A stretch of DNA of 64,000 nt from Bacillota bacterium (GTDB lineage: Bacteria > Bacillota > SHA-98 > Ch115 > JABLXJ01), in contig JABLXJ010000013.1 of assembly GCA_013178125.1 (NCBI GenBank), positions 7,751 through 71,750 of the forward strand. The letters run 5' to 3'. Below, in pieces: positions 1-64,000 of this stretch; position 1 is the first letter of the stretch; the number at the start of each line of letters is the position of its first letter. The position numbers were made by a program, and so were the translations under genes. The notes beneath the pieces were generated by a model. That model did no database searches and had not been told where the DNA came from. It worked only from the letters and a program-made list of their open reading frames with translations.

Positions 1-297
1 GGTAACTATCCTGGTCAGGGTTGTAACACACATTCCCAGCTTGATCTCGCTGGCCTGGCGGGGGTAGACAAAGGACACTCGAATACTAGGGGCACTAAGG
101 CCCCCTCCGTCCGATTCGCCCCACATGAAAAAAGATCCTCCATGGAGGGCGACACCGCCGGGAACGGGAAGCTGCATTATGTTTTTTGCGAATGGGACAT
201 GGGCCCCATGGAGTATTATCAAATCCATCCCCTTCCGAAGATGAGATCGGCAAATGACGTGTTTATGTTCCTAATACGAGTCTACTTTACAAAATAA
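1..297 (+). CDS. 3' end of an unidentified CDS entering from the left edge (partial)
   Basis: Frame 1 is open from base 1 to TAA at 295-297 (tail ...HYVFCEWDMGPMEYYQIHPLPK...). It is absent from the ORF track because it has no in-window start. No family recognised. Confidence 0.3.
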   Translation, partial: GNYPGQGCNTHSQLDLAGLAGVDKGHSNTRGTKAPSVRFAPHEKRSSMEGDTAGNGKLHYVFCEWDMGPMEYYQIHPLPKMRSANDVFMFLIRVYFTK

Positions 298-677
298 AAG
301 CGATTGCGTCAAGTAGCTGGGCAAGACAGGCGGGACGGCGAGACAACGAGACGGATATAGGATCCGGATAGTTAAGGTTGATGTGATACAGTTAAGGTTG
401 ATTTCGAGCAGGTCGGATAGAGAGCTTATTCTGAGAGTTATATTCTCGGCTGGAAGGCTGGAAGGCATGATTAAGCTAATCTTGGCAGCCCTCTCTCCGC
501 ACTTCGCTGAAGGATTTTGCGCCCTGGTGGAGAAATAAAGGCAGGGGCCAGGATGTGCAATCTAATTTCATAATACAAAATGGATTATCCTCAATATGGG
601 AGCTTAACGCCTCACAGCTCATAGAAAGCTATAACCATCTCAAAAAATGTTAGAGACTATGGAGGGCTGCGGTAGTA

Positions 678-1400
678 ATGGTAAATCTGGCAATGAAAAA
701 GCAAAGGGTCTTGGACACAATGATCAGCACGGGGATCGTAGCGATAATAAGGGCGGAGCGTTCAGATGATCTGGTGAATGTCGCCCAGGCGTTAAGAGAA
801 GGCGGCATCCGGGCTATGGAGGTCACCATGACCACGCCCGGGGCGGTAGATGTTGTTAGGGAGATTGTAAGCGGCATTGCTGGAGCTGGTGGGCAGGGCG
901 TGCCTGGCGTGCCTTGTGAGGTGGGCGAAGAGGGTGGAGCGGGCGAAATGGTCATCGGTGTCGGAACGGTGCTGGACCCCGAGACCGCACGCATTGCGCT
1001 GCTTGCAGGGGCGGAGTTTGTGGTTAGTCCCACGCTTAATCTGGACGTGATCCGGATGTGCAGGCGCTACAGCAAGGTTGTCATCCCCGGGGCGTTTACT
1101 CCAACTGAGATATTGACGGCTTGGGAGGCGGGCGCTGACGCTGTTAAGGTGTTTCCCGCAACGAAGCTTGGCCCGTCATTCTTCAAGGATATGAGGGGGC
1201 CCCTGCCGCAGGTCTTGTTAACCCCGACCGGGGGCGTAAGCCTGGATAATGTCGCGGAGTTTATAAAGGCCGGTGCGGCCTTTGTGGGTGTGGGGTCAGC
1301 CCTCGTCGACAAGAAACTTGTCGACGAGCGGCGCTGGGGCGAGCTCACGGCTAGGGCGCGGGCCTTCATCCAGGCCATAGCGGGGGCGCGGGGAGAGTAG
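678..1400 (+). CDS. eda: 2-dehydro-3-deoxyphosphogluconate (KDPG)/KHG aldolase
   Basis: Translation has Eda hallmarks: GIVAIIRA, EVTMTTPGA, GVGTVLD, FVVSP, IPGAFTPTEI, GADAVKVFPA. GGAGGG lies 11 nt upstream of the ATG. Carries a Gly-rich insert. Confidence 0.85.
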   Translation: MVNLAMKKQRVLDTMISTGIVAIIRAERSDDLVNVAQALREGGIRAMEVTMTTPGAVDVVREIVSGIAGAGGQGVPGVPCEVGEEGGAGEMVIGVGTVLDPETARIALLAGAEFVVSPTLNLDVIRMCRRYSKVVIPGAFTPTEILTAWEAGADAVKVFPATKLGPSFFKDMRGPLPQVLLTPTGGVSLDNVAEFIKAGAAFVGVGSALVDKKLVDERRWGELTARARAFIQAIAGARGE

Positions 1401-2059
1401 TCCATCATATAGGGACACTGCTATCTGTGAACATTATTGCTATCTAAGTGCTAGTTCCTTAATTTGTGCCAGTTTACCAGTACGTCCCAGTGTTGCTGGT
1501 GTTGCGCTCCGGGGACGGCGCGCTTGCGGCGCGCCTCCGTTGGAATTTGGCGCGGGGGCCATGCCAAATTTCGAAGGCCCCCGTCACGCAAGCGCCGGCA
1601 ATACCTGGAAAAGTGGTAGTAATTTTCGGACTCAAACTTAGGAACATTGCCATGTACAGACATATGGATTGAGCGGCTCCCGGCTTCGCTGGGGCCGCTC
1701 CGCTTTATCCACCCCTGGTTTATCCGGTCCTGGCGACTAGTACTCCATCTCATAAGACCGTATAGGGTATAAGATATCGGGTATTACTCTATAGTTTGTC
1801 GGGCTAGTAGCCGCGCTCTGCCTCATATATCTAAATGCGTGACGAACGAAATACTCCCTAAACGCTTGAACCTATGGAACTCAATACCGGGTAGCCTTGA
1901 ATAGGTTACCTGGCAGCTCTGCGCCGGGCCTCTTACTGATACGTCGTGGCGACAAAGAAACTTGGCTGGGTGACGCACCCCTACCCTACCCTGAAAATAG
2001 CTCCACCCGCATCAGGGGATTTCTCTCTACCTGATGATGCTGCGTAGCGGCATGGGCGT

Positions 2060-2326
2060 CTGCCAAGAATTCTGGCAGGCCCGCCCCCACTCTGCCAAGA
2101 ATTTTGGCAGGTCAACCCCTATGGGCGGCAAAACTGCCAAGAATCTTGGCACCTTTACGCGCGACCTGCCAAAATTTTTGGCAGAGTGGGGGCGGGCCAA
2201 ACTGCCAAGAATATTGGCAGGATGAGCGAGTACCTGCCAAAAATCTTGGCATTTTCACATGTAGACTGCCAAGAAAGTTGGCACCCTCGCCTCTTTGCCG
2301 GGGCACCCTGCCAAGAAAGTTGGCAT
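2060..2326. repeat. Array of 8 copies of a 19-bp palindrome CTGCCAAGAAnnTTGGCAG (TGCCAA-N5-TTGGCA core)
   Basis: Copies start at 2060, 2092, 2134, 2166, 2202, 2234, 2266 and 2308, giving spacings of 32/42/32/36/32/32/42 bp. The arms are invariant; the centres and the GC-rich linkers vary. Confidence 0.9.
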
Positions 2327-2792
2327 GCACATAGTTAGGCTTGGGTTTGAGCGCATGTTCGGAGAGTAAAAGCTATCAGGATTTATGAAATGAAGTACTA
2401 GTTATCCTCGGAGATACTTTCATTCTCCGCGGCGCCGCAGCGCGGCATGGGAATCTAACATGGAAACGGAAGATGAGTTCCATGGAGAGCCGGGGCTATG
2501 GGTGGGTAAGCGCAGACAGGGGGGGGGGTGGTTCTTATATTTCATAATGTGAAATTTATTTTTATGAAATAGTACTTTGGCAGCAGGAAAGCAGAAATTC
2601 ATGGAGAAATAGCTCAATGTGGGTCATATTAGGAATCGAATTTCATATTACGAAATATATAAGGGATAAACCCCGTTTCCTGCAAGCGCCTGAGCAAGCT
2701 TCCAGGGATGGTGTTGACCTGACCTGGCAGAGAGTTCGAGGAGCCAGGGATCTGTAAGGGGTAATAAGGGATAACAAGGAGCTCTGTTTATC

Positions 2793-3665
2793 ATGGCTAG
2801 GCGGAAGGAACCCGTAAGTTCAGTGCAATCCGTCGACCGTGCGTTACGGATACTGGATCTTTTAGCCTCCGAGGGCCGCAGCCTCGGCCTCGGGCAGATC
2901 AGCGAGATGCTCGGCCTTAACGCCAGCACTACTCATCGCCTGCTCACGGCCCTCATGATACACGGCTATGTGGAGCAGCAAAAGGAAAATGACAAGTATC
3001 GTCTTGGTTTCAAGGTCCTGGAGCTTAGCAGCGCCCTCCTCCAGCAGATAGATCTCAGGCAGGAGGCATACCCCTACCTGCGGGAGCTGATGGAGAGGAC
3101 CGGAGAGGTTGTGCACCTGGCCATCCTCGATCAGGGCGAGGTTGTATATATCGACAAGGTGGAAAGCATCCAGACGCTTACAATGTACTCCAAGATAGGT
3201 CGTAGGGTTTACTGTCATTGTACTGCCCTTGGCAAAGTCCTCCTAGCCTCGCTAGATGATCGGGAGATCGAGGAGATCCTTTCCAAGAAGGGGCTTCCCC
3301 GGCTCACTAATAATACAATAACCTCCCTTGAGCAGTTCTACCTCCACCTCCAGACCGTGAGGGCAAACGGGTTCGCGATTGACGATGAGGAGCACGAACA
3401 GGGTATTCGATGCGTGGCTGCTCCTATCTATAACCAGGATGGCCGCGTTGTGGCAGCCCTCAGCGTGTCAGGCCCATCTATTCGGATGACGCGTGAGAAG
3501 ATTGAGCGGGTCACACCTCTGGTTACAGAATGTGGGGGGAAGATTTCTGAAAGGCTAGGTTACAGATCCAGAATTGGAACTACAGACTCAATCGAGGCAG
3601 TAGACTTAAGTTCACAATTAAATAACGGTGGTGCTAGGGATGCCAGAAGTCGTCACACTGGGTGA
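2793..3665 (+). CDS. IclR-family transcriptional regulator (KdgR-like)
   Basis: N-terminal wHTH (SVDRALRILDLLA...LGLGQISEMLGLNASTTHRLL) plus an IclR effector domain. Sits between eda and a KDG-kinase-like gene. Confidence 0.85.
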   Translation: MARRKEPVSSVQSVDRALRILDLLASEGRSLGLGQISEMLGLNASTTHRLLTALMIHGYVEQQKENDKYRLGFKVLELSSALLQQIDLRQEAYPYLRELMERTGEVVHLAILDQGEVVYIDKVESIQTLTMYSKIGRRVYCHCTALGKVLLASLDDREIEEILSKKGLPRLTNNTITSLEQFYLHLQTVRANGFAIDDEEHEQGIRCVAAPIYNQDGRVVAALSVSGPSIRMTREKIERVTPLVTECGGKISERLGYRSRIGTTDSIEAVDLSSQLNNGGARDARSRHTG

Positions 3666-4701
3666 GTCCATGGTCCTCTTCAATCCAATAAGCACAGGAC
3701 CATTGCAGTATGTATCATTCTTTCAGAAACAGGTGGCTGGTGCTGAATCCAATTTTGCGATTGGAATTGCAAGGCTTGGGCACTCCGCCGGGTGGATCAG
3801 CAGGGTCGGCGATGATGAATTTGGGCGCGCAGTGCTTTCCTTTATACGTGGTGAGGGAGTGGATGTGTCTCAGGTAAAGATCGACCCACACGCGCCCACG
3901 GGTATCTACTTTAAAGAACGCCGGGAAATAGGGGAGACACGGGTCTACTACTATCGCAGCGGATCAGCTGCGAGTCGGATGACGCCGGAGGACTTGGACC
4001 CTGACTACATTGCGTCAGCAGAATTTTTGCACGTTACCGGGATCACCCCGGCGCTAGGAGATTCGTGCCTGGCTACCGTTGCCCGGGCCATTGAGATTGC
4101 GCGGGCGAACGGCGTTAAGGTTAGCTTTGATCCTAATATTCGCCTCAAGCTCTGGTCAGGAAATCGGATCCGCCCGGTACTTCTTGACCTGATGCGGGGT
4201 GTAGATATCATTCTGGCCGGACGCAATGAGGGGAAGGTCCTCTTTGGACTTGATAAGCCCGAGGAGTTGATCAGGGCATTTAAAGAGCTCGGCGCCTCAA
4301 CAATTGTGATAAAGTTAGGAGCGGAAGGAGCGGTGGTATCCTCACCTCGGCCTGCGCCAGAATCTATGCCTGGGTTCAAGTCTGGATCCAAGCCTGAGCC
4401 TGGGTCCGTGTCCTCAAACGCTGAGGCAATTGTAGCGGCAGTACATGGGGCGCAATCCGGGGTTTGCGACGACGAGATAATATCAGTACCGGCTTTCCAG
4501 GTCGAAAGGACCGTCGATACGGTGGGTGCGGGCGATGCCTTTGCCGCTGGCTTTATCGTGGGCCTGCTCAAGGGTTGGCCGGCGGTTGAAGCGGCCCGCC
4601 TCGGGAATGCAATGGGTGCCTATGCCGTTACGGTGAGCGGAGATGTGGAGGGATTGCCCACTTGGACGGAGGTTGAGAACTTCCTGAGACAGGAGAGGTA
4701 G
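3640..4701 (+). CDS. kdgK: PfkB-family sugar kinase, 2-dehydro-3-deoxygluconokinase-like
   Basis: Motifs VVTLGESMV, GAESNFAIG and DTVGAGDAFAAGF (PfkB signature). Start moved to the ATG at 3640 (MPEVV...); the ORF track starts at 3628. Contains a Pro/Ser-rich insert. Confidence 0.8.
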   Translation: MPEVVTLGESMVLFNPISTGPLQYVSFFQKQVAGAESNFAIGIARLGHSAGWISRVGDDEFGRAVLSFIRGEGVDVSQVKIDPHAPTGIYFKERREIGETRVYYYRSGSAASRMTPEDLDPDYIASAEFLHVTGITPALGDSCLATVARAIEIARANGVKVSFDPNIRLKLWSGNRIRPVLLDLMRGVDIILAGRNEGKVLFGLDKPEELIRAFKELGASTIVIKLGAEGAVVSSPRPAPESMPGFKSGSKPEPGSVSSNAEAIVAAVHGAQSGVCDDEIISVPAFQVERTVDTVGAGDAFAAGFIVGLLKGWPAVEAARLGNAMGAYAVTVSGDVEGLPTWTEVENFLRQER

Positions 4702-5622
4702 TAGATTCTTAATGTTGAGAGGTTCTTAGCCGGTAAAAGGCAGACTGGTAAAGCGGTGACTTCAGTGTCTTCATAGAACGCTCTCGGACTAATCGGTAAA
4801 TAATTGAGAAGCAAAGCTCTCCACCAATTCTGAGGAAAAGCGTTGATATTGTTTTGATCTCGACCCCTTTGTACATTGACAATCGAATAGCCTGCAATCC
4901 TTATGGGTTATGGAGATTTCCTGATATAGCTCGATAGTATTTGGTAAGGGAAGAATAGGCCTGGTAAGATATAATCAATAGTCATAGGCAGTAGGGGGAG
5001 AAGGGCTCATTGAAAGTAGGTGTAGTCTGTCATAAAGGTCAAATTCTCAAGGGGGGTAAGGACTCGTAATGAGGAGAGATGACGTGGGAAACTAGCTACA
5101 AAGTTCATATGCTCACCCTTTCTGTTGGTTAGTTTTCTACCAAAAGTCTTTCACCTGAGATGGTAGGATACCCATAAATTAGAAAGCCACCATAGAATGC
5201 GCTCGTGATATGCTTATCACTATCGAATGAGACCTTGGGCAACATGGTAAATACATTTATCCGATATATAGCAAGGGTCAAGGTAACCAATGGATGCCTA
5301 ATCGTGCTCATATCCAGTGATTTCGCTCATCTTAAAGCCCTTCGTCAATTCCAGTTGGCTAGCCATTTCAGGTGAAAGACTCTTGTTATTTCATGGGGTC
5401 TATATCCGAGGCGGATAATTTTAGCACCACATTTGCCACATATAACCATTTCTTTGGGGGTGAGGGAAAGGCATCCAGTCTGTAAATCTAGTAAACAAGC
5501 GAGTTCGAAATTTCTGAGAGTCTACTACTACTATAGTTAAAGGGGGTGGTTGCCGGGGTAGCGCAGTGACAAAGTAGATGCTGCTAGAACATAAACTAAA
5601 ACTAAACTGGGAGGCAAGATTT

Positions 5623-6906
5623 ATGAAATCGTTAAAAACTGGTGCAGTACTACTCCTTCTGATTTTGGTGCTGGGCGTTGCTGCACAAGCAGCCGAGAAA
5701 ATCGTCATTTGGGACAAGTCGGAATACATTCCGGCATACAACCAGTATATGCGACAAGCAGTTAATGACTGGGCAAAAAAGAATGGCGTTGAAGTGGAGT
5801 ACACCGTAGTGCCGCCTGCGGACTTGATCACTAAGTTGATGGCGGCTATTGAGAGTGGAAACGTGCCTGATATCGCTACTGTCGAGGTTGGCATGGTCGC
5901 TCAGTTGGCTGGTATGGATGCTGTTATCGACACCAACGACCTAATTACCAGCATTGAGAAGCAAAACAATGACAAGTTCTCTCACGGAGCACTTCGCCTG
6001 GTAACCATTGATGGGGTTCGTCGTGGTGTTCCGTTGGCAACATTCCCAGCCGCCCTTTACTATCGTAAAGACCTTCTGAAGGCTGCTGGAGTTGAAGCTC
6101 CTCAGACTCTCGATGATTTCCGCAAAGTAGCCAAGGCCACCAACAATCCACGCGGAGGTGTCTATGGTGCCGGTATTCCTCTTGGACGTTCCGGCGGCGG
6201 TGACATTGAAGGCTGGATCCGCAATATCATTTGGGCTAATGGTGGCTCAATCTTTGACAAAGACGGTAAGACCGTTGTCGTTGATTCAGCCCAGAACGTG
6301 AAGGCGCTCCAGGCTCTTGTCGATATGTTCAAGGTAGACAAGACCATCCCGCCGGGCGCTCTGAGCTGGGATGATGGTGGCAACAACAACGCCTATATGT
6401 CTGGTACCGCAGTGATGGTTTACAATTCCGGTAGCATTTGGGCCAACATGGTCCAAATGAAGCATCCGCTCCTCGATAAAACCGGTATCGTTCCGATGCC
6501 TGCAGGTCCTGCTGGCCGGTTTAACGTTGGTGGCGGCAACACCATGGTTATCTTCAAAAAAGGTCATCCAAAGTTGGCGTCCAGCTTGGTTAGGAGCGTT
6601 TTGGCAATCGACAACTACTCAAACCTCCTGCCTAAGATGTGCCCAATGTGGGCACCGGTCTTCGTTGGCATGGAGAAGCTGGCGTTCTACCAGGATCCAA
6701 ACAATCGGGCATGGCTCCAGGCGGGGCAGATCAACGTCAACCTGGGCTATCCTGGTCCGACGACTCCATGGGCAGGCGAGACTATGAGCTCACAAGTTAT
6801 GTTGCGTGCGTTGCAGAGCATGATTGTCGACAACGTGCCTGTCAAGGAAGGTCTCGAAAAGGCGAAAGCTGAGATTGAGCAAATCAAGGCAAAGTACAAC
6901 AAGTAG
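5623..6906 (+). CDS. ABC transporter extracellular solute-binding protein (family 1, sugar type)
   Basis: Signal peptide MKSLKTGAVLLLLILVLGVAAQA after a GGGAGG RBS. SBP-like body and adjacent permease genes. The ORF track start at 5578 is probably too early. Confidence 0.85.
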   Translation: MKSLKTGAVLLLLILVLGVAAQAAEKIVIWDKSEYIPAYNQYMRQAVNDWAKKNGVEVEYTVVPPADLITKLMAAIESGNVPDIATVEVGMVAQLAGMDAVIDTNDLITSIEKQNNDKFSHGALRLVTIDGVRRGVPLATFPAALYYRKDLLKAAGVEAPQTLDDFRKVAKATNNPRGGVYGAGIPLGRSGGGDIEGWIRNIIWANGGSIFDKDGKTVVVDSAQNVKALQALVDMFKVDKTIPPGALSWDDGGNNNAYMSGTAVMVYNSGSIWANMVQMKHPLLDKTGIVPMPAGPAGRFNVGGGNTMVIFKKGHPKLASSLVRSVLAIDNYSNLLPKMCPMWAPVFVGMEKLAFYQDPNNRAWLQAGQINVNLGYPGPTTPWAGETMSSQVMLRALQSMIVDNVPVKEGLEKAKAEIEQIKAKYNK

Positions 6907-6991
6907 GATCAGTAAGGGTTTGAACGTCTGTCTAGTTTCGAGAGTTGCTATTGGGTAGTTTGGGCAGGCTGGTGCACGGCCTGCCCGGCTG

Positions 6992-7954
6992 TTGACTCTT
7001 ATGGATTTGAAAGAGGAGTTGGTGACGTTGAGACAGCGAACGCCCAAGGCTCCATCCCGCTATTTTCGTACTCAGTCAATGAATCAACATCAAATTGACC
7101 TGGTGCTGGGCATTCTATTGGTGATCCCACTCTTGGCCGTGATTTTCGGCGTTGTTGGTGTCCCTTTTACCAAAGCCGTTTATACTAGTTTTACCAATAA
7201 GCGAATTGGTATGGGCGAGACCTTTGTGGGGCTGCAAAACTATATCGAGATTTTTCGGGATGGTCTTTTCTGGATCGGCATCAAGAACAGTTTCATCTAT
7301 GCCTTTGATTCCGTTGTTTTGAAGTTGGTGTTTGGTTTTTGCCTGGCATTGGTCTTAAACGAAAAATTGCCCCTGCGTAATCTGTGGCGGGCGATAATCC
7401 TGATTCCCTGGGCAGTTCCCAACCTTGTGGCTACACTCACCTGGCGGTGGATGTACAGTGATACTAATGGAATAATTAATGCCCTGCTGCTAAAGGCCGG
7501 AATCATTGACTATCCCATACCATGGCTGGCTTCTACTTCCACAGCCATGTTCGCTGTAATCGTTATCAACGTATGGAAAGGCATTCCCTTTTTCACGTTC
7601 TCGCTGTTGGGAGGCCTGCAGGGAATTGACGCACAGCTTTATGAGGCAGCAGCGATTGATGGAGCCAACTGGTGGCAGCAGATTCGACACGTCGTCATTC
7701 CATCGCTTTCTGGAATTATAATTATTTCCTCCTTACTGTCGACAATCTGGACGTTTAACGACTTCCAGACAATCTATATTGCCACTGGTGGCGGGCCCGC
7801 ACATGCGACCACAATCATACCGACACTCACTTATGAGCGGGCATTCTGGAACCTTGAAATCGGTAAAGGTATTGCCATTTCAACTGCGGCTGCTCCGCTG
7901 TTCATTGGCTTGATTATGTTGGCTACCAGGTACTTCTTAAGGAGGGATGAATGA
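6992..7954 (+). CDS. ABC sugar transporter permease (MalF/UgpA-like)
   Basis: Multiple TM segments and an EAA-type loop (YEAAAIDGANWWQQIRHVVIP). The 5' start is uncertain: TTG at 6992, with an internal ATG at MNQHQ. Confidence 0.85.
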   Translation: MTLMDLKEELVTLRQRTPKAPSRYFRTQSMNQHQIDLVLGILLVIPLLAVIFGVVGVPFTKAVYTSFTNKRIGMGETFVGLQNYIEIFRDGLFWIGIKNSFIYAFDSVVLKLVFGFCLALVLNEKLPLRNLWRAIILIPWAVPNLVATLTWRWMYSDTNGIINALLLKAGIIDYPIPWLASTSTAMFAVIVINVWKGIPFFTFSLLGGLQGIDAQLYEAAAIDGANWWQQIRHVVIPSLSGIIIISSLLSTIWTFNDFQTIYIATGGGPAHATTIIPTLTYERAFWNLEIGKGIAISTAAAPLFIGLIMLATRYFLRRDE

Positions 7955-8784
7955 TGCTGGCCAGTAGAGCAAAGAGATTGGTCATCTGGGTCATTTTGAT
8001 TGCCGGATTGGCTTGGACAATTTTTCCGCTGTACTGGATGGGGATCACATCGTTAAAGCCCATGGCGGATATGTTCCAGCCTATGCCGGGTCTATGGCCT
8101 TCATATGTGACCCTTGAAAACTATGTCGACTTGTTAAAAAATACGTCTTTCCTCGTGTTTGTTAAGAATAGTATGATTGTTGGGCTTGTCAGCATGGCTA
8201 TTTCTGTCGTTATTTCGGCGCTAGCGGCTTATAGTATTACTCGAATTGATCTGCCGTGGCGTGGTGGACTTGCGGTTCTTGTTCTCATAACTTACCTTGT
8301 GCCGCAGTCGATTTTGTTTATCCCGATGTTTCTATTAATCAGCTCATTGGGACTGCCCAATACATTGACATCGCTAGTAATGGTCTATCCAACTTTTCTG
8401 GTGCCTTATGGAACATGGATGCTGATGATCTATTTCCGTGGCATTCCAATAGAGATGGAGCAGGCTGCTATGATCGATGGCTGTACGCGTCTGGAGGCGA
8501 TGCGCAAAATAGTGTTACCACTGGCAGCGCCAGGATTGGCTGTCGTGGCAGTATTCAGCTTTACCATGGCGTGGGGCGAGTATATTTACGCCCTTGTTCT
8601 AACGACGAGTCCATCGGTTCAAACGTTGCCAATAGGTATATCAGGCTTTATTATTAGCGATGTTTATATTTGGGGGCGCATTATGGCTGCTTCCGTTCTA
8701 GCATCGGTTCCGGTTGTTCTGCTGTATATGCTGGCTCAGCGCTGGCTGGTAGGTGGAATGATAGCAGGTGGAGTCAAAGGCTAA
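7951..8784 (+). CDS. ABC sugar transporter permease (MalG/UgpE-like)
   Basis: EAA loop EQAAMIDGCTRLEAMRKIVLPLA and six predicted TM segments. ATGA overlap with the upstream permease. Confidence 0.85.
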   Translation: MMLASRAKRLVIWVILIAGLAWTIFPLYWMGITSLKPMADMFQPMPGLWPSYVTLENYVDLLKNTSFLVFVKNSMIVGLVSMAISVVISALAAYSITRIDLPWRGGLAVLVLITYLVPQSILFIPMFLLISSLGLPNTLTSLVMVYPTFLVPYGTWMLMIYFRGIPIEMEQAAMIDGCTRLEAMRKIVLPLAAPGLAVVAVFSFTMAWGEYIYALVLTTSPSVQTLPIGISGFIISDVYIWGRIMAASVLASVPVVLLYMLAQRWLVGGMIAGGVKG

Positions 8785-8955
8785 ACCATGTGATAAGGCG
8801 GCCATGGCAGAATCGCTATTCACGTGCAAGAAATTGATTTGCCACGGGGGTTCGAAGTGATCAGCCTACCAAGAAACACTGGTTCTGTTTTATGAAAATG
8901 CTATTCACAGGAAGGTCTTTGAGATGATTTTATTGTACTAAGGGGGACTTTGCTA

Positions 8956-10314
8956 ATGATACAACCAGAGGAAGCATTGAACCATGTAAATCCTTACTCC
9001 AAGCCGTCAGATCTCCGCATCACTGACATGCGTTTCACCGACATCTTGGGAGCACCGTTCCATTCCAGCCTGATCAAGATTTATACGAATCAGGGCTTGG
9101 TTGGTCTGGGAGAGGTACGTGATATTGCAGACAAGCAATATGCATTGATGTTGAAGAGCCGAATCCTGGGCGAAAATCCTTGCAACGTTGACAAGATTTT
9201 CCGGCGCATCAAGCAGTTTGGAGGGTTTGCGCGACAGGGAGGCGGCGTCAGTGGGATTGAGGTCGCACTGTGGGACCTGGCCGGAAAAGCATATGGTGTT
9301 CCCGTTTACCAGATGTTAGGAGGTAAGTTCCGTGATCAGGTTCGTTTGTATTGCGACACCGACGTGGGTGGGAAAATTAACGGCAAGATAATGGGTGAGG
9401 CACTCAAAAAACGCATGGAAAGAGGATTCACTTTTCTCAAGATGGACTTGGGAATCTCATTACTCTATGGCGAGGAAGGTACCATTAGTGCACCATTGGG
9501 CTTTATCGAGAAGCTGAAGGATGCTGACATTGGATTGCCACGAGTGCCGAAAACCATGGAGGAACGGGTCGAGCGTAATCGTGCCTACGATGTTCTGAAC
9601 ATACCTCACCCTCTGACGGGCGTCCAGCTAACTGAGAAAGGGCTTGATGTCTTGGAGCAATACATGGCTGACGTTCGTTCAATTATCGGAGACCAAGTCC
9701 CGTTGGCGATTGACCACTTGGGCCACATCAATGTCGAGAGCGTGATCCGTTTGGCTCGCAGGTTGGAAAAATACCACCCGGCGTGGTTGGAGGACCCGAT
9801 TCCCTGGCAGTACACTGATCAGTATGTTCGTTTAAGCAATTCGACGGCCGTACCGATCTGTACAGGTGAGGATATCTATCTAAAGGAGAACTTTAGGCCT
9901 CTATTGGAAAAGAGAGGCGTATCAGTGATCCATCCTGATATTCTCACAACCGGAGGTATTCTCGAAACGAAAAAGATCGGTGACATGGCATACGAATACG
10001 GCGTGGCAATGGCAATTCATATGGCAGAAGGCCCTGTCGCCTGCATGGCAGCTGCACACGTTGCCGTGGCTACAGAAAACTTCCTGGCCCTCGAATTCCA
10101 TGCGGCGGATGTACCTTGGTGGAATGATATAGTGGTTGGTTTGCCAAACATCGTGCAAAACGGCTTCATTACAGTTCCTGACAAACCTGGTCTCGGTATT
10201 GATGATTTCGATGACGAGGTTCTCAAGGAGCATATTCATCCTGATGTTCCGGGACTGTGGGAACCTACTGATGAATGGAATGGAAACCTGTCACATGATC
10301 GTATCTGGAGCTAG
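8956..10314 (+). CDS. Enolase-superfamily (mandelate racemase/muconate lactonizing enzyme family) sugar-acid dehydratase, substrate unknown
   Basis: Motifs GLGEVRD, IEVALWDLAGK, PVYQMLGG, IDHLGH, WLEDP, CTGEDIY. ATG at 8956 follows a GGGGGA RBS. Confidence 0.8.
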   Translation: MIQPEEALNHVNPYSKPSDLRITDMRFTDILGAPFHSSLIKIYTNQGLVGLGEVRDIADKQYALMLKSRILGENPCNVDKIFRRIKQFGGFARQGGGVSGIEVALWDLAGKAYGVPVYQMLGGKFRDQVRLYCDTDVGGKINGKIMGEALKKRMERGFTFLKMDLGISLLYGEEGTISAPLGFIEKLKDADIGLPRVPKTMEERVERNRAYDVLNIPHPLTGVQLTEKGLDVLEQYMADVRSIIGDQVPLAIDHLGHINVESVIRLARRLEKYHPAWLEDPIPWQYTDQYVRLSNSTAVPICTGEDIYLKENFRPLLEKRGVSVIHPDILTTGGILETKKIGDMAYEYGVAMAIHMAEGPVACMAAAHVAVATENFLALEFHAADVPWWNDIVVGLPNIVQNGFITVPDKPGLGIDDFDDEVLKEHIHPDVPGLWEPTDEWNGNLSHDRIWS

Positions 10315-10378
10315 AAATGACTAGGTCGACAATAGCCGTATGTGGTGTAGTTATTCAAAGAGGATGAGGTGGTGTTTC

Positions 10379-11275
10379 ATGCGATTTAACAACAAGGAAG
10401 ATATAATTCAGCTGACTCCGCTCTGGAAGGGCGAGCGCTTTGATGACGGCAGGCCAAAGGTCCCCGACGACATTCTGCGCCGGATGGAGAGGATCACGAC
10501 CGAAGAAGCTTGGGCGGTTCTCTGGAAGCATAATTATAAATATCAGTTCCAGGGGGGGTGGAAAATCGTTCATCCCGACAAGGTGCTTGTCGGGCGAGCG
10601 GTAACTGCCGTCATGATGCCGATGCGTCCGGATCTGCATGACTACCTTCTCGAATATGGTCAAAAGGAAGAAGGCCGAACCGGTTTCTTTAACGCTTGGG
10701 TTATCGAAACCTTGGTTGAAAATGACGTGATGGTCGTTGATATGTTTGACAAGATTTTCGAAGGTACATTTTCTGGTGGGAACCTTTCAACCACTGTATC
10801 TTCACGGACAAAGCGTGGACAGGTAATCTGGGGAGGTATTCGCGATCTTCAGCAGGTTGTCAAGATCCCAAATCTGCAGACGTATTACAGAGGAGTCGAT
10901 CCGACGCCGATTCGCGACGTGACCTTGGTCGGATTAAATGTCCCATGTAGGATTGGCAATGCCATCTGTATGCCGGGCGATGTGGTCTTTGGTACCGCAT
11001 CCGGTGTCCTGTTCATCCCGCCGCACCTCGCTGAGGAATGTGTCGTAAGCGCAGAAAAGACACGACTGCGAGATATGTTTGGATTTGAAAGAATCCGGGA
11101 GGGCAAATACACGTCTGCACAGATAGACGTGGATCCTTGGCCGGAGGATGTGGAAGAGGACTTTGCCAAGTGGCGTGAGACTAATACGCCGGACGACCTC
11201 AAGCACCTTACGTGGGATGACGAGGATAATAAGGGTGACAAGGACCGTGAGAGTCACGGACCGACAAGGCTCTAG
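10379..11275 (+). CDS. RraA/dimethylmenaquinone-methyltransferase-like family protein (putative 2-keto-3-deoxy-acid aldolase/decarboxylase)
   Basis: Family resemblance (GRAVTAV..., VVDMFDKIFEGTFSGGNLS, GDVVFGTASGVLFIPP) plus context directly after a dehydratase. Acidic C-terminal extension. Function is inferred. Confidence 0.6.
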   Translation: MRFNNKEDIIQLTPLWKGERFDDGRPKVPDDILRRMERITTEEAWAVLWKHNYKYQFQGGWKIVHPDKVLVGRAVTAVMMPMRPDLHDYLLEYGQKEEGRTGFFNAWVIETLVENDVMVVDMFDKIFEGTFSGGNLSTTVSSRTKRGQVIWGGIRDLQQVVKIPNLQTYYRGVDPTPIRDVTLVGLNVPCRIGNAICMPGDVVFGTASGVLFIPPHLAEECVVSAEKTRLRDMFGFERIREGKYTSAQIDVDPWPEDVEEDFAKWRETNTPDDLKHLTWDDEDNKGDKDRESHGPTRL

Positions 11276-11584
11276 CGTTCAAATACATCAAGTTTACTTT
11301 GCTTGTTGTAAATTCCGTAGTATTTTAGCAAACGATCTTCAAAGCCTTCGGAGCGGTCGAACTCGTTATATAACTTTAATCGGCCGTAGATGGTGCCTGC
11401 GTGGGAAGATATATCGAATTAGGCCCCTGTCAGGAATCACACGGGCCTCAGGGGCCTTGATACAGGACCGGGGGAGGGGATGGAGGGGATGATGGGATGG
11501 GAGTGTTGGCCACAATATAGCAAAGATAAAAATATAATATAGCAACATGTAATATAGCAACATGGCAACGGGATAAACAGAGGG

Positions 11585-12571
11585 TTATCGTTTGAGCATC
11601 GCGCCGTCACCATCAATATAATTCATTACCATTTCCCGTGTTACCCAGCATATATCACCCTGCAGCGTATTTTTCAGCGCCATGCACGCATTCCCCATCT
11701 TTATAGCGAGCTCGGGACCTGATTCAAATAAACCCGCAATGAACCCGCCGGCGAAGGCATCCCCTGCACCAAGCCGGTCTACCGATGCAACCGGGGCGCG
11801 CTGTTCGGCCCCATAAACCTCGCCCTTATGTGCCGTGATGATTCTCCACGACGGGCCGTTGTTTTCGTTTGGATTGAAAATAATAGTGGCTGTGTTCACG
11901 CCATACCGGGCTGCGATTTCCAAAACAGAATCCTCGCATAGCGGGCCGTCAACCTGCAAGATATGTCGGGCATCGTCTCCCGACGCAAAGAGGATATCCA
12001 CATATCGGAGAAGGGGTCTAATGGCCCGCGCGGCAGCTTCATACGACCATAAGCGTGACCGGTAATTAAGGTCGAACGCAACCAGCAGGCCTAATTCTTT
12101 TGCCTTTTGCATTCCCTCTAAAGTTATTGATTCAATGGTAGGATTGAGAGCAAGGTTTATCCCGCTGGTCAGGAAGACCTTGCTGCCCTTCAGGATGTTT
12201 TCCCACTGGTAGTCATGGCGCGAAGAGCGGCCGAAAGCAGAATCCTGCCGGTCATAGTATGCGACCGCGGGGCGAGGGGGACTCCCATACTCAAAGAAGT
12301 AAAGCCCTACCCTATCGCCATCCGTCCATACCACATTCGAGATATCAACCCCTTGCGCTCGGGCGCAGTTCGCTATAATGGATCCGAGAGGGCTTCTGGT
12401 AAGCCTGGTTATGAAGGATGTTTGCAACCCTAATCGCTGGGCGGTAATTGTGGCATTCAGTTCACTTCCAGCAACGTAGAGATCAAAGCCGCAGGCCTGT
12501 TCAATACACTGACCTTTTGGAGGAGAAAATCGCAGCATCGCTTCACCGAAGCTTATTAGATCAAAGGCCAT
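11585..12571 (-). CDS. PfkB-family sugar kinase (2-keto-3-deoxy-sugar-acid kinase-like)
   Basis: Motifs FGEAMLRFSP and DRLGAGDAFAGGFIAG (PfkB signature). Operonic with a dehydratase on the same strand. Confidence 0.8.
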   Translation of the reverse strand: MAFDLISFGEAMLRFSPPKGQCIEQACGFDLYVAGSELNATITAQRLGLQTSFITRLTRSPLGSIIANCARAQGVDISNVVWTDGDRVGLYFFEYGSPPRPAVAYYDRQDSAFGRSSRHDYQWENILKGSKVFLTSGINLALNPTIESITLEGMQKAKELGLLVAFDLNYRSRLWSYEAAARAIRPLLRYVDILFASGDDARHILQVDGPLCEDSVLEIAARYGVNTATIIFNPNENNGPSWRIITAHKGEVYGAEQRAPVASVDRLGAGDAFAGGFIAGLFESGPELAIKMGNACMALKNTLQGDICWVTREMVMNYIDGDGAMLKR

Positions 12572-12809
12572 TGCAGGACTTCCTTTCTAAGTTCAAGCTC
12601 CACAATTTCACAATTTCAAGTTCAAACCCTACAACCTTACTAAGAGTACGCTCGGAGCCTCTATCGAGGGGCTACATCCCACAATGTATCAGCACAATTT
12701 CTGAGGATGGCCACAACATATGGAGGCGGTAAGGGTTTTTGAGCAATCTCCTGGTGAATTGAAGCCATAGGATTTCTGAGAGGTTTCCCCTCGAAAACCG
12801 CAGCCCTGG

Positions 12810-13928
12810 TTACCAGTCTGCTACGGATCCATCGTCGTTATGATATACTCTAGGCGTATTCCACCAGCCATCATATTCCTTTTCCTTGATGGCTTGCTCG
12901 TCTAATTCGATCCCAAAGCCGGCATCTTCAGGCACCCTGACATACCCGTCCTCCATAACGAACGGTTGCTTAAGGTAGCCCTCGCCGAATGTAACTTGTT
13001 CCTGCATCAAAAAATTGGGAACACACGCATCTAATTGAAGGGAGACGGCCAGTGCAATCGGCCCCAAAGGATTGTGAGGGGCAACCGAAGCATAGTACGT
13101 CTCAGCCATGGCTGCAATCTTCTTGCATTCCATGATGCCCCCAGCGTGACATAAATCTGGCTGTAGGATCGAAGCGGCTCCCTTTTCTAGGACCTTGAGG
13201 AAACCCCACTTTGTATAGAGTCGCTCGCCCGTTGCTATAGGGATTGTAGTTGAACGCGCGATATCCGCCATGGCGTCAACGTTCTCGGGTAAACATGGCT
13301 CTTCGATGAAATAAGGGTAATAAGGCTCAAGGGCTCTAATCAACCTCTTGGACAGTGCTGGCGAAAAGCGGCCATGAAAATCTATGGCTGTATCGATCGA
13401 TTTACCCACAGCATTGCGCACAGCCTTAAATTTCTCTACACATTGCTCAATGAAATCCTGGCTTTCCATGAAGTGGATAGGGGCATCGAAAGTCATCTTG
13501 ATAGCCTTGAAGCCCTCTCCCACACGCGCGCGGGCATTGGTGACGAGCTCTTCGGCCGTCGCTCCTCCGACATGAGCATACATCCGGATTTTCGAGCGGC
13601 ATGCTCCGCCAAGTAGTTGATATACGGGAACACCTAAGGATTTACCGAGAATATCCCACATTGCCTGCTCAATCCCACTGATCGCGCTTGTCAGCACAGG
13701 TCCGCCGCGGTAAAACCCTCCCCGGTACATTGCCTGCCAGTGGTGTTCTATAGTGCGTGGATCCTTGCCGATCAGGTAGTCCTCAAGTTCATGGACTACC
13801 GCTGCGACAGCGTGAGCGTGACCTTCAAGGATGGGTTCGCCATAGCCGATGATATCTTTGTCGGTATACATCTCGAGGAACATCCATCTTGGTTTCACCA
13901 TAGTCAGTTTCAATCTGGTGATCTTCAT
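12810..13928 (-). CDS. Enolase-superfamily D-galactonate-dehydratase-like enzyme
   Basis: MKITRLKLTMVKPRWMFLEMYTDKDIIGYGEP N-terminus, IEQAMWDILGK, PVYQLLGG, IDFHGR, FIEEP, ATGERLY. Confidence 0.8.
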   Translation of the reverse strand: MKITRLKLTMVKPRWMFLEMYTDKDIIGYGEPILEGHAHAVAAVVHELEDYLIGKDPRTIEHHWQAMYRGGFYRGGPVLTSAISGIEQAMWDILGKSLGVPVYQLLGGACRSKIRMYAHVGGATAEELVTNARARVGEGFKAIKMTFDAPIHFMESQDFIEQCVEKFKAVRNAVGKSIDTAIDFHGRFSPALSKRLIRALEPYYPYFIEEPCLPENVDAMADIARSTTIPIATGERLYTKWGFLKVLEKGAASILQPDLCHAGGIMECKKIAAMAETYYASVAPHNPLGPIALAVSLQLDACVPNFLMQEQVTFGEGYLKQPFVMEDGYVRVPEDAGFGIELDEQAIKEKEYDGWWNTPRVYHNDDGSVADW

Positions 13929-13952
13929 CGACTATACACCTCGTATCATTAT

Positions 13953-14786
13953 TTACTGTTTCACGGCACCTGCGGTCAGGCTGTTGATCAAATATTTCTG
14001 AAGGAATAAGAATACAATAGCGAGCGGGATGCTGGCTAGAATCGACACGGTCATCATGTCGTTCCAGGCTATTCGATATTGACCGATTAATTCACCGATC
14101 CCCACGGCAACTGTCTTCATCTCGGTTGTGGTAGTTAAGACAAGCGCAAACATGTACTCATTCCACCCTACCAGGAAAGAATAAATGGCCGTTGCAACCA
14201 GGCCTGGCAGGGTGAGAGGCAAAATAATACTCAGAAATGTCCTCAGCCGGTTGCAGCCATCAATTAGAGCCGCATCATCCAGCTCCTTCGGGATCCCTTC
14301 GAAGTATCCCAGCATCATCCACGAGCAAAAGGGGATAGTAAATGAAATATACACTAGGATGAGGCCGGTGTAGGTGTTGATTAGGCCAAAAGTCCTCATT
14401 AGCTTGAAGTAAGGAATCAATAGCATAATCGAGGGAAACATCTGTGTGGCCAGCAAGAAGGTAAGGAAGGCTCCCTTGCCCGCGAAACGGAATCGTGATA
14501 CCCCATAGCCGGCCAAGCACGAAAATGCTAGCGAGATGATAGTGGAAACAGACACTACGAAGATGCTATTGAAAAAATACCTGGCGAGCGGGTAGTTTTT
14601 CCATATGTTTATATAATTATCCAGGGTAGGACTCAATGGAATCCATCTCGGCGGGATAGAGAAAGTCTCTTCTAACGTCTTGATGGAGGTCGAAAACATC
14701 CAGAGGATGGGTATAATCACGATAAGCGAGCTCAAGGTAAGTCCTACATAAATCAAAGGTTTCCAATCACGTTTAGTTCCCCTCAT
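13953..14786 (-). CDS. ABC sugar transporter permease (MalG-like)
   Basis: EAA loop DDAALIDGCNRLRTFLSIILPL and TM-rich sequence. Start placed at MRGTKRDW (14786), overlapping the stop of the upstream permease; the ORF track start is 14816. Confidence 0.85.
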   Translation of the reverse strand: MRGTKRDWKPLIYVGLTLSSLIVIIPILWMFSTSIKTLEETFSIPPRWIPLSPTLDNYINIWKNYPLARYFFNSIFVVSVSTIISLAFSCLAGYGVSRFRFAGKGAFLTFLLATQMFPSIMLLIPYFKLMRTFGLINTYTGLILVYISFTIPFCSWMMLGYFEGIPKELDDAALIDGCNRLRTFLSIILPLTLPGLVATAIYSFLVGWNEYMFALVLTTTTEMKTVAVGIGELIGQYRIAWNDMMTVSILASIPLAIVFLFLQKYLINSLTAGAVKQ

Positions 14787-15702
14787 CGCCAAGCATCCTC
14801 CTGTACCCGTAACCAAATAAGAAGCAGATGAAGAAGACTATCACGGCCATTGATGCGGCTTCTCCGAATCGGAAATACTCAAAGGCGGTCTTGTAAATAT
14901 CAATGCTTATAACGTTAGTAGCGTCGACAGGCCCACCTTGAGTTAGTACCCAAATTATAGTGAAATGTTTAAACCACCACACAGTATCCAGAATAAGGGA
15001 AACCACGAGCACGTATCGCAGGCCTGGCAATGTTATATATCTGAATGCCTGGATGGGGGAAGCCCCATCGATTTGGGCCGCCTCATAAAGCTCTTGCGGA
15101 ATAGCCTGCAAACCCGCTAGCAGCATGACCATTATTAGTGGATAGCCTTTCCATATCGCAGCGATTATAACGGCCGGCAGAGCTGCTGATGGGCTGCCCA
15201 GCCAGGATATGGGGGCGGCGATGACATGCAGTTGAACGAGAAAATGGTTAATGAGCCCGTACATTGGGTTATACAGCCATTTCCACACCAGCGCAACGAC
15301 CACCTCGGGAAACAACCACGGGGTGAGCAGAATCGCGCGAAATACTGCACGGCCAGGGATCTTCACATTAAGCATAAGCGCCAGGACCATTCCCAAGATA
15401 AAATGTCCCAGCACGGTCCAGAAGGTAAATGATATCGTAATCCGGATCTTCGACCAGAAGACCGAATCCGTTAATATTCTGAGGTAATACTTAAGCCCGA
15501 CGAGATTCCATCTCGCCATGAGGTTTGTGTTGAAAAGGCTTATATACCCGCCGTATATCAGAGGGTAGATAACGAGCATCAGCATCACCAGGAAGGCGGG
15601 AAAGATGAAAAGATATCCCCCTAACTCCCTCCGGTTTGCCGTTCTTAACCTCTCCCCCATCTGGAATATCCCCCTAGCCTCATTAGCATGGCACGAGAGC
15701 AT
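14773..15702 (-). CDS. ABC sugar transporter permease (MalF-like)
   Basis: EAA loop YEAAQIDGASPIQAFRYITLP and TM-rich sequence. An alternative start at MGERLR (15660) is possible. Confidence 0.85.
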   Translation of the reverse strand: MLSCHANEARGIFQMGERLRTANRRELGGYLFIFPAFLVMLMLVIYPLIYGGYISLFNTNLMARWNLVGLKYYLRILTDSVFWSKIRITISFTFWTVLGHFILGMVLALMLNVKIPGRAVFRAILLTPWLFPEVVVALVWKWLYNPMYGLINHFLVQLHVIAAPISWLGSPSAALPAVIIAAIWKGYPLIMVMLLAGLQAIPQELYEAAQIDGASPIQAFRYITLPGLRYVLVVSLILDTVWWFKHFTIIWVLTQGGPVDATNVISIDIYKTAFEYFRFGEAASMAVIVFFICFLFGYGYRRMLGDEGN

Positions 15703-15831
15703 GAACGAGTTTTTGCAGCCATTTACGATTCGTATTCAATATAATCTTGATCCTATCTCTCTGATGGGGAGACACCCCGGTGCCTCCCCGGAGTTGAACA
15801 TTGAGGCCGATAGACTACTGAGAACGGTAGA

Positions 15832-17115
15832 TTATTGAGCGCGACGGATAGCCGCCCGGATCTTTTCTCCGGCTTTCTTTGCAGCCTGCTCAGGGGTAGC
15901 CTGACCGGTTAATACCGCCTGCACGGCCTCGCCTTCAATATCAATTATTTCCGGGTAAAAAGCTACGTTTGGAACAGCCTCCGCGTAGTCCATTGCCTTG
16001 ACAAAGCCAGCATAGACGGGGCCTGAAATCTGGGGCTCCTTACCCGCATCAATACGGCATGGCATACGTCCTGTTACCCGGTTCCATTCTAGCAGGTTTT
16101 CCTTGCTAATAAGATATTTGAGATACTTTACTGCAGCATCTTTATGTTTACTCGTCTTAGAGATAGAGAAACCGTAGACTCCCAGGAAGGAAACGTGTTT
16201 TTCCTTTTTAGGCACAGGTACACTATAGATTTTGCCGGCTAGTTTTGGATTCCGCGCAAGTATGCCGCCTATGGAATGCGGGCCAGTTATCATCATGCCG
16301 GTTTTTTCAAGGGCCATCAACTCAAGGGCTTCAGCGTAGCTTACCTCGGTCGGTCCCGGGGGTACGACATGGTCTTTTAAGTATAAATCAGTGAAGAAAC
16401 GCAGCGCGTTGATTCCCTTTGGACTATCCACATCGGTAACCCAATTCCCGGATGTATCCCGCCGAAGCTCATATGCTCCGAAGGTTTTCAAGATGCAATT
16501 ATAACGCGACATGGCTGAGTCATTACGGGCGCCGAGCATAGCGAAACCCCAGCGGTCAACCTTGCCATCGTTATTGACATCTTTGGTAAGCTTCTTAGCA
16601 ACCGCTACGAAGTCATCCCAGGTTTGAGGAGCCGCTAACCCTTCGGCTTTGAACCAATCACCACGATAAAGCAGGGCGAGTGGTGTGCTAAACCAAGGAA
16701 TAAATTGAAGTTTTCCATTTAAACTTGCTTCGCGGATTGCGTTGGGATAAAACCCTTTAATGAAATCCGGCCCCAATAGTTCGTCTAGATCTTCCACTAT
16801 TCCCAGGTCGGCAGCTTGTGCAACGAATTGTGGCACATTCGTAAAGATATCCGGCATATCTCCCCCAGTCGCCAGGGTAGTTATCTTTGCATAGACATTG
16901 TTCATCGGGACCCCGATGAATTCTATCTTGATATCCGGATTCTTCTGCATGAACTCTTCAGCAATCTGGCGTTCTACGTTTCCCTCGGGCTTCTCCACAA
17001 TGGTCGTTGAAAGCACCCTCAGTGTTATGGACGCTGCATATGACTGGAAATTTAAAGCCGTAAGTATAAGGAAGATAACGAACAGAGATATAGTCATAAC
17101 CTTATGTTTTTTCAT
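15832..17115 (-). CDS. ABC transporter extracellular solute-binding protein (family 1)
   Basis: Signal peptide MKKHKVMTISLFVIFLILTALNFQSYA and an SBP-like body. First gene of the minus-strand transporter operon. Confidence 0.85.
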   Translation of the reverse strand: MKKHKVMTISLFVIFLILTALNFQSYAASITLRVLSTTIVEKPEGNVERQIAEEFMQKNPDIKIEFIGVPMNNVYAKITTLATGGDMPDIFTNVPQFVAQAADLGIVEDLDELLGPDFIKGFYPNAIREASLNGKLQFIPWFSTPLALLYRGDWFKAEGLAAPQTWDDFVAVAKKLTKDVNNDGKVDRWGFAMLGARNDSAMSRYNCILKTFGAYELRRDTSGNWVTDVDSPKGINALRFFTDLYLKDHVVPPGPTEVSYAEALELMALEKTGMMITGPHSIGGILARNPKLAGKIYSVPVPKKEKHVSFLGVYGFSISKTSKHKDAAVKYLKYLISKENLLEWNRVTGRMPCRIDAGKEPQISGPVYAGFVKAMDYAEAVPNVAFYPEIIDIEGEAVQAVLTGQATPEQAAKKAGEKIRAAIRRAQ

Positions 17116-17210
17116 TGCCGTAATTCTCCTTTCTATAACGAAAACGAATAACCTAGCCAGTTCCTGGTGGTTTTGGAATTTAGCTGTCTTCAGAATCTCT
17201 CAGGAGCTGT

Positions 17211-18050
17211 CTACGCCTTGGAAGCTGCGCCTGCGAGAGGTGTTAGAGATGTTAAATTAGGTAAATACCCAAGCTGTTCAGAGATCCGTACGGCAGCTCC
17301 TTTGACCTTTTCTCCCAGGTCAGATGTTATTCGTTCAAGGCTAATACGAAAAGCCGGACCCGATATGCTCAGGGCGCCGATCACGCGCCCTGTGTTATCA
17401 TAAATAGGGGCACCTGCACAGCGAACCTGTTCCTCATTCTCCATGTCATCAATCGAATAACCTCGAGCTCTCGTTTTCGCTATCTCCCTCCTCAGTTGCT
17501 CGACATCGATAATGGTGTTAGGCGTATGGTGCCTCAACCCGCGGCGAATCACCTCCTCCATGAGCTTTTCTGGAGCAAAGGCCAGTATGGCCTTGCCAAG
17601 TCCTGTACAGTATAATTCATTTCTGCCCCCAATCTGGGTATGGGGACGGATGGGCAGGGGACTATTGACTCGCTCCAGATAGGCTACCTCCAAGCCTTCT
17701 AGTATCCCAAGATAGATCGTTTCCTTTGTGACTTGACATAACTCTTCCATGATGGGAAGGGCGATCTTACGTAGGTCCTGCGCTTCCAAGAAGATGTTAC
17801 TTAGCTCGACCACCTTGAAACCTAGCTCATACATACCGTCCACAGAATTCTGGCGTATCAAGCCATAAGACTCGAGGCAGGCAAGGTAACGATAAACCGT
17901 TGAGATGTTGAATTTGGTTGTTTTAGCGAGTTCTCTTAAACTAATCCCTTTGTGCGTTGTCTTTACATGATCGGCTACAGCCTGCAACACGACGAGGGCT
18001 TTGCTTACGGTAGAATCGACCAGCTTCTCTTTTGTCGATTGAGTTGCCAT
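17211..18050 (-). CDS. IclR-family transcriptional regulator
   Basis: wHTH (VSKALVVLQAVA...ISLRELAKTTKFNISTVYRYL) plus an IclR effector domain (paralogous to 2793-3665). Confidence 0.85.
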   Translation of the reverse strand: MATQSTKEKLVDSTVSKALVVLQAVADHVKTTHKGISLRELAKTTKFNISTVYRYLACLESYGLIRQNSVDGMYELGFKVVELSNIFLEAQDLRKIALPIMEELCQVTKETIYLGILEGLEVAYLERVNSPLPIRPHTQIGGRNELYCTGLGKAILAFAPEKLMEEVIRRGLRHHTPNTIIDVEQLRREIAKTRARGYSIDDMENEEQVRCAGAPIYDNTGRVIGALSISGPAFRISLERITSDLGEKVKGAAVRISEQLGYLPNLTSLTPLAGAASKA

Positions 18051-18608
18051 AAGATTGATCCCCTACAAGTCCAGGTTATTTCATATGGTGAAATAACATT
18101 TTATATATTAATCATTCGATGTGCATCCCCATATTCCTGCTTTAAGAAAGCTAAAATTTCCGAATCCAAATATCAACCGATTGAGCAGGGTTCTTGAAGG
18201 CCATCTGCATTTATTTAATTCAAAAGGTAAGCGCACAGTAATGTATGTAACTAGGCTTCACCTTATAGTGATATTTACAACGCCCCCTTTGAAAAATAGA
18301 CGCATCCGTCCGGGAGATTTTCATCCATCTTATGGTGCCGCCTGGGCGACATGGAGGTCCATTGGGAAAAGTGGCGAGGGATCGACCAAGCGTTAGGGGC
18401 TGAAGCGATAAGTAGATTAAGAGCAAGAGTAAATGTATTAGACGAGTCGGTTCGCCCGAATATAAAAAATTGTCTTAACAGTAGGAGGATAATACGCAAA
18501 ATTGCCGAATATATAGTTTGAACAATTGCAAGTTAATTGAGCAAGTGCACGAATCTTAGCGGAGCGGAACGCAAAAGACATATAGGCTGTAGGTGGCGGT
18601 GCGCTGCG

Positions 18609-19577
18609 ATGGCTCGATCTGTAAGAGATGAGCGAAGGCTGAAGGTTGATATAGCACGTCGTTACTATTTGGATGGGGCAACTCAAACGGAAATAGCCGA
18701 GGCGCTTGGCTTATCTCGCATGGCCGTTCAACGCATATTGGCGCAGTGTCGGAAGGAGCAGATCGTGGAGATTACGATCAAAGATCCCATTTGCAATTGC
18801 CTGGCCTTGGAGGATGAGGTAAAAAGCCGTTTCTCATTGGTGGACGCCGTTATTGTCAATTCGCCTGCGGATCCGTCCCTGCTCCAGAAGAATATCGCCC
18901 GTTTCGCGGCTCGATATCTGACAGAGCATCTCACGCCCGGTATGACTATAGGGGCGGCGTGGGGTAGGACGGTGTTTCAGATGATGCAGTTTCTGGAACC
19001 CCGCCCCCAGCCTGATCTGTGCCCAGGCCTGCGCGTCGTATCGTTAATGGGATCACTGAGCACTTCTCTGGTTGTTCATCCCTATTCTATTGTCAACAAG
19101 ATCGGGGAGGTGTTCAACGCCGAGGTGTATTACATCTCCGCCCCTGCGGTCGCCAACCTTCCCGAAACCAGGAATATATTTCTTGCAGAAAAATCCGTTC
19201 AGGCAATCTTGGACCTGGCCAGGCAGGCCGATATCGCTGTGGTGGGAATCGGCGACGTGGGCGAACGTGCAACCCTGCTACAGACTGGTTACCTGACGCT
19301 CACGGAACTCAAGGAACTGGCCGGGCGGGGAGCGGTGGGTGAGATCTTGGTATGGCATTACGATATAAATGGTTCCCTCGTGGAATCTCCCCTATCCCCC
19401 CGTATCGTCGGGTTGAGCCCGATAGAGCTGAGACAGATCAAGAGGGTGATCGGCGTGGCGGGTGGGCCGGAGAAGGTTAAGGCGATCCTCGGGGCCCTCC
19501 GGGGGCGCTACATCAACGTCCTGGTGACGGACGAGGAGACGGCGCGGGAGCTTATGAACCTCGATAGCCATCTATAA
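18609..19577 (+). CDS. SorC/DeoR-type sugar-binding transcriptional regulator
   Basis: HTH (IARRYYLDGATQTEIAEALGLSRMAVQRIL) plus a sugar-binding domain (GAAWGRTV..., VVGIGD..., VIGVAGG..K). Start moved to the ATG at 18609. Confidence 0.8.
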   Translation: MARSVRDERRLKVDIARRYYLDGATQTEIAEALGLSRMAVQRILAQCRKEQIVEITIKDPICNCLALEDEVKSRFSLVDAVIVNSPADPSLLQKNIARFAARYLTEHLTPGMTIGAAWGRTVFQMMQFLEPRPQPDLCPGLRVVSLMGSLSTSLVVHPYSIVNKIGEVFNAEVYYISAPAVANLPETRNIFLAEKSVQAILDLARQADIAVVGIGDVGERATLLQTGYLTLTELKELAGRGAVGEILVWHYDINGSLVESPLSPRIVGLSPIELRQIKRVIGVAGGPEKVKAILGALRGRYINVLVTDEETARELMNLDSHL

Positions 19578-19578
19578 G

Positions 19579-19917
19579 GATGAGATTCCGATTGCCCTCG
19601 CCGAACTCGGGGCTATAGTTGGCAGCACAATTCCCGTGGCGCCATATATCACCTTTGCAACCGCCGCCCTGGCTGAGACTGCATACCGCGTTATGGGGGA
19701 TAGACGCGCGGTGGTATTGCGAAATCACGGTGTCGTTACAATCGGCGAAGACCTGAGAGATGCTATGGCGGTGGCGATTGTGGTCGAAGATAATGCGGTT
19801 GTCTACTGGCTGGCGTCCCAGATCGGAGAGCCTTCTACAGTGCCCTATGAGGAGGTGCAAAAACTGCGGTCCCTCTACCTGAGCCGGTATGGCCAGGTGG
19901 ATGACAGGGGCAGATAG
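19579..19917 (+). pseudogene. C-terminal remnant of a class II (FucA/AraD-type) aldolase
   Basis: Only the C-terminal third is present (...AVVLRNHGVVTIGEDLRDAMAVAIVVEDNAVVYW...). The frame runs back into the SorC gene with no N-terminal metal-binding half. Confidence 0.65.
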
Positions 19918-20107
19918 TCGGATGGTTGGCTCGTATGAACTCCGGTAGGGCCCGGTGACAAGTAGCGAAGGGGGTGATGGGAAGCAGGCGGAAGGATGTG
20001 ATGCTTGGGGTTGCTGTGGAATTTGTTGCAGGGCAGCTTAAGGATTCTGCAATAGAAGTTAAAGTCAAAATAATTAAATAATTAAGATGATATGGAGGCG
20101 CGATGAA

Positions 20108-21475
20108 ATGAGGAAAACACGAGTTGTCTCATGGATTGCATTGGCGCTAGCGCTGGCGTTGGTGTTCGCCTGCCTGACCGCGGCGAGCGCGGCCGAGAAA
20201 TTTAACTGGAAGAAATATTCAGGGGCCAAAATACGTTTGTTGCTCAACAAGCATCCGTATACTGAGGCGTTGCTGGGAGACCTGAAGGCCTTCGAGGACT
20301 TGACAGGCATCAAAGTGGAGTATGATATATTCCCCGAGCAGAACTACTTCGATAAGGTGACCATCGATCTATCGAGCGGATCCGGGTCATACGACGTATT
20401 CATGACTGGGGCGTACCAAGTTTGGCAGTACGCGCCTCCAGGGTGGATGGAGCCCCTTGAACCCTACATTAACGATCCCTCGATGACAAATCCGGATTAC
20501 GACTGGGAAGATATATACCCCAATCTGAGAAAGTCTGACCAGTGGAATCTGAAGCCTGGCAACCCCCTCGGGAGCGGGCACCAGTGGGCCATCCCATGGG
20601 GCTTTGAGGCCAACGCCTTGATGTACAGGGTGGATCTATTTAAGAAATACGGGATCGCGGTGCCGGAGAGCCTGCCCGCGCTCTATGAGACAGCCAAGAA
20701 GCTGAATAACATTGATGGCTCTGGAATGGCTGGCATAGTTGTGCGCGGCAGCAAGAACTGGGCGACAATTCACCCGGGTTTTATGACCCAGTATGCGAGC
20801 TACGGCGCAAGAGATTTCGATGATAAGCTTAACGCCGTTATGAATAGCCCCAAGGCTGTGGAGATGACCGATCTGTGGGTGAAGATGGTTAGGGAAGCCG
20901 GGCCCAAGGCTTGGACGACCTACACCTGGTATCAGGCGGGCTCGGATTTCGGCGCCGGAAAGGCTGCTATGCTCTTTGATGCGGATATCCTGGGCTACTT
21001 CCAGAATGTACCCGGCGCGTCCGCCTGCTCCGGCAAGGTAGGCTGGGCCCCGGGTCCCAAAGGCCCTGAGGGAAAGCTTGTAACCAACATGTGGATATGG
21101 TCGCTCTCCATGAGTGCGAAGTCCAAAAATAAGGGGGCTGCATGGTACTTCATGCAGTGGGCGACAGGCAAAGAGCACCTAACAAAGGCTGCCGTTGACT
21201 TTGCAATGGTGGACCCCGTAAGGAAGTCCGTCTGGGAGAATCCCAAGTTCATAGCTAAGATGAAGGAGAATTATCACTTCTACGAGACGTTCCAGGCTAT
21301 AATCGATAATTGCTCAATCCTGTTTACGCCACAACCCAAATTCTTCGAGACGACAACCGAATGGGCAGCGACGCTACATGACATCTACTATGGCGAAGAT
21401 GCAAAGAAAGCCCTGGATAAGCTGGTCGCCAAGATCAATCGCATGATGACCCAGGCCGGCATCCGAAAGCCATAA
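20108..21475 (+). CDS. ABC transporter extracellular solute-binding protein (family 1)
   Basis: Signal peptide MRKTRVVSWIALALALALVFACLTAASA and an SBP-like body, followed by permeases and ATPases. Confidence 0.85.
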   Translation: MRKTRVVSWIALALALALVFACLTAASAAEKFNWKKYSGAKIRLLLNKHPYTEALLGDLKAFEDLTGIKVEYDIFPEQNYFDKVTIDLSSGSGSYDVFMTGAYQVWQYAPPGWMEPLEPYINDPSMTNPDYDWEDIYPNLRKSDQWNLKPGNPLGSGHQWAIPWGFEANALMYRVDLFKKYGIAVPESLPALYETAKKLNNIDGSGMAGIVVRGSKNWATIHPGFMTQYASYGARDFDDKLNAVMNSPKAVEMTDLWVKMVREAGPKAWTTYTWYQAGSDFGAGKAAMLFDADILGYFQNVPGASACSGKVGWAPGPKGPEGKLVTNMWIWSLSMSAKSKNKGAAWYFMQWATGKEHLTKAAVDFAMVDPVRKSVWENPKFIAKMKENYHFYETFQAIIDNCSILFTPQPKFFETTTEWAATLHDIYYGEDAKKALDKLVAKINRMMTQAGIRKP

Positions 21476-21856
21476 CCCTGAAGTTAGTTGTGGCCAGGGA
21501 ATTCGGGAGCCGTAATGTGGCCGATGTGATGCAATGTGATGTAGCGTAATATGATGTGATGTCATGTGATGTCATGAACTAATAGCGTATCAGGTGCCTC
21601 GGCTTCCGCCTGGCACCGTGCTCCTGACTCTAACATTAACTCTGTTATTAACCCTGTGGTCAAGTCAGGTCAGGATGGAATTGGGGCAAAGGTCGGCCGG
21701 TTGACGCGCTGAGCTGGTATCTGGCGAAGCCGGGGCGCCTGGAGGTATGAGGTATGTATATGAGGTAGGTATGTATATAGAGTATGTAAAGTACAGATTA
21801 CCAAAGCAGGCACTTAAGTGGGGCTTAACTAGACTTGAAAAGGGCGGGGTTGATAT

Positions 21857-22816
21857 ATGACAATGACTCGCTATAATGCGTCAGCCGAATCAGCCATTCA
21901 GCCCGGGCAGTTTGCACCGGACCCACGCGACCTGAGGCCGCCTTTGTCCGTTAGGGCCCGACCTTACTTGATCATACTGCCGGCGCTCCTGTTAACGGTG
22001 GGCATTCTCTACCCGTTTGGCCTCGCCGTCTACTATTCGCTGACCAATTATACATTGAGCAACCCGAATTATTCATTTGTGGGCTTCCTCAACTATACGA
22101 TGCTCCTGACAGACCCGGAGTTTTACCACAGCGCTAAAGTCACGCTGGCGTACGCATTCAGCGCGACGGTAGTGGAAACGCTGCTTGGCCTGGGCGTCGC
22201 GCTCCTGCTCAACAGGGAGACGCGCCTGGCGAAAGCGCTTCGCACGGTGATGATCTTTCCACTCATGATCGCCCCGGTTATCGGCACATTGATATGGAAG
22301 CTGATGATGCAGCCCAGCGTCGGCATCCTGAATTATCTGCTTGGTTTTATCGGCCTTTCTCATTTCGAATGGGCGGCGGCACCGCAGAGCGCCCTGTTTT
22401 CGGTGGTGCTGGTGGATGTCTGGATTTATACGCCGTTTATATCGCTTTTGCTGTTGGCGGGCCTTCAATCCATGCCTAAAGAACCCTTTGAGTCCGCCCG
22501 GGTTGATGGCGGCTCCGCCTGGTTTACATTTAAGAATTTAACCCTTCCCATGCTTGCGCCCTTTCTTCTCATAGCTGTCATATTCAGGCTCATAGATTCT
22601 TTGAAGATGTTTGATGTAATCTACGCGATGACGGGAGGAGGCCCGGGTCAGACTCTAATGAACTTTCCCCTCCAGGCATATTATTACGGAATCCTTTACA
22701 TGAATCTGAGCTACGGTCTGACCTACATGATCATTCTTTGGGCTATTGTATACCTGATAAGCCAGATCCTGGTGGTATATTGGGGCAAAGCCCAGCAGCG
22801 TGCAGCAGGCTTCTAG
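21857..22816 (+). CDS. ABC sugar/polyol transporter permease
   Basis: TM-rich with EAA loop FESARVDGGSAWFTFKNLTLPML. Confidence 0.85.
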   Translation: MTMTRYNASAESAIQPGQFAPDPRDLRPPLSVRARPYLIILPALLLTVGILYPFGLAVYYSLTNYTLSNPNYSFVGFLNYTMLLTDPEFYHSAKVTLAYAFSATVVETLLGLGVALLLNRETRLAKALRTVMIFPLMIAPVIGTLIWKLMMQPSVGILNYLLGFIGLSHFEWAAAPQSALFSVVLVDVWIYTPFISLLLLAGLQSMPKEPFESARVDGGSAWFTFKNLTLPMLAPFLLIAVIFRLIDSLKMFDVIYAMTGGGPGQTLMNFPLQAYYYGILYMNLSYGLTYMIILWAIVYLISQILVVYWGKAQQRAAGF

Positions 22817-22995
22817 CTACCCGACTTCAGGCAAATATGAACGGCGAATATGAACTATATACTATATAGACTGCTTCATAGACTGCTTCCTATGCTACAG
22901 GAGCGCTATGGAAGCGGAGCGGAGCAGAGCAGGATAACCCCGGGTCCTGGGTTGCAGGTCCTGGATTACGGTGCGATGGCGAGGGGGGTATAAAG

Positions 22996-23856
22996 ATGGA
23001 ATCCAGCGCGAGAAATAAATTCACTCAAAGCCTTTTGACCGTTATTATGTTGATTTATTTCGCCTTTGCTCTCTTCCCGATAATTTGGATGATATTGATA
23101 TCCCTTAAGAGCCAGCCGGAGCTTTTCACAACGAAATTTGTTTTCAAGCCAACGATCGAGAGTTATAAGGCTATAACAGTAGGCCTCAGATATTTAAAAG
23201 GCACGGGGAGTTTCCGGCCGGATTTTCCCAGATTCTTTCTAAACAGCATAATCATAAGCACGACATCCGTAGCGATATCGGTGCTGGTGGGCGTGCCGGC
23301 CGCATACGCTCTGGCCAGGTTCAAGTTCCCGGGCAAGGAAAACCTTGCTTTCACGTTCCTGTCCTTCCGGTTTGCCCCGGAGCTGAGCGTGATCATCCCG
23401 CTATCTATATTGTATCGGAGGTTCGGGCTTTACGATACCTACATCGGCATAATATGGGTGTACCAGCTCATCACATTACCCCTTTTAATCTGGGTGTTAC
23501 GTGGATACTTTGAGGATATATCCACAGAGATCGAGCAGGCCGCCATGACCGATGGGTATACCTACTGGCAGGTCTTTTGGAGGATACTACTGCCGCTGAT
23601 CAGGCCGGGCCTCGCTGCCTCCGCGCTGCTGGCATTTGTATTCGCATGGAATAACTTCATCTTCGCTATGATCCTGGGTGGCGGAAAGGTCCAGACGGTT
23701 ACCGTTGCCGCCCTCTCGTTTCTGGCTTCGGAGCAGGCACATTACAACCAGATGGCGGCCGCTAGCCTGATTTCGGCGGTGCCCCAGATAGTCCTCGCGC
23801 TCATAATCCAGAAGTCCCTGGTCCGCGGCCTTACATTTGGTGCGGTTAAGGGATAA
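22996..23856 (+). CDS. ABC sugar/polyol transporter permease
   Basis: TM-rich with EAA loop EQAAMTDGYTYWQVFWRILLPL. Confidence 0.85.
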   Translation: MESSARNKFTQSLLTVIMLIYFAFALFPIIWMILISLKSQPELFTTKFVFKPTIESYKAITVGLRYLKGTGSFRPDFPRFFLNSIIISTTSVAISVLVGVPAAYALARFKFPGKENLAFTFLSFRFAPELSVIIPLSILYRRFGLYDTYIGIIWVYQLITLPLLIWVLRGYFEDISTEIEQAAMTDGYTYWQVFWRILLPLIRPGLAASALLAFVFAWNNFIFAMILGGGKVQTVTVAALSFLASEQAHYNQMAAASLISAVPQIVLALIIQKSLVRGLTFGAVKG

Positions 23857-23989
23857 GTGAGAGCTATGAGAGTTAAAGGATAGGTGGGATAGGAGGATGC
23901 AGTGCCTGGCAGGATACGGTGGGACAGGATACGGTGAGAAATGAGAACGCTAGAGGACCCCAGGAAGGAGTTAAGGAGGGTCTCACGTT

Positions 23990-25138
23990 ATGGCAAGGCT
24001 TGGTCTATACAACCTCTGGAAGCATTTCGGGAAACTCACAGCCGTTAAGGGGCTAACCCTGGAGGTTAAGGATAAGGAGTTTGTGGTGTTGCTTGGTCCA
24101 TCCGGAGCTGGTAAGACTACGACACTGAAGCTCATCGCTGGTGTTGAAAAGCCGAATGGCGGGTATGTTATGATCGGGGACAAGGTCGTGAACGCGACGG
24201 AGCCGCATCGACGTAATGTAGCTATGGCTTTCGAGACCTACGCCCTTTACCCGCATTTTACGGTGTATGAGAATCTGGCCTTTCCGCTACGAGCACCGGG
24301 TATGAGGCTTTCACCGCAGGAGCTCGAGCGAAGGGTCAGGCGCGTGGCTGAGGTGCTCAATATTGACATGCTTTTCGATAGGAAGCCGGCGGAGTTGAGC
24401 AACGGTCAGAAGCAGAGGGTATCTCTGGGCAGAACCATGGTCCGCGAGCCGGACATATTCCTCCTCGATGAGCCCTTGTCCCACCTGGATGCCAAGCTGC
24501 GTCACCACATGCGGATGGAATTCAAGAGGCTGGAATCCAGCCTGAATACCACCGTACTATATGTAACTCATGATTATCTCGAGGCGCTCGCCCTCGCAGA
24601 TAGGATAGCGGTGATAAATCAGGGGGTGCTACAGCAGGTCGGGACACCTGACGAGATCTTCAACCGCCCTGTAAATCAGTTCGTCGCGACGGCCCTGGGA
24701 CAACCTGAAATAAACCTTATTGATGGGGATATTATAACGGAGGCCGGTGCCCCGGTATTTGTTGCTATGGACGGCGAGCTTAAGATTAGAGTACCCCAGA
24801 TATTGCATAAACCTTTGATGAAGAAGGGTCTCAAAAAGGCACGCATAGGCGTGAGGCCGTTTGACATAGGGGTGGTGAGGGCTCGCGGCCGAGGGGATGA
24901 TCAGGTCGACAGAGATGGCGACAAGGCGCGCTTCAGGGGAAGGGTTTACGTTTTTGAATCGCTGGGCAACAAGGGCGTTTTGACCGTTCGGGTCGGAAAG
25001 GCCAGGTTGAGTGTGTTGACATCCGCGAATTTCAAGGCTAATGTCGATGAGAGCATCACGCTGGAGGTCGACTGCAGCAAGATCATAGTATTCGATCCCG
25101 AGACCACAGAGAATATCGCCCTGACGGTAACAGCGTAG
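23990..25138 (+). CDS. ABC transporter ATP-binding protein (MalK/UgpC-like), copy 1
   Basis: Walker A GPSGAGKTT, signature LSNGQKQRV, Walker B FLLDEPLSHLD, and a C-terminal TOBE-like regulatory domain. Confidence 0.9.
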   Translation: MARLGLYNLWKHFGKLTAVKGLTLEVKDKEFVVLLGPSGAGKTTTLKLIAGVEKPNGGYVMIGDKVVNATEPHRRNVAMAFETYALYPHFTVYENLAFPLRAPGMRLSPQELERRVRRVAEVLNIDMLFDRKPAELSNGQKQRVSLGRTMVREPDIFLLDEPLSHLDAKLRHHMRMEFKRLESSLNTTVLYVTHDYLEALALADRIAVINQGVLQQVGTPDEIFNRPVNQFVATALGQPEINLIDGDIITEAGAPVFVAMDGELKIRVPQILHKPLMKKGLKKARIGVRPFDIGVVRARGRGDDQVDRDGDKARFRGRVYVFESLGNKGVLTVRVGKARLSVLTSANFKANVDESITLEVDCSKIIVFDPETTENIALTVTA

Positions 25139-25211
25139 CCAGGCGGCCAGGGGGGCAACCAGGCAGGGTTGCAAAAAGCGGATGTTGTCGCATAAAGAGG
25201 GGAGATATCTT

Positions 25212-26336
25212 ATGGCTGAGGTAGTGCTTAATAAGGTATGCAAGACATACACCGGCAGAGGTGGGAGGGAGGAGGTCGAGGCGGTAAAGAATCTCGATCT
25301 CACCATAGAGGATGGCGAGTTTTTGGCGCTTCTAGGGCCATCCGGCTGCGGGAAAACCTCCACCCTGCGGATGATCGTGGGTTTGGAGCAGATAACTTCG
25401 GGGGATATTTATATCGGAGGGCGCCGCGTGAACGATCTCGAGCCGAAGGATAGGGATGTGGCGCTGGCGTTTGAAACCTATGCCCTGTATCCCCCATTGA
25501 GCGTCAGGGATAATATAGCCTTTTGTCTCCGGGCGCGCAAGATGCCGGAGGCTGGGGTGAGGGAGCGGGTTTCCCAGGTTGCGGAGATCCTGGATATAAC
25601 GGGGATTCTGGATCGTAAGCCCGGCGAGCTCGGCAGCGGGGAAAAACAACGGGTTTCCCTGGCCCGCGCGCTTGTAAGAAATCCGGCAGTATTTCTCATG
25701 GATGAGCCGCTTTCGCACCTCGATGCGAAACTGCGCCATCACATGAGGAAGGAGCTCAAGCGCCTCCATGCGGAGATCCGCACCACAACCGTGCTTGTGA
25801 CCCATGACCAGCTCGAGGCCATAGCCATGGCGGATAGAGTGGCCATTATGAATCTTGGAGAGCTGCAACAGGTCGGCACCCCCGACGAGGTGTACAACAA
25901 CCCTGTGAATGAATTCGTAGCTGATTTCGTCGGGGAGCCTCCAATTAATTTTCTGAATTGCGAGATTGTAGCTGAGAATGGAGAGCTTTACGCTGTGGGT
26001 GGGAACCGCAGTTTGAGGCTCAAGATCCCTGGCAAGGCGTGGGAAGGGTTGAAGAAGTCTAACCTGCGCAAGGTGAAACTCGGTATAAGGCCCCTGGACA
26101 TCAAATATTCTTTTACACCACCGGATGAGCTTAATGGGCAGCAGGCCGGGGGGGTCGTATATACCTTCGAGCCCCTTGGTGAAGAAGGACATCTGACGGT
26201 CCAGATCGGGAATGAACTCGTAACGGTCATAACCCCGCCGGTCCTCGATACCCGGCCGGAGGAGAAGGTCTGGCTGATCTTCAGCGAGGAGCGGCTTCAT
26301 TTATTCGATGCAGCTACGGGGATAGCCATCTGCTGA
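25212..26336 (+). CDS. ABC transporter ATP-binding protein (MalK/UgpC-like), copy 2
   Basis: Walker A GPSGCGKTS, degenerate signature LGSGEKQRV, Walker B FLMDEPLSHLD. Start moved to MAEVVLNKV. Confidence 0.9.
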   Translation: MAEVVLNKVCKTYTGRGGREEVEAVKNLDLTIEDGEFLALLGPSGCGKTSTLRMIVGLEQITSGDIYIGGRRVNDLEPKDRDVALAFETYALYPPLSVRDNIAFCLRARKMPEAGVRERVSQVAEILDITGILDRKPGELGSGEKQRVSLARALVRNPAVFLMDEPLSHLDAKLRHHMRKELKRLHAEIRTTTVLVTHDQLEAIAMADRVAIMNLGELQQVGTPDEVYNNPVNEFVADFVGEPPINFLNCEIVAENGELYAVGGNRSLRLKIPGKAWEGLKKSNLRKVKLGIRPLDIKYSFTPPDELNGQQAGGVVYTFEPLGEEGHLTVQIGNELVTVITPPVLDTRPEEKVWLIFSEERLHLFDAATGIAIC

Positions 26337-26362
26337 ATTATGGTGTAGGGGCGTGTATATAC

Positions 26363-27925
26363 ATGTCGGGGTCTTCTGACTCTAGATATCTCATGGGTAT
26401 AGATGTGGGAACATCCTTCGTCAAGACCGTCCTGCTGGATCTCGACGGGGACGAGATTTTCGTGGCCGGTGAGAGGAACGCAGTTGAATCAGTCCAGCCG
26501 GGCTGGGCCGAACAGGATATGATGCTCCTTTGGGAGATCACAAAGAAAACAGTTCGGGCTGTAATGTCCAGGAGCGCTGTGCCCCCTGAGGCCGTGACCG
26601 CTGTGGGCATAACGGGCCAGGGTGATGGGACATGGCTTATAGGGAGGGACGGAAACCCGGTACGCCGCGCCCTGATCTGGCTTGACGGGAGGACGGGCGA
26701 CGTGGTCTCGAGATGGCACGTGGATGGGACCAACCATGAGGTTTTCAAGCAAACGGGCACGGTCTTGACCCCGGGTCACCAGAGCTCCCAGCTATACTGG
26801 TTGGATAAGGCCGAGCCGGAGTCGCTGGCAAAGGCGAAGGCGGTCCTTCATGCCAAGGACTGGATATTCTTCAAGTTCACACGGGAGATAACAACTGATG
26901 AATCTGAGGCATCATATACGTTTTTCGACATAAGGAATAACCGATATTCTGACAGGGTATTCGAAATTCTCGGTATCGAAAGGTGGCGGCACTTGATCCC
27001 ACCCGCCCATCCGAGCTGCGAGAATATCGGTGAGCTCGACGGCGATATCGCCCGCGAGATCGGCCTGCTCCCTGGCACGCCTGTCGCGTCGGGGCCCGTA
27101 GATGTAGCGGCTACGGCCATAGGGGCGGGTGCGTTGTACGAAGGGGATGGGTGCTCGGTCATAGGCACGGCAGGGATACATCAGATTGTAATGGATGAAC
27201 CCCTCACTGAGCCACCCGATGTAGGGTATACTCTGTGCTACGGGCCTCCCGGTAAGTGGTTGCGCATGCTGCCGACAATGGCATGCACCTCGAATCTGGA
27301 GTGGTTCATACGGCATTTTTGTTGGGAGGACATCCAGGAGGCCGGCCGGCTCGAGATGGATTCATGGAATTACCTGGAGCAAATTGCTGAACGTGTACCA
27401 ATCGGTTCGGAGGGGGTGATTTACCATCCTTATATAGACCCTGCAGGCGAACGGGTGCCATTCGTTAAACCATCAGCGCGGGCCCAATTCCTCGGGCTGA
27501 GTTCCTTTCACACGCGACATCACCTGCTCAGGGCCGTATATGAGGGGGTAGCCCTGTCCGCGCTGGATTGCTACAGCTATATGCCAAAGGAGATCAGGGT
27601 GATCAGGCTCGCGGGCGGGGGTGCCAAAAGCAGGTTTTGGGCCCAGATGTTTGCCGACGTGACCGGAAAGGCCACATGGACCCTTGTGGGGACGGAGTTT
27701 GGTGCGAAGGGGGCAGCGATAAACGCTGGGGTGGCCGTTGGGGCCTACAGGGGCTTTGAGGATGCGCTTGAGCGGACGGTGAAGGTCTCCAGGGAGTACC
27801 ATCCAGTGCCCGAGAGGACGGAGCGCTATCGCCGGATGTATGAAGTCTACCGTGAGACCTACCGCTTGATGTGGGGGGTGTGGGATAGAAGTATGCATCC
27901 GGTATTCATGGATAATTTAGTCTAA
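26363..27925 (+). CDS. FGGY-family carbohydrate kinase (xylulokinase/polyol-kinase-like)
   Basis: N-terminal YLMGIDVGTSFVKTVL, GITGQGDG, and the C-terminal FGGY domain (RLAGGGAKSRFWAQMFADV). Confidence 0.85.
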   Translation: MSGSSDSRYLMGIDVGTSFVKTVLLDLDGDEIFVAGERNAVESVQPGWAEQDMMLLWEITKKTVRAVMSRSAVPPEAVTAVGITGQGDGTWLIGRDGNPVRRALIWLDGRTGDVVSRWHVDGTNHEVFKQTGTVLTPGHQSSQLYWLDKAEPESLAKAKAVLHAKDWIFFKFTREITTDESEASYTFFDIRNNRYSDRVFEILGIERWRHLIPPAHPSCENIGELDGDIAREIGLLPGTPVASGPVDVAATAIGAGALYEGDGCSVIGTAGIHQIVMDEPLTEPPDVGYTLCYGPPGKWLRMLPTMACTSNLEWFIRHFCWEDIQEAGRLEMDSWNYLEQIAERVPIGSEGVIYHPYIDPAGERVPFVKPSARAQFLGLSSFHTRHHLLRAVYEGVALSALDCYSYMPKEIRVIRLAGGGAKSRFWAQMFADVTGKATWTLVGTEFGAKGAAINAGVAVGAYRGFEDALERTVKVSREYHPVPERTERYRRMYEVYRETYRLMWGVWDRSMHPVFMDNLV

Positions 27926-27973
27926 TTCTTGAACTTTAAATAAATCAGGGTTCTACCTGGGGAGGGAGTAAGA

Positions 27974-29071
27974 ATGGTAGATCTACCCAAGACCATGAAG
28001 GCCCTTGTTTGTTATGCGCCGCATGATTATAGGCTGGAGGAGGTAGAAACCCCGACGCCGGGGCCCGAGGAGGTGGTCATAAAGGTAGAAGCGTGCGGAA
28101 TATGTGCGGGCGATGTGAAGGCCTACCATGGTAGCGCCGAGAGTTTCTGGGGGGGCGGCATCAATCCGCCATGGATCAAGGCCCCTGTTATTCCGGGGCA
28201 CGAGTTTATAGGCACCGTAGCGGCCTTGGGGCCCGGGGCGAGGGAGAAGTATGGGCTTGAGATAGGCGACAGGGCGATCTCCGAGCAGATCGTCCCGTGC
28301 TGGAGATGCCGGTATTGCAAGACGGGACATTACTGGATGTGCGAGGTCCATAACATCTACGGTTTTCAAAAGGAAGTCCACGGGGGCATGGCCGAGTACA
28401 TGAAGTTTACAAAGGATGCAATAAACTACAAGGTGCCGAAGACGATCCCGGCGAGGGAGGCGGCCATGATCGAGCCGCTCTCGTGCTCGATTCACGCTGT
28501 GGAGCGCGCCGACATACAGCTCGGGGACGTGGTGGTTATATCCGGGGCGGGCCCGCTTGGCCTCGGGATGGTGGCGGTCTCCAGGCTTAGAGCTCCCGGC
28601 AAGCTCATAGTGCTGGATCTTAAGCCCAACCGGTTGGAGCTCGCGAAAAAGCTCGGCGCGGACATGGTCATCAACCCCAAGGAAGATGATGCTATAGCTA
28701 TAGTCAAGGATTTAACAGGCGGCTATGGCTGTGATGTGTATATCGAGGCTACCGGCCATACGTCAAGCGTGATCCAGGGACTTCAGATGATCAGAAAGCT
28801 TGGGACGTTTGTGGAATTTAGCGTCTTTTCAGATCCTACTACGGTTGACTGGAGCATTATCGGGGACCGGAAGGAATTGAATCTCTTCGGGGCTCATCTC
28901 AGCCCTTACTGTTATCCCAAAGCTATTGATTATATAGCAAACGGTAGTGTGCCCGTAAGTGACATCGTAACTCATGCATTCCCCCTGGAGCAGTATAAAG
29001 AGGCCTTTGAGAAGATGGGATCTGGCGAGGATTCGATAAAGGTGGTGCTCATGCCCTCCCTTCTAGTATAG
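27974..29071 (+). CDS. Zn-dependent medium-chain dehydrogenase (sorbitol/polyol dehydrogenase-like)
   Basis: Motifs CGICAGD, PGHEFIG, structural-Zn cysteines CWRCRYCKTGHYWMC, and Rossmann motif ISGAGPLG. Confidence 0.85.
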   Translation: MVDLPKTMKALVCYAPHDYRLEEVETPTPGPEEVVIKVEACGICAGDVKAYHGSAESFWGGGINPPWIKAPVIPGHEFIGTVAALGPGAREKYGLEIGDRAISEQIVPCWRCRYCKTGHYWMCEVHNIYGFQKEVHGGMAEYMKFTKDAINYKVPKTIPAREAAMIEPLSCSIHAVERADIQLGDVVVISGAGPLGLGMVAVSRLRAPGKLIVLDLKPNRLELAKKLGADMVINPKEDDAIAIVKDLTGGYGCDVYIEATGHTSSVIQGLQMIRKLGTFVEFSVFSDPTTVDWSIIGDRKELNLFGAHLSPYCYPKAIDYIANGSVPVSDIVTHAFPLEQYKEAFEKMGSGEDSIKVVLMPSLLV

Positions 29072-29076
29072 ATGAG

Positions 29077-29445
29077 ATGGAGGTTGGGGTTGGCCACCAC
29101 GGGGAGCCCGGGCTTAAGAGGGAGAAGTTAAGACCCGTGGATGAGATAGTGGATATGCTTTGTGCCGAGGTCATTCCCGATTTCCCATTTGAGGCTGGCG
29201 ATGAGGTCGTGACATTGATCAACGGCCTTGGAGCAACGCCTCAGCTTGAGCTCTACATAGCAAATAGGCGGCTCTTTAAGAACGTAACGGATAAGGGGAT
29301 AAGGATATACAGGGCGCTTGTAGGTGAGTTCTTCACCGCCCTCGAGATGGCGGGATTCTCCATCACCCTGTGCAGGCTCGATGAAGAGCTCAAGGAGCTA
29401 CTTGATGCTGAGGTCTATACCCCGTATTTCACCCAGGCCGGGTGA
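29077..29445 (+). pseudogene. C-terminal remnant of a dihydroxyacetone kinase DhaK subunit
   Basis: Begins at the EVGVGHHGEPG motif, which normally lies about 200 aa into DhaK. No N-terminal domain is present upstream: the dehydrogenase stop is 6 nt away. Confidence 0.7.
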
Positions 29446-29754
29446 GGAATGAGCGTGAGCGTGGAAATGGGAGAGATGTACATGGATAGCTCGAAGGCAC
29501 GCTCGAGCGCCTTCATCGTGCCGTCGGTTTAGTCTGAATAGCGCGCGCCCTACCGTACGAGAACCCTCCTGGCAGCATCAGGATGCGGTATAACCCCAGG
29601 TGCATGTCAGGATAAATGGAGGCCAAATCCGCCTATCTGACATGGCAATCGGCGTCTGCGTCGAAAACTGAGATTAGGCAGTAATATTCCATGGCGATTT
29701 GCAAAGGCTAATACAAGATCAGTAATGGCCTCAAACTTGAAGGTGTGAGGACTT

Positions 29755-30540
29755 TTGAACACGATACGGGCAGGCGGATTGGACGAGGGGGCGCAGGGTG
29801 AGGTCGTGGCTATGCGGGAGACTATACGGGGGACCGAGCCCGCGACGACCGCGGCGCGGGAGATGACGCTTATCAAGCACCTTGAGGAGCTCCGGGCCAG
29901 GATCATCAACGCGGTGGTTGCCGTGCTCGCAGCGAGCTGCCTCGTTTACCTGAAGGTGGACTGGATCCTGGCGGCGATCACCAGGCCCGTGGGGAGTCTG
30001 GTCTTTTTGAGCCCTGCAGAGGCCTTTGTTGTCCGGATCAAGCTGGCTCTGGTGGGCGGCGCGATCCTGGCGGGGCCAGTCATCCTTTTTGAGGCATGGA
30101 GATTTGCAGCTCCCGCCCTCACGCCTGCGGAGGCGAGACAGGCACTCCTCTTCCTGCCGGCGGCGTTCGTAGCCTTTTTTGTTGGGGCCGCTTTTAGCTT
30201 GCTGGTCGCCTTCCCCGTCGCAATGAAGTTCTTGATGAAGTTTGCCACCCCGCAGCTAATCCCCATGATATCCATCGGTGAATATGTTTCCTTTGCGGTC
30301 CTGTTGACCGTTAGCCTCGGGCTGGTCTTTGAGATGCCGCTTGCGATCTTGTTGCTCACCAGGCTAGGCCTTGTGACCCCCCGCGGCCTCGCGGCCAGGC
30401 GCAGATACGTGATCCTGGGGGTCTTTGTCGTCGCCGCCGTGATAACACCGACGGTGGATATGATTTCTCAAGTGCTGGTTGCCGCGCCCTTGTGGGCCCT
30501 GTTCGAAATCGGGGTCCTGCTCGCGAGGTTCGCCGGCTAG
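29755..30540 (+). CDS. tatC: Twin-arginine translocase subunit TatC
   Basis: LIKHLEELRARII N-region and a six-TM TatC-like body. The true start is probably internal (ATG at 29812 or 29863). No tatA was seen alongside. Confidence 0.85.
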   Translation: MNTIRAGGLDEGAQGEVVAMRETIRGTEPATTAAREMTLIKHLEELRARIINAVVAVLAASCLVYLKVDWILAAITRPVGSLVFLSPAEAFVVRIKLALVGGAILAGPVILFEAWRFAAPALTPAEARQALLFLPAAFVAFFVGAAFSLLVAFPVAMKFLMKFATPQLIPMISIGEYVSFAVLLTVSLGLVFEMPLAILLLTRLGLVTPRGLAARRRYVILGVFVVAAVITPTVDMISQVLVAAPLWALFEIGVLLARFAG

Positions 30541-30543
30541 CCG

Positions 30544-31842
30544 TCATCTCTTAATTTCCCTGAAGACCTGCACCGATACTATGCAGCATATAGCCCAGAA
30601 GCCTCCTATTGCAAATCCTGCCAGGACATCGCTGGGGTAGTGCACCCCGAGGTAGACCCGGCTCGCCCCGATCATCAATATGAGGAGGAGTCCTGCGAGG
30701 AGTATTACCGGTTTCACCAGTTTACCCCTGCCTGGCTTGATATTCACAAGCAGGAGATATACCAGGGCCCCCAGAACCGCGGTGGACACGGTGGCGTGGC
30801 CGCTCGGGAAGCTGAAACCCGAGGCCTCCACCAGCCGGGGATAGTCCGGGCGCGGCCGTTGGAAGATCGCCTTCAGGAAGCTTTCGAGGAATACTCCACC
30901 GGCAAGCGCAAGAGGAGGGGTGAGGCAATCAAGGCGGCGACCAGTATGATGCAGGATATAGCTCGCAACCAGAGCCACTCCTATCAAGGCGACGGGGGAT
31001 CCGATCATGGATAGGAGGCGCATGGTGCCTACGGCACCCGGGCCGAATACCGTCCTTACCAGAAGAGTTACGGCGTTATCCAGCCTGTAGAGTTCGTTTT
31101 CAAAGAGATCCTCGGCGAGTTCAGTGAAGATGAAGAGGAATGAGAGTCCTAGGGTGAGGCCGGTGGCGATGAAAACGGCGAATTCCCACTCTGGCCTGAA
31201 GAAACGCTTGACCATGAGCTCCAGGTGATCCCGCACATCAATTAGCTGCTTCCGCACCGCGAGGAGAGTTCCGACATGTCTTGAGAGTATATACCCTACG
31301 ATCAGCGCTACAGCGATTCCGATGGTTATGATCCCTGAATATCTTGCAAGGAACTGGGTTGCCGCAGGTCCCATGATCATAATGACTGCGGCCTCCAGGA
31401 AGAACCGCATTCCTCTCCCGAGGAGTGATGCCCATACAAGGGTGACTTTGCTTACACGAAAGACGCCGGAGGCGATGGTGAATACCTTGTAAGGTATCGG
31501 CGTCAGCGCAGCTATGAGTATGGCCCACCCTCCATACCGGGCGAACAATCCCTCAGTCTGGCGCGTTCGGGTCGTCCCTGCCAGGCGCTCCAGGAGAGGT
31601 CGACCCGCCGCCCCCCCGATTACATGGCCGAAAACCCCTCCGAGGGTTGAAAATACCGTGCACAGGAACGCATACCAGAGGGCAAGACCGGGTGACATCA
31701 GGCATAGTGGAATCAAGACCACGTCCGGCGGCACAGGGAAAAAGGATGCCTCTGCGAAGGCGACGACTGACAATCCGAGAATGCCATACTTTGTAAACAT
31801 ATCAGCGGAATGTGCAATGAAATCCAGTAAGGGCTGCCACAA
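30544..31842 (-). CDS. Fusion membrane protein: DedA/VTT (SNARE-associated) domain plus PAP2 acid phosphatase domain
   Basis: N-terminal half has AFAEASFFPVPPDVVLIP (DedA-type). C-terminal half has PAP2 motifs KAIFQRPRP, PSGHA and SRVYLGVHYPSDV. Confidence 0.75.
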   Translation of the reverse strand: MWQPLLDFIAHSADMFTKYGILGLSVVAFAEASFFPVPPDVVLIPLCLMSPGLALWYAFLCTVFSTLGGVFGHVIGGAAGRPLLERLAGTTRTRQTEGLFARYGGWAILIAALTPIPYKVFTIASGVFRVSKVTLVWASLLGRGMRFFLEAAVIMIMGPAATQFLARYSGIITIGIAVALIVGYILSRHVGTLLAVRKQLIDVRDHLELMVKRFFRPEWEFAVFIATGLTLGLSFLFIFTELAEDLFENELYRLDNAVTLLVRTVFGPGAVGTMRLLSMIGSPVALIGVALVASYILHHTGRRLDCLTPPLALAGGVFLESFLKAIFQRPRPDYPRLVEASGFSFPSGHATVSTAVLGALVYLLLVNIKPGRGKLVKPVILLAGLLLILMIGASRVYLGVHYPSDVLAGFAIGGFWAICCIVSVQVFREIKR

Positions 31843-32087
31843 GAATTATCACCCTAATCCATCCGCTCCGATTTCGGCCAGATGGCCATACGGACATTTC
31901 ATTTCTAGTTTACCACTTGAAATTATCGAAACGCAAGGCTAAATCCTCGAAGCCCTAGGGCTACGTTATTTTGGGAGGCCGATGAAGGAGACATGTGGCA
32001 GGTGACGAATTATTATCGGAGAATAAGAGAGGGGCGTTTAGTGTATTCCTAACCAATCGCTACCCGGCGCCGTGCTTAGAAGTGGTA

Positions 32088-32096
32088 TGGTATAAT
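32088..32096 (+). promoter_or_regulatory. Extended -10 promoter element (TGGTATAAT) upstream of the ATPase gene
   Basis: TGnTATAAT at 32088-32096, about 80 nt upstream of the ATG at 32177. No good -35 element. Confidence 0.35.
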
Positions 32097-32176
32097 TAGG
32101 ACGACATGGAAAACCATATCTATCTGAAGGTGCTTTGAAGGTGTTTGAGGGTAAGGTGTTCGAGGGAGGTAGAGCA

Positions 32177-34003
32177 ATGGTCGAGGCTGTTGAGGCTAAG
32201 GTGCTGCCGGTCGAGGAGATGGTCTCTGAGGAGGAGTTTACCGACCGGGTGGAGATACTGAGGGAGCTCGAGGACTGGTACCGCAACATCAAGCGCAGGA
32301 TCTCGAGCAGCCTTGCGCTGATCTCTCCGCGCCGCATGGGCAAGACCGCCGTGCTGGACAAGCTGGTCAATACCGTATTCTTCAAGGACTATGACGTAGC
32401 TCCCTTCTACTTCAAGATGAAACGGGAGGAGACCACGCTCCGGAAGTTCCTGCTGGAATATTACACTACGTTCTTCCGGCAGTATATTGCATATATGTTG
32501 AAAGATCCCGCTCTCTATAGGGATAGGAAGGTAGACCTTACGGCTCTTCTAGGCTGGAAGACGCGCGATGAGAGGGTGCGCTATGTTCAAGAGGAGCATA
32601 TTAAGGTCTTTGCCAGGCGATATGAGGAACGTGACTGGCGGGATGCACGAAACCACTGGGAGGATATGATCGCAACCCCCGAATTTCTCGGGGCGGTTCT
32701 CGGGACCCATGTAGCTGTTATTATCGATGAATTCCAGGATATGAAGTTTTACATTTTTGACGTAAGCGAGGAGCGCCTGGAACAGATCAAGAACGAGCGT
32801 AAGGGTGAGCCAGGCTATGGCGGGGTGGACCTTACAGCCACATATGACCGCCAATCCCAGAGCAGGCGCGCGCCCATGCTGGTCTCGGGCTCTGCCGTAA
32901 CCATGATATTCCGCACCGTCATGGGTGGGCCCCTCGGAGGCCGCTTCGGCTTCAAGTACTTGAAGCCCATGACGATCGAGGATGGCGCAACCCTGATGAA
33001 GAAGCTCCTCAGGGCGCGGGGCTTGGGCATCACCGATGAGCTTGCCATATACTTAAGTTCCAGGGTAAACGGCCACCCATACTACGTATACTGCTGCGCC
33101 GAATCTGACTACCCTGAAAAGGACTTCACCACGAAGGATGGCATCGACAGGGTCATAGAATACGAGGTCACAAGGGGCAAGATATTCGGCTTCTGGGAGA
33201 CCCATTTTGCAGAGAATAGGCAGTATATAAACCAGGATAACGATGTTGAGCTTGGGAAGAAGATCATCTACTACTTCACGAAATACAATAACGCCCCTGT
33301 GGATATCGGGGAGATAGCAGGCAAGCTCGGGGTGAGCAAGTACGCTGTTGAGGAGAAGATCGAGAAGCTCTACCAGGCAGACCTGGTCTACAGGAGCGAC
33401 TTCAAGTATTACACCTTCAACGACATCATGCTCATGCGCTACATCCAGCACCGGTATGAGAACGAGCTAAAGGATATCGAGAAGGTGGACCTCAAGGAGC
33501 AGGGGCTCTTCAACTACGTTAAGGGCAAGCTCCTCGAGATGGTGGTCCAGAATGTGATGTCCAGGTTCAACAACGAGGAGCTCGACGGTAGGCTTTTTGG
33601 CCATCCGGGGGAGGTCATCACAGCGCCCCTTTTCAGGATGCGGGGGGATACGGTTGTAAAGCTACCCACCTCCAGGGAGTACCAGATCGATGCATTCGGG
33701 ATATATGACCAGGATGGGACGAGGCACCTATGGGTTGCGGAGTGTAAGTATCGTAAGGGTGATCCCATGACATCAGAGGAGGTAAGGAAGGCGCTCGAGG
33801 CGGCGGATGCGCTGAAGGAGATGCGGATGGCCCGGGATCTCACGGTATGGCTTGTGTCGACGGGCGGGTTTACAAGGGATGCGCTTACGCTGATGCAGGA
33901 GAGCGAGGCGCAAAAGAGGCGCTGCCTTTTCTCAGGCCAGGATGAGATAAATGAGATAGCACGGCTGTATGGTATAGGGGTGAAGATTGTAGAGCTCGAG
34001 TGA
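32177..34003 (+). CDS. Arch-ATPase (PF01637-like) P-loop NTPase with a C-terminal DUF234/PD-(D/E)xK-like module
   Basis: FTDRVEILRELEDW...ISPRRMGKTAVL (Walker A), VAVIIDEFQD (Walker B), and C-terminal YQIDAFG...LWVAECKYRK (a D...ExK nuclease-like motif). ATG at 32177 follows GAGGGAGG; the ORF track start is 32135. Confidence 0.7.
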   Translation: MVEAVEAKVLPVEEMVSEEEFTDRVEILRELEDWYRNIKRRISSSLALISPRRMGKTAVLDKLVNTVFFKDYDVAPFYFKMKREETTLRKFLLEYYTTFFRQYIAYMLKDPALYRDRKVDLTALLGWKTRDERVRYVQEEHIKVFARRYEERDWRDARNHWEDMIATPEFLGAVLGTHVAVIIDEFQDMKFYIFDVSEERLEQIKNERKGEPGYGGVDLTATYDRQSQSRRAPMLVSGSAVTMIFRTVMGGPLGGRFGFKYLKPMTIEDGATLMKKLLRARGLGITDELAIYLSSRVNGHPYYVYCCAESDYPEKDFTTKDGIDRVIEYEVTRGKIFGFWETHFAENRQYINQDNDVELGKKIIYYFTKYNNAPVDIGEIAGKLGVSKYAVEEKIEKLYQADLVYRSDFKYYTFNDIMLMRYIQHRYENELKDIEKVDLKEQGLFNYVKGKLLEMVVQNVMSRFNNEELDGRLFGHPGEVITAPLFRMRGDTVVKLPTSREYQIDAFGIYDQDGTRHLWVAECKYRKGDPMTSEEVRKALEAADALKEMRMARDLTVWLVSTGGFTRDALTLMQESEAQKRRCLFSGQDEINEIARLYGIGVKIVELE

Positions 34004-34094
34004 TGGTTAGAGGCTGGATCCCTAAGGTCCCTATAATGTATATCATTGCTGTGCGCATCCCGGAGCCGTTCAAATTGGCGCTGTCAGCCGGGAT

Positions 34095-34382
34095 AGTGCT
34101 AGCCACGAGCACTGTCAGCCGGGAACAATGTTAGTGACCGACATCGTCTGTCAGGAACAATGCTAATAGCCAGCATCGTCCATCGGAAACAGTGCTGATG
34201 GTTAACATCATCCGTTAGGAACAATGCTAGTGGTTAACATTGTCCGTCAGGAATAATGTTGGTGGCCAACACTGTTCCCCCGGAATAGTGTTAATGGCTA
34301 GCACTATCCGGCGGTGACAATGCTAATGGCTAGCATCGTCTGCCAGGGACAGTGTTAATAGCTAGCACTATAACCCTCAAAT
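34095..34382. repeat. Nine tandem 32-bp units, each with a 19-21-nt imperfect palindrome ARTGYTRRTRRYYRRCAYYRT plus a variable linker
   Basis: Core starts at 34095, 34127, 34159, 34191, 34223, 34255, 34287, 34319 and 34351, an exact 32-bp phase. The arms covary (for example AGTGCT/AGCACT versus AATGCT/AGCATC). Confidence 0.9.
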
Positions 34383-34390
34383 CCACTGTT

Positions 34391-34425
34391 AGGCGGGGTT
34401 ATCCCCGCCTAATTATTATTTATTG
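34391..34425 (+). terminator. Rho-independent terminator
   Basis: Hairpin AGGCGGGG-TTAT-CCCCGCCT (34391-34410) followed by the T-rich tract AATTATTATTTATT. Confidence 0.6.
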
Positions 34426-34629
34426 TGCGCCCGGTAATTATCTTGGCTACTGTTTTACGGGTGCGCTCTGGAACGAGGTGGGACCTGATGGGATACTATT
34501 ATGGTTCATCATGGTTTTCTTATAGCAGATGTGGAGGGAATATGTATCTCACGGAGAATAGTAGTGGTAGTATGATCGTGCCGGGCTGTGAGACTATAAG
34601 GCCATATTAAGGTATATCTGAGGTATGCA

Positions 34630-35688
34630 TTGGCATGCCTCATATACATCGAGGCTGGTTTGTTTGTGAAAGATTATAGGCATAGAAATGACGGGTATAA
34701 CCACGGAGCCTACCGTGGCAGGGAGCAGGCCTCCGGGGCTGGGATCGCCGGCAGGGGCCGGTCGCGGACTCTCTTGTCTGGTCTTATCTTTGTAGCTCTC
34801 TTATTGGCGGGCTTTACGGGTATAGGGGTATTGAATAGAGGAGTATTGAATAGCCGCCAGGTAGGGAATCCCGAACCTGCTGGTACACCGAGCCTGTACC
34901 CTGCAGGGGAGTCGAGAAGGCTCCAAGGGGTCCGGGGGGAGGATGGTCCGGGCGAAAATCCAGGCGAAAGCCCGGTCGAGGGTCTGGGCGAGGGCTCGGG
35001 CGGGGACCTGCTTGACCGCGTGAGGGCGGCCGGGCCTGATTTCGAACGGCGGGTGACCGGCCTCGCGAAAGAGGCTGTGGAGCGCTTTGTGAGAACCGGT
35101 GTTGTGATGACGACTGCCACCCCACAGAGGGGTTATAAGAGGGGCTACGAGCGCGCCGGCCGCCATGAGCATGAGTATGAGCATGAGCATGGGCGCGAGC
35201 ACGCTGGCCAGGGAGAAGGGGCGGCTCAGGAGGAGGTTGACCTGCTGCTCTCGGAGCGCGCGGGCGTGTTCGTTACAATTATCGCAAATAACAGGGTCCG
35301 CGGCTGCGTCGGCAGCATCTCCCCTCAGCAGGATTCCATCGAGGCCGAGATCATCCATAATGCGGTAATGGCCGCGAGCGCTGATATGAGACATCCCCCG
35401 GTGCGGGAGGATGAGCTCGTTGAGTTGGGCTATTCGGTGGCGATCGTGGGGAGGGTCGAGCGGGTGGACCCGGGCATGGAGTTTGACCCGGGGGCGTTTG
35501 GCGTCCTGGTAACCCCGGTTCCGGGAGGGGAAGGCCGCGCAGGGGTGATACTCCCCGGGGAGGCGAGGACGTGGTCCAAAGCGGTTTCGTGGGCGATGCA
35601 GGAGGCGGGCATCTCGTCCGGAGAGGTATTCGAGGTTCAAAGGTTTCAGGCGGCGAGCTTCGGCAAGAAGCTCGAGCTTTACCGCTGA
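34630..35688 (+). CDS. Membrane-anchored AMMECR1-domain protein
   Basis: TM segment LLSGLIFVALLLAGFTGIGVL, a disordered Gly/Pro/Glu linker, a HEHEYEHEHGREH tract, then the AMMECR1 core (GVFVTIIANNRVRGCVGSISP...). Start uncertain (TTG at 34630 or GTG at 34666). Confidence 0.7.
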   Translation: MACLIYIEAGLFVKDYRHRNDGYNHGAYRGREQASGAGIAGRGRSRTLLSGLIFVALLLAGFTGIGVLNRGVLNSRQVGNPEPAGTPSLYPAGESRRLQGVRGEDGPGENPGESPVEGLGEGSGGDLLDRVRAAGPDFERRVTGLAKEAVERFVRTGVVMTTATPQRGYKRGYERAGRHEHEYEHEHGREHAGQGEGAAQEEVDLLLSERAGVFVTIIANNRVRGCVGSISPQQDSIEAEIIHNAVMAASADMRHPPVREDELVELGYSVAIVGRVERVDPGMEFDPGAFGVLVTPVPGGEGRAGVILPGEARTWSKAVSWAMQEAGISSGEVFEVQRFQAASFGKKLELYR

Positions 35689-35853
35689 CGCATGCCGCCG
35701 TGCCGTCAGCGGCCCGGTGATTCAGTTTATACCAGCAATCCAGCTGGCGCCAGCGATCGAGCAACCGAGCAACCGAGTAATCGGGCAATCGAGCTGGCCA
35801 CCCCAGCTGGCCATCCAGACGCCGATACCATCCAGAGATCGGGGGTGGGCTCC

Positions 35854-38800
35854 ATGCAATGTTGCGTGAAGGATAGGCTGGATAGATGCAGAGATGAAAA
35901 TGAACCCGGGTATAGCGGGGACAGAGCTCGGGGTGGAGTCCGAGGTGGAGTCCGATATGAAGCTCTATGTATCTTAGCCCTCATTTGGGCTCTACTGTGC
36001 GTTCTCATGCCTGGCGCCGCGCCGGCTGCAGTGTGGGCCCGCGAGGCGGCCCCCTTTTATCTTTACACGACCGAGAGGGTATTCTCTCCTCAAGAGAAGC
36101 CCTACGTCATGGCGCGAGGCACCGGCGCCGGGAGCGGGGCCGGGACCCCAAGGGGCCTGGAGCTCGAGTTCGAAGTCTACCGGTTCGATCCCTTCACTCT
36201 CATTGAGAAGGAGAAGACCCTCAGCAGGGTCGGCAGTGTTACCCCCGAGGATGCGCGGCTGGTTGCGAGCTTCTCTCTTACGCCGCGAAGGCGGGATAAA
36301 TCAGGCGACTTCCTGCTCAAGGTGCCGTTTTCCCCGCCCGGACCTGGCGGCTACCTGGTCGTTGCCAGGGATCAGCGAGGGAGGAAGCAGGCCACATGGG
36401 TAATTGTAACCAGGCTTGGGCTGGTAACCAAGCAAGCAAATAACGCCCTAGTTGTCTACGCCCAGGATTTCGCCAGTGGTCGGCCATTCGCCGGGGTGCT
36501 CGTCAGGGTGTATGACGGCCATACCGCGATTGCGAGCGGCTATACCGACAGGAATGGCCTTCTCTATGTCGGGAAGGCCGGCCTCCCCAGGAATGCGGTG
36601 GTGGTTGCCCGCTACGGTCCAAACTTCGCGCACGTGAATTCCACATACTACTGGGAGGATTCGCGCTATAAGGTTTACGCCTATACCGACAGGCCGGTAT
36701 ACAGGCCGGGCCAGGAGGTCTTTTTCAAGGGGATAGCGCGCGAGGACACTGGCACGGGCGGGGACTACAGGGTGCTCGGGGGCGAAAAGGTCCTGGTGGA
36801 TATAAGAGACGCGGGCGACGCCTCAGTTTATCGCGCCGAGCTGGTGACAAACGAATTTGGAGCCTTTGGGGGGCAATTCACCCTTGGAAGGGAGCCCGCC
36901 CTAGGAACTTATCGTATTCTGACGACTGTGAAGGGGAGCACCCAGTATGCCTGGTTCAAGGTTGCCGAATATCGAAAGCCTGAATACCAGGTTACCGTGA
37001 AATGCCCCCGCCCCACCTATGTGGCTGGGGATCGCGTGCCGGTAGAGGTTTCGGCCAGCTATTATTTCGGAGCTCCGGTGGCCGGAGCGAGGGTTAGGTA
37101 TTATGTGTATAGCCAGCCGTACTATACATATTTCTCCCCTCCTGAGGAGGAGGGTTATTACTCGTATCTCAGCGACGAGGGGATGTATTACGGTGAATTG
37201 GTTACTCAGGGCGAGGCGAAGACCGATGGCGGTGGGGTGGCCAGGTTTTCGGTGGCGACCAGGAAAATCGGGCGCAACCGGCGCTTTATAATAGAGGCCC
37301 GGGTCGTGGATGAGAGCCGTAGGGAGGTCATGGGCCGGACCAGCGTTGTCGTGGCCCGGGGTACCTTTGAGATCGCCCTGCGGCCGGAGCGTTATGTGCT
37401 CAAGCCGCGCGAGCGAGTTGAGATCAAGGTCAGGACGGAGGATTTAGAGGGGAAGCCCGTGGCGCAACGCCTCGAGACCAGGGTCTACAGGGTCGAATGG
37501 CAGGGCAAGGTGATGCGAAGGTGGGAGGCGATGTCGGTCAGGGTGGCGACTGGCCGCGATGGCAGGGGCGGATTCACCTTCCTGCCGCGCGAGGAGGGCT
37601 CGTACGAGATCGAGATCAGGGGGAGCGATGAGCGGGGAAATGTTATTGCAACGACCGAGCTCATCTGGGTGACCGGCGAGGAGTATGTTCTTGATTCCTA
37701 TGGTGGGCCCGAGCTCGACATTGTGACGGATAAGGTCTCATATGATAGGAATGATGTCGCCAGGGTCGTGGTCAACACGACTCAGAAGGATGTCTTTGCC
37801 CTTGTGACCATTGAAGGTTATAGACTCTATTCAGCCGAGGTGGTTCACCTCGCTGGACACTCGCGCGTTTTCGAGATCCCCTTGAGGCGGGAGTATTCGC
37901 CAAACATCTATTTTGGGGTGACGCTTGTTGCAGGTAAACGCCTTATTTCCCGGGAAAAGGCCATCTATATATCGCCGCGCGAGAAGTTCCTGAATGTGAC
38001 CATCAAGCCCGACAAGGATACATACGGGCCCGGGGAGGAGGCAACCTATACCATAAAGGCCACGGATTCGGCGGGAAAGCCCGTGCGGGCGGAGCTCTCA
38101 TTCGGCCTCGTGGACGCGTCGGTCTACGCGGTTCAGGGTGAGATGGCCCCTGATATAAGAAGGTTCTTCTATGGGGCGCGGGCGAACAGGGTTGTGACCA
38201 ACTACTCCTTTCCCGAGTGGTATTACGGCGGCGCTGATAAGGATGCCGGGGCGGGCGAGACCCGGAAGTGGTTCCCCGACACGGCGGCCTGGGAGCCTTT
38301 CGTCATCACAGACGGCCGCGGGAACGCCAGGCTGAAGGTGAGGCTCCCTGATTCGCTCACCACGTGGAGGGCGACGGTGCGAGCCCACACGCTGGATACC
38401 TCCGTGGGAAGCGGGACCTGCGATATCCGGGCCAGCAAGGAATTCTTCGTAAGAGTGGCTACCCCGAGGTTCCTCACCCAGGGGGATGAGACGGTCATAT
38501 CGACGATCGTGCATAATTATACCTCGCGGAGCATTCAGGCCAAGGTCAGCCTCGAGGTCTCTGGATCTGGAGTTGAAATCGGCGCGGTCAGGGAGGCAGG
38601 GGGCGCGTCCGCAGGTTCAGGTGGAGGTAAAGGCAAAGGTGAAGGTGAAGAGGGTGCGGCGACGGCGAGAGGCGCGGCCATGGCTAAGGGGGTCCGGGCC
38701 GGAGCTGGGGCTGGAGCTGGAGCGAGGGTGGTGAGTGTTGCACCGGGCGGGGCCGGGCGGGTCGACTGGCGCGTGAAGGCGAATGGGGTTGGCAACGCCA

Positions 38801-40725
38801 TGCTCGTGGCACGCGCCGTGGCGGGGCGCGATTCCGACGCAATGCAGGTGTCGTTGCCTGTCAGGCCGTGCGGGGTGGAGCGGAGGGAGGCGGTTGCAGG
38901 GGAAATTGCAGGGTCCCGGGGAGCCGGGGGCGCCGGGAGCGCCGCGGGAGCCCGAGCTGGAGAGGAAGCTGGCGCGGGAGGAGGCGCACCGTTAGGGTCA
39001 ACATGGAGGCCTACGGCAGGGCCGGCTCAGATCGAGTTTAAACTACCATCGGACGTGATACCGGGCACGGCAAACCTCGAGATAAGGCTCTCCCCATCCA
39101 TGGGGGGTGCGGTCTTCGGGGCCCTCGATTACCTGGCATCCTACCCTTACGGCTGCGTTGAGCAGACAATGAGCTCCTTTTTGCCAGACATCGTGGCCGC
39201 GAGAGCCCTATCAGATCTGGGTGCTAGCGATCCCGAGCTCGAGAAGAGCCTTCCCCGGATGGTGAACGATGGGCTGCAGCGGCTCTACCGGTTCCAGCAT
39301 TACGACGGCGGCTGGGGCTGGTGGGAACACGACGAGACGGATACTCGAATGACCGCTTATGTTGTTTGGGGCCTGGCCCTTGCGCGACAGGCGGGGTTCC
39401 AGGTTGACCAGAGGGTTATCGACCGGGGCAAGAAGGCCCTGTATGAGGCATTGATGAAGCCCTCCTGCCTCGATGAGCTGGTCTACACGCATTACGCTCT
39501 GACTCAGGCCGGAGCCAGGGAGCCTGAGCTCATCCGTCTTGACGAGGCCCTCGCCAGGCGGGACGAGCTGACCAACCTGTCCAGGGCTTTGCTGGCCATG
39601 ACCTTGAAGGGCCTGGGCAGGGAGGCTGACGCAGGTCGCGTTCTCGAAGACCTGAGGCGCTCGGCGCGTGAAAGCGCCACAGCGTGCTACTGGGAGTCCC
39701 GTGGGAGGGGCCTGCAGGTTGAGGATGAGAGCGATGAGGACGACCTGTGGCAGGACAATAAGGTCGAGACGACTGCCTATGTGCTCCGGGCCTTTATGGC
39801 GGTGCGACCGGAGGATGCGCTGGTGCCAAAGGCGGCAAGGTGGCTTATGAATGTTCGCCAGGGCAACCGGTGGGCATCTACGAAGGATACGGCGGCTGCC
39901 GCGCTGGCGTTGCTTGAATTCCTGAAGGTGAAGGGGAATCTCGCGCCCCGCTTCTCGGCGAGGGTCTATGTCGATGGGAGAATGGTCGGGGAGCTGACGT
40001 TCACAGGGGGCGACGTCTTCGCCGGGGAAAAGGTAGTGCGGCTCGACGGGCTCGACGTCCATCCTGGGCGACCTGTCCGGGTCGGGATAGAAAAGGCCGG
40101 GGAGGGGAAGCTTTATTACGCAGCTGCCATGGAGTTCTATGTTCCTGCGCCTCGTGGGACCGGGACCGGGACTGTGACTGGGACCGGGGACGTTGCGTCT
40201 CGTGCGACCGGCGATGAGGGGGGTATTGCCGGAGGTAGAGCTGCGGGCATTGAGGTGGTCCGGGGCTATTTCACCCGTGAGGTGCACGAGCGCCGGGACC
40301 CGGGCGGGGAGTCACGGGGAGATAAGGGGTACACTTATACGTATAAGCCGCTCAGGGGACCAGTGAGGGCCGGGGATGAGGTGTTTGTCAGGTTGCTTAT
40401 CAAGGCAGACCGTCCCTATAGGTACATGATGATCGAGGATGCGATACCCAGCGGGTTTGAGGTCGTGGACGATTATATCGACAGCTATAGCTGGGATTTC
40501 TGGTACGGGCGAAAAGAGGTCAGGGATGCAAAGGTGGCCTTCGCCAGCAGCTATCTAAGGAAGGGTGCGAACGAGATAATCTACAGCCTGCGCGCGGAGC
40601 GCCCGGGCCGGTACCGCGTGGCTCCCACGAATGTATGGTGCATGTATGATCCGGAAATCACCGCGGTGGCGGGCGCGTCCGAGATCGCCGTCGAGGAGGC
40701 GGGCGGTCATGCCCTCACGGAATGA
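35854..40725 (+). CDS. Bacterial alpha-2-macroglobulin family protein with an intact thioester motif
   Basis: About 1600 aa with repeated MG-type beta-domains. Thioester site YPYGCVEQTMSSF (Cys codon 39154-39156). Signal-like segment ALCILALIWALLCVLMPGAAPAAVWA. Start uncertain (the ORF is open from 35692). Confidence 0.85.
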   Translation: MQCCVKDRLDRCRDENEPGYSGDRARGGVRGGVRYEALCILALIWALLCVLMPGAAPAAVWAREAAPFYLYTTERVFSPQEKPYVMARGTGAGSGAGTPRGLELEFEVYRFDPFTLIEKEKTLSRVGSVTPEDARLVASFSLTPRRRDKSGDFLLKVPFSPPGPGGYLVVARDQRGRKQATWVIVTRLGLVTKQANNALVVYAQDFASGRPFAGVLVRVYDGHTAIASGYTDRNGLLYVGKAGLPRNAVVVARYGPNFAHVNSTYYWEDSRYKVYAYTDRPVYRPGQEVFFKGIAREDTGTGGDYRVLGGEKVLVDIRDAGDASVYRAELVTNEFGAFGGQFTLGREPALGTYRILTTVKGSTQYAWFKVAEYRKPEYQVTVKCPRPTYVAGDRVPVEVSASYYFGAPVAGARVRYYVYSQPYYTYFSPPEEEGYYSYLSDEGMYYGELVTQGEAKTDGGGVARFSVATRKIGRNRRFIIEARVVDESRREVMGRTSVVVARGTFEIALRPERYVLKPRERVEIKVRTEDLEGKPVAQRLETRVYRVEWQGKVMRRWEAMSVRVATGRDGRGGFTFLPREEGSYEIEIRGSDERGNVIATTELIWVTGEEYVLDSYGGPELDIVTDKVSYDRNDVARVVVNTTQKDVFALVTIEGYRLYSAEVVHLAGHSRVFEIPLRREYSPNIYFGVTLVAGKRLISREKAIYISPREKFLNVTIKPDKDTYGPGEEATYTIKATDSAGKPVRAELSFGLVDASVYAVQGEMAPDIRRFFYGARANRVVTNYSFPEWYYGGADKDAGAGETRKWFPDTAAWEPFVITDGRGNARLKVRLPDSLTTWRATVRAHTLDTSVGSGTCDIRASKEFFVRVATPRFLTQGDETVISTIVHNYTSRSIQAKVSLEVSGSGVEIGAVREAGGASAGSGGGKGKGEGEEGAATARGAAMAKGVRAGAGAGAGARVVSVAPGGAGRVDWRVKANGVGNAMLVARAVAGRDSDAMQVSLPVRPCGVERREAVAGEIAGSRGAGGAGSAAGARAGEEAGAGGGAPLGSTWRPTAGPAQIEFKLPSDVIPGTANLEIRLSPSMGGAVFGALDYLASYPYGCVEQTMSSFLPDIVAARALSDLGASDPELEKSLPRMVNDGLQRLYRFQHYDGGWGWWEHDETDTRMTAYVVWGLALARQAGFQVDQRVIDRGKKALYEALMKPSCLDELVYTHYALTQAGAREPELIRLDEALARRDELTNLSRALLAMTLKGLGREADAGRVLEDLRRSARESATACYWESRGRGLQVEDESDEDDLWQDNKVETTAYVLRAFMAVRPEDALVPKAARWLMNVRQGNRWASTKDTAAAALALLEFLKVKGNLAPRFSARVYVDGRMVGELTFTGGDVFAGEKVVRLDGLDVHPGRPVRVGIEKAGEGKLYYAAAMEFYVPAPRGTGTGTVTGTGDVASRATGDEGGIAGGRAAGIEVVRGYFTREVHERRDPGGESRGDKGYTYTYKPLRGPVRAGDEVFVRLLIKADRPYRYMMIEDAIPSGFEVVDDYIDSYSWDFWYGRKEVRDAKVAFASSYLRKGANEIIYSLRAERPGRYRVAPTNVWCMYDPEITAVAGASEIAVEEAGGHALTE

Positions 40726-40735
40726 GGAGGCCCAG

Positions 40736-41869
40736 ATGCGTGCAAAGGCGCAGGCGGATGCGAATGCGAATGCGAATGCTGATGCTAATGCTTATGCTAA
40801 TGCGGAAGGGCAGGAGTATGCGCCCACCTCGCATAGGCGGGCGCTCAGCCTGCGGGGGCGGGCTTGGGTTGCGATCGCCTGGGCTGCGGTTGCCTGTATC
40901 ATCGTCTTGATCCTCGTTGCCATCGCCCCGGCTGTTGTCCCGGTCCTTCGCGGGGTTCCAGAGGGACCTGGCGGATGGTCGGGAGGTGCCGAGGGAGAGG
41001 TCGGGGGTGAGCCCGGGAATGGGCCGGCGGAATTGGTGGGGCCAGGCGGTGGTGGGGCTGGGTGCGGCGCCAGCGGGCCTTCGAGCGGCCAGCCTGCCGA
41101 TGCTGGGCAGCCCGTTGTGGTTGCGAGCTTCTCGACCGCGCTCGAGGAGGGCGAGCTCACGCGCAACAATAACATCCGGCTCGCAGCGGAGGCCATAGAC
41201 GGGACGAGGCTCGCCCCGGGCGCCGTTTTTTCGTTTAACGCTATAGTCGGCCCCCGCATACGGGAGAAGGGGTACCAGGAGGCGAAGGTCATTGTCGAGG
41301 GTGCGGCCGCGCCTGGCATCGGAGGTGGAATCTGCCAGGTTTCTACAACGCTTTACAACGTGGCGCTCCTGGCGGGCATGGAGATTCTCGAGCGGCATCA
41401 CCACTCCAGGCCCGTCGGTTATGTGCCGCTCGGCCGGGATGCGACTGTTGCAGAAGGAAGCCTGGATCTGAAATTTCGGAATCCGACGAGGGATACCATA
41501 ATCCTCAGGGCGGGGGTGGACGGTAATCGCTTGCTCATCGAGGCTCTGGCGGAGAGGCCTTTAGGGAGGAAAGTGGAGATACTCACATCGATCGAGGAGG
41601 TCGTGGAGCCCAGGGTGCTTGATAACCCCCCTGTCTGTGGTGGCGCCCGGGATGCCGGCACGGCGTTCCCGAGCGCGATCGCAAGCGGGCGCGAAGGCTA
41701 CAAGGTCCTGACATGGCGGGTAACCCATTACCTGGACGAGGACGGGGGCGGGGACCAGGGTCAGGGTGGCCCAAAGCCGGCGACAGAGACCAGGGAGCTT
41801 ATCTCAGAGGATTACTACAGGCCCGTGGATGTTCCATACATAGTTCATGGTGCTAACAGGTATCATTAA
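40736..41869 (+). CDS. VanW-family protein, membrane-anchored
   Basis: VanW core FSFNAIVGPRIREKGYQEA...GGGICQVSTTLYNVALLAGMEILERHHHS. TM segment VAIAWAAVACIIVLILVAIAPAVV. ATG at 40736 follows a GAGGAGG RBS. Confidence 0.8.
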   Translation: MRAKAQADANANANADANAYANAEGQEYAPTSHRRALSLRGRAWVAIAWAAVACIIVLILVAIAPAVVPVLRGVPEGPGGWSGGAEGEVGGEPGNGPAELVGPGGGGAGCGASGPSSGQPADAGQPVVVASFSTALEEGELTRNNNIRLAAEAIDGTRLAPGAVFSFNAIVGPRIREKGYQEAKVIVEGAAAPGIGGGICQVSTTLYNVALLAGMEILERHHHSRPVGYVPLGRDATVAEGSLDLKFRNPTRDTIILRAGVDGNRLLIEALAERPLGRKVEILTSIEEVVEPRVLDNPPVCGGARDAGTAFPSAIASGREGYKVLTWRVTHYLDEDGGGDQGQGGPKPATETRELISEDYYRPVDVPYIVHGANRYH

Positions 41870-41929
41870 GCATCATCGCCATCGTCAAGCAGGCATCATA
41901 ATCAGGCATCTAGGAAACGTATCTGTGAG

Positions 41930-42418
41930 GTGACAGCTATGTCGGTGATTGCCAAGGCTTATGAACTTGCGAAGGCTTTGAAGGAGTCTCCCGAGTATGC
42001 GGCCTACATTAGGGCCAGGGAGGAGATCGGCAACCACGAAGCGGCCAGGATAATGCTTAAGGACCTTGAGAGAAAGCGAAAGGAGATCGGGAAGGCGGCG
42101 TTGGCCGGCGAGAAGGTGGATGAGGCCAGGCTGGAGGATCTTAAGCGGACCTATGAGATCGTTGGCTTCAATCCCTACATAAAGGAGCTTTTCGCCGCCG
42201 AGGCCAGGCTCGGTGAGCTTGTGGCCCAGGTCCAGAAGATAATCGGGGAGGCTATAGGCGATGAGTCCCTGGGCGACTTATCTGGTGAGGACCTGCCGGG
42301 AAAGGAATCACCGGGAGATACAGCGGGAGACAGAGCGGCAGATACATCAAAGGGAGCTGCGGGAGAGACGGCGCGGCAGGATTCACCAGAGGGCGGCAGC
42401 TCGCTAGATAAGAGGTAA
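41930..42418 (+). CDS. YlbF/YmcA-family regulatory protein with an acidic low-complexity tail
   Basis: N-terminal AKAYELAKALKESPEYAAYIRAREEI...FNPYIKELFAAE resembles the YlbF family. Confidence 0.65.
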   Translation: MTAMSVIAKAYELAKALKESPEYAAYIRAREEIGNHEAARIMLKDLERKRKEIGKAALAGEKVDEARLEDLKRTYEIVGFNPYIKELFAAEARLGELVAQVQKIIGEAIGDESLGDLSGEDLPGKESPGDTAGDRAADTSKGAAGETARQDSPEGGSSLDKR

Positions 42419-42439
42419 GGCAAGCCAGGAGGGATAACC

Positions 42440-42709
42440 TTGAAATTTAAGGCGGCTATCGATAGATTTGAGGGCGGCTTCGCTGTCCTACTCGTGCAGG
42501 GCCAGGAAGGCCGGGGCCAGGGTCAAGGTGATGAGGATGAGGACGCTAGGGACGTGCAGATCGATTTCCCCAGGAGCCTCCTGCCTAGAGGCGCCAAGGA
42601 GGGGGATATATTGGCGTTCGACCTTGAGATTGACAGGGTAGCCACGCAGAGGCAGCGGGAACGGATACGGGGACTCCTTGATAAACTCATTCAAAAGGGT
42701 GAGGAATAA
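42440..42709 (+). CDS. DUF3006-like small protein
   Basis: AAIDRFEGGFAVLLV...DFPRSLLPRGAKEGDILAFDLEID pattern typical of DUF3006. Confidence 0.55.
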   Translation: MKFKAAIDRFEGGFAVLLVQGQEGRGQGQGDEDEDARDVQIDFPRSLLPRGAKEGDILAFDLEIDRVATQRQRERIRGLLDKLIQKGEE

Positions 42710-42795
42710 CCAGCTAAAGTGCGAAGGAAAGGGAAATTGCCGCGCCGAATCCCTATATCGTCGAGAAGCAAGTCGCTGGCCGGGGTTATCAGGTC

Positions 42796-43278
42796 GTGAG
42801 GAGGCCGGCGGCGGGGAGGGGCGCGGTGGACGGGGTCAGGCGCAAGTGGAGGTCAAGGCGTGATAGGTCAAGACGCGACAGATCGAGGCGTAGACATGAG
42901 GGTGGAGTCAGGGACGCCGTGTCCCCGGGTATCGCGTCCAGGCTGGTTATTCCTGTAACCCTGGTGGTTGCGGCTTTGGTGCTGGTGTCGACTATGGTGT
43001 TGCCCAGGGCCGAGACGGCGCCGGCGAGTGGGAGGGTAAGGGCGATTCTCGACCGCGTCGAAGGGGATATCGCTATCCTTGCGAACTGGGATGATGAACG
43101 GGAGAGGTTTGAGATGCCGGCCCGGCTCTTGCCGCCGGGCGCCAGGGAGGGTGATGTGGTCAACGTGGATCTCACCATCGACACCGAGGCGACGAGGCTC
43201 AGGCGCGAAGCTGTTGAGGTCCGCATCAAGAAGCTATTGCGTCGCAGGGAAGCCGACTACCGGGCGGGCCTGGACTGA
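42796..43278 (+). CDS. DUF3006-like domain protein with an Arg-rich N-terminus and a TM segment
   Basis: The C-terminal half (AILDRVEGDIAILANWDDERERFEMPARLLPPGAREGDVVNVDLTID) is paralogous to 42440-42709. N-terminus has RSRRDRSRRDRSRR followed by a TM segment. Confidence 0.55.
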   Translation: MRRPAAGRGAVDGVRRKWRSRRDRSRRDRSRRRHEGGVRDAVSPGIASRLVIPVTLVVAALVLVSTMVLPRAETAPASGRVRAILDRVEGDIAILANWDDERERFEMPARLLPPGAREGDVVNVDLTIDTEATRLRREAVEVRIKKLLRRREADYRAGLD

Positions 43279-43387
43279 ATCTGGGCAGCAAGTATTACGA
43301 GAGGATAGGGGGATAGCAGTGCCCTTGAAAAGGGTTGTCCGCTCCGCTATAATTTAAAGCGTGGTTTGCGCAGTTTGAATCGGGAGC

Positions 43388-44224
43388 TTGATCATTTTGA
43401 GCACAAATATCTGCGTCCTTGCGAGCGGGAGCTCGGGCAATTGCACCCTCATACAAACCGATACCACCAGGGTTTTGGTCGACGTAGGGCTCCCCGGCAA
43501 GGTGGTTGTGGAGCGCCTTCTTGCGACCGGCGTCCACCCTGGTGACGTCGATGCCATCCTCATAACCCACGAACACGCTGACCATGTAAGCGGCCTCGGC
43601 ACCTTGTCGCGGGCCCTCGATATCCCCATCTACGCAAGCGAGGCCACTTGGGAGTCGCTCGATGCGAACCCGCGGATTTCCGGACCCATCAGGGAAAAAA
43701 ATAAAAGGATGATTGCAGGCGGAGAACCCTTTGACCTCAAAGATCTTGTGATCCAGCCGTTTCCGGTGCCTCACGACGCAGCAGACCCTCTTGGTTACTG
43801 TATCATCGATGGGCCGAGGAAGGTCGGGATTGCGACGGATGCTGGGCACGCGACGCAGATTATGAAACGGCAGCTGGCGGATTGCGACCTCCTCGTTGTC
43901 GAGGCCAACCACGATATAGAGATGCTCATGGTCGGGTCCTACCCCTGGGCTTTGAAGCGGCGCATCCTAAGCGACCTGGGTCATCTTTCAAATGAGGCAA
44001 CAGGGGAATTCCTGGGATCTATTGTCACCGAGAGGACGTCAAATATCCTGCTTGCGCACCTTAGCAAGGAAAACAACGTCCCGGAGCTGGCTCTTCTTAC
44101 GGTGATAGCTATCCTTAAGCTTAACGGTATCTCCGTAGGAAAAGATCTGCGAGTAGGCCTCACCTATCGCAATAGGATGACCCGGCCCATCAAGATCGAG
44201 AAGGGGTATTGCAAGGTTTGTTGA
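43388..44224 (+). CDS. MBL-fold metallo-hydrolase (YycJ/WalJ-like)
   Basis: ASGSSGNCTL, the HEHADH metal motif, and conserved context immediately upstream of rlmH. Confidence 0.8.
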   Translation: MIILSTNICVLASGSSGNCTLIQTDTTRVLVDVGLPGKVVVERLLATGVHPGDVDAILITHEHADHVSGLGTLSRALDIPIYASEATWESLDANPRISGPIREKNKRMIAGGEPFDLKDLVIQPFPVPHDAADPLGYCIIDGPRKVGIATDAGHATQIMKRQLADCDLLVVEANHDIEMLMVGSYPWALKRRILSDLGHLSNEATGEFLGSIVTERTSNILLAHLSKENNVPELALLTVIAILKLNGISVGKDLRVGLTYRNRMTRPIKIEKGYCKVC

Positions 44225-44700
44225 GCATAAGGGTAATTGCCGTTGGGAAGCTGAAGGAGAGGTACCTGTCGGAGGGGGTCGAGGAATACCTCAAACGTCT
44301 CAGGCCTTATGCCAGGGTCGAGATCGTCGAGGTTGCGGAGGAGCCGCTGGGGAAGTCCGCAAGCCCGGCCGACGAGACTCTTGCGAGGCAGAGGGAGGCC
44401 GGGAGGATATTCGATCATATCAGGCCGCATTCTTACTGCATCGCCCTGGATCGCGAGGGGGTGGCGCTCTCCTCAGAGGAGCTTTCGGCAGCACTCGAGA
44501 AAGCGATGCTATCCGGGATGAGCGATATAGCCTTCGTGATCGGCGGCTCAACCGGGCTCGCCACCGAGGTCATAAACAAGGCGGATATGAGGCTTTCGTT
44601 CTCGAGGATGACCTTTCCGCACGGGCTCATGCGGGTCATCCTTCTAGAGCAAATCTATAGGGCATTCAAGATATTGAGAGGCGAAACCTATCATAAGTAA
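44209..44700 (+). CDS. rlmH: 23S rRNA (pseudouridine1915-N3)-methyltransferase RlmH
   Basis: IRVIAVGKLKERYLSEGVEEYLKRL..., IAFVIGGSTGL, and LSFSRMTFPHGLMRVILLEQIYRA (SPOUT fold). The start may be a TTG a few codons in. Confidence 0.85.
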   Translation: MQGLLSIRVIAVGKLKERYLSEGVEEYLKRLRPYARVEIVEVAEEPLGKSASPADETLARQREAGRIFDHIRPHSYCIALDREGVALSSEELSAALEKAMLSGMSDIAFVIGGSTGLATEVINKADMRLSFSRMTFPHGLMRVILLEQIYRAFKILRGETYHK

Positions 44701-44755
44701 CGTTGTGTCGCCATGTAGCGGTATCACCGCACGCGGCATAGGGATGGAGTGGAGG

Positions 44756-44956
44756 CTAGGTAATTATCACGTAGAGGGAATCTACATCATCATCATTGGC
44801 CTTTTGGAGACCCTTCCTTAACTCCCCGAGGTTCTCGTCAGATATCTCCGCGTCATACCTGCCGAGAATTCGACCGCATACTACGCGTGTAGCCTGAGAT
44901 TCCCTATGTTCCCTCACAAACTCCAGTATCTTCTCGATTTTATCGTTGCGTCCCAT
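44756..44956 (-). CDS. Small hypothetical protein (about 66 aa)
   Basis: ATG at 44956 is preceded by AAGGAG. The ORF track extends it to 45037 through a Lys/Arg tract. No family recognised. Confidence 0.4.
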   Translation of the reverse strand: MGRNDKIEKILEFVREHRESQATRVVCGRILGRYDAEISDENLGELRKGLQKANDDDVDSLYVIIT

Positions 44957-44960
44957 CTTG

Positions 44961-45170
44961 TCAGGACTCCTTTTCCTTTTTTGCCTTTTTCTGTTTCTGC
45001 TTATGTTTATGTTCAGGTCCTCGCTCGGGGTCGTCAATCCATTGCAAGCACCGTAATCTGTCGAGAGCTTCCTTTGTCACCGCACCCCTTGAATCCGCGG
45101 GCTTTATCTTGACCTGCCCCCCCGGCCTCATTCTCCAACACGTTGCCTTCATGGTCCTTACCCATGGCAC
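44961..45170 (-). CDS. Small hypothetical protein with a Lys-rich tail
   Basis: ORF ending 4 nt before the next small ORF. Tail is KHKHKQKQKKAKKEKES. No family recognised. Confidence 0.3.
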   Translation of the reverse strand: MPWVRTMKATCWRMRPGGQVKIKPADSRGAVTKEALDRLRCLQWIDDPERGPEHKHKQKQKKAKKEKES

Positions 45171-45322
45171 TGGCAGCCATTTAGCCTGGTACAGCCCCCT
45201 TTTCTTTCCTTACTACCCTTTTTGTCTATTGCTATCTTTACCTTATACTGTATACCGTATACTGTCTCTGGTTTGGTGCCATTCCTGGTATTATTCCCTG
45301 GCTACTTCGGCTTTTGTATTCT

Positions 45323-46708
45323 CTATGTTATCTCAACACGGCGCGCGGTGACTCGCTGGATCTTCACTTCTTGACCTGTAACGGCATCTATATACACTCG
45401 AAACTCCTCAGTATCCAGCCTCCCACGGAATTCATAGCATAGCTTCTCCCGGCCGAGGTCATCCAGGATCACAACTAGCCTGGCGCTTGTGATATCCAGC
45501 CTCGGGCTGACCCTTGACCTGGCTTCATCCATGGTCAGTGCAGGCATCGGCAGGGTGCGCGCGTGATGGAACGTTATATAGCCTGACCCTTCGAACCCCA
45601 GGATGGCTCCATTATCGAGGGCGATGCGGAGCTTGATCGCATCCGGGTATACGAGCACACCGTCTTGTTCAAGAACATACGTTATAACGGCAACGTTCTG
45701 GTATTGATCTCTATCGGTGGGGCGCATGTTCTTGAACCCGCGCGACTCCAGGAACGCCGCTCCGATCTCAGTAACCTTATCGAGAGACAATTTTGAGACA
45801 CTAGCGCGCCGGTCGTCTAGCATCCATATCACATGTCCGCCCTTTTCCGAGACATCAACCCTTATGCTGGCGCCTTGATCTTGATCGCCCCCCCCGCTCC
45901 TGGAATCTGCTACAGTCACCCTATATGATCGCGGGTCGGTCACGACCCGGGTGACCGTAAGCTGCTTACCCTCAGTCCGCTCTGGCCCGATAAACCCCCG
46001 GGCGATCTCGATGGCCTTGGTTTCAGTTATTAGAGGCCCGGTCAGGCCCTTGGGGACGATCTTTTCGGGGGGTATGTTGCCGGCGAAATCCGGGTCGGGG
46101 AATCTGCGCATCCCGTCTTCCAGCATCTTCAGGCTCTTAGTCGCGGGGTTTATTCGCGGTTTTCGAGTCGCCCCCGGTCGCTCGGCCCTTGTCGCCGCCA
46201 TGGCCCTCTGGATATCATTCCACCGGGCCCCTTCATTCATAAATGAAGCCTGCATTTTCCCGATCGAGGTGCTCATGAACTTGGCCTGGCGGTGAAGGTC
46301 GCGGAGCGTCGCCCATTCGCTGGCTGTGATCGGTTGACCCTGAGCGTTTTTGATGGCGAGTGAGTATGTAAATGCGCCAAGCCGCCCTATGAACTGTTCG
46401 GTTCTTGTCAGGGGGACGGTGAGGAGAGGGAGCTGGCCGATATTTGCCTGGGCGGTCGAGGCGTGACGCCATATATCTGAAAAGGTTTGCACTCGCCCCT
46501 TTGGCGAGTTAGCAACAAGAGCCTTAGCGGTCTCGGCTTCGATCCCATCCAGGTGGTAAGATAGCTCTTGAAACGCCCGCTGGTACTGGTTTTCGACCTG
46601 GATTTCAACATGCCGTCTTAATATGTACTCACGAATCCCTAAGAATGCCGTGATCACCAAGGCTATAGTAAGGATAGGTAGAGCTAATTTCCGTTGCAAG
46701 GCGTACAC
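45323..46708 (-). CDS. ypeB: Germination protein YpeB (PepSY-domain protein)
   Basis: N-terminal TM segment, YpeB-like N-domain (VENQYQRAFQELSYHLDGIE...) and C-terminal PepSY-like repeats. Directly downstream of sleB. Confidence 0.8.
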   Translation of the reverse strand: MYALQRKLALPILTIALVITAFLGIREYILRRHVEIQVENQYQRAFQELSYHLDGIEAETAKALVANSPKGRVQTFSDIWRHASTAQANIGQLPLLTVPLTRTEQFIGRLGAFTYSLAIKNAQGQPITASEWATLRDLHRQAKFMSTSIGKMQASFMNEGARWNDIQRAMAATRAERPGATRKPRINPATKSLKMLEDGMRRFPDPDFAGNIPPEKIVPKGLTGPLITETKAIEIARGFIGPERTEGKQLTVTRVVTDPRSYRVTVADSRSGGGDQDQGASIRVDVSEKGGHVIWMLDDRRASVSKLSLDKVTEIGAAFLESRGFKNMRPTDRDQYQNVAVITYVLEQDGVLVYPDAIKLRIALDNGAILGFEGSGYITFHHARTLPMPALTMDEARSRVSPRLDITSARLVVILDDLGREKLCYEFRGRLDTEEFRVYIDAVTGQEVKIQRVTARRVEIT

Positions 46709-46739
46709 CTCCTGGATAAGTTAGGGATGAGATTGAGAT

Positions 46740-47249
46740 TCATCTTGAAAAAACATGGTTGCCGATTTGCGTAATAATAGGCCTGGACCAAATCCACCAG
46801 CTTACAGGCTTTGACGGGTTAAAGTAATAGAGCGCACCTCCTGTAGGATCCCACCCGCTAAGGGCATCCTGGGTAGCCCTATAAGCATCTGTGCCTGGAT
46901 ATCTGAGCCAGATGAGCCCATTAGCTACCGACTCAAATGCATCGGGCTCGAATATGACGCCCGGTATGGTCTTGGGGAAGTTTGGGCTTTCTAATCGGTT
47001 CATGATTACCGCTCCAACGGCAACCTTGCCTATGTAGGGCTCGGCCCAGGCCTCTCCCTGTATCACTCTTGCCATCAAGTCGACGTTATACCTGTACGAA
47101 TCCCAGGGGGCCGCGATCAGGCCTTGGTCAAGGGCTTTGTCGTTGCGGCTTGAAATGGCCACCGGCATGATGGTGTTTGGGTAGAATAAAAGCGATACGC
47201 ATATTGCAAGTAACGCCATGATGACAAGCAAAGCTAAGAATCGCCTCAT
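46740..47249 (-). CDS. sleB: Spore cortex-lytic enzyme SleB/CwlJ-family cell-wall hydrolase
   Basis: Hydrolase_2 core LMARVIQGEAWAEPYIGKVAVGAVIMNRLESPNFPKTIPGVIFEPDAFESV. Paired with ypeB. Confidence 0.8.
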   Translation of the reverse strand: MRRFLALLVIMALLAICVSLLFYPNTIMPVAISSRNDKALDQGLIAAPWDSYRYNVDLMARVIQGEAWAEPYIGKVAVGAVIMNRLESPNFPKTIPGVIFEPDAFESVANGLIWLRYPGTDAYRATQDALSGWDPTGGALYYFNPSKPVSWWIWSRPIITQIGNHVFSR

Positions 47250-47458
47250 AGGTTTCCAGTTCCCCCTCTTCGATCATGGTTTAGATAGTCTAGGCTGGCC
47301 GATTTCTCTGTCGACACCAGGGAGCATCAAAAAGCTCTTTAGTCTATTTTCTTCCACTGGCTGTCATCATATTCACATTTACAGATTCTTTCTTTAACTT
47401 TACAAGGTGCAGCCTCAAGCACGATACAGCTCCAAGGCGCGGTTTTCATAGCTTGGCT

Positions 47459-48412
47459 TCAGAGTGTCACTTTATCTATAATTCCCCTTATGATCTCCGC
47501 GGATTTGCAGAAGGCTTTCTCTTCCTCCTCGCTGAGGCTAAGCGGGACGACCCTGCTTACGCCCTGTTTCCCAACCAGGGCTGGCACGGATAGGCATACG
47601 TCGCTCACCCCGTGGTAATTATCGAGAAGCGAGGATACTGTCAATACGGAATTCTCATCCCTGAGTATGCTCCCTGTAATCTCCGTCATGGCGAGGCCGA
47701 TTGCATAGTAGGTCGCCCCTTTTTTCTCGATAACCTTATATGCTGCATCCCGCACCTCTTCAAAGAGCTCGCGCTGCCATGATGGGTCGCACCCCTTTTC
47801 GCAGAGCGGGCAATACTCTGCCAGCCTCATCCCTGCGATATTAGCGAGGCTCCAGACGGGGACTTCGCTATCGCCATGCTCGCCGATTATGTAAGCGTGG
47901 ACATTTCTCGCGCTTACATTGCAGTGGAGGCTCAACAGGGACCGGAAACGCAAGGTATCCAGCACCGTTCCCGAACCTATGACCATGGATGGGGGGTAAC
48001 CCGAAAGCTTATAGGCAAGATAGGTCATTATATCTACGGGGTTGGTGACTATGAGGAGAACCGACGATGTCATATGCCTGGTAACTTTCGGTATAATGTC
48101 TCTAAAGATATTTGCATTCCTTTGAACCAGGTCGAGACGGGTTTCCCCGGGCTTCTGGGCCGCCCCGGCCGTAATTACAACCATATCCGCGCCCTGGCAC
48201 TCGTCGTAGTCGCCGGACCTGATGATAACGGGCCGCACAAACGGCACCCCGTGCGCAAGGTCCATGGCCTCGCCCTCAGCCCTGGTCCGGTTTACGTCTA
48301 TGAGCACGATCTCGGAGGCGAGGCCGCTGATCATGAGGCAATAGGCGAAGGTCGAGCCCACAAAGCCCGCGCCTATTACGACAACCTTCCTGGAACGCAC
48401 ATCCTTTTGCAT
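47459..48412 (-). CDS. ldh: L-lactate dehydrogenase
   Basis: KVVVIGAGFVGSTFAY, LIDVN, ITAGAAQKPGETRLDL, and IIGEHGDSEVPVWS (catalytic His). Confidence 0.9.
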   Translation of the reverse strand: MQKDVRSRKVVVIGAGFVGSTFAYCLMISGLASEIVLIDVNRTRAEGEAMDLAHGVPFVRPVIIRSGDYDECQGADMVVITAGAAQKPGETRLDLVQRNANIFRDIIPKVTRHMTSSVLLIVTNPVDIMTYLAYKLSGYPPSMVIGSGTVLDTLRFRSLLSLHCNVSARNVHAYIIGEHGDSEVPVWSLANIAGMRLAEYCPLCEKGCDPSWQRELFEEVRDAAYKVIEKKGATYYAIGLAMTEITGSILRDENSVLTVSSLLDNYHGVSDVCLSVPALVGKQGVSRVVPLSLSEEEEKAFCKSAEIIRGIIDKVTL

Positions 48413-48581
48413 GTGTTCGTTCTCCCTCCTACCAATAGTGTGTCCCGGTGGAGGCAGGCTAAAACGCGGTCGGGCTCAAAAAGTTCGGCTCAAACAGGTA
48501 TGGACATTGAAAGAAGGATAGTGTATAATGCATTTTAAAGAAGATACTAGCCGGGTAATCATCCCGGGGATTTTATCGAGT

Positions 48582-48623
48582 GCGCCTATAGCTCAGAGGA
48601 TTAGAGCGCCGGCCTCCGGAGCC
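48582..48623 (+). tRNA. Truncated tRNA-Arg(CCG): 5' 42 nt only (acceptor 5' strand, D-arm, anticodon stem 5' strand and loop)
   Basis: GCGCCTA-TA-GCTC-AGAGGATTA-GAGC-G-CCGGC-CTCCGGA-GCC. Homology then breaks: the 3' anticodon stem is incomplete and there is no T-arm or acceptor 3' strand. Confidence 0.6.
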
Positions 48624-48781
48624 CTAGGCCAGCTAGAGGGCCATTTCAGAAGCAAACATCCTGCTAAAGGCCATGTTGGAAAACAATAACAGTCGGTTTT
48701 AACCCCTTGGGGCCGTGGTACCCTAAACGTATCTCCCATTGTAAAAAATGGGAGGTTTTTACTTTGGCAAGGGCAAGGGTT

Positions 48782-49702
48782 ATGCGCATTGACAGGAAGG
48801 TAATCTCGACATGGCAGGAAGCCCTATCCGACTTTATCCTTTCCAGGCAAGCCATGGGTCTATCGCCCAGGACAATCAATGACTATCAGCAACATGTCAA
48901 GCTTTTCTTCTCCCGTTACCCTGACGCTTGGAACCCCTCAAATCTCAAACGAGCAGTGATGATGCACATGTCCCATCCTGTGGCACCCGCCACTTTTAAC
49001 AACCGACGGAAGTACCTGAAGATCTTCTTCAACTGGTGTATGGAGGAAGGCATATTCCCCGAAAACCCGTTGTCCAGAGTCCCAAAGAAGAGGGACGAAG
49101 GCCGGATCAGGGACATTAAAGCGGAGGTGCTTGAGCGTCTTATGTCCCTGCCAAACAAAAAGACCTACACTGGCCTGCGTGACTACGCTTTGATCCTCTT
49201 AAGTCTCGATATCGGGATCCGCCCAAGAGAAGCGTTATCTTTACTTGTGTCTGATGTTGACCTGGAAGGTAAGACGGTTACCATCAGGCGCGAGATATCC
49301 AAGACCAGGAAGACCAGTATCCTGCCCATTACTGAGCCGGTTGTCAATGCCCTGAAAAAGCTCGTTCATGTAAGACACCCCGTGTGGGATAAAGACGCAC
49401 CACTCTTCTGCACTAGAGATGGAACACCGCTGACAGTAAGAAGGTGGGAAGCAAGGCTCAAGAAATACTCAGACATCCTGGGAACGAGCGTCACTCCTTA
49501 CGATTTGCGCCACGGTTTTGCCACCTTGTTCTTGAGAGACGGAGGAAACGTATATGCTCTCCAGAAGATTTTACGTCACTCCAGTATGGATATGGTTAGA
49601 CGGTACTTACAATTTAACGATGAAGACATAAGACGACAGCATGAGCTTGCGTCACCTGTAGTGAGGCTCTTAACCAAGACGCCGAGGGTTGGTAAGATTT
49701 AG
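48782..49702 (+). CDS. Tyrosine recombinase / phage-type integrase
   Basis: N-terminal SAM-like domain and a catalytic domain with R...HxxR...Y (LRDYALILLSLDIGIRPREA; DLRHGFATLFL; LRHSSMDMVRRYL). Start moved to the ATG at 48782. Confidence 0.85.
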   Translation: MRIDRKVISTWQEALSDFILSRQAMGLSPRTINDYQQHVKLFFSRYPDAWNPSNLKRAVMMHMSHPVAPATFNNRRKYLKIFFNWCMEEGIFPENPLSRVPKKRDEGRIRDIKAEVLERLMSLPNKKTYTGLRDYALILLSLDIGIRPREALSLLVSDVDLEGKTVTIRREISKTRKTSILPITEPVVNALKKLVHVRHPVWDKDAPLFCTRDGTPLTVRRWEARLKKYSDILGTSVTPYDLRHGFATLFLRDGGNVYALQKILRHSSMDMVRRYLQFNDEDIRRQHELASPVVRLLTKTPRVGKI

Positions 49703-49763
49703 ACTCGACCCCTCAAGGACTGGGCATGTATATAAATCCATAGGCAGCTAGAAGAAAGGGCTC

Positions 49764-50456
49764 CTAAAAACCAGGAGCCCTTCTTTCCATCATATGTTTA
49801 CATGCAATCTTGCTGTTCGCCCATATCTCAAATCCCTTTTTCTTCGCCTCCAAGCAGAAGCCCACGTCTTCCCCCTGCTCGTGGTAGCAGTACCTTACCT
49901 CCTCTAATACTTTCTTTTTGAGGAGATATACCGCTCCTGTTACATCACATTGAAACAAGGCGTTTTTCGGGAAGTCCAGATAGTGAGTTATACTGCCGTT
50001 TCTGTGGGCCATTATGTTGGGGAATACCTTTGAGGGATCGTTCCATATCTGGGCGCTCACTATGTCTTTGTCTGCGACTATGAGCTCTTTTAAGGTATAG
50101 GGAGGAACCAGGATATCTGAGTCCACACTGAAGAGGTAGTCCGCTTCCATGTCCAGGGCCTGCTCAACCAGGATGTTTCTGAGCTCGGCGAGACTTACGT
50201 ATATCTTTTTTCTGACGTTCCACGTCCTCTGATCTTCTATCTGACCAAGGTCGTGCTCCAGGATGCGGATTTGTCTATACTCATCCTTATGCTCCCTGGC
50301 AAAGGACATGAGGATCTCTTTTGTCCTGTCTGTGGAGTCGTTTATGACAAAGCACAGAGATAGGTCATCCTTTGGGAAATCCAGGTTATATATGTGGTCC
50401 AGATATTCTCCTATGATCCAATCCCTATTCCTTACCGGGCAGCCGATCACTACCAT
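49764..50456 (-). CDS. Glycosyltransferase family 2-like protein
   Basis: VVIGCPVRNRDW..., INDSTDRT, and a DxD-like SVDSD motif. The assignment is by resemblance only. Confidence 0.55.
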   Translation of the reverse strand: MVVIGCPVRNRDWIIGEYLDHIYNLDFPKDDLSLCFVINDSTDRTKEILMSFAREHKDEYRQIRILEHDLGQIEDQRTWNVRKKIYVSLAELRNILVEQALDMEADYLFSVDSDILVPPYTLKELIVADKDIVSAQIWNDPSKVFPNIMAHRNGSITHYLDFPKNALFQCDVTGAVYLLKKKVLEEVRYCYHEQGEDVGFCLEAKKKGFEIWANSKIACKHMMERRAPGF

Positions 50457-50847
50457 ATGCCCTCGTGTATACCTCCACTATTTGCTGGGCTCTTGCTGCA
50501 TAGTTGTGCTTCTCATAGACCTCCTTCTGAGCCTTTCTCGCTATTTCTTGCCTTTCTTCGCTGTCCATGTGGAGGATCATTTCCATCAGTTCTAAAGTCT
50601 CCTCTTTATTTTTTGCCTGGAATATGAGGTCGCCAAAGAGGTTCTCCTGGGCTTTGGTGTAGTGGGCGAGGAATAAACCTCCTCCGCATGCTAGGGCTTC
50701 ATACGGCCTCATGGAGGTCTGGGTCGCGGAAGTATCGTCGCAGTTCATCCCAAGGATGATTTTCGCTGAGCTATATACACAAGGAAGCTCCTCGTAAGGC
50801 AGTATGCCACCATAGATGTCCATATGTTTCGGATATGTTCCATTCAC
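50425..50847 (-). pseudogene. C-terminal fragment of a CgeB/GT1-type glycosyltransferase
   Basis: Only the C-terminal domain is present (SAKIILGMN..., RPYEALACGGGLF...). The 5' part is replaced by IS21 debris at about 50846. Confidence 0.5.
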
Positions 50848-51097
50848 GAAGACCGGAGCTGAGCTTCTCTATCAATTTTGCGCCAGCCGCTATGAGAGGG
50901 GCAGCATGATAGTCACCACAAACCTGGAGCTTAGCCAGTGGACGGAGGTGTTTGGGGATGAGAGAATGACAGCGGCACTTCTTGATCGGCTCACCCATAG
51001 GGCCCATATCCTGACTTTAAACGGGGAGAGTTATCGTTTCCGGGAGAGCATGCGTAAACAAGAGGTAGAACGTGAGATGTTGCACACGCCTGCCTAG
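50846..51097 (+). mobile_element. IS21-family IstB helper ATPase, C-terminal remnant
   Basis: ...GAELLYQFCASRYERGSMIVTTNLELSQWTEVFGDERMTAALLDRLTHRAHILTLNGESYRFRES matches the IstB C-terminus. There is no Walker A region and no istA. Confidence 0.65.
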
Positions 51098-51605
51098 GCG
51101 TAGCCTAGGCAGGGGGTGGATCCCATTTTCGTGTCCGCAGTGGTCCCCTTTTTGATTGCCAAACACACCGGAGTGGAGCAATATAAAGCGCGTTCATTAT
51201 GATCTCCTTCCGGACAACATTGGGTTCTGGTTCTCAGATGACTGTGGTTCTAATCCGCCAGATGGTTGAATTGGAAATGTCTTTCTTCTACCAGGATAGG
51301 AGCTATAATTCTCGAAGGCTGTTCTCGGATGGTTTACATCGAACACCCATTCGAGACCCATTCGAAGAGATAAAAACAGCTGGATTTAGTGAATGTAGAA
51401 GTTTACCTTGGCCATCAAGAAGAATTCCCTGGGGTGCTGCCGGAGGTTTTTGCAACGGTTTCTTCTGTGGTGAAAGAGGTTAAGCCGGGAGACATCTTAC
51501 CTATCACTGCCAGGGTTGATGAGGCGATGACACAGGATAGTCCGTCGGACGATTCGATTTGGGCAATCTATCTACCTAATCTGTACTGGAGGTTGACTGA
51601 CTCGC

Positions 51606-53798
51606 TTATTCGCTATCGAAGATACTGCGAAATATGGCCTCGAATTCGGAAACCTCTCTACCATTGAAGACGACTTTGGGGCACAAAGCAAGTATTTGGT
51701 CCCTCATTGTGATTAACTCGCAAGCCCGCAGTGCGCGTGTGGGTTTATCGACGCCGGTAACGCCGTTAGGGTAATAATCTTCGATTGCGCCTTTGGCAAG
51801 CACATTAATCCTGAGCTCTCTCAGGCGTTCAAGTAGCTCATACTTATCATGGAGTTCTGGGTGCCCTTTACGTAGGAGATTGCGACGCCTTGTCTCAGTC
51901 TCCTCAGAAAAAAGTAACTCAATTTCATCTGCCTCGTCATTGGTGATTTGCCTACCATTAGCAATTTCCCGTGCTAGATATTTTAATCTCTGGTATCTTT
52001 CCTGCCAGGTGTACTTACGTACCATCTCTTTGATCTTTTCCCTTGTCAGAGTCCCATCGATTCCTTCATCTTTTGCAATCTTGTCGATGACCTGGAGAAA
52101 TGCTCTCCTCTGATCAGCAACGTCTTCGGTAACCTCTAGTTTATCGAAATCTTCAAGAAGTGCATCTAGGTCAAGTATAGCATGCACCTCAAGCCCGAAC
52201 TTTTCAAAGAACTCTCTATACCTCGCCACATTCCCCTTTCCGTTGATCCTTATGAGGGGGATATTGCGTGCTTCGAAATCCCACTCCTCGTTTAGGATGC
52301 GGGCAACATGGGCTAAATAGATGGCATCGGAATCTCCCTCAACTAGGACGACCTTGCGGGCAAAAAATGCTGCAGAATTGTTCTCGTAACAGATCAGCTG
52401 AAAGGCATCCTTCCGGCGAGTATCATGTAGCAGATTAATCACCATTGGATTTCCATATGGTTTTGCATCGGGTGGGTGATCTTTTGCTAATTTGATGAAT
52501 GTTCCGGTCCCTGTAGGAGAAAAAAATAGTGGTGAGTGAGTGGTGACAACGACATGGTGCTGTTCCGAAAGCCTCGTTAAGGCTTTAAAAAGAATCCGTT
52601 GTCCTGACGGATGGAGATATAGTTCCGGTTCTTCAAAGAGGAATAAGTAATGTGGTCCAGAGGATCTCCTTAGTTGTTGATCTTCGGGCATTGGGGCCCT
52701 TTGCTTCATCTGCAAATCCACATAGCTCCTCAGCAGGGCGAAGGTTACTGACCTCTTGAGACCATCGCCTTTGGTCTCTACCACATCTCTGACACCATCA
52801 TCCACCATTATCTTCGTGCTCGAGAAGACCTGCTTCAGCTCGGGCGGTGGGATGTGTAGTTGTAAATCAACTGTTGGGAAGTTTTCTCTCAGATACGTCA
52901 GTACTTGGGATTCTATTTCCCTAATGTGCGGCAGGCGATTATCGACTACGGCACCATTTTCCGTTGATGTCCTATTGAGCATCGAATTGAGTTTTTCAAA
53001 GGATGCGGCAATCTCCTGAACCTCTACTGTACCCTCTAGCATCCTTAACAGGACACCAATAAGCTTACCAAAGGTTGCGGATTCCTTTATCTTGATTTCA
53101 TCCGTAAGATCCTTGACAGCTGGGATGTATATTGGCTCTGGGAGTAGCCTTTTAATGCTATTTGATATTCCTGTCGGCAGCGGTAAGTCACCCATGGTCT
53201 TTTCGCTCTCTGGTAAAGCTGTAATTATCTCCTGTATTTTCTCCTTTGCTGCCGATTGGGAGGTGATCCCAGCAAATTGGCTTTTGAATTCAGGTAAATG
53301 GCTTTCAAGGATATCCCTGATCTCAGAACCACGCTTGCCCTTCAGGATTTTATCTATAACATCAGGATCAAATCGCTTATCCTTTGGTACCGACCCTAGA
53401 TAGTAATAGTCAGATGAAGATCCATCGACACCATAGCATCTTACGAGTGTTAGTTCCTTATTGGCGACAATGCCTTCCACTCGATCCCTATGTTCGGGGG
53501 CAATCCGCTCTAGATCATCATCGGATATATCACTAAGCGTGACCTCAAATCTAACTGGTTGTGATGGATCATAGAAATCTGAGCTATCGATTCTGGAGCC
53601 GGAGAGAAATAGGCTGAGAGCAAGCAAAACTGTTGATTTTCCTGTATTGTTCTCACCAATTATGCAGACGAATGGGGAGAGATCAATGCGACAGTCCCTT
53701 AGGGCACGGTAGTTGGAGACATGGAGTCTGCTTAGATTCACGGGATTAACGCCTCCTAATAAGACATGCCATACCATTTTATCTTGATTGGATTGCAT
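51606..53798 (-). CDS. OLD-family nuclease (ABC-type ATPase fused to a Toprim domain)
   Basis: Walker A GENNTGKST, FEEPELYLHP (Walker B/D-loop), VVVTTHSP (H-loop), and Toprim VVLVEGDSDAIYL plus a downstream acidic cluster ILDLDALLED. Confidence 0.8.
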   Translation of the reverse strand: MQSNQDKMVWHVLLGGVNPVNLSRLHVSNYRALRDCRIDLSPFVCIIGENNTGKSTVLLALSLFLSGSRIDSSDFYDPSQPVRFEVTLSDISDDDLERIAPEHRDRVEGIVANKELTLVRCYGVDGSSSDYYYLGSVPKDKRFDPDVIDKILKGKRGSEIRDILESHLPEFKSQFAGITSQSAAKEKIQEIITALPESEKTMGDLPLPTGISNSIKRLLPEPIYIPAVKDLTDEIKIKESATFGKLIGVLLRMLEGTVEVQEIAASFEKLNSMLNRTSTENGAVVDNRLPHIREIESQVLTYLRENFPTVDLQLHIPPPELKQVFSSTKIMVDDGVRDVVETKGDGLKRSVTFALLRSYVDLQMKQRAPMPEDQQLRRSSGPHYLFLFEEPELYLHPSGQRILFKALTRLSEQHHVVVTTHSPLFFSPTGTGTFIKLAKDHPPDAKPYGNPMVINLLHDTRRKDAFQLICYENNSAAFFARKVVLVEGDSDAIYLAHVARILNEEWDFEARNIPLIRINGKGNVARYREFFEKFGLEVHAILDLDALLEDFDKLEVTEDVADQRRAFLQVIDKIAKDEGIDGTLTREKIKEMVRKYTWQERYQRLKYLAREIANGRQITNDEADEIELLFSEETETRRRNLLRKGHPELHDKYELLERLRELRINVLAKGAIEDYYPNGVTGVDKPTRALRACELITMRDQILALCPKVVFNGREVSEFEAIFRSIFDSE

Positions 53799-53977
53799 AT
53801 ACTATATTTCCATAACCAACCATAGATTCCTGCTTGAGGACCAGGCTGGCCATTACAGATTTTTAGATGGCCTGCACGTTACAGACAAAGATAGTCGCAT
53901 TCCCGCGCCCTTGGTTATTCTCTTTGCGTGTATGATCTCACGAATAGGCCAACCGTAAGATTCTCATTATCACAAAC

Positions 53978-54006
53978 TTGCGAGGTAGAAGGAAATGGCA
54001 TATATG
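53978..54006 (+). promoter_or_regulatory. Candidate sigma-70-type promoter for the retron transcript
   Basis: TTGCGA (53978-53983), a 17-nt spacer, then TATATG (54001-54006), about 20 nt upstream of the left inverted repeat. The -10 element is imperfect. Confidence 0.3.
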
Positions 54007-54025
54007 TGTCGAAATATGCAGATTA

Positions 54026-54185
54026 GTGAGGGCACTAGTTTTAGGGTCATTTTGCATAGGGCGTGGCCGTGTGCCGGGCGTTAAGCCAGGCCGTTGAATT
54101 GATAGACTTGTGGCCGCGCGGAAGTCCCTCGTCTACCCTCTCGGGTAGCCAAGGTCCTTCCGCGCGGCTCTTGTAGTGCCCTCGC
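54026..54185 (+). ncRNA. Candidate retron msr-msd non-coding RNA
   Basis: Perfect 10-bp inverted repeats GAGGGCACTA (54028-54037) and TAGTGCCCTC (54174-54183) flank about 136 nt. That interval contains a perfect 12-bp stem (54113-54124 / 54157-54168) with a nested hairpin CTACCC-TCTC-GGGTAG. Lies upstream of the retron RT operon. Confidence 0.6.
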
Positions 54186-54220
54186 CCAATTTCGTTAACC
54201 TAGTGAAATGGTGGGATGAT

Positions 54221-55162
54221 ATGCCCTTTGATAGACGCCTCTACCCTGAATCCCTTCTCATACAGGTTCGGGATCGACTCAAGCGGGGCCCGACCGTGAG
54301 TCAGGCGATCCCAAAGTTTCTATTCTTATGTGGCAGGCAATTTGATGCAGGCAGTGGCGCTGATCATATCACTAACCGCGAGTGGGTCATGGAGCACCTC
54401 GACCATTACGCGTCTAAAAACATATCCAGTATCGTGGTTCTATTTGCTGAGCAGCTTTGGATTGGACTTGATATAGATTTGCTGACTTTTGAACACTTTA
54501 TGGCCGGGATAAGCGATATGGTCCTCCTGTTTGTGGAGAGCTGGGGGACGGCGGCTGAGCTCGGAGCCTTTGCTTCCATTGACAGTCTGGTTGAGAAGAT
54601 GCTTGTCTACAATGACAAGAAGTACAGGGAGTCTAACTCATTCATAAACAACGGGCCTATCAAGAAGATTCGGGATTCCAACCCGCATGGCGTGGTCTTT
54701 GGTAATCTGGACTCCATATTCGAGAGCGGGGAGCTTCACGATGCGCTTACACATTTGGATAGCATAAGGAAGACTGTCAAACCCAACACGAGTAACAGGG
54801 TCGAGTTTGTGCCATTTTGTTTAGAGCTTTTGGACCTTATTGGCTTGCTGGGACCAGTTTTGAGGAAAGATCTGATCGAAATATATAAGTCCGTCAAAGG
54901 GTTCGGTAATTTCGACCTTGTACTACCATCGAGCACGTCTTCCATCAGTGCCGCGTTTGCACTTGATTTCCTCCAGATCTCTTCCTTAGCTTGGGAGTCA
55001 TCTGGATATCTACGGCTAAATACGAAGGCAGTAAGGAAAAACTTGTGTCTGCTTGACCTAAGTGACCATGAATTCGAGTGCCTGCGTGCCAAATTTATGG
55101 CCAGGAAGATGAGGTACATAGGCAGTTCCAATCTTCCCGTCTTTGAGGAAAGATCAGCATGA
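54221..55162 (+). CDS. Retron-associated effector candidate (unknown family; possible NDT/SLOG-like N-domain plus a C-terminal helical/DNA-binding-like domain)
   Basis: ATGA stop/start overlap with the RT gene. Motif VLLFVESWGTAAELGAF. The ATG at 54221 follows GGTGGGA; the ORF track GTG start at 54176 would overlap the ncRNA arm. Function is inferred. Confidence 0.6.
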   Translation: MPFDRRLYPESLLIQVRDRLKRGPTVSQAIPKFLFLCGRQFDAGSGADHITNREWVMEHLDHYASKNISSIVVLFAEQLWIGLDIDLLTFEHFMAGISDMVLLFVESWGTAAELGAFASIDSLVEKMLVYNDKKYRESNSFINNGPIKKIRDSNPHGVVFGNLDSIFESGELHDALTHLDSIRKTVKPNTSNRVEFVPFCLELLDLIGLLGPVLRKDLIEIYKSVKGFGNFDLVLPSSTSSISAAFALDFLQISSLAWESSGYLRLNTKAVRKNLCLLDLSDHEFECLRAKFMARKMRYIGSSNLPVFEERSA

Positions 55163-56124
55163 GCTTGATTGAAAGAATCAGTCGCTCCTTGGATATAGAC
55201 GAGAATCTTATTAAGACCATCGCCCGGACCAGCAACAAATACTACCGGGTGTTCTCAATTAGTAAGAAATTTGGCGGAGTCAGGTCGATATACCATCCCT
55301 CACCAATTCTAAAGGTATTTCAATATTGGCTTGTGCAGAATCTCATTTCTCACCTGCCTGTGTCGGAACATGCAACTGCCTATGGGCTTGGATGTTCCAT
55401 TAAGAGAAATGCCCAACTCCATGCTGCGGCCAAGCATATAGTCCGCATGGATGTTAAGAACTTTTTTCCATCAATAAGATTCCAGCTCCTAGCTGATAGG
55501 ATTAATGCCTTCAGGGATACTATCCCAGGCGGAGCATCTTTAACTGAGGAAGATCTTCAACTCATCAATGGCATTTGTTTTGTGCGGGGTAGGCTAGTTA
55601 TAGGCAGTGTCTGTGCTCCAGCAATTTCAAACGCGGTTATGTACCCGTTTGACTGCGAGGTCTCCCAACAGGCTAGAGCTTTGCATCTCACTTACTCAAG
55701 ATATGCGGATGATATCGTGTTTTCGAGTAATGAATGGATTCACCCAAGTATTGTCGAGGATATCGATGGCCGACTGGGCAAATTCGGCATGAAACTAAAT
55801 CGCGAAAAGACGATTTTTATGGGCGGCTCTGATCGGAAGATGGTAACTGGCATTTTGCTCAACACTGGTAGATTATCAATAGGAAGAGCGCGTAAGGAAA
55901 GCATCAAGAAGATGCTATATCAGAAACTGCGTACCGGTGCCGGTGATAATCGGAAGATCTTGGGATATCTAAACTATCTTAGGGATATTGAGCCTGACAC
56001 GTTCAATAGGATGGTGGTTAAGTATAACTCGTTCTTCGGTAGGAATATAATGCGCGTACTAACGGAAGCGCCAGCAGATACACGCAAGGCTCAGGCCGAG
56101 GCGGCTCCAACTAAGAAACCTTAG
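55159..56124 (+). CDS. Retron-type reverse transcriptase
   Basis: YYRVFSISKKFGGVRSIYHPSPILKVFQYWL, NAQLH (retron NAxxH), MDVKNFFPSI, YSRYADDIVFS (YADD), KLNREKT, and RKMVTGILLN (retron VTG motif). About 320 aa with no maturase or endonuclease domains. Confidence 0.9.
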   Translation: MSLIERISRSLDIDENLIKTIARTSNKYYRVFSISKKFGGVRSIYHPSPILKVFQYWLVQNLISHLPVSEHATAYGLGCSIKRNAQLHAAAKHIVRMDVKNFFPSIRFQLLADRINAFRDTIPGGASLTEEDLQLINGICFVRGRLVIGSVCAPAISNAVMYPFDCEVSQQARALHLTYSRYADDIVFSSNEWIHPSIVEDIDGRLGKFGMKLNREKTIFMGGSDRKMVTGILLNTGRLSIGRARKESIKKMLYQKLRTGAGDNRKILGYLNYLRDIEPDTFNRMVVKYNSFFGRNIMRVLTEAPADTRKAQAEAAPTKKP

Positions 56125-56433
56125 ACTAGTATGCAGTATTGGCAATAGCCCTAAAATGTTTATATACCGATTAGTGACAATTGATAGCCAAAACGATGAG
56201 ATCTTCTCGCCGGGCGCGAGATAGATTTTGTGTCTAGGCAGCCTTGCTCATTCAGGATCATTTGGCTCATTTAGATCAGAGTCTATAACGCCACGATGTC
56301 ACTAGCCGGGGGATTGCTCGATGGCCCCAGTCCATTCCTTGTTGCGGATTGATGATATTTTGTAGCATATTCACTGGCAGCTGAAGCGAAAAGCCTGAGA
56401 CGATTTCCTAGTTATCAATGCAATGCCGCCGGA

Positions 56434-56715
56434 ATGCTTATTGTTCCGCTAGCCGCCGCTGCCCATAATGCCGGATCAAAACGCATGGTGCTCACATCCT
56501 CTTTGGCCGTGTATGGGGATGTGGGGGGCCGCCGCTTAGCGAATCGGCATTTCCATCACCAGTTTCACCTTACGCATTTCTGGGCTTATATCAATAAGGC
56601 CGGGCGGATGCTTGGTTATGAGCCGAGGTTTAGCCTTGAGCAAGGCATCCTGGAGAAAGCGGAATGGCTTAGCTGTTTGGCGAAGTGCCGGGAGGAAGTG
56701 GCGGCGGGTTTGTGA
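56434..56715 (+). pseudogene. Degraded fragment of an NAD-dependent epimerase/dehydratase gene
   Basis: ...GSKRMVLTSSLAVYGD... and ...LGYEPRFSLEQGI... are separated by non-homologous sequence. There is no N-terminal Rossmann part. Confidence 0.45.
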
Positions 56716-56757
56716 TAGTGATGCGCCGGGAAGTCCCGTGACCAGCACGGTCGCGTT

Positions 56758-57219
56758 TTGGACGAATCGATGGCGACACGGCGTTCAGCACATACCATGG
56801 CGGAGGAGATACTGAGTCAGACCCTTGACCGGCTTTCGCTGGGATATTATGAGGAAGCACGCGTTCTTGCGGAACGACTTCCGAATGAAGGCAAAGCGCG
56901 TTTTGTTCGTCAGGCGGCTGAAGCTCTCTATCTTCGGAATGAATTTGGCTATAGGAGTGCAGCCCGAATATTCCGGCGCTTTTACGAGACGGCTCAGATA
57001 TTCTCGAATGATAGAGAGGTTGGGAATCTAGCTAGGACTACTGCCCGGCTTGCGAGCTCAGCTAGCAAGATTGGAGACCTCATAGATCTTTTCCATAAAG
57101 CCCAACAGGCTAAAGCGGAAGCCATATGCCATGCTTTGGATCCGATGATGAATACGCCCTTTGCTAAGGAGTTGCTTCCTCGCACTTGCAGCATCTCGTT
57201 TTTCCCATCAAAAAGCTAA
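56758..57219 (+). CDS. Hypothetical protein (helical, no family recognised)
   Basis: A 153-aa ORF between gene debris and an IS3 copy. Coding status is uncertain. Confidence 0.35.
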   Translation: MDESMATRRSAHTMAEEILSQTLDRLSLGYYEEARVLAERLPNEGKARFVRQAAEALYLRNEFGYRSAARIFRRFYETAQIFSNDREVGNLARTTARLASSASKIGDLIDLFHKAQQAKAEAICHALDPMMNTPFAKELLPRTCSISFFPSKS

Positions 57220-57385
57220 GCAACGAAGAAGTGGCAGATGAGCTGTTGCGCGCAAGGTCGAATTTTTTCCAAACACGCCGGATTCTCATGCGTGAAAAAC
57301 GTTCGGGCCAAAAGGCCCTATGGGCCTACCCCGTTTTCGTGGACACCTAGGAGCTTGTGAGGTAAACTAGGAAAGGGGTGTCCAT

Positions 57386-57682
57386 ATGCCAAAGACGAAG
57401 CCACCATATCCACCACAGTTTAGAGCCGAGGCAGTACGCCTGGTACGCGAGAGAGGGAAACCCATGGCGCAGATCGCCGGCGACCTAGGGGTGTCAGTAA
57501 AATCGCTGCGCAAATGGACCAGACAGGCTCAGATTGATGCTGGAGAGCGTGAAGGGCTAACGACTGCCGAGCGGGAAGAGCTCAGCCGTCTCAGGCGAGA
57601 GAACCGGATTCTACGCGAGGAGCGTGAAATCCTAAAAAAAGCCGCGGCCTTCTTTGCCAAGGAGACCGGCCGGAACCGGTAG
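57386..57682 (+). CDS. IS3-family transposase OrfA (HTH)
   Basis: MPKTKPPYPPQFRAEAVRLV..., a leucine-zipper-like C-terminus, and the frameshift heptamer inside the ILKKAAAFF region. Confidence 0.85.
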   Translation: MPKTKPPYPPQFRAEAVRLVRERGKPMAQIAGDLGVSVKSLRKWTRQAQIDAGEREGLTTAEREELSRLRRENRILREEREILKKAAAFFAKETGRNR

Positions 57683-58527
57683 CGGCGTTCCGGTTCGTCG
57701 AGCGTGAGAAGGCCTGTCACAATGTGACCATACTATGCTGGGTACTGGGCGTCTCCACCAGCGGCTACTATGCGTGGCGTAAAAGAGGCCCGTCGGGTCG
57801 TGCACGGCAAGACGCTGAGCTTATAGAACACATCATACGGATTCACGAGGATAGCCGGGGCACTTACGGGGCCCCGGGGATCCATGCGGAGCTTACCATG
57901 GGGATGGGGATCCACTGCTCGAGAAAACGGGTGGCACGCCTGATGCGTGAGGCAGGTCTCATAGGCGTCGTCGGCTTCGGGGTATGACACGCCGCAATCC
58001 GGCTCAGGAACCTGCGCCGGACTTGGTAGAGCGGCAATTTACACCGGAGGCTCCCAACCGTCTGTGGGTGGCTGATATGACAGAACACGCTACGTGTGAG
58101 GGCAAGCTGTACCTGGCAGTCGTAACCGAGGCATTTTCGCGGATGGTCGTAGGTTGGTCAATGGGAGACCGCCCGGTCGCGGATCTGGCGGTCGATGCGG
58201 TGAATATGGCCGTCTGGAACCGTAGACCCGAGCCTGGGGTAATTCACCACTCAGATCACGGGCACAGTATACTGCCATAGCATTCGGTCGCACTCTCAAA
58301 GAGGCGGGTATCCTCGGCTCGATGGGTACGGTTGGTGACGCCTTAGATAACGCGGTGGCTGAGAGCTTCTTTGCCACACTCGAAACAGAACTACTCGACC
58401 GATACAACTGGTCCAGTCGCCAGGCGCTAGCCTCGGCCATCTTCGAATACATCGAGGGCTTCTATAACCGCAGGCGCCGTCACTCGACGCTCGGATACTT
58501 AGTTTCCATTGAAAAATGGACCTCACA
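57640..58527 (+). pseudogene. IS3-family transposase OrfB, broken by at least two extra frameshifts
   Basis: The -1 frame after A7G reads ...FRFVEREKACHNVTILCWVLGVSTSGYYAW. The integrase core is split over three frames (57724-57987, 57984-58280, 58322-58527). Confidence 0.75.
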
Positions 58528-58610
58528 AATATGCATGGCGACAGGCATTTACTCTCCCACAAATGCCCCATTTGATGGTATGATAGAGCTATGCAGAGAA
58601 GGGGAGAGTA

Positions 58611-58970
58611 ATGCTGAGATCTGAGAATAAAATCGCCTATCAACTGAGCCTGGTGGACCAATGGCTGCCTAAATCATACTTCTCTCTCCCGGAAGAACTC
58701 CGAAAGGTGGATGAGCTACTCTCTGATGAGAGGTTCATTGAGCCTTTAAAAAAGCACTTCTCCACCACCTGCGGTAGGCCCGGTACCCCCGTAGTTGTAT
58801 ACCTTCGCATGATGTATCTTATGAACAGCTTTGAAAGGAAGTTGCCGATAGCATCACCTGGCGCAGGTTTTGCCATATCCAGCTCGAAGATGATGTACCC
58901 GACTCCACCCTGGCCAAACTCACTAAAAAGTTCTTACCGCGCAAACCTCAGGGATGAGTCTGTCAGTTAA
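58611..58970 (+). pseudogene. N-terminal fragment of an IS5/IS1182-type transposase (DUF772-like)
   Basis: ...LPEELRKVDELLSDERFIEPLKKHFSTTCGRPGTPVVVYLRMMYL... then loss of frame. A shifted frame continues ...DDVPDSTLAKLTKKF.... Confidence 0.5.
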
Positions 58971-59155
58971 GCCGCTGCCTGATCGCACCAATATCTATTC
59001 CATTCCCCGTTATACCATAGGGTGATAAGTGCGCATAGCGCGTCGAAACCATCTCTCGACCAGCTCATTCCCGCTGATTTCTGTCGCCTCGTTACCCCAA
59101 AAAGGTCTATGTCCCGGTCGTATTCCTGCTCCGATACTCAGAATTATTGACAAGA

Positions 59156-59187
59156 ACACAAAAAACCCGGCCCTCGAAAGGGCCGGG
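59156..59187 (-). terminator. Rho-independent terminator for the minus-strand ORF 59262-59630
   Basis: On the minus strand: CCCGGCCCT-TTCG-AGGGCCGGG followed by TTTTTGTGTT. Confidence 0.65.
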
Positions 59188-59261
59188 CGATAAATCAATA
59201 TTCAAATCGCACCTGTGGGATATGGCCAATAGCGTCCTTCAACGCTTGTTCCCTTGCCGAA

Positions 59262-59630
59262 TCATTTAGCTTCCCCGGATCCTCTTTGGGAAGCCTCTCC
59301 GCAGGCAGGGATAGTTTTATACCGACCGCAAATGGATTCATCCTGATACTGGCTTTGAGTCGGGCTCTTGAGTCCCTGTATGCTCGAAAAACCTATACGG
59401 TTCAAGATCGCCACAACTACATCCACCACCGCCCCCAGGATGAAGTCCTGATACTTCTGCACCCATTCAAGTAGCGTGAAACCGAGCTTGGCGAGCTCGT
59501 CTTTGACTCGGTCCACCACCAGTTTCTTTTTCTCCTCCCCGGGCTTGCCTGTGTCCTCGGTCAAGACCGTGAACGGTATCGCGATTCGAAGACGATATAG
59601 ATATTGATTCAGGATCTTCAAGATGCTCAT
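59262..59630 (-). CDS. Hypothetical protein (weak resemblance to small phage holin-like proteins)
   Basis: A 122-aa ORF with its own terminator. It has a Lys-rich segment and a hydrophobic segment FILGAVVDVVVAILNRIGF. No confident family. Confidence 0.4.
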   Translation of the reverse strand: MSILKILNQYLYRLRIAIPFTVLTEDTGKPGEEKKKLVVDRVKDELAKLGFTLLEWVQKYQDFILGAVVDVVVAILNRIGFSSIQGLKSPTQSQYQDESICGRYKTIPACGEASQRGSGEAK

Positions 59631-60006
59631 AAATCGGAGCTACTTTTCAAATAGTTCATTAAGCAATGGCCTTCGACGCCTCACCCTGAGTTACTGAGGC
59701 CGCCGGTTCTCCAGCTGCTGTCCAAATCATTCACACAATGGTACAGCTCAATGCCTTCAAACCCGCAGGGCTTCGTTGTATTCACGATATGCCATGCCAG
59801 TTAGTGGTAATAACCGACGGTCTCAGTACTAGTTTTGAACTCATATTCAATAGTACTAACGATAAAACAAAATTTCTTAAAATAGGCTACCTCAAAGCAG
59901 GAAAACAGGACTAAATGTTGAATATAGATAATGCATAAACAAGCAATATATTGCATATGTTTTATGAAACAAACATATGCAACCGGAATGGTGGGAAGAT
60001 ACGTAA

Positions 60007-60996
60007 GTGGCAACCATTCGTGACGTAGCGCAATTGGCGAATGTATCACCGTCGACGGTTTCACACACTTTAAACGAGACGGCTCCTATTAGCGAGGAAA
60101 CCAAGCAACGGGTGCTACAATGTGTTGATCAACTTGGATATGTATCTCGTCGGAAACCTAGACGAGGAGCCAAAACAAGATTCATTGCGGTTATTACCGA
60201 TGATATTGCAGCGCCATTTGTGCCTAGTATGATCAAAGGAATCCAACATCACGCTTGCCGTAACGGGTATGAAATAGTCGTGAGGCAGGCCCCGCTAAAC
60301 AACATGGCGAGCGTACTAGATCTTAACCTGAAGGGATTAGTTGGGGTAATTATAGCCACCTCCTTAACCCCTAATCTAAGGGGAATAGATACTGGACGTC
60401 TACCAACCGTTTTGTGCCATTGTCGTTCTGAGAATCTACCGTTTATGTCAGTAATGCCTGACGACTTCCGGGGTGGGTATACAGCTACTTTGCATCTGTT
60501 AGAAAATGGTTGGTCGCCGATTGTTCATATCGGCGGGCCTCTTACGTGGACAGCAGGCAGGGAACGCAAAAAAGGTTATCTTTACGCACTAAAACAACAT
60601 GGGCTATCAGAGAACGAGGAGTTGATAAGGCATTCTGATGATTGGGAATTGTCCTCCGGGTACAAATTGATACTTGATATCCTCAAGCGGGTACGTCCCC
60701 CGTTTGGCCTATTCTGTGCCAATGACCTGTTTGCGGTCGGTGCTATTCAAGCCTTGAGAGAGCAGGGATTCGATGTGCCGGGGGATGTTGGCGTGGTAGG
60801 CTTTGATAATCGAGAAATATGTGAATACGTTATTCCCAAACTCACTTCCCTGCAATTACCCGCCTATTATATGGGGGAAGCAGCGGCTGGTGCGTTACTA
60901 GACATGGTTACGAAGGAAAAGAGGTGGCAGGCGACAACATCCATTGAATGCCCGTTGATCGTGCGCGATTCCTCCATCCCGCGTAGTTTAAGCTAG
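60007..60996 (+). CDS. LacI-family transcriptional regulator
   Basis: GTG start. HTH MATIRDVAQLANVSPSTVSHTLN plus a periplasmic-binding-protein-like sugar-binding domain. Confidence 0.9.
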   Translation: MATIRDVAQLANVSPSTVSHTLNETAPISEETKQRVLQCVDQLGYVSRRKPRRGAKTRFIAVITDDIAAPFVPSMIKGIQHHACRNGYEIVVRQAPLNNMASVLDLNLKGLVGVIIATSLTPNLRGIDTGRLPTVLCHCRSENLPFMSVMPDDFRGGYTATLHLLENGWSPIVHIGGPLTWTAGRERKKGYLYALKQHGLSENEELIRHSDDWELSSGYKLILDILKRVRPPFGLFCANDLFAVGAIQALREQGFDVPGDVGVVGFDNREICEYVIPKLTSLQLPAYYMGEAAAGALLDMVTKEKRWQATTSIECPLIVRDSSIPRSLS

Positions 60997-61151
60997 AGGC
61001 TACGTTTAGTTCCTCTGCTGGAATTTAGCCTCTCATACAATGAGACGTTATCTGCAGACACAATCTTACCTCGAGGGTAACTGCCCTGAGAATTTGCCAA
61101 GAACGATTGCATCATTTTTGCCGCAAACGCCAAAGGGAAGGGGTAGTTGAA

Positions 61152-62843
61152 ATGAGCTATAGCAGTGAGCAGCATCTCCCCGCTTTCAATATAAAGCGGC
61201 ACGTAGAGTATGCAATGATGAACATGACAAACACGGTTGATTATGAACAACAATTCTTGCCGTTTTTCCTTTTTGATTTACTTAGCGATCCCCCCAAGCT
61301 CCAACATAGCGAGTGGGATTTCGGTTCGAGTACCGGGCGGATGGTTACCAGTTTCATCTTGGGGAGAGCTATGACTGGTACAGACGTAGGTCTAGAAGTC
61401 GAGGAGAAATTGAAGGAGAACTTAATTAGTTACTTTGGAAACGACGGCCTGAGTTATCGGAAGGAAGGACCTTTTAGTCGGCATGAGGCTTTTATGCATG
61501 ATCAACGAGCGGTCATCATGGGTTTGACGGCATGGCTTGCGGAAAGTAGGGATCCGGGGATAGAGAATAAGCTGAAGAAGCTCTGTCGGGCTTTGTACGA
61601 AATCGCAGCCGAACATAAATATTATCCCTCTCCTGCTTATCGTCCGAACGGTTGGCTGCCCGTGACCTCTGCAGAACGGACCGGTTGGTGTAGCAGCCCG
61701 CAAGAGCACGAACCGGTTAAAATGCCTGTTCCCCCTGTGACGAGCGGTAGACAGATCTACCAGTTAATGAAATATTATGAGCTGACAGGTGATGAAGTGG
61801 CCTGGCTTTTAGCAGAGAATTTCGCTCATCATAGTGCGTTTGAGGACGATACTATCGGTCCAGACGGGAGCTTCAATTATAGACACCAGTATATACATTT
61901 CCATTCTGTAAGTGGCACAATGGTGGGTCTATTAGAATTCGGTTGGGTGAGCCGAGATTGGAAGTACATCGAGCGTGCAAAGCGGATGTATGATTGGGCT
62001 AAGCGGCATGGCTCCTCATTTGGCTGGTTCCCTGAAAGCCTACGTGACGAAGAAGTTTCCGAGACATGTTGTATTGTTGACATGCTAGAAGCTTCAATTC
62101 TTCTGGCCAAGATCGGCTTTACGGAATATTGGAACGACGCGGAACGATATCTACGGAACCACTTAGTAGAAGCACAACTTGTTGATACAAGCTGGATTAA
62201 GGAAAGTACCAGAGCCCGAACCCCCGAAGCAGTATTTGACAATATACCAAAACGTGCATTTGGTGCGTTCGCTGGTTGGTCCTTGCCTAATGACTTTATA
62301 TCTAGGAAGTACCACAATTGGGATATCATGAACTGCTGTACCTATCACGCAATTAACGGGTTGTACCATGCGTGGCGTGACGCTATAGTCACTACAGGTT
62401 CCACGACGCATATCAATCTGTTAATCGATCGACACACAAAAGTTATAAACGTTAGGAGTTGGCTCCCCTATCAGGGTGGGCTCGAAATCGATTTACATAA
62501 AGATACAGTATTATATGTCCGGCTCCCTGAGGGGGTATCACCCAAAGATATTAGATGTCACATTGATGGGTATGACACTTCTCCTACGGTGTTAGGCAAT
62601 TACTTGCGGTTGGGTCGTTTATGTTCTGGACAACACTGCCTTATCGAATTCCCTCTTGCAATTCGTCAGGAAACGGAAAGGGTATATGGCAATGATTATA
62701 TAGTTAAATGGAAGGGTAATACAGTCGTAGGCATTTCTCCGGTTGGCACTGTCGTTCCCCTATATCAGCGTGAACGGTTTATGAAGGATTCACAACCTAC
62801 GGAGGTTGTGAATCCTGAGCCACTAGAATCCACCATCTTCTAA
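61152..62843 (+). CDS. Putative glycoside hydrolase, GH127/DUF1680-like (six-hairpin) - tentative
   Basis: EVSETCCIVDMLE and, about 90 aa downstream, NCCTYHAINGL. This recalls the E-x-C ... C-C Zn/nucleophile arrangement of GH127 beta-L-arabinofuranosidases. Flanked by a LacI regulator and an SBP. Confidence 0.45.
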   Translation: MSYSSEQHLPAFNIKRHVEYAMMNMTNTVDYEQQFLPFFLFDLLSDPPKLQHSEWDFGSSTGRMVTSFILGRAMTGTDVGLEVEEKLKENLISYFGNDGLSYRKEGPFSRHEAFMHDQRAVIMGLTAWLAESRDPGIENKLKKLCRALYEIAAEHKYYPSPAYRPNGWLPVTSAERTGWCSSPQEHEPVKMPVPPVTSGRQIYQLMKYYELTGDEVAWLLAENFAHHSAFEDDTIGPDGSFNYRHQYIHFHSVSGTMVGLLEFGWVSRDWKYIERAKRMYDWAKRHGSSFGWFPESLRDEEVSETCCIVDMLEASILLAKIGFTEYWNDAERYLRNHLVEAQLVDTSWIKESTRARTPEAVFDNIPKRAFGAFAGWSLPNDFISRKYHNWDIMNCCTYHAINGLYHAWRDAIVTTGSTTHINLLIDRHTKVINVRSWLPYQGGLEIDLHKDTVLYVRLPEGVSPKDIRCHIDGYDTSPTVLGNYLRLGRLCSGQHCLIEFPLAIRQETERVYGNDYIVKWKGNTVVGISPVGTVVPLYQRERFMKDSQPTEVVNPEPLESTIF

Positions 62844-63011
62844 GCAAGACGTGACTATAAAGGAGGATCCTCACAATATGTTAGGTTTAAAAGTAGATTG
62901 AGGATTTTCCGAACAAGTTCAACGGATCAAAGGAGGTGAAGTTATCCTTCGCGTTCCAGTGGCTCAGGACCATGACCCTACCCAGGTATATTGAAAGGAG
63001 AGAAAACGCCG

Positions 63012-64000
63012 ATGTCAAAGAAGAATATTTATATCGTGTTGTTGGTGCTTGTTTTAACCTTTTTAGTAATCCAAGCCAGTCAAGCGGGATCTAAAATTAT
63101 TATGTATTCACCCGAGGGTAGAGGAACGCCTCTGGGCGATGCTGTCTACCAGGTTACACAAGACTTCGCTAAGTCGGCGGGTGTAGACGTAAGTTATGAG
63201 GTCATCGGGTGGAGCGAGCTAAAAAATAAGCTAACCATTGGTTACATGGGAGGAGCGGTGCCGGATGTCTCCCTAATCTTACCGGAATGGCTATACGATC
63301 TAAATAACGTAGGTATGCTGCAACCTATTACAAAAGAGGTCAACAGCTGGGATGAAAAGAACGCATTTCCTGACGCTCTCTGGCATGGTATTACCATAGA
63401 TGGCGAAATAGTTGCTTTCCCGTACATGATTAACCCACGCGGTCTAATCTACAGGAAGGACCTCTATACCAAAGCTGGCATTAGTGCCCCTCCGAAGCGG
63501 TGGGAAGATCTATATAAGATCGGAGCAAAGCTCAATAGTGATGTTAATGGTGACGGTCGTTATGAGATCTATGGGTTTGGATATTGTGGGGCGAAGGATC
63601 CGCGTACTCCACAAGAGTTCATCCCATATCTATGGCAGACCGGTGGAGAGCTTGTCAAACGAGTGAACGGGAAGTGGCAGGTTGGATTCACCGCTAAACA
63701 AGCGGCGAAGGTATTTCAATTCTATTATGACTTAATGTTTACGCATAAGGTAGTGCCCCAAGAAGCCCGAGAGTGGGGTTATCAGCAAATGGATATGGCT
63801 TATGCCTCCGGCAAAATCGCCATGTCTGTAAATGGCCCGTGGATGTATCACTAAATTTCAGAGTCACCAGAGATTATTAAGAATACCGGCATTACGGCTC
63901 CGCCTTACAGCGATAAACTTGTTACGTACAACGAAATCTTGTCGCTGGTTATTCCTAAAGGGGCCAGTAATAGAAAAATGGGTTTTGAACTTGTAAAAGC
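63012..64000 (+). pseudogene. ABC transporter solute-binding protein gene interrupted by an in-frame TAA (partial at the window edge)
   Basis: Signal peptide MSKKNIYIVLLVLVLTFLVIQASQA. The frame reads ...NGPWMYH-TAA(63852-63854)-ISESPEIIKNTGITAPPYSD... and stays open in the same frame to the window end. Confidence 0.6.

Follow-up and report, generated by a model that had tools for sequence, protein, structure and literature searches.

A non-coding array of nine 32-bp units was found in the window, the 64,000-nucleotide stretch of DNA from an uncultured heat-loving Bacillota bacterium that was analysed here. We tentatively predict, at somewhat less than even confidence, that the array is a phased row of nine degenerate palindromic double-stranded DNA sites for a dimeric protein. 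This reading rests on the symmetry of a consensus whose arms vary independently, the symmetric placement of the invariant bases and the exact register of the units, which are separated by free linkers. We infer the binding, the binder and its effect; the candidates for the binder are the winged helix of the adjacent ATPase or an unlinked regulator. Few natural repeats are known in which the purine/pyrimidine (RY) class is kept everywhere, the bases are saturated and the arms of a palindrome show no covariation. The annotated features are listed in Table 1.

Table 1. Features of the array, its locus and the second palindrome array (window coordinates).
Feature	Position	Strand	Description
Family-A array	34089..34376	.	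Unit GGRAY-ARTGYTRR-TRR-YYRRCAYYRT-C plus a free linker of ~7 nt
Degenerate partial unit 0	34063..34088	.	Repeat comparison (D5, 94% identity; D2)
Right flank TCAAATCCACTGTTAGGCGGGG	34375..34397	.	Repeat comparison (D2, D6); linker-like partial tenth unit
Intrinsic terminator	34388..34423	+	Stem 34388-34413, 11 bp, 7 G-C pairs, 4-nt loop, tail TATTATTTAT
ATPase-wHTH-Mrr gene	32177..34003	+	608 aa; ATPase_2/STAND-like domain, ArsR/MarR-type winged helix (residues ~375-470) and C-terminal Mrr-type nuclease
Extended -10 TGgTATAAT	32088..32096	+	Read from the sequence; outside the positions covered by the consensus scan
AMMECR1-domain gene	34630..35688	+	Downstream context of the array
Family-B array	2058..2328 (palindromes 2061-2325)	.	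Eight CTGCCAAGAAT.TTGGCAG palindromes

Architecture of the array and its locus

The nine units run head-to-tail with starts at 34089+32k, and the exact 32-bp spacing of the nine core starts (34095+32k, k=0..8) that a preliminary description of this DNA had claimed was confirmed with zero indels. TRF called the array with a period of 32 in two pieces. This period is approximately 3.05 helical turns; measured against 10.5-bp phasing it drifts by ~0.5 bp per unit, which counts against the reading as binding sites. Counted in a 32-nt frame from 34089, each unit is an RY-palindrome spanning frame positions 4/5 to 27/28 and centred at core position 10 (frame position 16), in which 12-13 pairs are possible around a T-R-R centre of 3 nt. 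The earlier account of the unit as a palindrome thus stands, although at 25-29 bp the palindrome is longer than was stated. The centre always has the T-R-R orientation and all units are head-to-tail, both in the window array and in a second array from a related assembly (L002), where the exact 32-bp period without an indel is likewise found.

The bases G2, A5, A7, T9, G10, T12, C22, A23 and T27 of the frame are invariant in 9/9 window units and T15 is kept in 8/9, giving the skeleton A..A.TG.T...CA...T. The invariant pairs A5/T27, T9/A23 and G10/C22 are symmetric and define a half-site skeleton A...TG, with the half-site consensus AYRRTGYYRR when each half is read 5' to 3' on its own strand. 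Conservation is stronger in the left half-site than in the right, as A7 and T12 are invariant on the left only, and this asymmetry is unexpected for a simple homodimer and argues against the binding-site reading. Units are ~65% identical to one another and near-identical pairs are few (units 7 and 9 are one core base apart). The RY consensus given in the preliminary description, ARTGYTRRTRRYYRRCAYYRT, was reproduced with 0 mismatches to units 2-9; at up to 2 mismatches it has 13 matches in the window, all inside the array, against a chance expectation of 0.13.

Both edges of the array carry partial copies. The 3' end of unit 0 through 34093 (GCGCTGTCAGCCGGGA, 34078-34093) is a copy of the 3'-arm and linker of unit 1 at a 31-bp offset, and the right flank is a direct repeat of the left flank at 34070-34092 (TCAAATTGGCGCTGTCAGCCGGG). 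The array is bracketed by an imperfect direct repeat of ~22 nt (TCAAAT...CTGT.AG.CGGG). The linker-like CACTGTTAGGCGGGG after unit 9 is also the 5' arm of the terminator stem. Since the right flank copy makes up half of this stem, the arrangement suggests that the array may have grown from, moved with or carried along the terminator flank.

The array is intergenic, beginning 86 nt past the ATPase stop codon (34001-34003); it had been placed within the 3' region of the ATPase gene, but the 3' untranslated or intergenic gap after the stop is its actual position. No ORF in the window ORF list runs across it and 32 is not a multiple of 3, so a protein-coding repeat was ruled out. The clean intrinsic terminator noted earlier after the array was confirmed. 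It is one-directional, with a T-rich tail serving the + strand only, and it is the only downstream terminator on that strand. REP-like RNA elements typically sit between a stop codon and a terminator, which makes the location of the array a further point against binding sites. Judged from the order of stop codon, array and terminator, transcription of the array is reasonable, and the extended -10 is the likely promoter of an ATPase transcript that would run through it. A promoter belonging to the array itself was rejected: the consensus scan returned no candidate, and the TATAAT at 34032-34037 lacks both a -35 element and a TG extension. No array-type palindromes occur in the ATPase promoter.

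The ATPase gene belongs to an ORF of 622 codons ending at 34003. A fold search with its AlphaFold model (pLDDT 72) returned the Pyrococcus Walker ATPase 2qen, the Mrr-like AF1548, ArsR/SmtB/MarR repressors and plant NLR cores, while a sequence search of solved structures gave no match. The family is multicopy in its own Bacillota lineage and in Desulfonema, Magnetomorum, Beggiatoa-like and Anaerolineales genomes. At least five copies were seen in one MAG, and many contigs end within the gene (loci L001-L058). The gene has no PADLOC family and often lies among toxin-antitoxin or defence genes (PIN-MazE, HEPN-MNT, GmrSD, SLFN-AlbA). DNA similarity between the ATPase paralogues stops exactly at the stop codon, which indicates that the array is not part of the repeated ATPase gene.

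The neighbours of the array encode PAP2, TatC, ATPase-Mrr, AMMECR1, alpha-2-macroglobulin and VanW proteins. A relative (L052) has an AMMECR1 gene of 76% identity but no ATPase gene and no array upstream of it, and synteny with the window resumes only at about 34535, making 34004-34534 lineage-specific. No partition or replication genes (ParA/ParB/SopAB/Rep) were found within +/-10 kb of the array. A replication origin or terminus at the array was ruled out as there is no GC-skew switch, and no tRNA, tmRNA or known RNA family was found.

Substitution pattern and arm pairing

Every variable core column in units 2-9 differs by transitions only, as reported in the preliminary description, although 13 of the 21 columns vary and not the 12 counted there. 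The pairwise transition to transversion ratio among these units is 203:7 in the palindromic part and 52:40 in the 7-nt linker, and between window units and L002 units it is 216:3 and 54:22 respectively. When columns were counted over window units 2-9 and L002 units 2-4, seventeen of the palindromic part were transition-only and one held a transversion, compared to one transition-only column and five with a transversion in the linker (Fisher p=0.0008). The earlier remark that transversions occur in the linkers is in agreement with these counts. The three centre positions are RY-constrained as well in both assembled arrays.

A mutation bias by itself does not account for this pattern. The lineage background obtained from two same-species strains is 41:10 (~4:1), and against it 18 variable columns would all be free of transversions with a probability of no more than 0.02, even if each column had undergone a single event. 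Units of the two arrays differ from each other by 8-18 positions (edge units aside), about as much as the 7-16 positions that separate units within one array, which shows that the two-state columns are saturated. The units behave like random draws from an RY-degenerate consensus: A and G, or C and T, are interchangeable at the non-invariant positions, and the RY class and the A...TG / CA...T skeleton are kept. On this comparative evidence the purine/pyrimidine pattern of the units is under purifying selection. A metagenome contig from an independent sample covers 34061-34249 with 0 differences, so the array is stable DNA and not an assembly artefact, and ongoing hypermutation or sequencing ambiguity was ruled out on the same ground.

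These counts also bear on a reading that we consider unlikely, in which the array is a selfish or neutral minisatellite, that is, a small palindromic element, multiplied through slippage or unequal exchange or else transposed, that persists in variable intergenic DNA and has no function in the cell. A neutral ratio of ~4:1 should leave transversions behind, whereas the transition-saturated palindromic part has almost none, and the probability bound given above for 18 variable columns applies equally to this case. Indels are absent, the identity of ~65% between units is too low for ongoing slippage, and two independent samples agree exactly in the sequence of the array. The few near-identical unit pairs and the direct repeats that bracket the array speak for such an origin, as does part of its distribution (see below).

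The preliminary description had proposed that the two arms of each palindrome covary. Standard pairs were counted in the palindromic register over 14 aligned units, and the proportion of paired cells was 72.6% on the + strand, against 73.1% after the 3' partners were shuffled among units, and 81.5% against 81.6% on the - strand. The raw figure for positions 2/18 holds (Watson-Crick in 7/9 units) but the formal test finds no covariation on either strand. Sliding the partners out of register lowers pairing to 27-55%, which shows that the palindromic register itself is correct, and the equality with the shuffled mean shows that the pairing level comes wholly from the RY make-up of the columns. 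The two arms therefore vary independently within the RY consensus, and arms that are independent in a correct register are expected of two separately read half-sites and not of a hairpin. Selection on a palindrome is retained from the earlier account and covariation as evidence for a hairpin is not. The better pairing of the - strand than of the + strand (81.5% compared to 72.6%) is a point against the binding-site reading.

Folding was considered in connection with a REP/BIME-like RNA, an explanation that we regard as somewhat unlikely. It would place the array in the 3' UTR of the ATPase mRNA as nine imperfect hairpins of 10-13 bp; these and the terminator would jointly shield the 3' end or act as a transcriptional insulator. 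Only transitions would be tolerated, since the wobble-type R-Y oppositions that they produce (G-U, A-C) leave the helix geometry intact. The array does lie between the stop codon and the only downstream same-strand terminator, every window unit folds on its own (-5 to -14 kcal/mol) and the whole-region fold has a z of -9.5. In addition, drift of stems through G-U intermediates would give the transition bias naturally, and each of the two family-A arrays follows a coding region, in line with the published location of REPs (PMC3733652). On the other hand, covariation is absent on both strands and A-C oppositions on the + strand, the one served by the terminator, are at chance frequency in units 2-9 (21/104 cells, random expectation 25%). 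The RY constraint extends to the three centre positions and the invariant bases are unneeded for stability. Hairpin stability beyond the RY pattern was not supported, as the energies of the window units are only marginally better than those of RY-preserving randomisations (p ~0.03 for either strand) and the L002 units have no advantage over such sequences. Rfam gave no match at the gathering threshold, nor at E<=1.

Distribution of the arrays and a second palindrome family

The second family-A array was found in L002 (GCA_013178415.1, class SHA-98 / Thermoaminiphila). It consists of five units with the exact 32-bp period, RY consensus and orientation of the window array, and it begins ~940 bp downstream of the stop of a paralogous ATPase gene, past a tautomerase gene and a peptidase remnant. 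It is the only family-A array in the ~73 kb sampled from this assembly. The ATPase-wHTH-Mrr gene is the sole neighbour common to both arrays of known context, upstream and in the same orientation in each case. Contigs from two metagenomes (subsurface and hot spring) carry further, different family-A arrays, whose readable units obey the RY consensus and depart from it at centre positions only.

Among ~12 ATPase loci related to the lineage and 45 taken from GTDB genomes, L002 is the only carrier, and a general link between the array and the ATPase family was rejected on this count. The ~10 lineage-related and ~45 distant ATPase loci without the array also stand against the binding-site reading. 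Viral, GTDB-genome and JGI-metagenome collections were scanned with a two-unit RY pattern, with 0 matches in each; a looser three-unit scan gave 0 viral matches and 39 metagenome matches, all of them unrelated satellites, and BLAST against plasmids and phages found no family-A relative. RY-autocorrelation signals in L026, L029 and L050 were traced to unrelated near-identical tandem repeats. Among the repeats seen at other ATPase loci are near-perfect 31-bp hairpin tandem repeats in a gammaproteobacterial MAG (L026, 8190-8341), 33-bp tandem repeats in Parabeggiatoa (L050, 2211-2400) and a hairpin with a 19-bp stem directly after the ATPase stop (L004, 7817-7865), none of which is related to the array.

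L056, a contig from a biogas fermenter, belongs to the species of L002. It retains the genes for the ATPase, the tautomerase and DAPDH as well as the peptidase remnant, with flanks that are 97.5-99% identical, but it lacks the array. A 422-nt cassette with the five-unit array (L002, 6698-7119) is swapped for 243 unrelated nucleotides (L056, 4480-4722) at a site downstream of convergent genes. The absence at an identical locus shows that the array is dispensable at the strain level, and the sequences compared point to an element that is lineage-restricted and strain-variable. That a same-species strain keeps the ATPase without the array is again a point against the binding-site reading. The presence/absence between strains with its swap to two family-B palindromes, the absence of the array upstream of the orthologous AMMECR1 gene in L052 and its confinement to one lineage all favour a minisatellite. 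The preliminary description had counted absence from a close relative with an otherwise syntenic locus among the marks of neutrality; such an absence was found for the sister array, although plain neutrality is still opposed by the transition-only constraint. Two to three ~70-nt repeats (TTTGATG.C.CCGGCTG...CAGGCTTGATGG) were also noticed right after the ATPase stop in L002 (5850-6030); their copy number differs between L002 and L056, and L056 has 65 nt without an L002 counterpart.

A second array of palindromes (family B) occurs in the window, flanked by the KDPG-aldolase gene and the IclR-regulator/KDG-kinase operon. Its palindromes (TGCCAA-N5-TTGGCA) are spaced by 32, 42, 32, 36, 32, 32 and 42, with base-conserved arms of 6-7 bp, a free A/T-rich centre of 5 nt and linkers that are free in both sequence and length, a pattern that is the usual operator signature for a dimeric protein. 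The arms TGCCAA/TTGGCA fall within the family-A RY class TGYYRR/YYRRCA. The combined pattern TGYYRR-N3-5-YYRRCA has 18 occurrences in the window, eight in family B, eight in family A and two elsewhere, and its density over 529 kb of other loci is at chance level. The 243-nt replacement cassette of L056 holds two family-B palindromes 33 bp apart, and both families thus occupy the same kind of place. The operator-like family B and the winged-helix gene next to family A also point toward the binding-site reading. Two other palindromes, ATTTCATAATGTGAAAT and ATTTCATATTACGAAAT (2540-2665), lie 130-250 bp upstream of the IclR gene (2793-3665) and look like IclR operators.

A more far-reaching proposal, which we hold to be improbable, is that families A and B form an undescribed class of chromosomal site arrays in the Bacillota class SHA-98, defined by TGYYRR-N3-5-YYRRCA in a ~32-bp register. 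These would be cis-acting platforms on which a winged-helix protein is loaded or parked through RY shape read-out, and this protein may be the multicopy STAND-like ATPase-wHTH-Mrr conflict protein whose gene adjoins both family-A arrays of known context. If such a read-out extended over the whole half-site, transitions would be free and transversions forbidden.

Family B also enters into a very improbable explanation in which the array is a wobble-tolerant target or sponge, each arm pairing in trans with a common G/U-rich RNA to which A/G and C/T changes are neutral. This would account for RY-only tolerance together with the missing arm-to-arm covariation, and the all-G/U partner of the 5' arm TGYYRR, UUGGCA, is the family-B arm. 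The invariant bases of such a target should however be G or U only, whereas both strands have invariant A and C, and no partner sequence was found in the window outside the arrays.

Relation to known repeat systems and possible mode of action

From its sequence the array would be a variant among known kinds of repeat, none of which it matches fully. REP and BIME elements are the closest by size, place and strain variability. BIMEs bind IHF and gyrase and also act in RNA. The array differs from these elements in its low copy number, one per roughly 65 kb sampled, and a dispersed REP was ruled out within the window because the motif is confined to the array. Its arms do not covary, and no RAYT (Y1) transposase was found among the window ORFs scanned against Pfam. 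REPs have an unpaired terminal tag (GTAG/CGTC); the 3' end of the units is YRTC, reading CGTC in units 2, 3 and 8 and TGTC, CATC or TATC in others, and it lies inside the palindrome and not in an unpaired tail. REPs have been described as short imperfect palindromes of 20-40 bp that are clustered, non-coding, mostly downstream of ORFs and strain-variable, with an IUPAC-degenerate consensus (Di Nocera et al. 2013, PMC3733652), and the RY-palindrome of each unit agrees with this size. They form head-to-head or tail-to-tail dimers, head-to-tail arrangements being 'negligible' (PMC3733652). The units of the array, in contrast to such inverted pairs, are all head-to-tail with an exact period.

By presumed mechanism, the closest systems are the sopC, parC and iteron arrays, which like the present array are tandem repeats in helical register. 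The sopC centromere has twelve repeats of 43 bp, and sopC, parC and plasmid iterons are all tandem direct repeats with an internal inverted repeat. Cooperative binding as in these arrays would explain both the exact period and the independent arms. The array differs in being chromosomal and within a transcription unit, with no adjoining partition or initiator genes, and its units are far more diverged and RY-degenerate. The likeness to iteron or centromere arrays suggested in the preliminary description is therefore kept as far as an array of binding sites is concerned, which the independence of the arms favours, and the sopC-type centromere is not, as partition and replication genes are missing nearby. 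Pairs of NrdR boxes lie 31-32 bp apart from centre to centre, and the Lrp sites in pap are a related case. These are likewise palindromic sites ~32 bp apart, bound cooperatively on one helix face, but they number two to six in promoters compared to nine in a 3' region here.

The CIRCE element is the HrcA operator TTAGCACTC-N9-GAGTGCTAA, a 9-bp inverted repeat upstream of hrcA/groE/dnaK. Between 34095 and 34371 the arms of the array resemble it, since AGTGCTAA fits ARTGYTRR and TTAGCACT fits YYRRCAYY exactly over 8 nt, and TAGCACT or AGTGCTA occurs exactly in some units. The arm order within a unit is however inside-out, the distance across unit junctions is 2 bp too long and the array is not upstream of chaperone genes. 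Canonical CIRCE was not found in the window at up to 3 mismatches and was ruled out by the differing spacing and arrangement. The resemblance may be due to chance (~1 in 256 per operator compared).

ToxI, the antitoxin of a type III toxin-antitoxin system, has 5.5 repeats of 36 nt. The array shares with it the order of a tandem array of ~32-36 nt, an intrinsic terminator and a same-strand gene. It differs in that its repeats are ~65% identical, L002 has no toxin-like gene and the next gene encodes an AMMECR1-domain protein that is found without the array in L052; a type III antitoxin was ruled out as this protein is not an endoribonuclease toxin. A CRISPR array, in which unique spacers of ~25-40 bp separate conserved repeats, was excluded by the total period of 32 bp, the variable part of ~7 nt and the low identity of the 'repeats' (~65%), and a CsrA sponge by the position of GGA at the stem base and its absence from several units.

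For the favoured reading as protein-binding sites, we propose that each 32-bp unit would comprise two inverted half-sites 5'-AYRRTGYYRR read by one dimer, most likely a dimeric winged-helix-type protein. Sites three turns apart would place successive dimers on roughly one helix face and could allow cooperative binding, a mode of action that may be likened to that of iteron, centromere and phased-operator arrays. A row of bound protein between the stop codon and the terminator could block or modulate read-through. The RY constraint at almost all of ~20 positions is an argument against such sites, as proteins normally leave some positions free. If a protein does read them, they would represent a natural case of shape or RY recognition over ~10 bp per half-site, repeated nine times in register, and a cis element for a widespread multicopy ATPase-nuclease family. 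If the array is only REP-like or selfish its value would be smaller, although it would still provide a new family of repeats in a recently cultured bacterial class, together with the lesson that a palindromic consensus need not mean a hairpin.

Two other loci in the window were noted. A low-GC island (48707-57219) encodes a tyrosine integrase (48707-49702), an OLD-family AAA_15+TOPRIM nuclease on the - strand (51606-53798) and a reverse transcriptase (55159-56124) preceded by an uncharacterised 328-aa ORF (54176-55162). It resembles an integrated island of defence genes, possibly of retron or DRT type. Directly after the alcohol-dehydrogenase gene, a 122-aa ORF (29077-29445) matches only the C-terminal third of the Dak1 (dihydroxyacetone kinase) domain and may be a truncated or split gene.

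Follow-up and report, generated by a model that had tools for sequence, protein, structure and literature searches.

Locus organization

Positions 53978 to 56124 of the window (the whole 64,000-nucleotide stretch of DNA that we analyzed) contain a structured noncoding RNA (ncRNA), an effector gene, and a gene for a reverse transcriptase (RT), in that order along the forward strand (Table 1). These very probably form one operon for a retron that is intact and of type II-A, like St85/Sen2, with an msr-msd ncRNA, an NDT-like effector, and the RT. In profile and structure searches, the RT belonged to the St85 family (RT_II-A and NF038233), and the effector matched the corresponding effector families (NDT_II-A and NF038232) and the fold of the Eco1 effector. 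The RNA structure, the gene order, and the catalytic residues are all conserved. An earlier interpretation of this DNA that was made from the letters alone (the sequence-only reading) had described a complete retron with the ncRNA-effector-RT order of St85/Sen2 (type II-A1), not that of Ec86, and our results support this. The ATGA overlap that it reported between the effector and RT reading frames is real (55159 to 55162), and translation of the RT is coupled to that of the effector through this overlap.

Table 1. Features of the retron locus and its surroundings (positions in the window)
Feature	Position	Strand	Evidence or remark
sleB-ypeB	45323-47249		Spore-former marker
IstB fragment	50816-51097		IS debris
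OLD-family ATPase-TOPRIM nuclease	51606-53798	minus	PADLOC ranks Old first
Candidate operon promoter, sigma-A type	53978-54006	+	TTGCGA, 17-nt spacer, TATATG; read from sequence
Retron ncRNA (msr-msd), 160 nt	54026-54185	+	Fold; covariance model R1
a1 arm of terminal inverted repeat, GAGGGCACTA	54028-54037	+	Inverted repeat I4
msr hairpin 1, variable	54045-54069	+	Consensus helices 2 and 3
msr hairpin 2, GCCGGGCGUUAAGCCAGGC	54073-54091	+	Most conserved part of the RNA
msd hairpin, predicted template of msDNA stem-loop	54113-54168	+	Inverted repeat I1, 26-nt arms
a2 arm of terminal inverted repeat, TAGTGCCCTC	54174-54183	+	Inverted repeat I4; covariation
Effector, 313 aa	54221-55162	+	NF038232; PADLOC NDT_II-A; PDB match; AlphaFold/Foldseek
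Retron RT, 321 aa	55159-56124	+	NF038233; PADLOC RT_II-A; motifs; RVT_1
Terminator-like hairpin and T-run	56205-56231	+	Consensus match only; 80 nt past RT stop codon
IS3 transposase split in four reading frames	57386-58624		IS debris

The signals that might bound the operon are less clear. The promoter in Table 1 is a weak candidate that was read by hand, and it is not conserved in the closest relative of this locus (L002, described below). A scan for sigma-70-type consensus sites upstream of the ncRNA reported no site; it missed this one because the -10 hexamer does not have the final T. By starting at 53978, the sequence-only reading had included about 48 nt of this possible promoter region upstream of the ncRNA. 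At the other end, terminator-type matches are no more numerous in the region than in shuffled sequences.

The reverse transcriptase

The RT contains the motifs that were previously noted (NAQLH at residue 84, FFPSI at 102, YADD at 182, and VTG at 229), and its YADD and DxxxFF catalytic motifs are intact. It exceeds the cut-off of the NCBIfam model NF038233, "retron St85 family RNA-directed DNA polymerase" (265.5 bits; cut-off, 235), and of 80 PADLOC models, the best for this protein is RT_II-A (262.8 bits, E = 1.1e-78). Among the best 25 PADLOC models, the top 24 are retron RT types, and the last, RT_other, is not labeled with a type. Similarly, all of its matches in the PDB with E values below 1e-10 are retron RTs. 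The only Pfam domain is RVT_1 (residues 34 to 222): as the sequence-only reading had stated, a Pfam search of the RT for maturase or endonuclease domains found none.

Two lines of evidence bear on the subtype. The RT is homologous to the Ec86 RT (92 bits, E = 4.5e-25), and it scores higher against the RTs of Ec78 and Ec83, which are type I-A (108 to 110 bits); also, the second-best PADLOC model is RT_I-A. As read from these profile and PDB scores, the RT fits clade 1, which is common to type I-A, and not clade 9. The gene order points the same way: in Ec86, the effector gene is downstream of the RT, unlike the effector-then-RT order here. Together, the ncRNA-effector-RT order and the clade 1-like scores seem to fit subtype II-A1 (St85/Sen2-like) better than II-A3 (Ec86-like). 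The alignment to the Ec86 RT begins only at its residue 26, so the RT in this locus lacks the N-terminal helix of RT-Eco1. In Eco1, this helix is needed for the formation of dimers and filaments (PMC12673091).

The noncoding RNA

The structured element of about 160 nt with inverted repeats that had been proposed upstream of the effector is present. At E values up to 10, an Rfam scan of 53700 to 56500 detected neither a retron msr nor any other credible family, so we built our own covariance model (R1). This model scores 167.8 bits at the ncRNA, and in about 40 other loci, from many phyla, it has a full-length match that lies immediately before the effector gene. The predicted fold has an energy of -86.2 kcal/mol (z = -5.1 relative to shuffled sequences), and none of 200 shuffled sequences folded equally well. 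In the alignment of the ncRNAs, 42 of 43 base pairs covary, and the paired fraction of cells is 95%, versus 36 to 44% in slid controls, with the pairing being somewhat inflated by the fitting of the alignment to the model. The structure is well beyond chance: dozens of loci have it upstream of a homologous effector gene, and its covariation is strong.

The arms of the terminal repeat (a1 and a2) are complementary at 10 of 10 positions, and every pair of this helix covaries (10/10). Directly 3' of a1 is G54038, which is a candidate for the branching guanosine; 17 of 23 homologous RNAs have a G in the column that follows the a1 stem. Next come the two hairpins of the msr. All seven pairs of hairpin 1 covary, and G-U pairs account for 17% of its cells. 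Hairpin 2 holds five of the six columns that reach at least 85% conservation among full-length sequences in the alignment, and five of its six pairs covary. By analogy, hairpin 2 is likely to be the stem-loop that the RT recognizes, equivalent to SL2 of Eco1 and Eco7, whose contact with the thumb of the RT has been described (PMC12673091).

In the msd hairpin, all 20 pairs covary, and G-U pairs are nearly absent: they make up 0.4% of the cells, versus 8.3% in the helices that exist only as RNA (P = 4e-10, Fisher test). This is what we would expect if the complementary DNA also has to fold into this hairpin. The predicted multicopy single-stranded DNA (msDNA) would be roughly the complement of 54100 to 54173, or about 60 to 80 nt, with ends that we infer from the RNA.

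The effector

A mechanical prediction of the open reading frame gives 328 amino acids from a GTG start (54176 to 55162), and this GTG lies within the a2 repeat. Homologs of the effector begin at the residue that matches the ATG at 54221 (MFDRRLYPESLL in L002), and a Shine-Dalgarno sequence (GGTGGG) is found 5 nt upstream of this ATG. Starting there gives the 313 amino acids in Table 1, in agreement with the earlier estimate of about 310.

The sequence-only reading considered the effector to be of an undescribed family, which is incorrect. The protein scores 136.6 bits against NF038232, "retron St85 family effector protein" (cut-off, 100), in a match that spans only residues 31 to 227, and it matches the PADLOC NDT_II-A models with E values of 8.6e-39 and 7.3e-30. 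Precomputed annotations also assign it to the Pfam family PF28093 (STM3845); our local copy of Pfam gave no match for this protein, so the family was settled by NCBIfam and PADLOC. In the PDB, the effector matches the Ec86 effector (7v9x_C, E = 7e-12) over residues 31 to 154. Its AlphaFold model (pLDDT of 88.6) was matched by Foldseek to 7xjg_J, 8qbl_E, and 8qbk_E with a probability of 1.0, over about 320 columns and across both domains. As judged by sequence, the effector is a homolog of RcaT (STM3845) and of the Ec86 effector. The similarity to the solved Eco1 effector is low (about 20% identity and a global TM-score of about 0.5), and therefore the substrate and the assembly could differ from those of Eco1.

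Family models and the alignment place an NDT-like domain with a conserved putative catalytic glutamate at the N terminus. The motif ESWGTAAELGAF includes E113, which aligns with E106 of Eco1, the residue that was mutated (E106A) in the inactive Eco1 structure 8qbl. In the effector's own numbering, E106, S107, E113, G115, and F117 are invariant across 41 sequences. Toward the C terminus, residues 196 to 300 of the AlphaFold model form helix-strand elements, and the PADLOC model PDLC02930 covers residues 49 to 312 of the GTG-start protein (34 to 297 from the ATG at 54221). Based on the structural model, the C-terminal domain is of the winged-helix type and is predicted to bind DNA.

Related loci

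In all 152 related loci that have both genes, the effector gene precedes the RT gene on the same strand, and the two usually overlap or lie within tens of bases of each other. The closest relative is L002, whose RT is 58% identical and whose effector is 51 to 52% identical; the nearest effectors overall are about 47 to 52% identical. NCBI names the L002 RT [quoted passage not shown] More broadly, the relatives (L002 to L023 and L086 to L164) are uncharacterized St85-family retrons from metagenome-assembled genomes of Bacillota or Clostridia and from human-gut metagenomes, and one St85-family relative is on a plasmid of Bacillus mycoides. These retrons have the same ncRNA-effector-RT layout and RNA architecture as the locus studied here. 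The neighboring genes differ: L002 is next to a Hachiman system, and this locus is next to an OLD gene. Scans of genomes and metagenomes found no near-identical copy of the locus. A literature search for type II-A retrons in Firmicutes gave nothing specific, and to our knowledge, no type II-A retron from spore-forming Bacillota has been characterized experimentally.

Flanking genes and host

The OLD gene is oriented head to head with the retron at a distance of 227 bp, and we consider it to be a separate defense gene. Downstream of the RT, a 153-amino-acid reading frame (56758 to 57219) had no match in Pfam, NCBIfam, or PADLOC, and we did not treat it as part of the system. The GC content is about 0.44 to 0.49 across 49 to 56 kb, versus 0.52 to 0.58 on both sides, which is a mild dip; the profile has no sharp island border within the window. 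We also looked in the window for tRNA genes, as possible marks of an integration site, and found none. The source sequence appears to be a metagenome-assembled genome. That the host is an endospore-forming Firmicute, as the sequence-only reading proposed, is supported by sleB-ypeB and by a lactate dehydrogenase (LDH) in the window that clusters with a protein from a "Bacillota bacterium" metagenome-assembled genome.

Alternative explanations

The generic RVT_1 domain is common to the RTs of group II introns, diversity-generating retroelements (DGR), and Abi or UG/DRT systems, and if the RT were one of these, the hairpins upstream would be coincidental. This is extremely improbable. Scores against the curated models for such enzymes are far below their cut-offs: 39.2 bits (cut-off, 300) for the group II RT/maturase model TIGR04416, 39.7 (200) for Drt3a, 32.1 (390) for Drt2, and 15.9 (450) for Drt4. 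Furthermore, the ranking of PADLOC models favors retron RTs, Pfam shows neither a maturase nor an endonuclease domain, and the RNA structure both covaries and is syntenic. In these scores, the RT does not side with group II intron, DGR, or Abi/UG enzymes, an outcome that the sequence-only reading had named as grounds for refutation. We rejected a group II intron on the basis of the TIGR04416 score, the presence of RVT_1 alone in Pfam, and the lack of an Rfam group II intron in 53700 to 56500; the curated cut-offs also led us to reject a DRT/UG or DGR identity. Another question is whether the retron still makes msDNA or still defends its host, given the insertion sequence debris on both sides and the lack of a clear promoter: it could be decaying or silent on a degraded mobile island. 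However, both reading frames run full length and align collinearly with homologs, the catalytic and invariant residues are retained, the coupling of the two genes is intact, and so is every helix of the RNA. We therefore think that decay is improbable.

The OLD nuclease raises another issue, which is whether it and the retron are one system with two effectors, as in type I-B retrons or Retron-Eco8 (which has an OLD-nuclease effector). The genes are close and divergent, OLD-family nucleases are known to act as retron effectors (PMC13402713), and the protein has weak matches to PADLOC's ATPase-Toprim_I-B (61 bits, E = 2.5e-17) and to NCBIfam's retron_eff_Eco8 (46.5 bits). However, the latter score is far under the cut-off of 250, and the best PADLOC model is the stand-alone Old (320 bits, E = 8.9e-96). 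Also, no OLD homolog occurs in the flanks of any of the 164 related loci, and the retron already has a cognate effector of its own. A single system is thus very unlikely, and because of the low family scores and the absence of OLD from the related loci, we rejected membership in type I-B or Retron-Eco8. A broader proposal is that the Bacillota/Clostridia branch forms a subtype of type II-A that is distinct in function, or that the OLD nuclease cooperates with the retron. The evidence argues against coupling to OLD. On the other side, the effector is only distantly related to that of Eco1 and the RT lacks the dimerization helix, and therefore this branch could have a distinct assembly, substrate, or trigger. 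If so, there might be no filament, another nucleotide substrate, or a trigger that is specific to phages of Gram-positive bacteria. We view this broader proposal as unlikely. Our preferred explanation is that the locus encodes a type II-A retron like St85/Sen2 and that this retron is intact.

Proposed mechanism

By analogy with characterized retrons, the likely function of this type II-A retron is as a tripartite toxin-antitoxin system that causes abortive infection. We infer the synthesis of msDNA, the toxin-antitoxin behavior, the substrate, and the trigger from homology, as follows. The operon transcript would fold via the a1/a2 repeat, and the RT would bind the conserved msr hairpin. The RT would then use the 2'-OH of the guanosine that adjoins a1 (candidate G54038) as its primer, and it would copy the msd hairpin into msDNA of about 60 to 80 nt, which would remain joined to the msr RNA. 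The complex of RT and msDNA would act as the antitoxin, by binding the effector and holding it inactive; the winged-helix domain of the effector is expected to touch the stem-loop of the msDNA. If a phage protein modified, degraded, or sequestered the msDNA, the effector would be released or activated (relatives are known to be triggered by Dam or Dcm methylases and by RecE-type nucleases). Glu113 is the putative catalytic residue of the N-glycosidase domain, which might then hydrolyze either NAD(P)+ or adenine nucleotides, so that the infected cell would stop growing.

Significance

As a discovery, this locus matters little. Standard annotation pipelines would name both proteins because both pass the NCBI St85-family and PADLOC type II-A models. 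The locus does have modest practical value: the retron is compact and apparently intact, its host is a spore-forming member of the Bacillota, and it might be a useful test case in Gram-positive bacteria for msDNA production, phage triggers, or retron-based editing. In addition, the comparative alignment yields a covariance model that can be used for the ncRNA of this branch, which Rfam misses. The scarcity of G-U pairs in the msd hairpin also offers a simple way to tell computationally which part of such an RNA is reverse transcribed.

Comparison with known systems

Type II-A1 retrons, of which St85 is an example, have effectors with an NDT domain and a C-terminal DNA-binding domain (Mestre 2020). 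In Retron-Sen2 (St85) of Salmonella Typhimurium, the order is msrmsd, rcaT (STM3845), rrtT, which is the same order that we observed here. The comparison was made through family models: the RT and the effector each exceed the curated NCBIfam cut-off for the St85 family. The effector is also predicted to share the combination of an NDT-like N-terminal domain and a C-terminal domain of a DNA-binding type. In Sen2, RcaT is the toxin and the complex of RT and msDNA is the antitoxin, and the triggers are Dam and RecE (Bobonis preprints); similar tripartite behavior might be expected here. The sequences are distant from those of Sen2, and the host is not an enterobacterium but a Bacillota bacterium known from a metagenome-assembled genome.

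The two-domain fold of the effector is shared with that of Retron-Eco1 (Ec86), which is type II-A3 (7v9x, 7xjg, 8qbk, 8qbl, and 8qbm), as is the motif ES.G...ELGAF, including the glutamate that aligns with E106. For Ec86, the trigger is Dcm, and adenine derivatives are depleted. The Eco1 N-glycosidase hydrolyzes NAD(P)+ within filaments of RT, msDNA, and effector (PMC12673091); the RT here differs in lacking the helix that RT-Eco1 uses for dimerization. Overall, the locus is a further member of the well-described St85/Sen2 anti-phage family of Salmonella, from an uncultured spore-forming Bacillota bacterium.

A complete St85/Sen2-like retron

The sequence-only reading was right that the window contains a complete retron in a spore-forming Firmicute, with the St85/Sen2-like order of ncRNA, effector, and reverse transcriptase (RT): both proteins pass the curated NCBIfam models for this family. 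It had also described a 321-aa RT with four motifs, which we located at residues 84 (NAQLH), 102 (FFPSI), 182 (YADD), and 229 (VTG). As it had stated, a Pfam scan of the RT gives no maturase or endonuclease domain, RVT_1 (residues 34 to 222) being the sole domain, and the RT is coupled by an ATGA overlap to an upstream ORF of roughly the claimed 310 aa. The claimed structured element of about 160 nt with inverted repeats was found as well, and its 10-nt repeat encloses a hairpin with 26-nt arms.

The RT scored 265.5 bits against NF038233, "retron St85 family RNA-directed DNA polymerase" (curated cutoff, 235 bits). The best of 80 PADLOC models was RT_II-A (262.8 bits, 1.1e-78), with RT_I-A and RT_III-A next (about 202 bits). 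Among the 120 database homologs listed, the closest (58% identity) already bears the NCBI name [quoted passage not shown]. Every PDB match with E < 1e-10 is a retron RT. We also considered whether the RT might cluster with group II intron, DGR, or Abi/UG RTs, which the sequence-only reading had raised as the alternative. The curated-model scores do not place it there: it reached 39 bits against a cutoff of 300 for group II intron RT/maturase, and for the DRTs it reached 40 against 200 (Drt3a), 32 against 390 (Drt2), and 16 against 450 (Drt4). Separately, the C terminus of the RT is a low-complexity tail rich in Ala, Lys, and Pro, EAPADTRKAQAEAAPTKKP (residues ~303 to 321; 56085 to 56124), that lies outside the family profiles, whose matches stop near residues 290 to 297.

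Features of the retron and its surroundings, in window coordinates
Feature	Coordinates	Strand	Remarks
Alpha-2-macroglobulin-like protein	35692-40725	+	1677 aa; MG2, A2M, bait-region, TED, bMG10 domains
VanW-like protein	40631-41869	+	follows the preceding gene
ypeB	45323-46708	-
SleB-type cell-wall hydrolase	46740-47249	-	Hydrolase_2, spore-cortex-lytic
Tyrosine recombinase	48707-49702
Glycosyltransferase fragment			between recombinase and IstB fragment
IstB/IS21 fragment	50816-51097		C-terminal, 93 aa
OLD-family nuclease	51606-53798	-	730 aa; AAA_15 ATPase and OLD-like TOPRIM
Structured ncRNA	54026-54185	+	160 nt
a1 arm	54028-54037	+	10-nt terminal inverted repeat, perfect against a2
Candidate branch G	54038	+	after a1; G in 17/23 sequences
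msr hairpin, variable	54045-54069	+	consensus layout
msr hairpin, strongly conserved	54073-54091	+	consensus layout
Linker		+	between conserved msr and msd hairpins; consensus layout
msd hairpin	54113-54168	+	26-nt arms; consensus 54115-54166
a2 arm	54174-54183	+	pairs with a1
Effector	54221-55162	+	313 aa; start ATG 54221
RT	55159-56124	+	321 aa; ATG overlaps effector stop as ATGA, 55159-55162
153-aa ORF	56758-57219	+	between RT terminator and IS3 remnant
IS3-family transposase, four frames	57386-57682, 57724-57987, 57984-58280, 58322-58624
Short transposase-like fragment	58611-58970		weak ISNCY-transposase match

The effector belongs to a described family

A mechanical ORF call upstream of the RT starts at GTG 54176 (328 aa). 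We prefer ATG 54221 because the effector's homologs start at that position (the closest relative, L002, begins MFDRRLYPESLL and the window protein MPFDRRLYPESLL), because a Shine-Dalgarno sequence, GGTGGG, lies 5 nt upstream, and because the GTG would fall within the a2 repeat of the ncRNA.

The sequence-only reading took the effector to be of an undescribed family, and here it was mistaken. The protein scored 136.6 bits against NF038232, "retron St85 family effector protein" (curated cutoff, 100 bits), and matches two PADLOC NDT_II-A models (8.6e-39 and 7.3e-30), the second across nearly its entire length. The effector and its homologs also bear the precomputed Pfam PF28093, displayed as STM3845, the Salmonella gene later renamed rcaT. 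Its N-terminal domain matches the solved effector of Ec86 (Retron-Eco1) by sequence (7v9x_C, 7e-12), with ESWGTAAELGAF aligned to ESPGSFTELGAF, and E113 is the counterpart of the glutamate that is mutated in 8qbl, the entry with an inactive effector (E106A). Across 41 aligned homologs, the invariant residues are R53, E77, E91, E106, S107, E113, G115, F117, S140, G145, and P146. The AlphaFold model based on this alignment is confident (mean pLDDT, 88.6; pTM, 0.84), and a Foldseek search of the PDB at E < 0.001 returned only the Ec86/Eco1 effector (7xjg_J, 8qbl_E, and 8qbk_E), with a probability of 1.00 over ~320 columns that span both domains, a TM score of ~0.5, and ~20% identity. Given the curated models, the sequence match, and the shared fold, the effector is clearly a divergent member of the NDT-like, winged-helix family of type II-A retrons (Mestre et al. 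2020, PMC7736814).

A conserved retron RNA

The layout of the ncRNA is that of a classical retron. Its predicted fold (-86.2 kcal/mol; z = -5.1) was equaled by none of 200 shuffles. Rfam has no match to it. The upstream regions of L001 and L002, the two closest related loci, align with the window, and 17 of the 43 predicted pairs already differ by compensatory changes. A covariance model (R1) made from these three sequences matched over its full length in ~40 more loci, spread over Clostridia, Acidobacteriota, Alpha-, Beta-, and Gammaproteobacteria, and other groups. Almost all of these matches sit directly 5' of the effector gene, typically at 4750 to 4940 where the effector match begins at 5001. 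In a 25-row alignment, 95.0% of cells are standard pairs, versus 36 to 44% if the 3' partners are slid by 1 to 3 columns; in 42 of the 43 pairs both partners change, and the observed covariation score exceeds that of every shuffle. Fitting the alignment to the model favors pairing, but with so large an effect and with the slid controls there is little doubt that the structure is conserved.

Across 23 homologous RNAs, G-U pairs occupy just 2 of 448 cells in the msd hairpin (0.4%), versus 41 of 493 (8.3%) in the other, RNA-only helices (Fisher p = 4e-10, with non-independent cells). Few would be expected if the hairpin has to fold in the cDNA too, where each G-U pair of the RNA would be a C-A mismatch. 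This scarcity is indirect evidence that the msd segment is reverse transcribed, and it might serve as a general computational marker of the reverse-transcribed part of retron ncRNAs.

Relatives, neighborhood, and host

Using the effector alignment for pattern scans with tblastn confirmation, we obtained 96 relatives of the effector from contigs representing one genome per species and 225 from metagenome contigs, and we kept the 80 best of each set as loci. Both genes are present in 152 of 164 loci, and in all 152 the two lie on one strand with the effector 5' of the RT, in most cases overlapping it or within tens of bases of it. Temperate phage records of Klebsiella and Pseudomonas contain further relatives, as do plasmids, one of them from Bacillus mycoides; the plasmid records name them "retron St85 family effector protein". 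Current pipelines would annotate the window retron correctly.

The retron lies within a patch of mobile and defense genes, with mobile-element debris on both sides of the OLD-retron pair. Neither a tRNA gene nor a clear att repeat turned up, and the 153-aa ORF has no match in Pfam, NCBIfam, or PADLOC. The L002 retron adjoins a Hachiman system (HamA and a DEAD/ResIII helicase) and is flanked by two IstB (IS21) gene fragments (an arrangement noted at 3381 to 3857 and 6655 to 7311 of that locus and also in L003, L004, and L085). IstB fragments on both sides of that retron, and one near the window retron, hint that this branch moves with IS21-type elements.

Could the OLD nuclease be part of the retron? 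Its gene is divergent from the retron RNA and 227 bp away, and the protein does score against the Eco8 retron-effector model, at 46.5 bits, far below the cutoff of 250. None of the 164 related loci has an OLD homolog beside the retron. PADLOC ranks its stand-alone Old model first (8.9e-96), and the gene has no helicase partner next to it. The nuclease is probably an independent single-gene defense system, and together with the retron it forms a small defense island.

The sleB-ypeB-type pair at 45323 to 47249 supports an endospore-forming host, as had been proposed, and the L-lactate dehydrogenase falls into one cluster (at least 90% identity) with a "Firmicutes/Bacillota bacterium" MAG protein. 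The alpha-2-macroglobulin-like and VanW-like pair is unusual-looking cargo for a Firmicute and has no relation to the retron.

Comparison with characterized retrons

In Retron-Sen2, the toxin RcaT is bound by the RT, and msDNA enables the antitoxin activity; disturbed msDNA synthesis activates the toxin, and the triggers are phage functions such as RecE or Dam methylation of the msDNA (Bobonis et al. preprints). In Ec86/Eco1, the RT, msDNA, and effector form a complex that assembles into filaments, RT-Eco1 makes dimer-dimer contacts through its N-terminal helix, and the N-glycosidase effector hydrolyzes NAD(P)+ (PMC12673091) and depletes adenine derivatives; the trigger is a phage Dcm methylase that acts on the stem-loop of the msDNA. 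All the components that such mechanisms require are present in the window locus: the catalytic motifs of the RT are intact, the RNA has both the conserved msr hairpin and the msd hairpin, and the effector keeps the catalytic glutamate and the C-terminal domain. By analogy, we expect that it would act as a tripartite toxin-antitoxin system that causes abortive infection.

The RT of the window retron aligns to the Ec86 RT only from Ec86 residue 26 and so lacks the N-terminal extension; without the helix for dimer-dimer contacts, filament formation may not apply. In the PDB search, the RT also scored higher against the type I-A RTs Ec78 and Ec83 (108 to 110 bits) than against Ec86 (92 bits). Together with the order ncRNA-effector-RT, this proximity to type I-A RTs and the lack of the N-terminal helix favor the St85/Sen2-like subtype II-A1 over the Ec86-like II-A3.

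Follow-up and report, generated by a model that had tools for sequence, protein, structure and literature searches.

Does the unannotated intergenic stretch that precedes a candidate effector gene in an uncultured member of the Bacillota encode the template RNA of a retron and, if so, to which of the known retron types does the system belong? In the 64,000 nucleotides of DNA analyzed here (hereinafter the window), the initial annotation had read this stretch as a candidate msr-msd element. The fold of the RNA, covariation in 29 loci, and a downstream effector and reverse transcriptase (RT) that both score above curated cut-offs all support that reading. Judging from comparative sequence evidence, positions 54028-54183 of the plus strand very probably constitute the msr-msd non-coding RNA (ncRNA) gene of a retron with three components, arranged as ncRNA-effector-RT, similar to the St85/Sen2 systems of type II-A1. 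The sequence features by which retron ncRNAs are recognized are present together at this locus, namely end repeats that close the structure, a G at the predicted branching position, msr hairpins, a long msd stem-loop and an adjacent RT gene on the same strand.

Architecture of the predicted ncRNA

The ncRNA is delimited by a 10-bp inverted repeat in which the left, msr-side arm GAGGGCACTA (54028-54037, plus strand) had been described as exactly complementary to the right, msd-side arm TAGTGCCCTC (54174-54183, plus strand). Direct inspection of the sequence and a repeat finder both return this perfect match, and both arms are recovered in the predicted fold and in the family alignment described below; a U.G pair (54027/54184) can lengthen the duplex further. 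In the family alignment, this terminal duplex (helix 1) is paired in 93% of the cells, with double changes in 10 of 11 pairs. The predicted branching G is located at 54038, directly 3' of the terminal TA of the left arm, where its 2'-OH would prime msDNA synthesis, and it faces an opposing G (54173) at the inner end of the duplex. This candidate, which had been singled out from its position next to the left arm, gains support from conservation: the TA-G context, together with the G that precedes the right arm (GTAAG...), is found in at least 24 of the 29 aligned loci, and the right arm opens with GTA(A/G) in at least 25 of the 29. In the window, the left arm ends in CTA-G as opposed to the TTA-G that is usual in the family; the two closest relatives have the CTA-G form as well, with compensation in the right arm.

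The same layout of the junction is seen in experimentally characterized retrons. In Retron-Eco7, the terminal stem closes with a branching G that faces another G, and the distance between these two residues is 127 nt, compared to 135 nt in the window (PMC12673091). In the Ec86 ncRNA, whose sequence is present with 100% identity in 48 E. coli genomes, the junction reads CCCTTA-G ... G-TAAGGG, and the branching G of Ec86 occupies the same position as G 54038; Ec86 and the window share the ...TTA-G / G-TAAGG... logic of the junction, which in both cases is followed by a hairpin and then by CATTGA.

The msr part (54039-54112, plus strand) consists of a variable first hairpin region (approximately 54046-54072), a conserved stem-loop, denoted SL2, of the form GCC-G-GGC/GCC-A-GGC (54073-54091), and an ATTGA motif (54098-54102) that is nearly invariant across the family. 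SL2 corresponds to helix 4 of the family alignment, in which 98% of the cells are paired and most positions are invariant, with double changes in 4 pairs. Helices 2 and 3, in the first hairpin region, are only 60-77% paired, and when the msr halves alone were aligned with MAFFT and folded with RNAalifold, SL2 was the only structure recovered and no pairing was obtained for the first msr hairpin. SL2 plus this first hairpin region place the msr within the range of one to three hairpins that is characteristic of retrons. A hairpin comparable to SL2 precedes the CATTGA of the Ec86 ncRNA, and both SL2 and ATTGA recur in St85-family loci of Vibrio, Pectobacterium and E. coli.

The msd stem-loop (54113-54168, plus strand) is built from a 12-bp basal stem, an inner helix and an apical hairpin. 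The perfect basal pairing that had been claimed between GCCGCGCGGAAG (54113-54124) and CTTCCGCGCGGC (54157-54168) holds, as does the nested hairpin CTACCC/GGGTAG (54133-54138 and 54143-54148, with the loop TCTC); moreover, the repeat finder lengthens the inner repeat to 26-nt arms with 85% complementarity. In the family alignment, the msd helices (6 and 7) are 97% paired, with double changes in all 18 of their 18 pairs, and contain a single G.U among 492 cells, as would be expected if this stem must also fold as DNA. The DNA complementary to 54099-54172 folds at -28.7 kcal/mol (z = -7.5). We infer by analogy that this segment (minus strand) corresponds to an msDNA of approximately 74 nt, the 5' end of which would be templated by U 54172 and the 3' end of which would lie near 54099, just after UUGAA; the ends of the Ec86 msDNA serve as the model for this placement. 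The description of Retron-Eco7 fits as well: its msDNA, at approximately 77 nt close in length to that predicted here, starts beside the opposing G and terminates in an RNA-DNA duplex of 6 bp (PMC12673091).

Folding of the plus strand from 54020 to 54190 yields exactly the proposed geometry of a terminal duplex that encloses 5' hairpins and a long 3' hairpin, with a minimum free energy of -84.9 kcal/mol compared to -61.2 +/- 4.4 kcal/mol for shuffled sequences (z = -5.35; none of the 200 shuffles was as good). When the 422-nt intergenic region was shuffled 2000 times with its dinucleotides preserved, 4.5% of the shuffles contained a perfect inverted repeat of at least 10 bp and 0.35% one of at least 12 bp, so that the nested occurrence of both repeats is very unlikely by chance. 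The minus strand of the locus folds equally well, as is the case for any hairpin-rich DNA, and the strand therefore had to be decided from other evidence. Helices 1-4, that is, the terminal duplex and the msr, contain 72 G.U as against 27 A.C cells in the family alignment, which identifies the plus strand as the RNA strand; together with the lack of minus-strand family matches in the hidden Markov model (HMM) search and the orientation of the RT gene, this asymmetry led us to reject a minus-strand reading.

With respect to transcription, a scan of 53700-54300 against the sigma-70 consensus gave no promoter match, and an intrinsic-terminator scan of the same interval returned none, with no terminator-like T run after the hairpin. 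By eye, TTGCGA-17 nt-TATATG (53978-54006, plus strand) is a possible, weak candidate for the promoter of the ncRNA-effector-RT operon. Another inverted repeat (53993-54003/54219-54229; 11 nt, 91% complementary) flanks the ncRNA on both sides, with the effector start codon inside its right arm. Given that no counterpart was seen by eye in the closest relative of the window, we consider this outer repeat probably a chance match; were transcription to start far enough upstream, the repeat could conceivably mask the start codon.

Homologous loci, covariation and the extent of the family

The RT is without close relatives in the databases, the best being 58% (L161, a Bacillota metagenome-assembled genome), 55% (L165) and 51% (L081) identical to it; among phage, plasmid and E. 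coli records, none exceeds 37%. A set of 160 loci was gathered from genome and metagenome collections by RT alignment, the closest ones being added by exact look-up. In L161 and L081, the region just upstream of the effector gene is visibly homologous to the window ncRNA, with all helices kept: the left arms read GGGGGCACTA-G and AAGCCCGAAGGTTCTA-G, respectively, with matching right arms, and the msd stems differ in sequence (GCCGCACGAAAAGC... and GTCGCGCAAAGC...) with the pairing retained. Within these three sequences, double changes are already present in 14 of the 46 predicted pairs.

A covariance model (R1) seeded on the window, L161 and L081 detected 29 plus-strand matches among the loci, every one of them immediately upstream of an effector and an RT gene; on the minus strand, it matched only the msd hairpins of its three training sequences. 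The pair counts reported here come from the 32 aligned matches, that is, the 29 plus-strand loci and the 3 reverse-strand msd hairpins. The paired arms are kept in the homologous loci, which the initial annotation had named as a test, with compensatory double changes in 43 of the 46 pairs. Overall, compared to 39-45% in controls with the 3' partners displaced by 1-3 columns, 90.5% of the cells are paired, a percentage that is somewhat inflated by the fitting of the alignments to the R1 structure. The covariation score reaches 0.64 as opposed to 0.08-0.10 in the slid controls and 0.15 in shuffles, with none of 500 shuffles attaining the observed value, and the picture is unchanged when the window, L161 and L081 are removed.

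Because alignments that are fitted to a model favor pairing, an independent test that relies on a sequence HMM was added. An HMM built from 23 more distant relatives only gave one match in the 64-kb window, at 54036-54175 on the plus strand (E = 2.4e-17). The same HMM added further loci, and iteration brought the family to approximately 40 loci, with no minus-strand match; the Vibrio, Pectobacterium and Ec86 loci were not reached by the iterated search. The carriers of the ncRNA include Acidobacteriota, Nitrospirota, Bacillota, several classes of Pseudomonadota and Bdellovibrionaceae.

With its filters off, R1 yielded insignificant scores only for Ec86 and for five St85-family loci of Pseudomonadota (Vibrio, Pectobacterium, Pantoea, Endozoicomonas and Pseudomonas), so that the tie to the experimentally studied ncRNAs rests on the common layout and on short motifs. 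Two low-scoring R1 matches (L036 and L038) fall at the expected place, and the succession of a2-G, SL2, ATTG and G-a1 is discernible by eye in these two loci and in a P4-like satellite of E. coli (L171). The latter, which carries sid, psu and delta genes, encodes an St85-family retron in the same order as the window, ncRNA-effector-RT, and its region 2290-2460 reproduces the layout of the window, with CCTTTAC-G, the SL2 equivalent GTC-G-GGC/GCC-A-GAC, TTATTG, a long hairpin and G-GTAAAGG. We take the setting of this satellite retron to resemble that of the retronphage phiR73 (Ec73).

A search of Rfam returned nothing for the locus at E <= 10 and nothing for the whole window at the gathering score. 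This blank is uninformative because the validated Ec86 ncRNA (L170, 2501-2670) likewise matched no retron family at E <= 1 in release 15; retron ncRNAs are effectively unmodelled in that release.

The effector, the reverse transcriptase and the retron type

The gene directly downstream of the ncRNA (54221-55162, plus strand) encodes a 313-aa effector (toxin) of the St85/STM3845 family, which scores 136.6 bits against the NCBIfam model NF038232 (retron St85 family effector protein; cut-off 100) and 131.9 bits against the PADLOC NDT_II-A model PDLC02928; a second PADLOC model, PDLC02930, covers residues 34-297. By sequence comparison, this protein combines an N-glycosidase fold of the NDT-like type with a C-terminal domain. 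It matches the effector chains of the solved RT-msDNA-effector structures of Retron-Eco1 (Ec86; 7v9x and 8qbk) with E = 7e-12, and its motif ESWGTAAELG (residues 106-115) aligns with ESPGSFTELG of the Ec86 effector, a protein of the same family, the shared pattern being E-S-x-G-x-x-x-E-L-G-A-F. The start of the open reading frame as listed, GTG 54176, falls within the right arm of the terminal repeat. The alternative that had been put forward, ATG 54221, is to be preferred since the protein aligns from residue 2-3 (MPFDRRLYPES as against MFDRRLYPES) with the 311-aa effector of L161, to which it is 51% identical over the full length, and since GGTGGGA is found 4 nt upstream of this codon. The start codon is corrected here to ATG 54221, which leaves 37 nt between the end of the right arm and the effector gene.

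The start of the RT gene (55159-56124, plus strand; 321 aa) overlaps the effector stop by 4 nt. The RT scores 265.5 bits against NF038233 (retron St85 family RNA-directed DNA polymerase; cut-off 235) and 262.8 bits against the PADLOC RT_II-A model PDLC02939, and it contains the hallmark motifs NAQLH (84), YADD (182) and VTG (229). Its matches in the PDB are retron RTs (E = 3e-35 to 5e-25), among which the type I-A RTs Ec78 and Ec83 (E of approximately 1e-30) are better than the RT of Ec86.

The protein-family traits of type II-A1 are found in these two genes, namely an St85-family RT of clade 1 with the NAxxH, YADD and VTG motifs, and an STM3845-family, NDT-like effector with a C-terminal domain. 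Type II-A1, which includes Sen2/St85, Vc81 and Ec73, shares RT clade 1 and the ncRNA type with type I-A, whereas Ec86 belongs to type II-A3 and RT clade 9 (Mestre et al., 2020, PMC7736814). The best PADLOC models for the window are PDLC02939 for the RT, with RT_I-A second, and PDLC02928 for the effector; the Ec86 proteins, scanned against the same library, instead select PDLC02941 and PDLC02930. The L161 RT and an St85-family RT from Vibrio also have PDLC02939 as the best model and RT_I-A as the second, and PDLC02928 is the best for both effectors that were scanned outside Ec86. The system in the window is thus classified as II-A1-like on the basis of these best models and the clade scheme, and the second place of RT_I-A is expected given that RT clade 1 shares its ncRNA-RT module with type I-A. 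A type II-A3, Ec86-like assignment is at odds with the best PADLOC models, with the gene order, which is effector-ncRNA-RT in Ec86 as opposed to ncRNA-effector-RT in the window, and with the failure of R1 to detect the Ec86 ncRNA.

Among characterized systems, the window retron is most readily compared to Retron-Sen2 (St85) of Salmonella Typhimurium and the other II-A1 retrons, with which it shares the RT and effector families at the NCBI curated cut-offs and from which it differs in its host, an uncultured spore-forming member of the Bacillota, and in the CTA-G that replaces TTA-G at the end of the left arm. Retron-Eco7 (Ec78, type I-A), for which an RT-msDNA complex has been solved (PMC12673091), employs the effectors PtuA and PtuB (ATPase and HNH, respectively), in contrast to the NDT-like effector of the window, where no PtuA or PtuB genes are present beside the retron.

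Could this system be a retron by descent that has decayed and no longer produces msDNA or provides defense? The broken IS3 and IstB genes and the split glycosyltransferase open reading frames nearby would be compatible with decay, as would the lack of a consensus promoter match and the departure of the left arm from the usual TTA-G. We nevertheless consider this explanation very unlikely: neither open reading frame is truncated, both retain their catalytic motifs and score above the curated cut-offs, all the helices in the window are perfect or near perfect, and CTA-G also occurs, with compensation in the right arm, in the two closest relatives.

Even less probable, in our estimate, is that the structure functions solely as a regulatory 5' leader, such as an attenuator, a protein-binding site or an RNA-stability element, that is never reverse transcribed. 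Its location in the 5' UTR of the operon, a short distance before the effector start, is what such a leader would predict, but its layout, with a conserved G opposite a G, msr hairpins and a long hairpin, is one peculiar to retron templates, the hairpin is not followed by a terminator-like T run, and the element always accompanies a retron RT. Moreover, G.U pairs are almost excluded from the long hairpin only, for which there would be no reason in a purely RNA element.

Genomic setting, proposed mechanism and implications

The retron lies in an island (48707-59700) bounded by a tyrosine recombinase gene (48707-49702) that also contains the split glycosyltransferase open reading frames (49764-50847), an IstB/IS21 fragment (50816-51097) and the broken IS3 transposase, which spans three open reading frames (57386-58624). 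An IstB fragment is also located directly upstream of the ncRNA in L161. Divergently from the retron, and separated from it by the 422-nt intergenic region common to both, the minus strand encodes a 730-aa OLD-family ATPase-Toprim nuclease (51606-53798; PADLOC Old, 319.9 bits). OLD-like ATPase-Toprim proteins serve as the effectors of some retron types (I-B/Eco8). A composite system in which the retron and this divergent nuclease together provide two effectors is highly improbable: the start of the nuclease gene, which lies 230 nt from the left arm in the shared intergenic region, and a PADLOC ATPase-Toprim_I-B match of 60.9 bits would speak for it, but the stand-alone Old model matches best, the score against the Eco8 effector model NF038234 is 46.5 bits where the cut-off is 250, the gene and the retron lie on opposite strands, different genes occupy the upstream region in L161, the closest relative, and tblastn against 170 other loci produced three weak partial matches only. 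A type I-B assignment for 51606-53798, with an Eco8-type effector, is rejected given the score below the NF038234 cut-off, the opposite strand and the lack of conservation beside the relatives. By these comparisons, the OLD-family nuclease is probably an independent defense gene in the same island, since it is not found beside the relatives of the retron.

The neighbors of the retron in this chromosome of an uncultured spore-forming member of the Bacillota, represented by a metagenomic contig, include the genes for YpeB, SleB, YlbF and RlmH. In L165, which encodes the second-closest RT, the RT gene adjoins rlmH (SPOUT methyltransferase; L165, 2192-2671); in the window, rlmH (44209-44700) is located approximately 10 kb upstream of the retron, and the proximity of rlmH to both retrons may reflect a shared chromosomal neighborhood in related hosts. 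Further upstream, the 622-aa product of a gene at 32135-34003 (plus strand) weakly matches an archaeal-type ATPase domain and, at its C-terminus, an Mrr_cat restriction-endonuclease domain; this is possibly another defense gene. The GC content of the window is highest (0.59-0.64, compared to approximately 0.45-0.55 elsewhere) over a gene for a 1677-aa bacterial alpha-2-macroglobulin (35692-40725, plus strand) and the VanW-like gene that follows it (40631-41869).

With respect to the function of the retron itself, we propose a toxin/antitoxin mechanism on the basis of homology with Retron-Sen2 and Retron-Eco1. Retron-Sen2 is a tripartite toxin/antitoxin system in which the RT and the msDNA constitute the antitoxin (Bobonis et al., bioRxiv 10.1101/2020.06.22.160168). 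In Retron-Eco1, according to the summary given in PMC12673091, filaments of the RT, msDNA and N-glycosidase hydrolyze NAD(P)+, and the system is triggered by phage Dcm. By analogy, transcription of the operon in the window would begin upstream of 54028, and pairing of the 10-nt arms would place G 54038 beside the 3' end of the msd template. The RT (55159-56124) would recognize the msr hairpins, including the conserved SL2 (54073-54091), prime synthesis from the 2'-OH of G 54038 and copy the msd RNA from approximately 54172 back to approximately 54099. Removal of the template by RNase H would then leave a hairpin DNA of approximately 74 nt joined to the msr RNA. The RT and this msDNA would keep the NDT-like effector (54221-55162) inactive, until the msDNA is modified or degraded by phage functions, whereupon the effector would be freed and the infected cell would stop growing or die. 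The chemistry of the branch, the ends of the msDNA, the toxin/antitoxin behavior and the role in phage defense that we infer for this retron all derive from such analogies.

The retron is a fresh example of the known Sen2/St85 kind and, for its class, is biologically ordinary. The present analysis turns an unannotated intergenic stretch into a complete retron system, with a template RNA, a predicted branch site, a predicted msDNA, a toxin and an RT. Furthermore, the contrast between msr helices that tolerate G.U pairs and an msd stem that is restricted to Watson-Crick pairs provides a simple marker, at the level of sequence, of the part that is reverse transcribed; this contrast may be a general, sequence-only marker in retron RNAs and could help to delimit other msd regions. 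The covarying alignment of approximately 30 ncRNAs could also seed a public model for the RNAs of type II-A1 retrons. A more speculative and, in our view, rather doubtful proposition is that the window RNA belongs to a subfamily of its own, recognizable from sequence in approximately 40 loci by SL2 (GCC-G-GGY/RCC-A-GGC), ATTGA and the TA-G/G-TA junction and without cover in public RNA libraries, and that the Bacillota branch of this subfamily, with CTA-G and a predicted msDNA of approximately 74 nt, could differ from the studied enterobacterial retrons in RT recognition or in the trigger. If this is the case, the Bacillota branch might be of use as a compact retron for editing in Gram-positive hosts.

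Follow-up and report, generated by a model that had tools for sequence, protein, structure and literature searches.

The + strand open reading frame between GTG 54176 and a TGA stop whose last base is 55162 (328 codons in the ORF list of the window, the whole 64,000-nucleotide stretch of DNA analysed here) is an intact, ordinary member of the RcaT / retron St85-family effectors (type II-A; NF038232, PF28093). We hold with high confidence that a complete type II-A retron, arranged in the order ncRNA, effector, reverse transcriptase (RT), has this protein as its effector, and that it acts as its characterised relatives do. Within this reading, the results computed here cover membership of the family, the fold, the conservation of the catalytic residues, the organisation of the operon and covariation in the ncRNA. 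A preliminary description of the same DNA had presented the frame as a retron-coupled effector of unrecognised family, with an active-site-like motif and a small helical C-terminal module.

Operon structure and gene boundaries

The proposed coupling to a retron was borne out at both ends of the frame: its stop codon overlaps the ATG of the RT gene as ATGA at 55159-55162, and the frame is immediately preceded by a retron-type ncRNA. GTG 54176 is the mechanical longest-ORF start and falls inside the a2 arm of this ncRNA. We place the effector gene at 54221-55162 (+ strand; 313 aa), with the likely start at ATG 54221 (Met16 of the 328-aa frame), on three grounds: the N-termini of relatives align with Met16 (with an invariant Leu at position 28); a Shine-Dalgarno site, GGTGGGA, stands 6 nt upstream; and, counted from this start, residues 4-6 onward of the AlphaFold2 (AF2) model are the aligned counterparts of Ec86 effector residues 1-3 onward. 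The effector also starts 20-40 nt after a2 in related loci. Given this start evidence and the overlap with a2, the first 15 codons of the longest ORF (54176..54220, + strand), which cover part of a2 and the spacer, are probably untranslated. The public gene call, a protein of 288 aa from GTG 54296, probably lacks 25 residues at its N-terminus, given that the codons upstream of 54296 encode conserved residues whose fold is predicted with confidence. At 313 aa against ~305 aa in relatives, the effector is full length.

The retron ncRNA (msr-msd) spans about 160 nt at 54026..54186 (+ strand), with presumptive exact ends. It folds with z = -3.9 relative to shuffled sequences, and none of 200 shuffles folded as well. 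Its a1 arm, GAGGGCACTA (54028..54037, + strand), pairs at 10/10 positions with the a2 arm, TAGTGCCCTC (54174..54183, + strand), and two small hairpins plus a long stem-loop lie between them. The msd stem-loop at 54113..54168 (+ strand), the predicted template of the msDNA hairpin, has 26-nt arms, 12 bp of perfect pairing and a nested CTACCC/GGGTAG hairpin. Just after a1 comes G 54038, which we take to be a candidate branching guanosine, following the general retron pattern of a1 and then the priming G. The same layout was found upstream of the effector in three other, unrelated metagenomic loci; in all four (the window and the three related loci) the last bases of a1 are CTA and the next base is G, and the arm sequences differ yet stay complementary. 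RNAalifold applied to the four ncRNAs recovered the a1/a2 helix, with two pairs changed on both sides, that is, covariation. The MAFFT/RNAalifold consensus misaligned the msd stems, which vary in length and sequence, and an inverted-repeat search together with single folds was more informative there.

Searches for known elements around the ncRNA returned little. An Rfam scan of 53300-56700 gave no retron RNA family (MEG8_3 alone appeared, at a chance-level E = 9), and the msd was found to contain neither GATC (Dam) nor CCWGG (Dcm), the single CCAGG at 54086 being located in an msr hairpin, outside the msd. An msr hairpin of the form GGGCG-YTAAGCCAG (54076-54090) is common to the window and to one related locus (L003), and a related loop, GATAAACCAGG, is present in another (L005); the RT of this retron subgroup may use the hairpin for recognition. 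A promoter pattern scan upstream of the ncRNA gave no + strand site; TTGCGA-17-TATATG near 53978-54006 was seen by eye and is weak, and we claim no promoter.

The RT gene (55159..56124, + strand; 321 aa) encodes the motifs NAQLH (84), YADD (182) and VTG (229). Its product scored 265.5 bits against NF038233 retron_St85_RT (cut-off 235), matched the Pfam family RVT_1 at 1.8e-21, and had RT_II-A as its best PADLOC model (1.1e-78, compared with 5.7e-33 for I-B). In 4/4 related loci fetched, the RT gene likewise follows the effector gene. A weak terminator-like hairpin with a T-rich tail lies 3' of the RT gene at 56205..56221 (+ strand); it comes from a pattern scan in which the number of sites was not above that in shuffles.

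Genomic context and the neighbouring OLD nuclease

The retron operon looks intact within an integrase-bounded island that contains IS debris and broken genes. Flanking the retron and a divergent OLD-family nuclease gene are a tyrosine integrase gene (48707-49702), an IstB-like fragment (50816-51097) and a decayed IS3-type element (57386-58624), which mark a mosaic mobile island. GC content is 44-51% within 51000-56500 and up to 59% outside. With the effector protein as query, no match was found in 40 relatives, and the St85-family effector model matched nothing in a sample of 300 further genomes from the host phylum, nor in 14 control genomes. St85-family effectors thus seem rare in the host lineage, and the absence of the family from the 300 sampled phylum genomes leads us to regard the retron as probably acquired horizontally on the integrase island.

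The same surroundings could be taken to mean that the retron is a decaying, non-functional remnant in a degraded mobile island, given the IS debris and broken genes around it and a distribution that would make it a recent and dispensable acquisition, missing from the 40 relatives and the 300 phylum genomes searched. We consider this highly unlikely in view of the state of the operon itself: the effector is full length and keeps every residue that is invariant among its relatives, the RT is full length with its YADD, NAxxH and VTG motifs, the a1 and a2 arms pair at 10/10 positions, and the ATGA coupling of the two genes is intact.

Divergent from the retron lies a gene for a 730-aa OLD-family ATPase-Toprim nuclease (51606-53798, - strand; AAA_15 and OLD-like_TOPRIM), and a further reading would make this nuclease the real effector or a co-effector of a composite type I-B-like or hybrid retron. 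The two units have a short divergent intergenic region in common (53799 to about 54025), ATPase-Toprim proteins serve as effectors in type I-B retrons, and the nuclease weakly matched the PADLOC model ATPase-Toprim_I-B (2.5e-17) and NF038234 (46.5 bits). This last score is, however, far below the cut-off of 250 for the Eco8 effector model, and among PADLOC models the stand-alone Old scored best, at 8.9e-96; the RT is of the II-A/St85 kind and not I-B; and the upstream gene varies among related retron loci (AAA_22, AAA_13, integrase) and is never an OLD nuclease. On model scores, RT kind and related-locus neighbours we rejected the nuclease as a retron partner and judge such a role extremely unlikely. 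No partner gene of the nuclease was evident at the locus. Since it fails the Eco8 retron-effector model and is not a neighbour of the retron in related loci, it is probably an independent defence gene, and two independent defence genes in one island is the likelier description.

Related retrons were also seen in other settings. One, with an effector (P0012) about 41% identical to that of the window, lies just downstream of a phage-type integrase (locus L005, 193-5678, and also L006), and beyond it are genes for ThyX, a dCTP deaminase/dUTPase and ribonucleotide reductase, which suggests that the P0012 retron is carried on a prophage or other integrative element. Another (locus L004, 154-2271) has a gene for a 705-aa AAA_13 ATPase directly upstream on the same strand, so that its defence-type neighbour is not the one seen in the window, the OLD nuclease.

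Family assignment of the effector

Compared by HMM with St85-family effectors, the protein scored 136.4 bits against NCBIfam NF038232 'retron St85 family effector protein' (STM3845_fam, an equivalog model), above the curated cut-off of 100, with the match spanning residues 46-242 only; the family is therefore a recognised one, contrary to the preliminary description. A whole-genome search with NF038232 gave the same result, the effector being present once in the genome. Two PADLOC NDT_II-A models also matched, at 8.6e-39 and 7.3e-30, the second over residues 49-312 and nearly the whole profile, and together with these models the matches to the Ec86 effector upheld the proposed role as the retron effector. 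In a phmmer search of PDB sequences the sole match was the Retron-Ec86/Eco1 effector (7e-12), represented by two sequence variants (wild type and E106A), in which ESWGTAAELGAF of the window effector is aligned to ESPGSFTELGAF of Ec86. All four plasmid matches from tblastn (4/4) fell under genes annotated 'retron St85 family effector protein'.

The effector family is large, as an exhaustive profile search gave 2188 representative relatives (cluster representatives) at E <= 0.001; the 7 relatives returned by a word-based homologue search therefore do not reflect rarity. The nearest relative found is a metagenomic protein, 46% identical. Pfam PF28093 'STM3845' is recorded for the effector's relatives in public data, and the Pfam-A copy that we searched was without PF28093, which explains why its best match to the effector, TXNDC16_2nd at E 0.06, was at chance level. 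No Pfam NDT family matched the effector at E <= 1 in Pfam-A, and the similarity to canonical nucleoside deoxyribosyltransferases (NDTs) is at the level of fold only. As for the LOG/SLOG group, the effector motif reads ESWGTAAE where the LOG type reads GGxGTxxE (PGGxGTxxE), and there was neither a Pfam match to LOG nor a LOG structure among the best 50 fold matches, though a family missing from such a list may still be related.

Predicted structure

Structure prediction and fold searching, which the preliminary description had put forward as a check, returned an NDT-like fold and a full-length match to the Eco1 effector. The AF2 model of the effector, built from an alignment of 101 relatives, had a pLDDT of 94.6 and a pTM of 0.92. 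When the whole model was submitted to Foldseek, the significant matches were three Retron-Eco1/Ec86 effector entries only, at E values of about 1e-12 (among them 3e-12). VIA-align superposed the model on the Eco1/Ec86 effector with Z 13.6-14.7 over 266-270 residues, pairing model residues 4-302 with chain residues 1-296. The next fold matches, namely nucleoside deoxyribosyltransferases, DNPH1, MilB and TIR-like proteins, had Z of about 9-10.8 and were confined to residues 29-185. In Met16 numbering, the model divides into a predicted NDT-like domain at about residues 29-185 and a predicted winged-helix domain at about residues 186-300.

The C-terminal third, which includes LELLDLIGLLGPVLRKDLIEIYKS (residues 216-239 of the 328-aa frame, nt 54821-54892), had been described as a small helical, winged-helix-like module, and the model agrees with this. 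Modelled alone, the C-terminal 128 residues reached a pLDDT of 92.8, and DSSP assigned to this domain a helix, a helix, a short strand, a helix, a beta-hairpin and then a long C-terminal helix. Its best VIA match was the C-terminus of the Eco1 effector (Z 7.6 over 101 residues, rmsd 3.7 A), and its other VIA matches were largely winged-helix proteins (PadR, MarR, RosR, histone H1, ORC); such modest Z values are in keeping with the small size of the domain. Foldseek gave nothing at E <= 0.001 for the C-terminal domain alone. As modelled, the C-terminal third is a winged-helix module with a putative DNA-binding role. The orientation and assembly of the predicted domains may differ from those of Ec86, because the two effectors are only about 21% identical and superpose over the whole chain with an rmsd of about 6 A.

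There is virtually no chance that the frame is the first of a novel class of retron effectors with no relation to the NDT plus DNA-binding type, an idea raised in the preliminary description for the case that the protein lay outside that known family. The absence of a significant Pfam-A match and a word-based search that returned 7 proteins only could be cited for it, but it is refuted by the PADLOC (NDT_II-A), NCBIfam, Foldseek and VIA-align results, with 2188 relatives, PF28093 on the matches and the full-length Eco1 effector fold standing against it, and a score above the cut-off of the curated St85-family effector model places the protein in the known family.

Catalytic residues

Nine residues are invariant in the 101-sequence alignment (F35, G38, R53, E77, E91, E113, F117, F141 and G145, in Met16 numbering), and S107 and S140 are nearly so. 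The predicted catalytic triad, F35/E91/E113 (F50/E106/E128 in the 328-aa frame), matches the triad F28/E85/E107 of the Sen2 RcaT toxin (10.64898/2026.10.13.758329), and the 22-residue gap between the two triad Glu is the same in both proteins. The codon of the presumed catalytic Glu (E128, or E113 from Met16) lies at 54557..54559 (+ strand), and those of its partners F50 and E106 at 54323 and 54491 (+ strand), respectively.

The segment MVLLFVESWGTAAELGAF (residues 115-132 of the 328-aa frame, nt 54518-54571) had been likened to the signature of NDT or SLOG-like folds, and HMM, Ec86 alignment and fold identify the ES-GT--ELGAF segment as the active-site signature of the NDT-like domain of type II retron effectors. 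Its ESWGTAAELG stretch contains two Glu, of which E128 (in AAELG) occupies the column of E106, the residue proven to be catalytic in Ec86, and the 8QBL chain, which carries E106A, differs exactly at this column. Counted from the sequence alignment, S107, E113 and S140 correspond to Ec86 S100, E106 and S133, which are reported to be conserved and needed for defence, E106 having been compared with LlNDT E98 (10.1101/2023.08.16.553469). E77 might be the counterpart of Ec86 E65, but only after a 5-residue gap in the alignment is shifted, as phmmer puts E77 beside Ec86 D69/D70.

Comparison with characterised systems

Type II retrons are defined by an effector with an NDT-like and a DNA-binding part (PMC7736814), and they are the most abundant retron family, RcaT being the most prevalent retron effector (10.64898/2026.10.13.758329). 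The closest structural counterpart is Retron-Eco1 (Ec86; type II-A3; PDB 7V9X, 7XJG, 8QBK, 8QBL, 8QBM), whose effector has the same combination of NDT-like N-glycosidase and C-terminal winged helix, has the ES-G---ELGAF motif in common with the window effector, with the catalytic Glu aligned, and is likewise encoded beside a retron RT and an msr-msd RNA. The two differ in sequence, at about 21% identity, and in that the window msd is without a CCWGG Dcm site. They also differ in gene order: in Eco1 the order is ncRNA, RT, effector, whereas in the window the effector precedes the RT.

In this last respect the locus resembles Retron-Sen2 (St85), which encodes RcaT (type II-A1; STM3845) and is likewise ordered ncRNA, effector, RT (10.64898/2026.10.13.758329). 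Both the effector and the RT of the window pass the St85 models, and the F/E/E triad is conserved in the effector. In contrast to Sen2, the C-terminal domain of the window effector is more diverged, as judged from the NCBIfam match, which covers residues 46-242 only; the msd is without a GATC for Dam-type triggering; and the host is not an enterobacterium. Among enzymes from outside retrons, NDT, DNPH1 and MilB N-glycosidases have the same Rossmann-like fold as residues 29-185 (Z 9-10.6), with the Glu nucleophile on an equivalent helix, but unlike them the window effector has an additional winged-helix domain and is coupled to a retron. The substrate of the characterised relatives is NAD(P)+ and not deoxynucleosides (PMC12673091).

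Proposed mechanism

Two experimental precedents frame how the system may work. In Retron-Eco1, RT-msDNA and the N-glycosidase effector form filaments, and phage Dcm methylation of the msDNA leads to NAD(P)+ hydrolysis and ADP-ribosylation (PMC12673091; 10.1101/2023.08.16.553469). In Sen2, RT-msDNA sequesters an RcaT dimer until Dam methylation of the msd GATC frees RcaT to form toxic tetramers, and dimeric RcaTs defend although they are non-toxic (10.64898/2026.10.13.758329).

At the sequence level, the locus has every part that this scheme needs; msDNA synthesis, sequestration, trigger, chemistry and defence phenotype would follow those of the characterised relatives. The C-terminal winged-helix domain of the effector would be the site at which the RT-msDNA complex binds and keeps the effector inactive; a phage protein that modifies or destroys the msDNA would then free or rearrange the effector. 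The NDT-like N-glycosidase domain (F35/E91/E113) would hydrolyse NAD(P)+ and ADP-ribosylate, as in Eco1, or would be directly toxic, as is Sen2 RcaT, and the infected cell would shut down in abortive infection. The trigger may differ from the Dam/Dcm methylation of Sen2, Eco9 and Eco1, because GATC and CCWGG are both absent from the window msd. Its place could be taken by some other phage methyltransferase, by a nuclease or by an SSB that targets the GC-rich msDNA stem; less likely, the retron may cooperate with the OLD nuclease. We offer this tentatively, as a somewhat doubtful departure from the known pattern.

Significance

The structures of RcaT retrons have been solved and their mechanisms tested already, and the discovery value of this member is accordingly small. 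For annotation, the analysis identifies the type II-A retron as complete, places the effector start at 54221 (and not at 54176 or 54296), and supplies coordinates for the ncRNA and the position of the catalytic Glu. As a diverged member of its family, the effector could be useful for comparing toxicity and oligomerisation among RcaTs, or the system could be used as an additional retron for msDNA-based editing.
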